From a virus (taxonomy: Duplodnaviria > Caudoviricetes), in IMG/VR virus record IMGVR_UViG_3300038679_000359, positions 1 to 30,901 of that record: a stretch of 30,901 nt of DNA. The stretch is one strand, 5' to 3'. Each line of letters opens with the position of its first letter. Positions within the stretch are counted from its first letter, which is position 1. Shown one piece after another: positions 1 through 30,901 of this stretch. Below the pieces are notes generated by a model. It was not told where the DNA came from. It searched no databases and was given only the letters and a program-made list of their open reading frames with translations. A program made the position numbers and the translations under genes.

Positions 1-35
1 ATGAAAGCGATAAGTTACAAGCCCGTAAAAAGGTC

Positions 36-220
36 GGACTGTGACACGGACTGTGCCACCGACTGTGCCAAGCAAAATGGCACAGTCCAAACCAAACGGG
101 TGCAAAAGCAGTCAATCTGCGACATTACAAGGGATAACGGACATTCCGGTCAAAAATGGCACAGTCCAAGCAAAAAACAGCGGACTGTGACAAAATTTGG
201 CACAGTCCGTGTCACAGTCC
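36..220. repeat. Array of eight 11-bp GGACTGTG(A/C)CA sites; probable operator/transposition enhancer region
   Basis: Forward copies at 36, 48, 60 (1 mismatch), 182; reverse copies at 78, 157, 198, 210. Segment 36-58 is a perfect 23-bp inverted repeat of 198-220. Lies upstream of the early operon like the Mu operator/IAS. Confidence 0.85.
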
Positions 221-249
221 AAGGGCAATATGGCATAGGGTTGGAGATA

Positions 250-579
250 ATGGATCAGAAGCGAAGATTGATTTGGCTGACAGTGCAACGAGCGGCAGAA
301 TTGAAACAGGTCTCAATGCGAACCATGTGGAGAATAATAGTCCAGGATGGATATCTGACTGAGAAGGTCACTGTATCACTCGGCAGAAGCCATACGAATA
401 AAACCTTCATCATGAGTGATGAGGAATTGCTTTGTCTGGAGCAACAGGATTGTCATAGCAAAAAACTGACACCCAGTTTGTATCTGGATAGGACTGTCGT
501 GGTTAAAGAGAATGCCCTGCCTGCTCTGTTTATCTATGGATACAGCAGTGCCATGGGAGATACTCATGAATCTGCATGA
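250..579 (+). CDS. Small putative DNA-binding protein upstream of transposase (Ner-like position)
   Basis: GGAGA SD before ATG 250; HTH-like WLTVQRAAELKQVSMRTMWR. The ORF-track start at 1 runs through the repeat array and is less likely. Confidence 0.6.
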   Translation: MDQKRRLIWLTVQRAAELKQVSMRTMWRIIVQDGYLTEKVTVSLGRSHTNKTFIMSDEELLCLEQQDCHSKKLTPSLYLDRTVVVKENALPALFIYGYSSAMGDTHESA

Positions 580-2665
580 TATCTACCCTGAGAACTACGG
601 TGACATCCTGAAAGAAGCCATGCCTGATTATGCAGGTAAAAGCAGAAAGAGCAGAAAACCAGTAGTTAAGACATCTGCCATTACTGTTAAAGCTGCTGAT
701 GAACTCGACCCGGTCATGGAAACATCGATTGTTTATCCTGATGCAGTCTATACAGAACTGCCTGCTACTATATATAGTGAACCAGAGATTATCGAATCTA
801 CTGAACTCACTCTTATACCCACTGAATCGTTACCACTCAGCTTTGAACCGGAAGCCAAGTTATTTGCCAAGTTCTGTCTGGATACACTGAACCGATTGGA
901 AGACTGCAAGTCCAAGGTGGTAGAGTGGAAACGCATCACTGAAGATTACAATAGCAAACGCATGCTGCCTGATCTGTACAAACTCAAAGGACAGCGGAGT
1001 GAACGCACTCTGCGTATTTGGGTTGAGACTTATCTGCAAAGTGGCTGTGACATGTTTGCCCTGATACATAAACGCAAGAACGAGGTCAGAGGACGTAAAG
1101 TCACGTATGCCGAACAGAACTATCTGCTCAACCTGCTACTAAGTCCTAAACGTATTAAGACAGGTTCAGCCATTACACTGCTCAAGCAGATGCAGGCTTT
1201 GGAAATGATAGAGTCGCCCTCCAGTGTAAAAACTCTGGTACGCTGGTGCGATGAATGGGAAAAGACCCATCCTGCCGAGTGGTATCAGGCGAGAGAAGGC
1301 AGTAAGTTCGTCTCGGAGCATATCATCAAATCGATTATCCGGGATGACGGCATTCTTGAAGTAGGTCAGGTCTGGGTGGCAGACGGTCATACCTTAGCCT
1401 TCGATATTATCAACCCTGCCACCGGCAGAGCTCAACGCATGACCATGATCATGATATTTGACTGGGCAAGCCGATATCCGGTGGGAGCTTCTCTGGCAGT
1501 TACTGAAGACAGCGCACATATCAGCACAGCCTTCCGCAATGCCTTCCTGCACTATGGTGGCAAACCTCAGTATGTTTATCTCGATAATGGCAGAGCCTTC
1601 AAGTCCAAGCTGTTTAATGAGCAGTGGGAAGAGCATGACTTATCTTTAGAATTAGGTGGCATCTTCCCCAGACTGGGCATCGGAGTAGCCTTCGCTGAAA
1701 GCTACAATGCCAGGTCAAAGGTCATCGAGCGGTTCTTCAGAACTTTTCAGGAGCAATTTGAACGCTTTATCTCCACCTTCAGAGGAGCATCAGTCGCAGA
1801 TAAACCTGCCACTCTGATGCGTAATGAGAAATGGGCACGCAAGCTATTTGAACGCACCGCACCCACTGTGGAAGAGACCATGCAGATGATTGCTTTCTAC
1901 ATCAGATACATCTATGGCAACACTCCGCACTCAGGCATCGGAAACAAGAAGCCTTATGAGGTCTTCTCTCAGGCTCTGGTACCGGAAGACAGACAGATTG
2001 AATCTTCAAAACTCAACTTCCTGATGCTGACCGCAGAACGTAAACGCATCAGAAGCGAAGGCATCAGGCTGAACAAGATGCTCTACTGGCATCCTGACCT
2101 AATCGACCATATCGCCCAACCCTGCGTCATTAGATACGATTACAGCGATGCACGTTGGATATTGGTCTATAGCCAGCAGGATGTGTTCATCTGCCAGGCA
2201 GAGCTGAGAAGAGCGCAACATCCCTTTATCGAACTGGATAAAGACAATCCCATCGCTCATAAGGAACTGGAGAGAGAATACCGGCAAAATAAGAACCTGA
2301 GAAAGCAGACTGAGCAACGCACCAAGAAGCTGGTCAAACAAACTCAGGAAAATGTCGACCGACTTATTAAGCCGATGCCGATAATGATTACCAGTCAGAA
2401 CAATCCCTTGTTTATCCAACCACCAGCGATAATGGCACCTGATCCTAAACTCAATCATGAGAAAGCCATCGAGCAGTTGGACAGGCAGGTCATAGATACC
2501 ATAAGAGCCAATAATGCAAATCACGATAATCGAACAGAATCACATGTGATAGAACATCCCATCCAAAACATAGTACCATCAGATGAGCAATCAGAGGATG
2601 GAGTTACCAATTTAGCTAAAACCATGACCTTCTCAGAGATGATGAAGAGAGTCGGGATAAAATAG
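566..2665 (+). CDS. MuA-like DDE transposase
   Basis: DDE triad WVADGH / YLDNG / KVIERFF; HTH-like SERTLRIW; Mu-transposase C-terminal IRYD motif; GGGAGA SD before ATG 566 (track start 512). Confidence 0.93.
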   Translation: MNLHDIYPENYGDILKEAMPDYAGKSRKSRKPVVKTSAITVKAADELDPVMETSIVYPDAVYTELPATIYSEPEIIESTELTLIPTESLPLSFEPEAKLFAKFCLDTLNRLEDCKSKVVEWKRITEDYNSKRMLPDLYKLKGQRSERTLRIWVETYLQSGCDMFALIHKRKNEVRGRKVTYAEQNYLLNLLLSPKRIKTGSAITLLKQMQALEMIESPSSVKTLVRWCDEWEKTHPAEWYQAREGSKFVSEHIIKSIIRDDGILEVGQVWVADGHTLAFDIINPATGRAQRMTMIMIFDWASRYPVGASLAVTEDSAHISTAFRNAFLHYGGKPQYVYLDNGRAFKSKLFNEQWEEHDLSLELGGIFPRLGIGVAFAESYNARSKVIERFFRTFQEQFERFISTFRGASVADKPATLMRNEKWARKLFERTAPTVEETMQMIAFYIRYIYGNTPHSGIGNKKPYEVFSQALVPEDRQIESSKLNFLMLTAERKRIRSEGIRLNKMLYWHPDLIDHIAQPCVIRYDYSDARWILVYSQQDVFICQAELRRAQHPFIELDKDNPIAHKELEREYRQNKNLRKQTEQRTKKLVKQTQENVDRLIKPMPIMITSQNNPLFIQPPAIMAPDPKLNHEKAIEQLDRQVIDTIRANNANHDNRTESHVIEHPIQNIVPSDEQSEDGVTNLAKTMTFSEMMKRVGIK

Positions 2666-2674
2666 GAGATAGAC

Positions 2675-3388
2675 ATGAAACAAGGAAGTTTAGTTCAAAC
2701 GAGCAATGTTATCGAAGCAGATGTCTGTATTGATTATCTGCTCAAGCGACCCAAAATAGAGATGGTGGGTCTGGGACTGTTATACGGTAAGCCGGGTCTC
2801 GGCAAGACTACTTATGCCAGCAGAATGGCATTCAGCAAAGGCTATCTGTATCTGAGACTGGAAGCCACCTCGACTCCCAAGTCCTTCGCTCAGCAACTGC
2901 TGTCTGCTCTCTATAAACGCTTCGGTATGGGCAGCTACCTGCCATACGGCACTTCTAATGCGCTGTTTGATAAATGCAAGGCTATCCTGCATGAGCATGA
3001 TGACACTGTCATCGTAATCGATGAGATAGACTATGCCTTCCGGCATCCACAACTACTGGGTGCCCTGCGGGATATCGTGGATGAGACACTGGCAATCGTT
3101 ATACTGGTCGGCATGCAGACAGCCAAAGACAAGCTCCTGCAAATTAATGAGTACTACTTCGACAGATGCAATATCTACTATGAGTTCCAACCTGCGACCA
3201 AACAAGACCTGACTATCCTGACCCAAGAGATACTCAATGTGAAGGTCAATCCTGATGTGGTGGAGCATCTCCACTTCCACTCCTGCGGTAACCTCAGAAA
3301 AGCTATGAAGATGATCTTCGGCATGGAACAGTCTGCCATCCAACTCAACCTTAGTGAACTCACTTTAGACAATCTCGGATTGCATTAA
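2675..3388 (+). CDS. MuB-like AAA+ ATPase (transposition protein B)
   Basis: Walker A GKPGLGKT, Walker B VIVIDEID, directly downstream of the transposase, AGGAG SD. Confidence 0.9.
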   Translation: MKQGSLVQTSNVIEADVCIDYLLKRPKIEMVGLGLLYGKPGLGKTTYASRMAFSKGYLYLRLEATSTPKSFAQQLLSALYKRFGMGSYLPYGTSNALFDKCKAILHEHDDTVIVIDEIDYAFRHPQLLGALRDIVDETLAIVILVGMQTAKDKLLQINEYYFDRCNIYYEFQPATKQDLTILTQEILNVKVNPDVVEHLHFHSCGNLRKAMKMIFGMEQSAIQLNLSELTLDNLGLH

Positions 3389-3903
3389 TGGAAACCAAGA
3401 TGACAGATTTGGAACTGGTTAGTAACTTCATTAGCCAATACAACCGACCTTTCAATGTGGAATCGGCTGCAAGCCTCGTGGGACTATCTGCCGAAGCGGT
3501 GGCTCCTGTAATGGCTGAGATGCTACAACGCAAGGAGATTAAACGCATCTCCGAGAGTGAAGGTGGCATCTATGTCCGGGCTAACCGTTATGACACCAGT
3601 CAATGCAGCACCATTACAGGTTGGACTTTCAATGTCACCTCAGCCTATCAGCTCATGGATATCATCGAAAGCGGCAATTACTATGGCATCAGACCCCTTG
3701 CCAAAGCCATCGGCAAGTCCAGGCAGTGGGTTTATATCTACTTGGAAGCACTGGCATCCTTGGGTGCTGTTGACCTGCGTAACTACAAGTATGTGGTCAT
3801 CAACCGCGAAAAAGCACCCTACATCGGCACTAAAGTCCAGAAGGGCATCCTGCATCAACTGAGAAGTTTGAATCGCATGGGTGCACACCGGGACTTGAGC
3901 TAA
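3388..3903 (+). CDS. Hypothetical protein, probable tandem winged-HTH DNA-binding protein
   Basis: TAATG-coupled to MuB-like gene; HTH-like IRPLAKAIGKSRQWVYIYLEAL. Confidence 0.6.
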   Translation: METKMTDLELVSNFISQYNRPFNVESAASLVGLSAEAVAPVMAEMLQRKEIKRISESEGGIYVRANRYDTSQCSTITGWTFNVTSAYQLMDIIESGNYYGIRPLAKAIGKSRQWVYIYLEALASLGAVDLRNYKYVVINREKAPYIGTKVQKGILHQLRSLNRMGAHRDLS

Positions 3904-3932
3904 TCCCCAACTAATAACAAGAGGGCATTACT

Positions 3933-4337
3933 ATGACACAAGAACAGAGAGAACGAAAGCTCCGGCAAGACATTCAGGCTATCCGTGTATGTAAGTTCGG
4001 TTGGCCCGAGGACAGCTTCCATTACATCCTCAAAGAACTGGGTTTTGGAGATTCTCTGCGTGCCTTGGATGAAGCCAGGCTGATTGAACTCAAAGCTCTG
4101 ATGGTCAAATATAACCGCTCTGATGACCTGTTTGCCTATGATAAGCAAGGCAGATACATGCATATCATAAGAAAACAGGCAAAGTGGACGGATGCCGATC
4201 TCAGAGCTTTCCTGATTAACCATTACCACAAGAGCCACTGGAACATCTTAACCATGCCGGAACGCCGGGCTGTAATTGCCATGCTCTCCAAGTATGCCCA
4301 CAAACAGAATACCAGTCAAACAGATAATCATCAATAG
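3933..4337 (+). CDS. GemA/gp16-like protein of Mu-like phages
   Basis: Pattern IQAIR..FGWPEDSFHYIL...G.GDSLRAL resembles GemA (DUF1018); position in the semi-essential region. Confidence 0.5.
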   Translation: MTQEQRERKLRQDIQAIRVCKFGWPEDSFHYILKELGFGDSLRALDEARLIELKALMVKYNRSDDLFAYDKQGRYMHIIRKQAKWTDADLRAFLINHYHKSHWNILTMPERRAVIAMLSKYAHKQNTSQTDNHQ

Positions 4338-4372
4338 CAGCATAATAACAGAATCGAATAAGGAGGTTTCCT

Positions 4373-4987
4373 ATGGAAACGAATACGGAAAAACAGACTA
4401 AGGAACGCATGCTGTCCGATGCCAGAGGCAGAGAAATCCCTGCCAAAGTCATAGACCGGGACATCATCAAACGGGACGCTGTGGTGCGGAAAGTAGTGGA
4501 GCGGGCAATCAAAATGCACGAGAAGCTGGAAGCAGACAAGCACAGGATTACTCAGGAGTTGGAAGAGTATCTGTCTGATCTTGCCAAAGCTAATAATCTG
4601 GAGTGGAAGGGCAATGCCATCCTGTTCAGCTTTGACGAGAGTCAGAAAGTGGAAATCCGCTATAAAGAAAACATCCGCTTTGGAGTCGAACTGCAGCTTG
4701 CCAAGCAGAAGATAGATGAGTGCCTGAAGGAATGGACAACCGACTCCAACGTCAATCTCAGAGCTATTATCAATGAAGCTTTCCAAGTGGATAAGAAAGG
4801 CGAGATTGCCAAGTACCGCATCCTGGCTTTACGCAGATACAACATCAAAGATCCGACTTGGAAGGAAGCGATGGAACTGATCGACAAAGCCATCCAAGTC
4901 ACCTCCACCAAGCAGTATGTCGCTTTCTACCAGAGGGAAAAGGATAAAGGTTATGAGCAGATTATCCTTAACTTCAGTTCCATCTGA
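4373..4987 (+). CDS. DUF3164-family protein of Mu-like phages
   Basis: Motifs LFSFDE..KVE, AKQKIDECL, AFQVDKKG, W..AM..I..AI.V..TKQYV.FY; AAGGAGG SD. Confidence 0.75.
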   Translation: METNTEKQTKERMLSDARGREIPAKVIDRDIIKRDAVVRKVVERAIKMHEKLEADKHRITQELEEYLSDLAKANNLEWKGNAILFSFDESQKVEIRYKENIRFGVELQLAKQKIDECLKEWTTDSNVNLRAIINEAFQVDKKGEIAKYRILALRRYNIKDPTWKEAMELIDKAIQVTSTKQYVAFYQREKDKGYEQIILNFSSI

Positions 4988-5004
4988 TAATCAAACATTT
5001 ATCG

Positions 5005-5035
5005 CCACTCCTGCTTTAATCATTGGCAGGAGTGG
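5005..5035. promoter_or_regulatory. GC-rich hairpin between early and middle genes
   Basis: CCACTCCTGC-N11-GCAGGAGTGG perfect 10-bp stem; no U-tract. Confidence 0.5.
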
Positions 5036-5071
5036 GCAAGCGGCGTTGACCACTGCATAGGAGTAGATAAG

Positions 5072-5320
5072 ATGACCACCATAGATGAGAAACAACAACT
5101 GGAGATTAATATGGGCATCTTTACAGAAGACCGCTGTTACCGACCTGACGAGATTGCAGATAAGCTGCATGTCGATAAGTCCACTATCTACAGACTGATT
5201 AAAGACATGCTGGACCCTCTGCCTGCCTTCCGCATTAAGGAGCAGGGACAGCTCCGCTGTTACGGCAGAGATATCAATGCTTATCTCGACAGTCACAAGG
5301 TGAGACCTGAATATGAGTAA
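5072..5320 (+). CDS. Small HTH (excisionase/MerR-like) DNA-binding protein, candidate late regulator
   Basis: YRPDEIADKLHVDKSTIYRLI...LPAFRI...LR motif; alternative start at 5111. Confidence 0.75.
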   Translation: MTTIDEKQQLEINMGIFTEDRCYRPDEIADKLHVDKSTIYRLIKDMLDPLPAFRIKEQGQLRCYGRDINAYLDSHKVRPEYE

Positions 5321-5762
5321 TGATCGTGAGTTCCGCATCAAGCGGGAAAACTGCAAAGAGACCTACCTGAACGGTAATACCGATGCCCATGAATTGGCTG
5401 TGATTTTCGGTGTGTCCGAGATCACAGTCCGCAAGTGGGTCAAGTCGGGTAATTGGGATGCGCTGTACAAGGAAGAGCGCAAGCTGGACAATGACATTAA
5501 AGTTGCCCGTAAGAAAGCTCTGATTCAAGCCTTGAGAGAGTATGCCAAGTTCCCGGCAGACACCGCTCTGCAGTCTCTGGTTAACCTGATTAAGCAGGAT
5601 CAGAAGGATAGCGAACCTGCCAAGGAACTCAATGATTACATTGTCCGCTTTATGGATCAGTCTACCGACTTCATGATAGAGAAAGGCTACGAGACACTAC
5701 TTAAACAATACCAGGCTATCGTGCTTGACTTAGCTGAATACCTCAGACAGCGCAACGGATAA
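5313..5762 (+). CDS. Probable terminase small subunit (N-terminal HTH)
   Basis: ELAVIFGVSEITVRKWVKSGNWD HTH; upstream of large terminase. Confidence 0.65.
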   Translation: MSNDREFRIKRENCKETYLNGNTDAHELAVIFGVSEITVRKWVKSGNWDALYKEERKLDNDIKVARKKALIQALREYAKFPADTALQSLVNLIKQDQKDSEPAKELNDYIVRFMDQSTDFMIEKGYETLLKQYQAIVLDLAEYLRQRNG

Positions 5763-5839
5763 GAGCATGAATACCAACATTATGATAAACACTCCGTCCC
5801 TGAATCTCTCTGACCTAACGCCTCCCAACCCTGATCATT

Positions 5840-7393
5840 ATGCCTAAGAAGTTCATTCAAAGGCATAACAAGGCACTGGCGGAGATCGCATCCAAGACGA
5901 TCTCCGTTTTGCCTTTTATAGACGATAATCCTGATGCCAAGGTAGAACGCATCACCAGAACCATGGGAGATGACTGGTCTGCTTTCTCTTTCTTCTGCCG
6001 GACTTACTTTCCACATGTTTTTGTATTACCTTTCTGCCCAGTGCATGAGACTATGTTCGATGAGACCCAAAACTCTGAAGGGATCATCGGCATCACAGGT
6101 TTTCGTGGACTGGGCAAAACGGTACTAATGGGAGTGGTTTATCCGATCTGGAAGATTATCAAAGGCGAGAAGTATGTTATCCATACCGCTGCTGATGTCG
6201 ATCTCTCGCAGGAACGCACTGCTTTCACACTGCATGAACTGACAAACAACCGCAGACTCTTAGGGGACTTTCCTGAGCTTCAACCTGTGGACTCTTTTGA
6301 TCTGGACTTCTATCTCAAGAACAAGACCCGCATCCGAGCCAGGAGTATTAAGCAATCCCATCGTGGAACCCTGAACCCCAAGACAGCCAAACGCCCCGGA
6401 CTGATAGTTTGTGATGATATAGACAAAGAAGAGAACATGGGCAACCAGTCCATCGGCAAGAGGCGCATGGATAAGATTACTCAGGAGTTGGCAGGAGCTT
6501 TAGCACCGGAAGGAACAGGTAAGGTAATCTGGCTCGGTAACCTTGTACATCCCAACTATGCCATCTGTCAGTTCCAGCAACTCATAATAGACGATTTAAA
6601 GGCAGATCATCCTGACTTGGATATTGTATCAAATCCGGTCGTAAAATGCCACCAGAGAGCTATTATGCGCTTTCCTTTGGAGAATCCGGACGGTAGCTCA
6701 GCTTGGGAAGAGCAATACCCTACAAGTACGCTTCCAAACCTGAGAGCTAAGTTTGGCAGTACCGGTTACCAGAGAGAGATGCTCGGACAGCCGGTGATCG
6801 AAGGCAATATCTTCAAACACCAGTGGTTCACCAAATACAGAAACCTGCCTGCTCCATCTCTAATGAAGCGTGTCTGGATGTATGCCGACCCGGCATGGGG
6901 AGAGAAGGGTTGTTTCAAAGCTATCATCTCCATCGGCTATGACGGCAACAGGTTCTATGTTATCCATGTTTGGATACGTCAGACTGAGAACACCAAGTTC
7001 TTCAGATATTACCATGATACTTATCAGGAACTGGAATCAATTTACAAAGCCAAGTTCCGCTCTGCCATCGAGACCAGCTACGGTCAGGCTCGTATCCTTG
7101 CCGACTTCGACAGGTGGGCTAAGGATAACAACCTGAATCCCATCTCCCACCGAATAAAGCGCATTGATAACAAAGAAAACAAGAACCTTAGAATAGAGAG
7201 AACCGAGACCAGCATCGAGACTGCCAAGATACTCTTCCCCGACGGACAGGATACACCTACCCTGATCAGTCAGTTCCTTACCTATCCTGATGGTTATATC
7301 GATGGTTGTGATGCCCTTGCCGGATGTCTGGAACGCTTCAATGAATATGACATTGGCAGGAACAGAGTCCGGGTCCGGAGGTTTAGCTTCTGA
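5840..7393 (+). CDS. Terminase large subunit
   Basis: Walker A GFRGLGKT, Walker B LIVCDDID, nuclease YADPA ... DGCDALA. Confidence 0.9.
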   Translation: MPKKFIQRHNKALAEIASKTISVLPFIDDNPDAKVERITRTMGDDWSAFSFFCRTYFPHVFVLPFCPVHETMFDETQNSEGIIGITGFRGLGKTVLMGVVYPIWKIIKGEKYVIHTAADVDLSQERTAFTLHELTNNRRLLGDFPELQPVDSFDLDFYLKNKTRIRARSIKQSHRGTLNPKTAKRPGLIVCDDIDKEENMGNQSIGKRRMDKITQELAGALAPEGTGKVIWLGNLVHPNYAICQFQQLIIDDLKADHPDLDIVSNPVVKCHQRAIMRFPLENPDGSSAWEEQYPTSTLPNLRAKFGSTGYQREMLGQPVIEGNIFKHQWFTKYRNLPAPSLMKRVWMYADPAWGEKGCFKAIISIGYDGNRFYVIHVWIRQTENTKFFRYYHDTYQELESIYKAKFRSAIETSYGQARILADFDRWAKDNNLNPISHRIKRIDNKENKNLRIERTETSIETAKILFPDGQDTPTLISQFLTYPDGYIDGCDALAGCLERFNEYDIGRNRVRVRRFSF

Positions 7394-8290
7394 TGCAGTA
7401 CTATGACCAAATCATGCTTGAGTATTACCGGGTCTTGAACAATGCCTGGAAGACCGAAGTCAAAGATGCAGCTTACCTCGCTATCCAAATGCTAAGTGAT
7501 ATGCCAAGAAGTGAAAAGGTCAGTAAGACCCAAATAGACAAACTGATGGACATCATCAATACTCAACTTGGAGATGACTTCGCTTCCCAGGTAAACGAAC
7601 CCACCTGTCATTCCAGCGCAGGCTGGAACCCATAATTGCTGTATCCGGCTCGGACTGAGAGATACCCAAGTCCAGGCACCTGTAAAGACCTCCATCGGAC
7701 TCTGGGGAATCGAAGACCAGCACTTATCTTCCACTATTCAAAAGCAGCAAATCTTCTGGCTCGGTAACCATTTTGATGCCGATATCCGTCAAAACTTCGC
7801 TGATGTGCTATCCAAAGCAATTGATCAGGGATATACTAAGGAAATGCTGACAGAGACCTTAAAACAGCAGTTTAGCGACATTGGGGAGAAGTCCCAAGCT
7901 TACTGGCAGGGATTGGCTGAACATACGGCTCTTCGTATCAGAGAGTTTGGCAGACTGCAGGGATATAAGAAAGCGCAAGCGAAGTATTACAAGCTTGTAG
8001 TGATCCTCGATGACCGTACCAGCGACATCTGCCGGGCACTGGCTGCCCAAGATAAAGTCTATCCCTTAAACGATGCGACTGAAGTGATGGATAACCTGAT
8101 GGCTCTGGATACGAAATCAAACAGCCTGGATGATGCCAGAGACTATATCAAAGCCTTAGCTCCTTGGGTGAGTAATGACCAGATAGTCTATAACAGCAGT
8201 GACGAACCTATTGGTGTCTCAGGAGCACATACTCCTTTCCCACCTTTTCATTGGAAGTGCAGGACAATGACTCGGTTACAAAGAGATTAA
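7393..8290 (+). pseudogene. MuF/SPP1 gp7-like head morphogenesis protein, split by a frameshift near 7595-7635
   Basis: Frame 1 stops at 7635; the +1 frame is open 7595-8290 and has DDRTSDIC and PPFHWKCRT gp7 motifs; a palindrome sits at the break. Confidence 0.8.
7606..7632. repeat. REP/dRS3-like palindrome inside the MuF-like gene
   Basis: TGTCA-TTCCAGC-GCAG-GCTGGAA-CCCA; resembles the widespread GTCATTCCCGCGnAnGCGGGAATCC element. Confidence 0.6.
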
Positions 8291-8588
8291 TAAGAGCAAG
8301 TACAAAAGTTGATAATACAAACCTATGTATAGGAGGCTGACGACAAAATTGATACTACAGGCACTCCTTACTCCTATGCAGGTTATAATTGGCTTTTTAA
8401 AACCAGTATCTTTCTAAGATTCTGATAATGCATGTCTAACTTACTAATGTTTGTATTAGCTACTTATGTCATCCTGCTACTATATAGTGGTTCAATATGT
8501 ATATATAGTAAGTAAATACTAATACTACTCTACACCCAATTTACCAATGAAATAGTTACTATTGCATAAATGAGAAAAGCTATCGTCA

Positions 8589-9536
8589 CTACCTTTGTAT
8601 ACTTTTATCAATTACAATTTCGTCTATGCTAAACTTGCTCTTATTGCCATCAAAACTAATAATTTTATTGCCGACAATGTCTATAATAGTGCTATTTCTC
8701 CAATATTTTGTATCTAATTTCCCAATTAACTGGCCTTGTAATCCGAATATTTCAATTGAGGAGAGTTTTGTTTGGTTTGGATTTACAAAACATAATACAA
8801 CATATTTCCAACCAGCAAATATATTAAATAATCTACTTTTGTTGGGTTTGATAATTTCGAATTTACGACTTTCTGAGGTATCCATATAGTTAAGATGATA
8901 AATGTTAGCATTTATCTGGCATGTAATGATTGCATCATTACGATTTGAATCAATAAGCAGTGGTTGCTGGTAAGGCTTTCTTTTTAATACTTTAAGATTA
9001 ATTGGTACAATCCTATATAAAACCGGTTTGATATCTCTAACCTGTTTATAGATACGTAAGCTTTGTTGCTTGTTTTCATCATAAAAGTTAGTAACATTAA
9101 AAAAAAGTGTATCACTGAACTCAGCAATATCTGTATACAAAGACCAATCATCTATCAAAGGTTCTTGATTAAGTAAATCTCCAGCACTTGAAAAGAATGT
9201 CAAGTTGTAATGTGATGCATCATAAACAACAAATTCACTCTTACCAAATAGATATCTTGCAAAACTAATCTGGGCAAATCCAGAATTTGAGGGGATAAAG
9301 GAATTCACCAAATTTCTCCCTCTGTAATCGTAACAATATGTTTTTGTGTTTGTTGAATCCTTCGTATCAATCACATATATTATTGAATCTGATACCATGA
9401 ATTTTACATAACTGGGGTCCAATTTACTTCCAGTATACTTAAAACTATTAACATGTGATATAGTAACATTAGATTTGGATGCACAAATACCATATTGTAA
9501 TGTGCAAATTAGGATTATGCATAAACACACTCTCAT
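8589..9536 (-). CDS. Secreted beta-propeller-like protein (operon L, gene 4)
   Basis: N-terminal hydrophobic signal MRVCLCIILICTLQYGICA; repeated blade-like motifs YDYRGRNL, FFSSAGDLL, IFGLQGQLI. Confidence 0.65.
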   Translation of the reverse strand: MRVCLCIILICTLQYGICASKSNVTISHVNSFKYTGSKLDPSYVKFMVSDSIIYVIDTKDSTNTKTYCYDYRGRNLVNSFIPSNSGFAQISFARYLFGKSEFVVYDASHYNLTFFSSAGDLLNQEPLIDDWSLYTDIAEFSDTLFFNVTNFYDENKQQSLRIYKQVRDIKPVLYRIVPINLKVLKRKPYQQPLLIDSNRNDAIITCQINANIYHLNYMDTSESRKFEIIKPNKSRLFNIFAGWKYVVLCFVNPNQTKLSSIEIFGLQGQLIGKLDTKYWRNSTIIDIVGNKIISFDGNKSKFSIDEIVIDKSIQR

Positions 9537-9537
9537 T

Positions 9538-10965
9538 TTAGACTCCTAACTCAAACTTTGCATAGTGTCGATTAAAAAAGTTGCTATCATTATCGATAAT
9601 TTCACAATAAAGCTGCAAGTCTGCATATATGGTGTCCCTATGCTTCTGGCAGGTTCCATTTTTATCGGACTCTGACAATTTGATTGTAAAATAACATTGT
9701 CTGCACAGGCTTACTGCCCAACACATTCTACATTTGTCAATTAGAAACTCATGATACCTATTCACTAAAGAAGTTTTTAACTCGTCAATAATGCCAGTTT
9801 CGGCATTTCCAATACTGTTATTAGCTGATGGCATTTTTTCACAAAAGTAATAATCTCCTGTTGTATCAATGAATACAATATCTTCACAAGGATTACATGC
9901 ACCACCAAATGGTACGGTTAAGTTCTTTATTATTTTATTAGATAGCTTTACATATATATCTCTTAATTCATCAAACAATAACATTTGACCCACTTTGAAT
10001 TCAAATTCTTTCAAATAATCAGACTCTTCCTCAACTCTGTATGACTTTGTCATTTTATTGATAGCCGAGTTCATAAGATTGTTTAGATATGAATTGTCAT
10101 AGAAATATTGAGTATTTGTAGAATTCAATATCTGCGATAGTTGTATTGAGCCGACATTGAACAAATCACGATTACTCGAAAAATATCTAAATGCTTCCTT
10201 TAATATTTCCTCATTCTCGTATGTAATTTTAAAGAAAACTTGGCTATCATACGAGCTAGGGGCTCTGACTTTAAAACTTATTAGATTGTCAATAATCGCA
10301 TTAAATGAACCTGAACCATCAACAAATCTTCGGTTTTTGTCGTGAATTTCCGCATTCCCATCAATGCTTACATGAATAATGAAATTGTTTTCTAATAAGA
10401 AATCAAGATTGCTTTCTCTTAACAAGCTTCCATTAGTAGTCACGCTATATACAATTTCTTTAGTTGGGTATGTTTTCCTTATGTATTCTACAGTTTCAGA
10501 AATAATATCTATACGTAGGAGTGGTTCACCACCATAAAAACATAATATCATTTTATTGTGTTTAGAGTATAGCCTATCAACAATCTTCTTTATGCAATCA
10601 ATAGTTATCGATGCAAAAGAATGAAATCGATAACCTAGGTCGGAGTATGAACCACTAAATACGCAATAAGTGCATCTAAAATTACATTCCTTAGTTACAC
10701 ACAACGTCAATTTAATTGCATAATTTGCAGATTCCCTATCAATCTCATTATTACGGAATGAACTAATTGGTAAAGGTAAATAGCATAGTAAGGTTGCAGG
10801 TAATTCAAAGTCTATTAATCTGTCTGATTGAGATGGATTGCTTGTTTTACTATTTTGTATGAGTTCATATATTTCTTTAGAGATTCTATATAGTCGATTT
10901 TCAACGGGGTGATATAAATAGTTTACACCACCCCTTGTTTGAAATATCTGTGAAGCTAACATCAA
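9538..10965 (-). CDS. Radical SAM/SPASM peptide or protein maturase (operon L)
   Basis: CNFRCTYC, FYGGEPLL, TTNG, SIDG; SPASM C-x12-G-x4-C and CRMCWAVSLCRQC; RRE-like N-terminus. Confidence 0.93.
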   Translation of the reverse strand: MMLASQIFQTRGGVNYLYHPVENRLYRISKEIYELIQNSKTSNPSQSDRLIDFELPATLLCYLPLPISSFRNNEIDRESANYAIKLTLCVTKECNFRCTYCVFSGSYSDLGYRFHSFASITIDCIKKIVDRLYSKHNKMILCFYGGEPLLRIDIISETVEYIRKTYPTKEIVYSVTTNGSLLRESNLDFLLENNFIIHVSIDGNAEIHDKNRRFVDGSGSFNAIIDNLISFKVRAPSSYDSQVFFKITYENEEILKEAFRYFSSNRDLFNVGSIQLSQILNSTNTQYFYDNSYLNNLMNSAINKMTKSYRVEEESDYLKEFEFKVGQMLLFDELRDIYVKLSNKIIKNLTVPFGGACNPCEDIVFIDTTGDYYFCEKMPSANNSIGNAETGIIDELKTSLVNRYHEFLIDKCRMCWAVSLCRQCYFTIKLSESDKNGTCQKHRDTIYADLQLYCEIIDNDSNFFNRHYAKFELGV

Positions 10966-10966
10966 T

Positions 10967-11374
10967 TTACTTTGTACTAGCTGTTGTCTGACCAGGTATA
11001 GCTTCAGCTGCTTTACCAGTTTTCTTCCCTAAATCAATATTCGTTGATCCATGTCCAAAAAACCAACCGCATCTACAACTAGCATTTACAACACAATCAC
11101 CAATGGCAGGTGCTCTGATAACCATAGGACCATCGATGCTTTCAATAGATGTTTTTTCGGTCGAAAACACAGGATAAGTAAAAACGTAAATGCTCTGTAA
11201 TTTATTATTTCTTTGTGGTAACATCTTGGCTATGGATATCTCCATCAATAATTTCTGTGTAGAGTTCATAGAAGGTATCACTGATGTAATAATATCAAGT
11301 CTGCCAATAAATTGGCTATTACCACCAAAGCTTAGTAAATTAGAGCAGTTCGGGTAACTATGCTGAATCAACAT
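10967..11374 (-). CDS. 135-aa protein, candidate rSAM substrate (operon L)
   Basis: GGAGG SD before ATG 11374; C-terminal DCVVNASCRCGWFFGHG; stop lies 1 nt before the rSAM start. Confidence 0.7.
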   Translation of the reverse strand: MLIQHSYPNCSNLLSFGGNSQFIGRLDIITSVIPSMNSTQKLLMEISIAKMLPQRNNKLQSIYVFTYPVFSTEKTSIESIDGPMVIRAPAIGDCVVNASCRCGWFFGHGSTNIDLGKKTGKAAEAIPGQTTASTK

Positions 11375-11402
11375 ATTTCCTCCCAATACTTATCATGAGA
11401 AT

Positions 11403-11918
11403 TTAATTGGCATTTGATAAATTGATTACATCAAACCCAGTTTTGGAATACCTTAATGAAGAATCAAGTTCTAATTCAATGGTGAAAGTACAAGTAGAAT
11501 CTCCGTCTGCAACAATAATATCTCCTGGATATAACTTGTCCGATACTGATGCATTCGATGCATTGGAGGAATTAAAAGCATCAGATATGGTCGTATTCAT
11601 AACTTGATAGTTGTAACGTAGAATTTTTACTTTATTACTCACTGAAGTTACCTCTACTTTACTAAAACCTACCGGAATTCTTAATCCTTGTTCGAAAGCT
11701 AAGTTGTCATCTGGAGTGAATTCTAAACTGATTGTATTATTGCCATCAATGATAATAATATCTCTATTATTACCGGTATTTAATATTGTTCCATTCGAAA
11801 TATATTGAGCTGCACTATCTTCGAATGCTCCATCTGAACCTAAAGTGGTTGGCCAATCAGAAGACTTGATTGCCTTCGCAATATTGGCTGCGCATAGAAT
11901 CTTAAAATCGGCTGCCAT
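11403..11918 (-). CDS. 171-aa beta-rich repeat protein, paralog of 12224-12712 (operon L, gene 1)
   Basis: AAGGAG SD; shares DW..T.G, GL..PVGF, Y.GD.I, Y.KTGF....LSNA with the partner. Confidence 0.85.
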   Translation of the reverse strand: MAADFKILCAANIAKAIKSSDWPTTLGSDGAFEDSAAQYISNGTILNTGNNRDIIIIDGNNTISLEFTPDDNLAFEQGLRIPVGFSKVEVTSVSNKVKILRYNYQVMNTTISDAFNSSNASNASVSDKLYPGDIIVADGDSTCTFTIELELDSSLRYSKTGFDVINLSNAN

Positions 11919-11945
11919 AAAAAAATCTCCTTTAAATTATAATAC

Positions 11946-11977
11946 TACAATCAAATTGTAACTCGTACAATTGTCAA
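11946..11977 (-). promoter_or_regulatory. Putative promoter of operon L (TTGACA-N22-TGTA)
   Basis: TTGACA at 11977-11972; homologous to the operon R leader. Confidence 0.6.
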
Positions 11978-12083
11978 TTCAAATCTTATTACACTAATTT
12001 ATAAGTACTTATGGTTAGTGTTATTTCGATATAATTGAGTGGATTTGATAGTGATGAATACATCTAAAATACATAATGGTTAC

Positions 12084-12104
12084 CTACCAAAATGATTTTG
12101 GTAG
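12084..12104. promoter_or_regulatory. Perfect 21-bp palindrome between the divergent operons; candidate operator
   Basis: CTACCAAAAT-G-ATTTTGGTAG. Confidence 0.55.
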
Positions 12105-12168
12105 AGACACTTCATAATTTGACATGATCATCACAAGCATCTTAACGCCATAGGATGCAAAGATTTTG

Positions 12169-12199
12169 TTGACAATTCTAGTGTGCTATAAACTGTGTA
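12169..12199 (+). promoter_or_regulatory. Putative promoter of operon R (TTGACA-N21-TGTA)
   Basis: TTGACA at 12169-12174, TGTA 12196-12199, AAGGAG SD at 12212. Confidence 0.6.
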
Positions 12200-12223
12200 T
12201 TAAAATAATTTAAGGAGAATTCA

Positions 12224-12712
12224 ATGGACATCACAGTAAGCTTTATCTCAGGTACTGTCAAAAAGGTAGTCAATCATGATTGGCTTAAGACAGTTGGTGC
12301 AGGTGGAATATGGGAAAGTGCGGCTTCCCAAATTATTTCAAGCGGGTACACTTTGAAACTCGATGAAATACTTGTATTGCAAGATAATCAAGAACTTGAT
12401 ATCACTCTTGAAACTCCCTCAACAGAAACTGACAAGGGGCTTTACGTACCAGTAGGGTTTGATCATATTGAAGTGGTAAATGCTAGTGGGAAAGTAAGGC
12501 ATCTTGCTTACGACAAACAAACTTTCGCTTCTACTATCGATAATATCAGCAGTGACCCAGCAATGCAGTTGCTTAGTATTGGTGATGTAGTATATGGTGG
12601 AGATCTGATTTCATTGGATGATTCAAGCTTAGTAACTCTTAGATTTTCGCTCGGAGATGATAGTAAGTATATCAAAACAGGTTTTAATATAGTTGCTTTA
12701 TCAAATGCATAA
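12224..12712 (+). CDS. 162-aa beta-rich repeat protein, paralog of 11403-11918 (operon R, gene 1)
   Basis: AAGGAG SD; two internal ~80-aa repeats; shared motifs with the partner. Confidence 0.85.
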   Translation: MDITVSFISGTVKKVVNHDWLKTVGAGGIWESAASQIISSGYTLKLDEILVLQDNQELDITLETPSTETDKGLYVPVGFDHIEVVNASGKVRHLAYDKQTFASTIDNISSDPAMQLLSIGDVVYGGDLISLDDSSLVTLRFSLGDDSKYIKTGFNIVALSNA

Positions 12713-12731
12713 AAGATAGAAGATTCCTTAA

Positions 12732-14213
12732 ATGTTACTTCCCGCTTTTGTGCTAGTTAATCACAATTTTGAGTTTGGGTTCTATTCTGAGAAGCGCAAT
12801 GATTTTGTAGCTGTGAGTCCGCAATTATATGAGTACTTATCTTCTATAGAGTCAATAATTGCTTCTCAGGATGAAACCAAATTGATGCCACATTTAGATT
12901 GTTTAGATAATGAATTATGTGAGTTACTTTTCTACACAGAACAATGCGATGCGTTACAGGATGATGAAGATGATATTTTGTTTAACGTAGAGCCAGATTC
13001 TATAATTGATGATCTTAAAGATGCAATGCTAACGATAGAATTAACTAATGAGTGTAATTTATCATGTCTATATTGTACTGGGGATCATAGAACTACAAAT
13101 CGCATTGATTTCATGACTGATGAAGTTGCAGACAAACTAGTTAAATTTATTGAAACAAACTATTTAGATCGGAGTATTGTTATAGCCTTTTATGGAGGCG
13201 AACCATTACTAAATTTCGATAGATTAAAGTCTATCGTAGATCAGTTTAGCAAGTCAGATTTTGTTGTTAAATCATATGGTATAACAACTAATCTCACTAT
13301 AATTAACGACGATATCATAGACTTTTTCAATGATACAAATATGAAGGTTCTCGTTAGTTTTGATGGTTATAAAGAAAATCATGACTATAATCGAAGAACA
13401 AAAAATGACGAAGGCACTTATGATGTCATTTACAAGAACATTGTAATTTTGTATGAAGGGCTAAAAAACAAGGATAACTTTGCAATAAATTGTGTAATTA
13501 CTCCAAATACTAATGTAGCTTTGCTTACAAAATATTTTAACAATTTTCCATATGTAAAAAAGAAAGGTGAGTTTTATGAAAATTTGTCTTTTAATTACGT
13601 GTCTAATATTAGCTCAAAGCTTGACTACATTAACAATTACTCGTTAGAATCAATAAGCGGTTATCAGAAGAATTATTTAGATATGCTTGAAAGAGTATCT
13701 TCGGGCAAAATAATTGAACATGTTAATTCAGAAATAGACGATTTTATTTACAACATGTGGTATCTTAGAATTTGTCATATGTACAAGATCGTGAACTTAA
13801 AGTTTAATGAAGGTTTGAAAAAAAAAGTATGTGAGCCTGGTGAAAGAAAAGTATACGTTTCATCAACAGGAGTTTTGAAAGTGTGCAATATGCTTAATAG
13901 CAAAAATTCCCATACGGATATAGGAACATTGGATAATGGATTTTCGACGGAAGTATGTGAATATATGGAAAACATTCAGAAGTCTTTTCGTAAAGGATGT
14001 ATAAATTGCTATTGCCAAAGGTTTTGTAGACCATGCCTAGCCAATATGTTTGATGATAGAGATTCAAAATTCGATAAAGAATTTATGGAAGAAACATTCT
14101 GCTTTGGAGAGAAAATGTTAAGCAGGTATGTGCTTAATTTCCTTTTTTATATATCACGATCAGATGACATTAATATGAAACAACTATTCGGAAAAATTGG
14201 AGGTTCACAATGA
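12732..14213 (+). CDS. Radical SAM/SPASM peptide or protein maturase (operon R)
   Basis: CNLSCLYC, FYGGEPLL, TTN, SFDG; SPASM C-x12-G-x4-C and CINCYCQRFCRPC; RRE-like N-terminus. Confidence 0.93.
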   Translation: MLLPAFVLVNHNFEFGFYSEKRNDFVAVSPQLYEYLSSIESIIASQDETKLMPHLDCLDNELCELLFYTEQCDALQDDEDDILFNVEPDSIIDDLKDAMLTIELTNECNLSCLYCTGDHRTTNRIDFMTDEVADKLVKFIETNYLDRSIVIAFYGGEPLLNFDRLKSIVDQFSKSDFVVKSYGITTNLTIINDDIIDFFNDTNMKVLVSFDGYKENHDYNRRTKNDEGTYDVIYKNIVILYEGLKNKDNFAINCVITPNTNVALLTKYFNNFPYVKKKGEFYENLSFNYVSNISSKLDYINNYSLESISGYQKNYLDMLERVSSGKIIEHVNSEIDDFIYNMWYLRICHMYKIVNLKFNEGLKKKVCEPGERKVYVSSTGVLKVCNMLNSKNSHTDIGTLDNGFSTEVCEYMENIQKSFRKGCINCYCQRFCRPCLANMFDDRDSKFDKEFMEETFCFGEKMLSRYVLNFLFYISRSDDINMKQLFGKIGGSQ

Positions 14214-14593
14214 AAGCTGACAGAATTATGTTCACAATTGGCGACATTAACACGAATACAATGAAAAATAGTGTTATAACTTATCGAGTTGAAGAAACGG
14301 GTTTAATATCTGGCAATTGGGGTTATCGTGAAGTACAACTATGCAGTTATAGACTCTATCATGGTGGTTCTGAACATGAAGTTTACGACCAACCTCATTG
14401 CCACCACTTGCCCCGCGTTAGACAAGCAATTGAAAGAATAGGTAGATGGTGCAATATTTTGGGCGGTGCTAGATGCGAACCTGCTGGGACTTGTGCTGAA
14501 AATTCTACTGGGGTTGATCAAACTGTCCATATGCAATATGATGTAGCTCATGTGCAAAATGGATTTTTCGTTGGTTCTACAGCAGGTATGTAA
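14210..14593 (+). CDS. 127-aa Cys/His/Gly-rich protein, candidate rSAM substrate (operon R)
   Basis: GGAGG SD, ATGA-coupled to rSAM; PHCHH and RWCNILGGARCEPAGTC segments. Confidence 0.72.
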   Translation: MKADRIMFTIGDINTNTMKNSVITYRVEETGLISGNWGYREVQLCSYRLYHGGSEHEVYDQPHCHHLPRVRQAIERIGRWCNILGGARCEPAGTCAENSTGVDQTVHMQYDVAHVQNGFFVGSTAGM

Positions 14594-14608
14594 CAAGGAT
14601 GATGTAAT

Positions 14609-15757
14609 ATGTCAATTTCGATAAAACTAACTACAGCATATTTACTTATAGTATGTAGTATTCTTTCTGGTTGCATTGCACATAACTTTAAAGCTAAGGA
14701 TAGCATAAGAGTCGTTTCTCAAGATGGGGCTACTCTTTTGGGGCATCACTTTTTCTCAACCTCAACAGGCTTCAATACTAGTCCAGGCTTGCCTTTGGTA
14801 ATCGGTAAAACAATATTTGTACCAGTTTATTTCACGAAACCCAAGGCTGATTGGTACACAATCTTGTATTCTTATGATTGGACTAAAAACGAAGTTAAAG
14901 ATAGCCTTATCATTAGAAAAGAAAAAACAAATTCAGAAATACTAAGAATATTACCCAAGGGCGATAGCTTGTTTATCCTAGTATCAGAAAAGACTTTAAT
15001 GGGATATTCTAGGAGTGTGCTAATAAAAACTAATTTACACTTAAGTGTCTATGATGAAGATACGTTACCCCTAACATATGACAGAGTGTTTGACGTTACA
15101 TGGAGTAGCAAATCCTTATTATTTATCTCATCTGACAATGGGAAGGTTAAGTTAACCGAAATTGATCCCTATACATCTTCGATAACCTTAACTCAAGAGA
15201 TTGAGCCATATTGTCAATCTGCTATGTTCTGTGACGGAAAACTTATTATGGTGAATACTGTATCACAAGAAGTATTTATTACATTAATGGATATTAATAG
15301 TATCGATAGTATGCAAAAACCGGTAATAAAGAAATTGAACATTAATGAGTCTGATATTCATAATATTACTATGATGTCGGACAACGGTACCGCTTATATT
15401 GCAATTTACTTGCCGGATGATAAGACAGCAATGATAACAGCAATTGACCTTGATTCAAACAATTTGCTAACGAAACGAATTGAAGCAACATCATGTGCCG
15501 TTGCACGGATTGCCGACAAAGAGTATCTTTTTTTAGATCAAAGCATGCAAGGTAAATCAGATCTAAGTATTGTTGAGCTATCGGCAAACCTCTCGCCAAC
15601 CAAGCAAAGCCTGTCATTTTCGGCATCATCATATATGCAGCATGCGGTTGGGTTTGTAAATCTCGGTAATAACAACTTTGTATTGACTGGTATATCACGT
15701 AGAAATCCAAAAAGCAATTTTAGTACTTTTATTGTTGTTGGAGAGAAGAGCCGTTAA
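14609..15757 (+). CDS. Lipoprotein, beta-propeller-like (operon R, gene 4)
   Basis: Signal peptide with lipobox LSG-C22; beta-strand-rich repeats (LYSYDW, LTEIDP, ITAIDL). Confidence 0.7.
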   Translation: MSISIKLTTAYLLIVCSILSGCIAHNFKAKDSIRVVSQDGATLLGHHFFSTSTGFNTSPGLPLVIGKTIFVPVYFTKPKADWYTILYSYDWTKNEVKDSLIIRKEKTNSEILRILPKGDSLFILVSEKTLMGYSRSVLIKTNLHLSVYDEDTLPLTYDRVFDVTWSSKSLLFISSDNGKVKLTEIDPYTSSITLTQEIEPYCQSAMFCDGKLIMVNTVSQEVFITLMDINSIDSMQKPVIKKLNINESDIHNITMMSDNGTAYIAIYLPDDKTAMITAIDLDSNNLLTKRIEATSCAVARIADKEYLFLDQSMQGKSDLSIVELSANLSPTKQSLSFSASSYMQHAVGFVNLGNNNFVLTGISRRNPKSNFSTFIVVGEKSR

Positions 15758-16288
15758 ATACATTAGTTTTTTGTATTATTGTCATCGAAACTATGATAAA
15801 TAATCAGGTTGGTATGGATTAAAATTATATATTCTCAATGATTTTTTTTTATTCTATACCTTCATGCATTTCTTAATTTGTAGTATAATATAGTTGCTCA
15901 AGTTAAAATGAACATACTCCATTTTATTGGCCAGTAATATATGAACACTTTGCTAAAGACTTCTTTTCAAAGACATCAATAAACTCTCTTGGTTAAAATT
16001 CAACACCCTGTGGTGTATTTCCTAATGGTAATACTTGCGCTAGTTCTCAATACCCTCCTTTCATCAAATAAAAAAAGCAATAATTTATGTTAATGACTGA
16101 CCATAAACCATTTAATAAGTGTGTCTTACATGGAATTTATGTGTGTATTATACCATCAGACGACGAAAGTTACTTTTTAGAGATACGATGACCAAGCAGT
16201 GTATAACTAAAGATAACATAAGCAGCGAGGCAAGATACAAGTCTATAAAATAAATCTTCTTTATCATTATTTGTGTGGCATCCATTGG

Positions 16289-16351
16289 CAAGCTGATTTG
16301 ATAAAATCACCCGCAGCATGTTCCTATCACTCCGAATACAATATTTGGAGT
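16289..16351 (+). promoter_or_regulatory. Putative late promoter motif plus RBS-sequestering hairpin before endolysin
   Basis: CAAGCTGATTTG-ATAAA-ATCAC; stem ACTCCGAATA/TATTTGGAGT covers the GGAG SD. Confidence 0.65.
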
Positions 16352-16355
16352 ATAG

Positions 16356-16778
16356 ATGGAACAGTGCCTATTAGTTAGAGTCAAAGAGCAACTCATCCGG
16401 CACGAAGGTTTGAGATTAAAGCCCTATCGTTGTACAGCAGGTAAACTGACCATTGGTGTGGGTCGCAATCTCGATGACTGCGGGATATCAAAGCCAGAAG
16501 CAATGGTGCTTCTGGATAACGATATACTGAACTGTGAAGCTGAACTGCTGGAGCATCTGCCTGTTGTCTATATGGGATTGAATGATACCCGCAAAGCAGT
16601 TCTGGTGAGCATGTGCTTCAACCTCGGGATATCCTGTCTGTTGGGCTTCAAGAACACTTTAGCTTTTATTGGTGCCGGAGACTTCGAGAGAGCCTCCAAT
16701 AACATGCTGGCTTCCAAGTGGGCAAAACAGGTCGGTCTGCGAGCCATTGAACTGTCTGAGATGATGAGGAAAGGCTAA
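16356..16778 (+). CDS. Endolysin, T4-type/GH24 lysozyme-like
   Basis: HEGLRLKPYRCTAGKLTIGVGRNL catalytic region; MCFNLG; SKWAKQVG.RA. Confidence 0.9.
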   Translation: MEQCLLVRVKEQLIRHEGLRLKPYRCTAGKLTIGVGRNLDDCGISKPEAMVLLDNDILNCEAELLEHLPVVYMGLNDTRKAVLVSMCFNLGISCLLGFKNTLAFIGAGDFERASNNMLASKWAKQVGLRAIELSEMMRKG

Positions 16779-17238
16779 TGCCTCCTGCATACCCAGTTTC
16801 AATTCCGGATGTGTTATCCGTGCTCAATCTTCCGGCAGACATGGAAACCAATAGTGTATTCAAGAATCATGCTCCCTTGGTTCTGGAACTGGTACGTCTG
16901 GTGGTGATCGATAACTATTACCAGTCTGCCTTTGATCCCAGAGTGGGAGAGATGATGCTCTCTATATCGCCTTTCGTTATGCCTACTGTTTCTACATGCT
17001 TTATTCCACCTGCGAGTTCCTCAATTTAAAGACTTTAGGCGAGGGTATCGTCAAGACCGTAGGATTAGACCAATCAGCAACAGAACTGCTCACAGGTGCG
17101 GAAATAGACGCATTCAAAGCCAACCTTGAGAAGCGGGCACTGACTCTACTCGGTGCTTATCTGAACCCTGTTGGATTTGCCAAACTGGAACAGTTATCTC
17201 CCAGACCGGCACGGAAGCTTAGAGTTGGAGTCATCTAA
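16778..17238 (+). pseudogene. Putative head-tail connector-type gene split by a -1 frameshift near 16944-16951
   Basis: ORFs 16778-17029 and 16996-17238 join into ~153 aa if one base is added in GTGGGAGAGATGAT; both ends TAATG-coupled to neighbours. Confidence 0.7.
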
Positions 17239-17744
17239 TGGCAGATACTATTTCCACTGATGCCACCTTCACTTCTGTGGATGAGATGATGACTGCCATT
17301 TATAGGGCTATCTATACGGCTCTGGAGAGCAGACTGCATCTGATCGGTTCCACTATCGATGGCGATGCCAGGAGAGAGATACTTGCCCAGAACATCTATG
17401 ACAAAGGTGACTTCTACGGCAATACCGGCTATCTGGTAGAAACTGCCTCTGACTCAATGATCCTGCATATAGGCTCCAATGTAAAACATGAACCATTTGT
17501 ACTGGGTGGCAAAGTGCCTTCCTGGACTCCCATAGCCCCGCTAATTAGTTGGGTCGAACGCAAGCACCTGTCCTGGACTGATAAAAAGACAGGTCTTGAG
17601 TTGACTATCGAAGAGATCGCTTATCTCATCCGGGGCAAGATAAAGCGGGAAGGCATAGCTGCCCGGAACATTTTTGCTGAAGTACTGGCTAATAGAGAGC
17701 CGTGGATATACCAGCAGCTTAACTCCATCGAGGTCAGACTATGA
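17238..17744 (+). CDS. Putative neck/virion morphogenesis protein
   Basis: IGSNVKHEPFV.GG and I.REGIAAR motifs typical of gp10/gpG-like neck proteins; context. Confidence 0.55.
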   Translation: MADTISTDATFTSVDEMMTAIYRAIYTALESRLHLIGSTIDGDARREILAQNIYDKGDFYGNTGYLVETASDSMILHIGSNVKHEPFVLGGKVPSWTPIAPLISWVERKHLSWTDKKTGLELTIEEIAYLIRGKIKREGIAARNIFAEVLANREPWIYQQLNSIEVRL

Positions 17745-17746
17745 TA

Positions 17747-18217
17747 TTATCCATTCAAGATTTCGATATGTTCCAAATATTCAGTATTAACAACCTCAAT
17801 ATCATCAGGAGATTCAAAAAATTGACGATAAAATATGGCTTCTCTCATATGTATAGAGGGGTTCAAAGATTCTATGAGGTTATTAGCAGGTACAGTATAG
17901 CCAACTGTATTCAGAAATTTGGATATCGTGTTATTCAACTTGCATCCATGAGATGCGTCATGAGCAGTTCCATCTTTATTAATTGCATACAGATGATTGT
18001 TTCTGTCATAGAAATGATAATGGGGTTGAGCATTAGGAGGAACTTTGGGTTTATGCTCTATAGCAGAATAAGTTCCCCCAATAGGTTTTCCCTTATACTT
18101 CGCTTCATTAAGCAATTCAACTATATCTTCAGTCAGATTGATAGAGCTATTCTCAAAGTAGATTTGAATAATAAAATCGGGACTTTCAATGACTACTTGG
18201 CTAAAGTTAACATCCAT
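17747..18217 (-). CDS. Moron 1: hypothetical His-motif protein
   Basis: AT-rich, antisense, GGAGG SD before ATG 18217; QPHYHFY...INKDGTAHDASH. Confidence 0.7.
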   Translation of the reverse strand: MDVNFSQVVIESPDFIIQIYFENSSINLTEDIVELLNEAKYKGKPIGGTYSAIEHKPKVPPNAQPHYHFYDRNNHLYAINKDGTAHDASHGCKLNNTISKFLNTVGYTVPANNLIESLNPSIHMREAIFYRQFFESPDDIEVVNTEYLEHIEILNG

Positions 18218-18230
18218 TGTTACCTCCAAA

Positions 18231-18261
18231 TACACCTTGATGAACTATCAAAATATGTCAA
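18231..18261 (-). promoter_or_regulatory. Putative moron 1 promoter (TTGACA-N21-TGTA)
   Basis: TTGACA at 18261-18256, TGTA at 18234-18231. Confidence 0.55.
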
Positions 18262-18282
18262 TACTAACCTGTGGAGCATTCA

Positions 18283-18690
18283 ATGAACAACGTCGACAAA
18301 TTTATAGCTGAACGTGATAAATTGTGTGCTGTCCTGCAACCTATTGTCGGGGATAATATCCAGTTCAATAAGGACATCATCCCCAAGAACTTTCCCTGCG
18401 CCATTGTTATCTTAGACACAGAGGTCGGAATCAGACCCACCATCAGCAGGTTTACCTCCACTCTCATTACATGGACAGTCTATCTGATTACCAATGCCCA
18501 CGAAGTGGCTGATCCTGATTTGGCTATCTATGTTCTCAAAGATAAGTTCAGAGAAATTTATCAGACCCACTTCAATAAAGACATTCCCTCTGTGGAGTAT
18601 TACACATCCAGAGTGGATGGCACCCGACCAGTGCGCATAGCCAAGCTGAACGTCACACCGCAGCAAAGCCTGTCCGAGAGTAAGGTTTAG
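18283..18690 (+). CDS. Putative tail terminator/completion protein
   Basis: GGAG SD; IPKNFPCAIVIL motif; size and position. Confidence 0.5.
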   Translation: MNNVDKFIAERDKLCAVLQPIVGDNIQFNKDIIPKNFPCAIVILDTEVGIRPTISRFTSTLITWTVYLITNAHEVADPDLAIYVLKDKFREIYQTHFNKDIPSVEYYTSRVDGTRPVRIAKLNVTPQQSLSESKV

Positions 18691-18696
18691 GTTACT

Positions 18697-19875
18697 ATGA
18701 AAGTAATGCGGATAGGCAACTACAATGTCGGCATCAGTTCCACTTCTGATCTCTTAGATACCAAGTACAAACCTGATGCTGTCGACCTTTCCAAATGCAA
18801 ACGAGTCGGCAAACGATTGATCTCCAAAGAAGCCGAAGCTAAGAAGCTTGTAGCCCAACCATATGCCATGAGCAAGCTCTTAACCTTACTCGATACAGAT
18901 GAGTACCATGCCGGTTGTGTGGATGCCATTACGATGGCAACTGTCCTGCAATTCGAGTGCAAGAACTCTTCTGTCAATGCCTGGCTTACTTCGGCTGAGT
19001 TTCCCGGTACGGAAGACCCGGCCACTATCCTGTCTGAACTGGTGAAATACTATATCTCATGTGGAAACGGCTTCCTGATTAAGATGCGTAATCCCAAAGG
19101 AGAGTGGGTAGGACTGGAAAGACTATTACCCACAGAAGCGCAGATCGTGGAGAAGCATGATGAGTTCGGGTTCTTCAGACCTGACTATATCCAAGTTAAG
19201 AATAACGTCAAACAGGACTTTGCCAATACCGATATCCTCCACTTTCGCAAGAGCACCCACAAATCCAATGCATGGGGATTAGCCTGTTTGCCAATTGCCA
19301 TCAATGTCGAGATACTCTCCGAGATCAAGACCTTCGACTATAACAACTTCAAGAACGGTCTGATGATCGATTACTTCGTGATTGTGGAAGGTGGAACGCT
19401 CAGAGATGGCACCGTAACAGATGAGCAGGGCAATGAAGTGATGACCGATGCATATACTGAAATAGAGAAGGCATTGATCGATGTCAAAGGCAATGGCAAA
19501 AGCCACAGCACCGTACTGATTGAAAGCGAAAGCAAGGATGTGCATATCCGGCTTGAGCCTCTGCGTCAACAGGACAGAGAAGGTGGTTTCCTGTCACTTA
19601 AGAAAGACCTCAGAGAAGGCATCTTTGCCTATCACAGAGTGCCGGCCCGCATCGTATCCCAATTAATACCAGGACAACTGGGTGGTGATAACAAGAGCGA
19701 TATGCAGATGTTCCACCACTTCGTAATCCGACCCATTCAACAGAGATTGGCTCTCATCCTCTCCAAAGAGTTCAACCGCGAATACCGGTGGAATGTAACA
19801 CCTGCTGACTTCAACTTCGGTGATCTGACCAGCCTGTTTGAGTCTGCAGATGAGAAGCTATTTAATCCTCGATAG
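18697..19875 (+). CDS. Portal protein (PBSX-family-like)
   Basis: YISCGNGFL, NNFKNG, IFAYHRVP, VIRPIQQRL portal motifs. Confidence 0.85.
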   Translation: MKVMRIGNYNVGISSTSDLLDTKYKPDAVDLSKCKRVGKRLISKEAEAKKLVAQPYAMSKLLTLLDTDEYHAGCVDAITMATVLQFECKNSSVNAWLTSAEFPGTEDPATILSELVKYYISCGNGFLIKMRNPKGEWVGLERLLPTEAQIVEKHDEFGFFRPDYIQVKNNVKQDFANTDILHFRKSTHKSNAWGLACLPIAINVEILSEIKTFDYNNFKNGLMIDYFVIVEGGTLRDGTVTDEQGNEVMTDAYTEIEKALIDVKGNGKSHSTVLIESESKDVHIRLEPLRQQDREGGFLSLKKDLREGIFAYHRVPARIVSQLIPGQLGGDNKSDMQMFHHFVIRPIQQRLALILSKEFNREYRWNVTPADFNFGDLTSLFESADEKLFNPR

Positions 19876-20314
19876 TTAAGCACTCGTCAATAACAAGAAA
19901 AACACCTTCCGAAATTTCCTTTACCTCAAATGTAGGTAAATAATAGTTATATTGAGTACAAGCATCGTTTAACCAATACAACCAATTGTCAGCCTCTTCT
20001 TCATTGTCAGTTGCAATTGCAAAGGCACCTATCAGGAATTTTTGACTTTTCAGAGCTGAAGCAAGGATTTTTAAATACCTATCAATTCTCTCGCATGTCT
20101 GTGCATTAGAAGTCGTTTCATTTGGACTATGCTTTGCATCCCCAACAAATATATTCATATCTACAGACCTATATGCCACATCGGGGTCTGATCCAGTTGG
20201 AAACTTCACTTTAATAGTATAGTTTAGACTCTTAGCAAAGTCTCTTAATGTAAGGCGTAACATCTTATGATTTTCGCCTTCGTTGACCTCTGTTAAAACC
20301 TTTGATTTTGCCAT
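19862..20314 (-). CDS. Moron 2: PD-(D/E)xK nuclease-like protein
   Basis: AT-rich, antisense, GAGAGG SD before ATG 20314; E..H ... PDV......IFVGDAK motif. Confidence 0.6.
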   Translation of the reverse strand: MAKSKVLTEVNEGENHKMLRLTLRDFAKSLNYTIKVKFPTGSDPDVAYRSVDMNIFVGDAKHSPNETTSNAQTCERIDRYLKILASALKSQKFLIGAFAIATDNEEEADNWLYWLNDACTQYNYYLPTFEVKEISEGVFLVIDECLTIED

Positions 20315-20353
20315 GATAGACCTCTCTTTATAACCCATATTTATTGGATAAAT

Positions 20354-20384
20354 TACATAAATTAGCAGTTTATCCTATTGTCAA
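20354..20384 (-). promoter_or_regulatory. Putative moron 2 promoter (TTGACA-N21-TGTA)
   Basis: TTGACA at 20384-20379, TGTA at 20357-20354. Confidence 0.55.
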
Positions 20385-20438
20385 TAAACATATCAATACT
20401 TAGTCGTCTGATTACACACTTTCCTTCTTAAACGTACC

Positions 20439-20504
20439 CAAGCCGATTTGTCAGCATCACTCTCTCCAATAAGCTGCTCCTGTATGATAAACGCTATACA
20501 GGAG
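20439..20504 (+). promoter_or_regulatory. Putative late promoter motif plus RBS-sequestering hairpin before protease-capsid gene
   Basis: CAAGCCGATTTG-TCAGC-ATCAC; stem CTCCTGTAT/ATACAGGAG covers the AGGAGG SD. Confidence 0.65.
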
Positions 20505-20509
20505 GTACA

Positions 20510-22258
20510 GTGAATATATTCGGGACCAAAAGAAAACTCATCCAAAAGGGTGAACTGCGTAATGTGGAAGTGGAGCTTGTCTCACTGCTGTTTGCCGACA
20601 TGACCCCGGCTAATCAGAAAGGCTTTGTGGTCAAGTCTGCACAAGGCAGGAGTTACGAGCATAAGATCAACTCAGTCAAGTTCAAGAGCGAAAAGACCGG
20701 AACGCAGGGTCGTCTGTATGTCACTCTGATGGAACCTGATAACAAGGACTCCCAAGGTGACTTCTATTCCCGTGATGAAATACAGAAAGCCTGTGACCAC
20801 TTTGCCAAGCATGGTCTGGTCGGCAAGAACGATGTCAATCACAACCTGAGCCCGGTGCCGGAGTTTACCGTCGTGGAAAACTACATCCTCAAAACTGCTG
20901 ATAAAGAGCATTTCCCTGACACCAAGGTCGGTGCCTGGGTGCAAGTCCTCAAGTGCGAAGACCTGTCCTCTGACCTCTGGCAGAAAGTGGAAAAGGGCGA
21001 GTTCAACGGTGTCTCCATCTATGGCAGAGCCGATGACTATGGCGATACTCAAGCGGTCCTGAACGAGATCAAAGCTGAACTCAACACGCTCAAGAAAGTC
21101 GCAGAGCATAACAACAATGTTGAGTTGGAAAAGGGTATCAACTCTATTACTGACCGGATAACTGAACTGGAGAAGGGAAGCTCATCCGGTGGTATCGTAG
21201 TTACCGATGCTATCAAAAGCATTGAGAAGAGCCTGAAAGACCTCTCGGTCTCCATGAGCAAAGCCATTTCCAAGTCCATACAGGGTGAGCCGGATGACAA
21301 TACCCATACCACTGATAGGGAAGTGATGATTGATGGCAATAAGGTCATTGTCAAAGCTTCGCACAAGGAAATCTACAAAGGCATCTCAGATGTCGATTCC
21401 GGCAGTGCCATGAACATCCTGACTGCCAATACTACTTCCCTGTTCATTGATGAAGTGGTGGGAAGCCAACCCGGAGACACACTCAGTGATATCTCAGTTC
21501 TGCCTCTGTTGAAAGATGAGAAGATTGATATCGGTCTGGTGGATGACCTTGTTTTCAAGAATGCCTTGGATGGATCCTTAACTGCTCAGAACGTGGCAAC
21601 TGCCGATATCTCCATCACCACCGGTATCCTCAATGCCGAGTTCACCTTGGGCAGAGATGTGGTCGAGTTCTATAAGGACAAGTATGGAGAAGAAGCCTTT
21701 GGTGCTTATGTGGAACAGCATATCGCCAAGAAAGCTGAGAAAGCCATTCGTCTGCTTCTGTTCAAAGGTGACAGAGCTTCTGCCACTGCCAAACTCAAAG
21801 CCTTGGATGGCATCATCAAACTCGCCACCACAGCCACTGATGTGACCAACCTCTCCAAAGCCACTTATGATGTCTGGAGTGAACGCTTCGAAGCTGCACT
21901 TCTCTCATTCACAGATGAGATGCTGGAAGAGCAGGAGAACTTCAAGTTCTATGTCAGTCAGAAAGACCTGATCCGTATCCGCACTGAGCTTGCCAAACGT
22001 GAGACCAATGAAGGCGACCGTCTGCTGCTGGAAGGCGGCAAGGTATCCTTTGCCGGTATCCCGGTCAAAGCCAGACTTATGGCTGATGACTATATCATCG
22101 GTGGACTCACCAAGTTCATCATCATCGGATATCGTACCGATGCCGAACTCAAAGTCGAACACCACGGTGCCGACTGGAAGTATCACTGGTTTATCCGCAT
22201 CCGACCCGGTATCACCTATGTGTCCGGCTTCGTCAAAGTGTTCAAACTGATAGCTTAA
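20510..22258 (+). CDS. XkdF-like prohead protease fused to major capsid protein
   Basis: DSQGDF..EIQKA, GAWV, LWQKVEKGEFNGVSIYG protease motifs; coiled-coil linker; C-terminal capsid-like domain (LLFKGD, LDGIIK, FAGIPV). Confidence 0.8.
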   Translation: MNIFGTKRKLIQKGELRNVEVELVSLLFADMTPANQKGFVVKSAQGRSYEHKINSVKFKSEKTGTQGRLYVTLMEPDNKDSQGDFYSRDEIQKACDHFAKHGLVGKNDVNHNLSPVPEFTVVENYILKTADKEHFPDTKVGAWVQVLKCEDLSSDLWQKVEKGEFNGVSIYGRADDYGDTQAVLNEIKAELNTLKKVAEHNNNVELEKGINSITDRITELEKGSSSGGIVVTDAIKSIEKSLKDLSVSMSKAISKSIQGEPDDNTHTTDREVMIDGNKVIVKASHKEIYKGISDVDSGSAMNILTANTTSLFIDEVVGSQPGDTLSDISVLPLLKDEKIDIGLVDDLVFKNALDGSLTAQNVATADISITTGILNAEFTLGRDVVEFYKDKYGEEAFGAYVEQHIAKKAEKAIRLLLFKGDRASATAKLKALDGIIKLATTATDVTNLSKATYDVWSERFEAALLSFTDEMLEEQENFKFYVSQKDLIRIRTELAKRETNEGDRLLLEGGKVSFAGIPVKARLMADDYIIGGLTKFIIIGYRTDAELKVEHHGADWKYHWFIRIRPGITYVSGFVKVFKLIA

Positions 22259-22319
22259 ACAAGCAAACAAGTAAACCAGCAAACAAGATTAAAAGTATAA
22301 AAGCATTAAAGCAATAAAG
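22257..22319 (+). repeat. Short A-rich 8-bp periodic repeats
   Basis: AAACAAGC/AAACAAGT/AAACCAGC/AAACAAGA then AAAGTATA/AAAGCATT/AAAGCAAT. Confidence 0.7.
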
Positions 22320-22367
22320 AAAGCTTTAAATAAAGAAATATTGAAAACCACATAACAAGGAGACAAC

Positions 22368-22712
22368 ATGGACTTTATCACAGGAAATCAGCAGTTCGTA
22401 ATCGGAATTGCAGCTACTCTCATTGTCTGGGTCATTGCCAAGCTTACTGGCAAGACCTTGGACAGAACCAAACTCTCGGCAGCCCTTGCCACCATCCTCG
22501 ATATCATTCAGGATATCAAAACCAACCCCTTAACCAAAGACTTGGACGACTATGCCAAGAAGCAATTGGCAGTTGAACGTACAGCCAAGTCTCTGCCTGA
22601 GAAGCTTACCAATATAGTACTCAAAGCCTTCGGAACCATCGGTGGAGCTATCGAGTACGTCTTCCACAACAAGAAGTGGCTTTTCTCTGCCGGTACAGCC
22701 GTAAAGGGCTAA
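22368..22712 (+). CDS. Holin-like membrane protein
   Basis: AAGGAG SD; N-terminal TM FVIGIAATLIVWVIA; basic C-terminus. Confidence 0.5.
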   Translation: MDFITGNQQFVIGIAATLIVWVIAKLTGKTLDRTKLSAALATILDIIQDIKTNPLTKDLDDYAKKQLAVERTAKSLPEKLTNIVLKAFGTIGGAIEYVFHNKKWLFSAGTAVKG

Positions 22713-22766
22713 TATGCAATGCCGGATAATCCTGAAAACCCACCACCCCTTGAAGGAGGAGAGATC

Positions 22767-23303
22767 ATGCCGTTAACCACTCCACTGTATCCCACCGGTA
22801 CTCTGCAGACTGACTTGGACTTTGCTGCCCTGATGGACAGCATGGTAGCCGATAAGATCTTCTTTGGCTTTGGCAAGTATGCAGCTTCCGAAGCAACCAC
22901 TGCCTATGCCACCCAGACTGCTCTGACCACCGAGACAACCTCCAATATGGACAGTCTCGGAGAGTTGGCAGAGAAGCCGGGCAAGGCAGATTCCAAAGTC
23001 AATAAACTGAAGAGTCGCAACTACCTGATACCCGGCAAGCGTACCAACACCATAGAACTGACTATCATTGGTCTGCAGGTCAAGCAGAAGAACTTTCTGG
23101 AGAGCAGAGCCTTCTCCGGAAGAGATGTCACGATTACAGTAGTCTCCAATGAGAATGACCGGGCTGTAGTCTTTAATGGCATGCGTTGGGCAGTGGAATG
23201 GTCAGGTGAAGCTGACGGCATGTTCAGTGTGGTTATCTCCACTGAATACTCCGGAGCGACCAAAGACCGCATCTTCCTGTTCAAGGACATTCCGTTATCC
23301 TGA
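22767..23303 (+). CDS. Probable major tail (tube) protein
   Basis: GGAGG SD before ATG 22767 (track start 22719); beta-rich, upstream of the chaperone; no sheath gene seen. Confidence 0.55.
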   Translation: MPLTTPLYPTGTLQTDLDFAALMDSMVADKIFFGFGKYAASEATTAYATQTALTTETTSNMDSLGELAEKPGKADSKVNKLKSRNYLIPGKRTNTIELTIIGLQVKQKNFLESRAFSGRDVTITVVSNENDRAVVFNGMRWAVEWSGEADGMFSVVISTEYSGATKDRIFLFKDIPLS

Positions 23304-23330
23304 TAACCAATAACATCGAAAGGAAACAAC

Positions 23331-23534
23331 ATGAGCGATTGCCAGTGCAAACCTGAAATCAAAGACAAGATAGACAGTGTGCATGTAGAGATCTATGGCA
23401 ATGGCGACAGCAATAAATCCTTAGTCACCCGCATGGCAAGAGTGGAGACGAACATGAAACTGCTTCTGGGCGTCTCCACTACCCAATTCTTCATGCTGGC
23501 AGGGATCGCCATTAAGATGCTCTTCAACCTGTAA
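23331..23534 (+). CDS. Small coiled-coil plus C-terminal TM protein
   Basis: AAGGA SD; IYGNGD..SLVTRMARVE then a hydrophobic tail. Confidence 0.6.
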   Translation: MSDCQCKPEIKDKIDSVHVEIYGNGDSNKSLVTRMARVETNMKLLLGVSTTQFFMLAGIAIKMLFNL

Positions 23535-23559
23535 CGTAGAAACAAACAAGGAAAACACT

Positions 23560-23910
23560 ATGATAAAAGAACCCAAACTCACCTACAGCCAACTCCGGCA
23601 AATCCTGAGTCTGGTCTTAACCAATAAAGGTCTCAGAGCCAAACTGGAAGACTTCCTCTCCGGCAAGCTTACCAAGTTCTCGGAACTGGAACTGCTGGAC
23701 ATGATTCAAGCTTCCGAAGCTGATAAAGACCTGATCCGCATCCTCTCCAGTCTCGAACCGGATGAGATGGATGCCATTGAAGCTTTGGAATACATCTCCG
23801 CTTTTTTCGCCTATATCAGAGCCAGCAAAGAGAAGTGCAGCAGTTGGCTCGCAGGTTTAGGTTACGCAGTGAAGACCGGGAAGACTACTCCTACGAGAGG
23901 TTCGAAATGA
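23560..23910 (+). CDS. Tail assembly chaperone (gpG-like)
   Basis: AAGGA SD; contains slippery T TTT TTC at 23802-23808. Confidence 0.75.
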   Translation: MIKEPKLTYSQLRQILSLVLTNKGLRAKLEDFLSGKLTKFSELELLDMIQASEADKDLIRILSSLEPDEMDAIEALEYISAFFAYIRASKEKCSSWLAGLGYAVKTGKTTPTRGSK

Positions 23911-24011
23911 TCATCAGGAAGATAGGCTTCACCACTGACGACTTCGACCAGTTAACTTTGCCTGAGCTATACTTAAGGCTGTGTATAACACTCAACCAAG
24001 GGAGAAAGTAA
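23560..24011 (+). CDS. Tail assembly chaperone -1 frameshift product (gpGT-like, ~150 aa)
   Basis: -1 frame open from the slippery site to TAA 24009-24011, ending IGFTTDDFDQLTLPELYLRLCITLNQGRK. Confidence 0.75.
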
Positions 24012-24775
24012 TGGATGCGCTGATTGCTTGGATAGGTGGCAAGAGACTGCTTCGCAAGGAAATAGCCAAGTATGTGCCAACTGACATTACAGGCTTCATT
24101 GAACCCTTCGGGGGTGTTGCCTGGGTGATGCTCTATAAAGAACGCTGGGCGACCTTGGAAGTGTATAACGACCTCGACAACCGTCTGGTCAATCTCTTTA
24201 TGCAAGTCAAGTTCCATCCTGAAGAACTGATCCGTGAACTGGATATGATGGTTACTTCCAGAAAGCTGTTTATGGATATTATGAAACAGGAAGGTCTGAC
24301 AGAGATACAGAGAGCAGCCCGCTTTATGTACCTAATCTCTCGCTCCTTCGGTGGCAAAGGTGACAGCTTCGGCACTTCTCAGAAGCAAGGCACCAGCAGT
24401 CTGTTCAACCGCATAGACCGCATTAGGGAACTGCATAAACGTCTGGATAGGGTAATCATTGAGAACCTGTCTTATGAGCAGCTCATTACCAAGTATGACA
24501 CCAAAGCCAACTTCTTTTACTGTGACCCTCCCTATATGACCGGCTATACCTATGACAACTCCAAGCAGTTCAGTCATGCAGACCTGCACAAGTATTTATC
24601 CAACCTCAAAGGCAGGTTCATCCTGTCTTATGATGATGTGCCGGAAGTGCATGAGCTGTATAAAGGCTATCACATCAAACACGTGACCCGCATCAAAGGG
24701 ATCAACCGCAAAGAAGGCAAGAACGAGTATAACGAAGTGCTGATTGCCAACTTCCCTTTAGTGGAGGTTAAATGA
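24011..24775 (+). CDS. Dam-family (D12 class) N6-adenine DNA methyltransferase 1
   Basis: WIGGK, EPFGG, YNDLD, DPPY, FILSY; GGGAGA SD before ATG 24011. Confidence 0.9.
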   Translation: MDALIAWIGGKRLLRKEIAKYVPTDITGFIEPFGGVAWVMLYKERWATLEVYNDLDNRLVNLFMQVKFHPEELIRELDMMVTSRKLFMDIMKQEGLTEIQRAARFMYLISRSFGGKGDSFGTSQKQGTSSLFNRIDRIRELHKRLDRVIIENLSYEQLITKYDTKANFFYCDPPYMTGYTYDNSKQFSHADLHKYLSNLKGRFILSYDDVPEVHELYKGYHIKHVTRIKGINRKEGKNEYNEVLIANFPLVEVK

Positions 24776-25548
24776 ATAGCATAATCTCTTGGGTAGGTGG
24801 CAAGAGACTGCTCAGAAAGAAGATACTTCCTCTCATCCCCAAGCATGACATGTACTGTGAAGTGTTTGGGGGAGCAGGCTGGATATTGTTCGGCAAGACA
24901 GCCATTAAGGAAGACTGGCAGTTGTCCAAGCAAAGCAGATATACGGAAGTCTATAACGACATCAATGGTGATCTGGTGAACTTCTGGAGATACATCAAAC
25001 AGCACCCGGAAGCCTTCGTTGCTGAGTTAAATCAATACTTAGTCTCCAGAGAGTTGTTCGGGGAGTTTGCCAAGCATGAACCCAAGACAGAACTGGAAAG
25101 AGCAGTCCGCTTCTACTTCCAGTTATCCTGCTCTTACGGATCAAGGTCAAAAAACTTCTGCATCATGCAAGGTTACAAGTATATGCCATTGCGTCAACTG
25201 GAGAAGGTCAAAGCAGCTTCAGAACGTCTGCAGAATGTAATCATTGAAAAGCAGGACTTCCAGAAGATACTCAAGCGTTATGACACACCCAATACGTTCT
25301 TCTATCTGGACCCTCCGTATTACCTGCATGAGCATTTGTATGACCGGGAGGATGCCGAAGTGTTTACCAGGCATGAAGAGATGGCAACCCTACTGAAGCA
25401 GATTAAAGGTAAGTTCCTGCTGTCCTATAATGATGACCCTTACATCAGAGACCTGTATAAGGACTTCACTATAGAGGAAGTGGAAGCGCAATACACTGTG
25501 TCGGGCAGTTTTCAGACAGAGATAGAATTACTGATTAGGAATTATTAA
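24772..25548 (+). CDS. Dam-family (D12 class) N6-adenine DNA methyltransferase 2
   Basis: WVGGK, EVFGGAG, YNDIN, DPPY, FLLSYN; ATGA-coupled to MTase 1. Confidence 0.9.
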   Translation: MNSIISWVGGKRLLRKKILPLIPKHDMYCEVFGGAGWILFGKTAIKEDWQLSKQSRYTEVYNDINGDLVNFWRYIKQHPEAFVAELNQYLVSRELFGEFAKHEPKTELERAVRFYFQLSCSYGSRSKNFCIMQGYKYMPLRQLEKVKAASERLQNVIIEKQDFQKILKRYDTPNTFFYLDPPYYLHEHLYDREDAEVFTRHEEMATLLKQIKGKFLLSYNDDPYIRDLYKDFTIEEVEAQYTVSGSFQTEIELLIRNY

Positions 25549-25551
25549 TGG

Positions 25552-26292
25552 TTATTCTGGAAGAAGATTCTGTTTTATGAAGTCTAACGAGTGTTTATAC
25601 TTAGATGCAATGGATACTGTATGTTTAAGATCAGAATATATACCAAGTAATTCAATTACTTTTTCTTTATTCTTTTCGACTGTTGTGGATTTATCAACCC
25701 AGAGGTATGCATACTTACACAAATTGGGAATATCCTTTTTGAAGGGTATCTTGCTGTATTCGATGAAGCGATCTGTCATACCTTTTATTAAACCGTCACA
25801 ATCACCTTTTTCCAAAATCAGTTTTTCCAGAGCATACTCAGCACTCGGAGATAATATGATACCTATCCAATCAGTAGCCTCGTACCATTCAGAAACTTCA
25901 TCTAGTGCATGCCCCATGATGATATTTTGTTCAGTACTATAAGTAAATTTCCCATAGCTTATAGCACCTCTAAAAAACACCTGATTTGATTTTATCTGGG
26001 AGTAAAAGAAAGTGTCGATTAATAACGGTAAAAAACACAGTAAATACTTATCATCTATCCGATCTGTTTCATTTAACGAAACGCATACTATAAGAGTATC
26101 TGATAGGCAGATAACGTCGATAGTAACAGCTTGTTTTAGCCTTTCTTCTATTAAGTTTTTCTGGTTGACAATACTAGTTTTGATGGTATTCCATATATCA
26201 AAAAAGTCGTTACCTGTCTTTTTCGATACGAAATCACGAAAGCCCAGTACATCAAGCATCATAACATATCCGTGTTTCATCTCTGAAGGCAT
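25552..26292 (-). CDS. Moron 3: class III nucleotide cyclase-like protein
   Basis: AT-rich, antisense; MLDVLGF, LSDT, FRGAISYG, GHAL, IILS motifs. Confidence 0.7.
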   Translation of the reverse strand: MPSEMKHGYVMMLDVLGFRDFVSKKTGNDFFDIWNTIKTSIVNQKNLIEERLKQAVTIDVICLSDTLIVCVSLNETDRIDDKYLLCFLPLLIDTFFYSQIKSNQVFFRGAISYGKFTYSTEQNIIMGHALDEVSEWYEATDWIGIILSPSAEYALEKLILEKGDCDGLIKGMTDRFIEYSKIPFKKDIPNLCKYAYLWVDKSTTVEKNKEKVIELLGIYSDLKHTVSIASKYKHSLDFIKQNLLPE

Positions 26293-26315
26293 ACTTACCT
26301 CTAATAGCTTTTTTT

Positions 26316-26345
26316 TACACGCTTCTGAACTTCTTAAATTGTCAA
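26316..26345 (-). promoter_or_regulatory. Putative moron 3 promoter (TTGACA-N20-TGTA)
   Basis: TTGACA at 26345-26340, TGTA at 26319-26316. Confidence 0.55.
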
Positions 26346-26352
26346 TACTTTT

Positions 26353-28983
26353 ATGCCAGACTTAACTTTCAGACTCATTCTTATCACTGATGATGCCAGT
26401 GTCAAGCTTGGCGAGGTCAAGCAGGAAGCGAACTCTGCCAAAGAGCAGATAGAAAAGCCTGCTGCAGTCAAGATCTCGGCAGAACAGGCATTAGCCACTA
26501 TTCGTGATGTGAAGATTGCTTTCGATGGAGTTATGCAGGTGGTTGGTTCAGTGGTTAATACCATGAATGGCTACCTCAATGCTTCTCTGGATGCCCGGCA
26601 GTCAGCGATTCTGGCTAAGGTGGCTTTTGGTGAGTACGCTGGTGCTATGAGTGAGTTTGCTCAGAAGATGCAGGGACTGACCAACTTTGAAGGTGATCAG
26701 CTTCTGGCTCTGATGGCAAAAATGGCTCAGACCTACAAGCTGAACAGAGGTGAGATAGAGCAGTTGACCCCTGTGATGCTGGACTTTGCCGAAGCCAATA
26801 AGAGTACCGGTATGACCATCGACTCTGCCTTTGATCTGATGGGTCGTGCCTTGAATGGGCATACAGAGATGCTAGGTCGCTATGGTATTGAACTGGATGC
26901 GACTCGTCTTAAGACTGAAGGTGTATCCTATCTGGTGGAGAAGCTGACCACCGACTACGGTGGGACTGCTATTGCCTTAGCTGATCTGCGCTTGCAGAAT
27001 GCCAATGCCTGGCAGGATATCCAGGAGTCCATTGGCGACATGCTGGGAGTGATTATTCATCCGGTGCTGGCAGGTCTGAAGAACCTCTACGAGTGGTACA
27101 ATAACCTCAATCCCCTTATGAAAGGCTTTGTTACAGGTCTGGCTATCGCTATTCCGGTTGTCATCGCAGTTGCTTCAGCTATTACAACTCTGACTGTCGC
27201 TTTCAATGCTCTCAAAATAGCCATTAACCCGGTGGCAGGGATTATCTCCATTGCTGTGGGTGCCTTGGCAATGTTAGGCTTTGCCTATGCTTCCACCAAG
27301 GTGGCTAATGATGCTGCGATGTCTTCTCAATCAGAGTATAAGGATACAGTCGACTCTACTACTGAATCAGTTACTTCCTTAGTTGCCAAACATAGGGAAA
27401 TAGCATCATCTATTGATTATGAAGAAGCCAAGCGTAGATTGAAGGAACTTAAATCTGAGATAGACAGCTACAACGATACCTTGGCAATCCTGAACTCGGG
27501 TGGCTCTGTCATGACAAGTCCGGATTACTTTGATAAGCAGAAGGACAGGCTGGCAGAGCAACAGGCTCTCAAAGAGAAGGTCTATGCCGAGGACATCAAA
27601 GCGCAGACTGAGTTCAACAAGGAAAAGACCCGTCTGGATAAGGAAGCTTCTCTATCCGGTATGGCTCTCCTGGAGTATAGGTTATCTGAGGAACGGAAAC
27701 ACTATAAGGAACTGGGTCAGGTAACTGCTGCCAATGCTGATGAGCAGACCTCATCACTTAGTAAGATACGCAGTCTGGAACAGCAGATAGACCAAGCCAA
27801 AGAGCGGGATTTGGAAAGTCTGTCCTCTCTGGAACAGAAGTATAACCTGAACAGCATCTCTGACCTGACCCAGCGCAAGCAACGTGAACTGGAAATCCAG
27901 CGGGATGCAGAACTTGCCAAAGCAACTGCGCTGGGAGCATCAGAGGCTTTGCTGGCTTCCATCACTTCTTATTATGCCGGAGAGATGACCAGAGTGGAGT
28001 TGGAAGCTGCCAATCAGAGGATTAAGCAGACAGGGACTGAAATGCGGGAAAAGCAGAGACTGATCGATGAAGAGAACCGCAATCTGCAAGAGACAGCAGA
28101 TGCCAGCTTTGAGTTCAGTCAGACCCAGTTGGATTTGGATAACAATCAATACCAGGCACAACTCAATGCCATAGACAACTACTATGCCAATAAGAAGGCT
28201 AAGCTCATTCAAGCCGGCATGACTGAAGAACAGATCACCAAACAGATAGAGCAATCCAAAGCCAGAGTCCGGGATCAGTTCGACCAGAAGCATATAGAAG
28301 GCATCAGTCAGACCTTGGGTAATCTTGCCAAGACCTCGGAAGCTTTCGGCAAGAAAGGCTTTGCCCTCTGGAAGACACTGGCAGTGGCTCAGGCGATGGT
28401 CGATACCTATGCAGCCGCCACTGGAGCTTACAAAGCAATGGTGGGCATTCCCATCGTCGGACCCGGACTGGCAATCGCTGCTGCAGCCGCAGCCGTGGGA
28501 GCAGGTCTGGCTAATGTCGCTGCTATCTCCAAGACAGAACCGCCCAAAGCTGCCAAGGGTGGCATGCTGGTTGGTAACTCGCATAGTAGTGGAGGTATCC
28601 TGATTGAAGCCGAAGGTGACGAGTATATAACCGCTAAAGACAGAGTAAAAGCCTTGGGCAGAGGTCTGTTCGACTTCCTGAACTTCGCACCCATGAGCCA
28701 GGTAAGATTAGCCTTTGCCGGACTCCCGATTCCTGAAATCCCCATCCCCAGAAGCGCATCTTCAGTCTTCAGTTCTGGTGGAAGTATATCGAATAACTCT
28801 GGAGGTGGCTTATCCACCCTGATTGAGATTATGTCTGCTTTGAAAGAAGAGATTGTGGAGATGAAGCAAAACCTCAAAGACTCCCAACCCATCATCGATA
28901 TCCATGTCGATCCACTCTCCAATGACCCTGTCAAGATCAGCCGGATAGCAGATACCGGTAAACTGATTAGAAGTGAAGTATAA
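26353..28983 (+). CDS. Tail tape measure protein
   Basis: 876 aa, Ala/Leu/Glu/Lys-rich helical, central hydrophobic segments, typical C-terminal GIPIVGPGLAIAAAAA..AKGG. Confidence 0.88.
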   Translation: MPDLTFRLILITDDASVKLGEVKQEANSAKEQIEKPAAVKISAEQALATIRDVKIAFDGVMQVVGSVVNTMNGYLNASLDARQSAILAKVAFGEYAGAMSEFAQKMQGLTNFEGDQLLALMAKMAQTYKLNRGEIEQLTPVMLDFAEANKSTGMTIDSAFDLMGRALNGHTEMLGRYGIELDATRLKTEGVSYLVEKLTTDYGGTAIALADLRLQNANAWQDIQESIGDMLGVIIHPVLAGLKNLYEWYNNLNPLMKGFVTGLAIAIPVVIAVASAITTLTVAFNALKIAINPVAGIISIAVGALAMLGFAYASTKVANDAAMSSQSEYKDTVDSTTESVTSLVAKHREIASSIDYEEAKRRLKELKSEIDSYNDTLAILNSGGSVMTSPDYFDKQKDRLAEQQALKEKVYAEDIKAQTEFNKEKTRLDKEASLSGMALLEYRLSEERKHYKELGQVTAANADEQTSSLSKIRSLEQQIDQAKERDLESLSSLEQKYNLNSISDLTQRKQRELEIQRDAELAKATALGASEALLASITSYYAGEMTRVELEAANQRIKQTGTEMREKQRLIDEENRNLQETADASFEFSQTQLDLDNNQYQAQLNAIDNYYANKKAKLIQAGMTEEQITKQIEQSKARVRDQFDQKHIEGISQTLGNLAKTSEAFGKKGFALWKTLAVAQAMVDTYAAATGAYKAMVGIPIVGPGLAIAAAAAAVGAGLANVAAISKTEPPKAAKGGMLVGNSHSSGGILIEAEGDEYITAKDRVKALGRGLFDFLNFAPMSQVRLAFAGLPIPEIPIPRSASSVFSSGGSISNNSGGGLSTLIEIMSALKEEIVEMKQNLKDSQPIIDIHVDPLSNDPVKISRIADTGKLIRSEV

Positions 28984-30458
28984 TGATGAATCTCTTTAGA
29001 ATAGACTTTATCAATGGCAAGACTGATGATCCTGATTACAATCAGATTAAGCATAGCCTGATAGATACAGCAGATGATAGACAAGTTCTCTCGCTGAGTG
29101 TATCTTCCGATAAGCTGGCATCGGTCTCCAACTACAGCAGAGAACCCAAGCGACTCTTGTTCGAGTGTTTCCCCACTACTTGGATCAATACCTATATCCT
29201 CGCAGGTAATAACGAGCATGAACGCTATATCAGTAAGTATGAAGTGAAGATATACAGGGATACAGTTCTCTTCTTCTCCGGCATCATTGATACATCTCAA
29301 CTAAGCTTTGATGTCGCTTCCGGTATCCTGAAACTGACCTGTTATGACAAGATCAAACTGCTGTCAGTTTACAGTGATATTGAGCATTATTACGGAGCGA
29401 CAGGTGGTTATCTGCCTTACTATATACTCGGTTATTTCCTGCAGGATATCGAAGCCAAAATCCCCATTGACGTTCCCTATTCCAATCAGTGCAACCTGCC
29501 CAATGTGCATGTGGAGAATATTCCTCTGAATACTGCTGAATATCAGGATATGCAGGTCTTGCTTCCCAATGGAGGAGGCTGGGTTTATGTCTTCCATGCC
29601 AACTCATGGTCAGCACCCAAGTGGGGATACAAGGTAGATAACATCTCCAATACCGTAACCTTCATCTTTGCCTATAAGAAGATTATTCAAGCAACTCATA
29701 CCAGTCCGACCAGCATCCAGTACCAAGGTAAATACAGGGGCAGGATATACCGCTACTATAATAACATCTGCCCTGTCATCCATGAATATGATAAGCGCAC
29801 TGACTGGAAGCTTGCCCTCACTGTTCTGGATACTGAGTATGCTGACTTCATAGCTTTCTTAAATGAATATGGCATCTTAGAGACTGACCTGAACACTCTG
29901 ACAACGACTGCCATTCAAGACGGCAATAGCTATGGGAGCAGCCAAACAGTGAATGTCGAAGTAGCATCCTACTTTCATGGCAATGTCTTTCCCGCTCACT
30001 TGCATCCCGGTAAAGCCTATACTGAGTACTCAGATGAGAAGACCCCTAATCTGAAAACCCTGCAGATGATGCTCCTGCTCTATAATGCCACCATCTATAC
30101 CGATCCCAGTGGCATCATCATCTTCCGTAATAAGGACAGCTACAACTCTACTATTATAGATATAGCAGATACCGATGTTATCTCCTTAACCACCAAGCGT
30201 GGCAATCAGGAGAGAGCAGATGCTTCAGTCCTGGAAATCCTGACCGGAGATACTAAACAACTGCAGTCGTTCGTTACTCAATACCTGTTTGACTTCTATG
30301 ATGCCAAGTGGGAGATAGACACAACCATAGACAGCCTAACAACCTATAATCTGAACCTCTATAATAAAATCAGGATCAGGAACATCATCTATGCCATTAC
30401 TGAAGTGGAACGTGACTATATCAATGACGAATACAAGATTAAGGCATGGCTGATATGA
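28983..30458 (+). CDS. Putative tail/baseplate protein
   Basis: TAATG-coupled to tape measure gene; LFFSGIID..LTCYD hub-like motif. Confidence 0.55.
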   Translation: MMNLFRIDFINGKTDDPDYNQIKHSLIDTADDRQVLSLSVSSDKLASVSNYSREPKRLLFECFPTTWINTYILAGNNEHERYISKYEVKIYRDTVLFFSGIIDTSQLSFDVASGILKLTCYDKIKLLSVYSDIEHYYGATGGYLPYYILGYFLQDIEAKIPIDVPYSNQCNLPNVHVENIPLNTAEYQDMQVLLPNGGGWVYVFHANSWSAPKWGYKVDNISNTVTFIFAYKKIIQATHTSPTSIQYQGKYRGRIYRYYNNICPVIHEYDKRTDWKLALTVLDTEYADFIAFLNEYGILETDLNTLTTTAIQDGNSYGSSQTVNVEVASYFHGNVFPAHLHPGKAYTEYSDEKTPNLKTLQMMLLLYNATIYTDPSGIIIFRNKDSYNSTIIDIADTDVISLTTKRGNQERADASVLEILTGDTKQLQSFVTQYLFDFYDAKWEIDTTIDSLTTYNLNLYNKIRIRNIIYAITEVERDYINDEYKIKAWLI

Positions 30459-30901
30459 TAATCGGATTTAGAATGATCAGGAGAGACGACAGCGGGATTA
30501 GTATCATCACTTGTGAAACTGGTGAGGTCGATTACGAACCCAAGCAGAAGTACCGCATCGAAAAGAAGAATGCCTTTGACCCTTCTCTCATCAAAAGAAG
30601 AGACTTATATAGAGAGGATAGCTTCAGCATCGAAGCCTATCTCCTGCCTGCTGAATACAATGCCATGCTGTACTTCCTGACTCAGGAAGGAGAGTTCTTT
30701 CTGGAATACGAACAGGAAGGACACAGCCATCAGATGCAATTCCCTGTAACTATCGAATCCCTCCCCAAATGCACTGATGACCTGCATTCTGAGCCCGATA
30801 AAATCAAGTTCACAGCCATCAGCAGATATACCGGCACTCTGCCTTTTATCGACTTCAACTCGTGGGTAGAGATAACGGAAGAGACCCTCAGTCTCACTTA
30901 A
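30446..30901 (+). CDS. Putative distal tail protein
   Basis: Overlaps upstream gene; position and size; stop codon at window end. Confidence 0.5.
   Translation: MADMIIGFRMIRRDDSGISIITCETGEVDYEPKQKYRIEKKNAFDPSLIKRRDLYREDSFSIEAYLLPAEYNAMLYFLTQEGEFFLEYEQEGHSHQMQFPVTIESLPKCTDDLHSEPDKIKFTAISRYTGTLPFIDFNSWVEITEETLSLT

Follow-up and report, generated by a model that had tools for sequence, protein, structure and literature searches.

A Mu-like phage genome carries a cassette of two divergent four-gene groups, each built around a radical SAM/SPASM (rSAM) enzyme and a protein of a previously undescribed family, here termed A. The stable core of the cassette is the A–rSAM pair: A adjoins an rSAM gene, or is separated from it by one gene, in seven of the eight copies with readable surroundings, and this co-occurrence was the check set in advance by the preliminary description of the 30,901-nt window (the whole stretch of DNA analysed). 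The proposal made there, of a functional unit in which an rSAM/SPASM enzyme that modifies a peptide or protein is joined by a first gene not described before, is supported. As the best explanation we suggest, with moderate confidence and from sequence comparisons, that the rSAM thioether-cross-links a Cys-bearing protein (C), that A is an abundant non-catalytic partner, and that a fourth protein (D), a predicted exported propeller, is an exchangeable accessory.

Table 1. Features of the two modules (L and R) and of the surrounding phage region
Feature	Coordinates	Strand	Length	Description
left anchor	7393..8290	+		MuF-like gene, two frames here; PF04233
cargo slot	8270..16345			hypervariable, MuF to lysozyme; edges approximate, from blastn
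D_L	8589..9536	-	315 aa	ORF; likely a divergent beta-propeller of DUF5128/TolB-like type; export predicted from hydrophobic N-terminus
rSAM_L	9538..10965	-	475 aa	radical SAM/SPASM, RRE-like N-terminal extension; PF04055
C_L	10967..11374	-	135 aa	candidate long precursor: Cys10, C94-x5-C100-x-C102-x5-H108
A_L	11403..11918	-	171 aa	first gene, L clade of the undescribed A family; beta-sandwich predicted
divergent-unit gap	11919..12223		305 nt	promoters inferred
A_R	12224..12712	+	162 aa	first gene, A family, R clade; without Cys
rSAM_R	12732..14213	+	493 aa	radical SAM/SPASM, RRE-like N-terminal extension; PF04055
C_R	14210..14593	+	127 aa	candidate long precursor: C64-H65, C81, C89, C95, H107, H114
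D_R	14609..15757	+	382 aa	predicted lipoprotein (LSGC lipobox by reading); likely beta-propeller
right anchor	16356..16778	+		phage lysozyme; PF00959

All eight ORFs are real genes and lie where the two divergent groups had been described (Table 1), in the order A-C-rSAM-D in module L and A-rSAM-C-D in module R. The intergenic gaps within the modules are 28, 1, 1, 19, -4 and 15 nt; the tight coupling reported earlier thus holds for the ATGA overlap that joins C_R to rSAM_R and for most gaps, given as 1-19 nt, with the 28-nt gap falling outside that range. The same four gene types had been assigned to both modules, and this is borne out for A, where the paralogy of A_L and A_R is clear (34% identity, 169 aa, E 4e-26), and for the rSAMs (25% identity). 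No homology between modules is detected for C (z -0.6, 390 of 500 shuffles as good; hhalign E 0.43) or D (best E 0.15). The modules are not a duplication, as had been suggested, because their rSAMs are only 25% identical and each groups with an orthologue in another chromosome. The closer counterparts occur in different Cloacimonadota chromosomes, that of module L at locus L002 (32% identity to rSAM_L) and that of module R at locus L001 (37% identity to rSAM_R). Nor is the quartet fixed: C and D can be exchanged, the L001 D being an FG-GAP protein unrelated to D_R, and at three further loci (L087, L088 and L089) there is no C gene between A and rSAM. The L087 and L089 contigs end inside the rSAM gene, and the 103 nt that remain after the rSAM of L088 contain no ORF start.

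Both rSAMs contain the CxxxCxxC, C-x12-G-x4-C and CxxC-x5-CxxC motifs, as noted earlier. The SPASM cysteines 367, 385, 423, 426, 432 and 435 (rSAM_R numbering) are invariant in 13 rSAMs and Cys457 is nearly so. CcpM, lachnocin and PapB maturases form the top NCBIfam rows; the best match of rSAM_L is the CcpM model TIGR04068 (241 bits, residues 7-456), against which rSAM_R scores 183 bits, with the model starting at residue 17, and the L088 rSAM 161 bits. A profile of the 13 rSAMs has 5WGG/5WHY as its best solved relative (E 1.6e-64), 5WHY being CteB (PMC13692751), and the alignment to 5WGG begins at profile position 23, so that it includes most of the N-terminal extension. No PqqD Pfam match was found in this extension, which is RRE-like by profile alignment. 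By these sequence scores the two rSAMs are closest to CteB/CcpM, yet below every family cut-off. Membership of CcpM was rejected (cut-off 500), as was that of the GG-Bacteroidales family (TIGR04148; 136 and 93 bits against a cut-off of 300, with no GG-leader precursor match). Prokaryotic viperins were likewise discarded, as PADLOC gave only partial rSAM-core cross-matches (47 and 44 bits) and SPASM is present. The rSAMs adjoining A have mutual identities of only ~19-37% and probably do not constitute one clade, this grouping appearing in 0% of 200 bootstrap trees with a borderline AU p of 0.041; rSAM_L itself falls among rSAMs that lack a neighbouring A (branch 91/96).

The A proteins are an unannotated, previously undescribed family without sequence matches in Pfam, NCBIfam, PHROGs or PDB, and comprise at least 28 clusters of ~170-aa proteins (30 rows, 2 judged spurious) from Cloacimonadota, LCP-89 and Calditrichota. 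A_R is 47% identical to A of L001, and A_L groups in the tree with P0003-P0006 (SH-aLRT 95). Where a beta-repeat protein had been described, a cupin-like beta-sandwich without metal histidines is predicted instead: the AF2 model of A_R (pLDDT 88.5) is mostly beta, and the half-versus-half repeat signal is weak, with shuffles as good in 6 of 1000 cases for A_L and 76 of 1000 for A_R. With VIA, the best match of A_R has a Z of 6.1 (RMSD 2.9 Å, 98 aligned), none reaching 8, and cupins appear at Z 5-6; similarity to FecR-bearing Atlas clusters is at TM 0.42-0.46, i.e. under 0.5. A shares this weak fold likeness with cupin/double-stranded beta-helix and FecR-like domains, but differs from cupins in the absence of conserved metal histidines and of a significant Foldseek match (best E 6.6e-3). 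A metal-binding cupin enzyme was rejected, as no His column reaches 60% in 30 sequences and several members have no His at all. Two residues, G72 and D127, are the sole invariant ones among the 30 aligned members, and conservation peaks in the tail, at residues 151-162 (0.69 versus 0.25-0.55 in a 7-member Cloacimonadota-type alignment). A Cys four residues after D127 is present in 17 of the 30 sequences, L087-L089 among them; it is missing from the 7 Cloacimonadota-type members, and A_R and L001 A are devoid of Cys. An AGGAG-type site precedes A at seven of eight loci (it is weak in L088), reading AAGGAG upstream of both A_L and A_R, and a strong hairpin lies between A and rSAM in L087 (z -3.6) and L089 (z -5.4; both from single-base shuffles).

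The earlier statement that the cassette has no precursor is probably wrong, because C is composed like a long Cys precursor. The C_L orthologue in L002 keeps C10, C94, C100, C102 and H108 (z 5.3; 2 of 500 shuffles), and the C_R orthologue in L001 keeps C64-H65, C81, C89, C95, H107 and H114 (z 18; 0 of 500 shuffles), giving four conserved Cys per pair; the Trp in the former Cys/Trp label of C_L is not kept in L002. Since A_R and L001 A lack Cys, R-type cassettes have no small Cys donor other than C. C_L starts with an ATG preceded by GGGAGG, and no Shine-Dalgarno site was seen at the start of rSAM_L. The C_R Atlas model is poor (pTM 0.29). No NCBIfam precursor family matches C_L, C_R or their orthologues, and C_L has no match in Pfam or PHROGs. 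Counting against C as substrate are the unrelatedness of C_L and C_R, with two known members in each family, and the loci L087-L089 already mentioned. D_L is homologous to the gene at the equivalent position in L002 (E 4e-10). The backing for the propeller calls for D is weak: D_L and D_R have no Pfam match, the hhalign comparison of D_L with 11 Cloacimonadota DUF5128/TolB-like propellers is weak (E 0.005, probability 7%, collinear in the N-terminal part; E 0.27 for D_R), and the single-sequence AF2 model of D_R is of low confidence (pLDDT 50), nearly all beta, with mostly propellers in its top Foldseek rows (E ~3e-6, TMq 0.33).

Seven loci in five genomes (L100-L106) carry related rSAMs without any A homologue. 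A Cys-containing ORF of 45-75 aa lies near the rSAM in all seven, propeller lipoproteins occur in six, and ABC exporters are often present. A propeller is not an unusual partner, as A-less rSAM clusters of Cloacimonadota routinely carry DUF5128/TolB-like ones. These clusters resemble the cassette in their related rSAMs, the propeller and a CxC-type motif as in C_L, but differ in lacking A, in their shorter precursors and in usually having an exporter. The profile of five of the short precursors scores C_L no better than chance (173 of 300 shuffles as good), so the kinship of C_L with them rests on a CxC..H motif recognized by eye. The absence of a peptidase or ABC exporter from the cassette, noted earlier, agrees with our Pfam scan; none was found in the window or at the L001 and L002 loci, where no exporter adjoins the cassette.

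The Mu-like phage context was confirmed by the presence of transposase, MuB-like ATPase, terminase, MuF, lysozyme and portal genes, and the cargo site is a genuine low-GC, variable slot (32.8% GC versus 45.9% in the rest of the window). In blastn, likeness to related phage loci stops mostly at 8265-8278 and restarts mostly at 16340-16401, with no match inside the slot. The MuF-like gene, split here over two frames, is an intact 292-aa gene in the phage locus L015. Of 80 related loci, 50 have slot gaps that measure 3.3-9.9 kb and differ in content; their cargo is mostly restriction and other defence genes, defence-like genes occurring at 34 of the 50 loci and in 29 of the 39 cargo sets that are distinct. 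The scan behind these figures covered 72 of 142 cluster representatives, of which 35 were counted once 5 cross-hits had been dropped. The A/rSAM cassette is absent from the slot of all 50. An rSAM plus ABC cluster of ordinary RiPP type occupies the equivalent slot of L015, and another lies in the corresponding upstream region of L028. The cassette is not phage-specific, the L001 and L002 copies being chromosomal and amid housekeeping genes. Metatranscriptome contigs cover 13 of 15 and 12 of 15 slot-spanning bins in two studies, a coverage due to the choice of runs, since the cassette was the query that picked them out; the contigs carry no strand or level information and the libraries may contain DNA. 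In both studies A_L is connected with C_L, and A_R with rSAM_R, on individual contigs, the A_L-C_L contig ending near the rSAM_L start in each (10986 and 10946), which is a weak hint, and X6 contigs end at 11912 and begin at 12219, flanking the 305-nt gap. A promoter scan across the cassette gave 45 hits versus 45.2 expected by chance, i.e. no excess.

Based on these features, we propose that two divergent transcripts would start within the 305-nt gap, and that A and C, whose Shine-Dalgarno sites have no equivalent at the rSAMs, may be made in excess over the enzyme. The putative RRE of the rSAM N-terminus would grip C at its conserved N-terminal part, and the enzyme would cross-link Cys in the C-terminal half of C in the manner of CteB- and CrpC-type enzymes. 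Features expected of ranthipeptide-type systems are seen here, namely an rSAM core with a 7-Cys SPASM and a neighbouring candidate substrate with conserved Cys. A would bind C or the enzyme, probably via its conserved tail, perhaps as a chaperone or carrier that replaces the peptidase/ABC exporter often present in A-less relatives. The product would benefit the lysogen through envelope competition or signalling, or through phage defence, the former being slightly favoured because of D.

The main alternative, which we consider rather unlikely, is that A itself is the substrate, a folded protein of ~170 aa. Its modification might be, for example, a thioether formed by the Cys that follows the invariant Asp at a distance of four residues, or a change to the C-terminal tail; C would then be a further, optional substrate. 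That A and rSAM are the only constant pair would fit, as would the first position and strong ribosome site of A and the presence of this Cys at loci with no C between A and rSAM; the hairpin after A is a precursor-gene layout and points the same way, and protein-sized rSAM substrates have a precedent in CrpA (PMC13692751). However, the Cys-free A proteins speak against it, a compact fold as predicted for A would be hard to thread into the rSAM barrel unless the tail alone were used, L087 and L089 may have a C gene beyond the contig end, and rSAMs that are probably not one clade are easier to reconcile with a transferable partner than with a substrate that co-evolves. We consider it clearly unlikely that the cassette is a CcpM-like cluster of the ordinary kind, for a bacteriocin or for signalling, with exporter and protease elsewhere in the host genome and A a linked passenger without chemical role. 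The placement of rSAM_L among A-less enzymes with short precursors, propellers and often exporters agrees with such a cluster, as do the rSAM plus ABC clusters of L015 and L028, but A keeps its first-gene position beside divergent rSAMs in prophage, chromosomes and metagenome contigs, C is twice as long as the A-less precursors, and L001 and L002 have no adjoining exporter.

The gene content also recalls the qhp layout of a small Cys protein, an rSAM/SPASM enzyme and a propeller, QhpC being another protein-sized rSAM substrate. A quinohemoprotein-amine-dehydrogenase-like enzyme, with C as a QhpC-like cross-linked cofactor subunit and D as the catalytic propeller subunit, is nevertheless very improbable: TIGR03906 scores of 117 and 95 bits fall far short of its 453-bit cut-off, neither C pair has a conserved Trp, no haem subunit was found at any locus, and D is replaced in L001. 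Whatever the chemistry, the cassette could act against phages, as a radical-SAM equivalent of the lanthiphage clusters that lack an exporter, a function we regard as tentative and somewhat unlikely. The frequent defence-like clusters in the slot, the covering RNA contigs and the lack of an exporter are consistent with it, and lanthiphages sit in defence islands, mostly without ABC transporters (10.1101/2024.06.26.600839); against it stand the housekeeping surroundings of the chromosomal copies, the acceptance of ordinary RiPP plus ABC clusters by the slot, the generic viperin cross-matches in PADLOC, and predicted exported propellers that suggest envelope action. It seems improbable, with a slim chance of being true, that A defines a new class among radical-SAM-modified proteins, its folded beta-sandwich of ~170 aa being cross-linked by the rSAM, to itself where Asp-x3-Cys is present or together with C where this motif is lost; prophages would then carry in their defence slot the first anti-phage system based on radical-SAM/SPASM protein modification, with two specificities placed back to back.

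CcpM systems combine a short Cys-rich precursor of the CLI_3235 type with a peptidase/ABC exporter in the cluster. The cassette shares with CcpM/CLI_3235 (TIGR04068) and CteB/SCIFF maturases the RRE-like extension, the rSAM, the 7-Cys SPASM and a Cys-bearing small neighbour gene, but differs in its 127-138 aa candidate substrate without precursor-family match, in lacking the exporter and in the extra conserved gene A. CrpC of Methanococcus voltae has seven SPASM Cys (three in AuxI, four in AuxII) and installs ranthionine links on a protein, so that the Crp system (CrpC/CrpA) is like the present one in its RRE/rSAM/SPASM enzyme (here with a putative RRE), 3+4 auxiliary Cys and protein-sized substrate; CrpA, in contrast, is Cys-rich with repeats, while C is free of repeats and contains 4-5 Cys, and the portion of that account available to us describes no A- or D-like genes (PMC13692751). 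Against TIGR04463 the rSAMs score 57 and 55, compared with 525. Lanthiphages are likewise RiPP-type, prophage-borne, with extra genes and near defence genes, and mostly without exporter (ABC transporters in 18.3% versus 63.4% in the comparison reported), but they use lanthipeptide chemistry, belong to Actinobacteria and have demonstrated anti-phage activity, whereas the cassette is known from its genes and its propellers point outward (10.1101/2024.06.26.600839).

The MuF-lysozyme slot of Cloacimonadota-type Mu-like prophages is also a hotspot for defence genes, and its many cargos without annotation merit mining. Few rSAM/SPASM enzymes that act on protein-sized substrates are known and they are actively sought (PMC13692751); the cassette offers two divergent, directly testable enzyme/substrate sets and adds a conserved partner family, matching no library searched, in uncultured Cloacimonadota, LCP-89 and Calditrichota. 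Should A prove to be a chaperone or carrier, it would be a new kind of RiPP accessory and could explain exporter-less clusters; if A is the substrate, its modification would be a new protein modification.

The record has the content of a Mu-like transposable phage, and its cargo slot, an 8-kb stretch between a MuF-like gene and the lysozyme gene, has a GC content of 32.8% compared with 45.9% elsewhere in the window. Eight ORFs occupy the slot in two divergent groups, viz., module L on the minus strand, with the order A-C-rSAM-D, and module R on the plus strand, with the order A-rSAM-C-D, where A is an undescribed family of about 170 aa, C a Cys-bearing protein of 127-135 aa and D a likely exported propeller; the intergenic gaps within the modules are 28, 1, 1, 19, -4 and 15 nt. 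The names of the nearest homologues point to Cloacimonadota as the likely host, and since the A proteins of the window are also recorded from a contig of 864 kb, the window is probably a prophage. Both phage arms and the cassette lie on a single DNA contig of run X1, possibly the window's own source, with no mismatch. This contig also matches the window across the MuF-like gene, which is split into two frames corresponding to aa 1-71 and 78-290 of an intact 292-aa gene in the related phage locus L015. The gene 3' of the lysozyme is likewise broken relative to a 152-aa L015 gene, and the prophage may be decaying. A tandem pair of D12-class adenine methyltransferase genes is present in the phage late region. 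Promoter and terminator scans gave no more than chance, and the sole long repeat is the 3' end common to the two A genes (42 nt, 76%).

The modules had been regarded as duplicates in the preliminary description, a claim that fails because their rSAMs are 25% identical, their C and D proteins show no similarity by sequence comparison, and each module is matched by a same-order counterpart in a different Cloacimonadota genome, where no phage genes were seen around it. The two A proteins share 34% identity. The R-type counterpart (L001) matches over A (47%), rSAM (37%) and C (z of 18), its D position being taken by an FG-GAP/FlgD protein unrelated to D_R, and the L-type counterpart (L002) matches over rSAM (32%), C (z of 5.3) and D (E-value of 4e-10). 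In a 15-row rSAM tree with long branches, the five A-associated enzymes had 0% bootstrap support as one group (200 trees), and their constrained grouping was narrowly rejected (AU p of 0.041). Thus, the separate counterparts and the scattered A-associated rSAMs suggest that two old cassette types were united in one slot. Nor do the genes form a fixed quartet, as had been supposed, since D is swapped in L001 and C is missing between A and rSAM in three other A loci (L087-L089). Both chromosomal cassettes sit amid housekeeping genes, and no tRNA was found in L001, L002 or L088. One weak C_L-type match (genome G186, E-value of 2e-4) has a stop within it, and no relatives of C_R were found in viral contigs.

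Both rSAMs of the window are RRE-like/rSAM/SPASM proteins whose nearest models are CcpM, lachnocin and PapB, with scores below all cut-offs. Thioethers are the product of the enzyme CteB. In profile comparisons the best solved relative is 5WGG/5WHY, identified as CteB in the available text of PMC13692751. Among 13 aligned rSAMs, six SPASM Cys residues are fully conserved and a seventh almost so, a pattern that agrees with the 3+4 ligand set given in the same text for CrpC, which cross-links a protein substrate. Seven loci around related rSAMs (L100-L106), drawn from five further Cloacimonadota genomes, lack A; they have Cys-bearing ORFs of 45-75 aa and often an ABC exporter. The presence of DUF5128/TolB-like propellers in six of these seven shows the propeller to be a usual accessory of this enzyme group; what is new is A, the long C and the absent exporter. 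Arrays of an rSAM/SPASM enzyme, a short Cys precursor and several six-bladed propeller lipoproteins occur in L100-L102 (genome G120), L104 (G119) and L106 (G138, with three rSAMs within 15 kb), and no NCBIfam model matched their short precursors. Reading the start of C_L as a degenerate RRE was rejected (27 of 300 shuffles were as good), as was a kinship of C or the A tail with the short precursors of the A-less clusters, none of the scores being significant (at best, 11 of 300 shuffles as good).

The full HMMER search for A yielded 30 representatives at E-value ≤ 0.001, of which two long repetitive proteins (P0037 and P0038) were removed as spurious, a few others being fragments; fragments P0016, P0030 and P0035 were excluded from the 30-row alignment and P0017, with an odd tail, from the tree of A proteins. 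Full-length members are mostly 163-179 aa, and those with names belong to Cloacimonadota, candidate division LCP-89 and Calditrichota, among them TKJ42401.1 from LCP-89 and MBM3326408.1 from Calditrichota. A is rare, being present by either profile in two of 232 Cloacimonadota genomes; a missing match in an incomplete genome is no proof of absence. No relatives were confirmed in pattern- or BLAST-limited searches of viral contigs, a first metagenome scan, plasmids and annotated phages, and A has no match in Pfam, NCBIfam, PHROGs, PADLOC or PDB sequences. AF2 on seven sequences gives a confident, mostly-beta domain (pLDDT 88.5) with weak cupin-like matches (Foldseek best E-value of 6.6e-3, VIA best Z of 6.1) and likewise weak Atlas rows of FecR type. 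G72 and D127 are the sole invariant residues, K13 is almost fixed and no His is conserved, which makes a metal-cupin enzyme unlikely; identification of A as FecR or a cupin enzyme was rejected.

The surroundings of A are readable for eight genes, namely both A genes of the window and those of L001, L002 and L087-L090, with about 20 other clusters outside this count. An rSAM adjoins A or lies one gene off in seven of the eight; five of these enzymes are full-length and two are truncated by the contig end, with N-termini that match the rSAM N-terminal profile (0 of 300 shuffles as good). At the eighth, L090, A is followed by an 80-aa ORF with three Cys residues, strong hairpins and the contig end, beyond which the next gene lies; the N-terminal KPFGIEF motif of this ORF is, we assume, reminiscent of graspetide leaders. 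No co-oriented, tightly coupled gene was seen 5' of A in the eight loci. A and C_L as one read-through frame was rejected, the gaps (28 and 17 nt) not being multiples of 3.

That C is the rSAM substrate, with A as its partner, is the preferred reading, which we hold at about even odds. It is favored by the four Cys residues preserved in each pair of C orthologues, by the complete lack of Cys in A_R, and by the ribosome site and short conserved N-terminal stretch of C. Against it stand the absence of C between A and rSAM in L087-L089, the lack of any ORF within 103 nt after the rSAM in L088, and a resemblance to short precursors that is not significant. That A itself is the substrate seems unlikely though conceivable. 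In its favor, A is constant across loci and first in order, hairpins follow it in L087 and L089, and a Cys at D127+4 occurs in 17 of 30 members, L087-L089 among them. That A is a passenger we consider improbable, and a QHNDH-like enzyme highly improbable.

The same slot was compared in 80 viral loci chosen by their lysozyme, 50 of which carry the MuF anchor no more than 10 kb upstream; in these 50 the gaps measure 3.3-9.9 kb and the contents are diverse. Their 224 cargo ORFs of at least 190 aa formed 142 clusters, of which 72 representatives were scanned with PADLOC; 40 matched at 1e-10, and 35 were retained after discarding five ABC, rSAM or weak cross-hits. On this basis, 34 of the 50 loci, and 29 of the 39 cargo sets that are distinct, have restriction-modification (type I, II, IIG or III), BREX or similar genes. 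Clusters of rSAM and ABC genes occupy the slot as well in related phages, so that the position raises the case for defence and does not settle it. We consider an anti-phage function of the cassette unlikely; anti-phage RiPP clusters without an exporter do exist, according to the lanthiphage preprint (10.1101/2024.06.26.600839), and the housekeeping neighborhoods of L001 and L002 speak against such a role. A, C and D gave no tblastn matches across the 80 loci. RiPP-like or ABC-transporter cargos lie in or near the slot in four loci, with rSAM and ABC genes together in L015 and L028. Big cargo genes with no PADLOC match at 1e-10, several recurring in 2-4 loci, are candidates for undescribed defence systems.

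Positions of individual features in the window and in other loci
Feature	Locus	Coordinates	Strand	Remark
Split MuF-like gene	window	7393-8290		two frames
Broken gene 3' of lysozyme	window	16778-17238		
D12-class methyltransferase pair	window	23981-25548		
Counter-oriented ORF	window	17747-18235	-	opposite strand to phage genes
Counter-oriented ORF	window	19862-20338	-	opposite strand to phage genes
Counter-oriented ORF	window	25552-26292	-	opposite strand to phage genes
80-aa ORF after A	L090	879-1121		
Near-perfect 16-bp hairpin	L089	983-1016		A-rSAM gap (gap z -5.4)
rSAM/propeller array	L106	G138:C7:62000-77000		
RiPP-like or ABC cargo	L015	6242-9806		
RiPP-like or ABC cargo	L028	1-6783		
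RiPP-like or ABC cargo	L012	4776-6500		
RiPP-like or ABC cargo	L050	4166-9358		
Big cargo without PADLOC match	L055	2312-9373		
Big cargo without PADLOC match	L027	3752-9801		
Big cargo without PADLOC match	L081	2011-8053		
Big cargo without PADLOC match	L038	2033-9728		
Big cargo without PADLOC match	L072	3414-8395		
Big cargo without PADLOC match	L042	3989-8686		

About half of the cassette's sequence words were found in two groundwater metatranscriptome studies, whose RNA contigs cover 13 and 12 of 15 slot bins and bridge A_L-C_L and A_R-rSAM_R; the runs were selected by the cassette itself and the contigs give neither strand nor level. Two other runs (X7 and X8) contain small fractions of the cassette. 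In both covering runs, RNA contigs are absent from 5000-8203 (terminase, MuF) and most late genes, and since holes in a contig set prove nothing, these phage genes are not taken as silent. Of the 13 RNA contigs located in 16200-30901, ten fall on or shortly past three ORFs that run counter to the phage genes and are candidate further morons; none has a PADLOC match, and only the last in sequence order matches a PHROG, of unknown function. Within the limits set by runs selected with the cassette, this distribution of RNA contigs is consistent with a lysogen that expresses its cargo.

The cassette is real and rare, and it was not found in the libraries searched or in the openly accessible literature covered; the available text of PMC10352776 and PMC9062424 does not describe it, and these enzymes may be listed in the supplements on rSAM networks to PMC9062424 and PMC13692751. 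It belongs to no curated family. We predict that it works like a thioether maturase system of the CteB/CcpM type, and its novelty lies in A as a conserved family, in a C of protein size and in the absent exporter.
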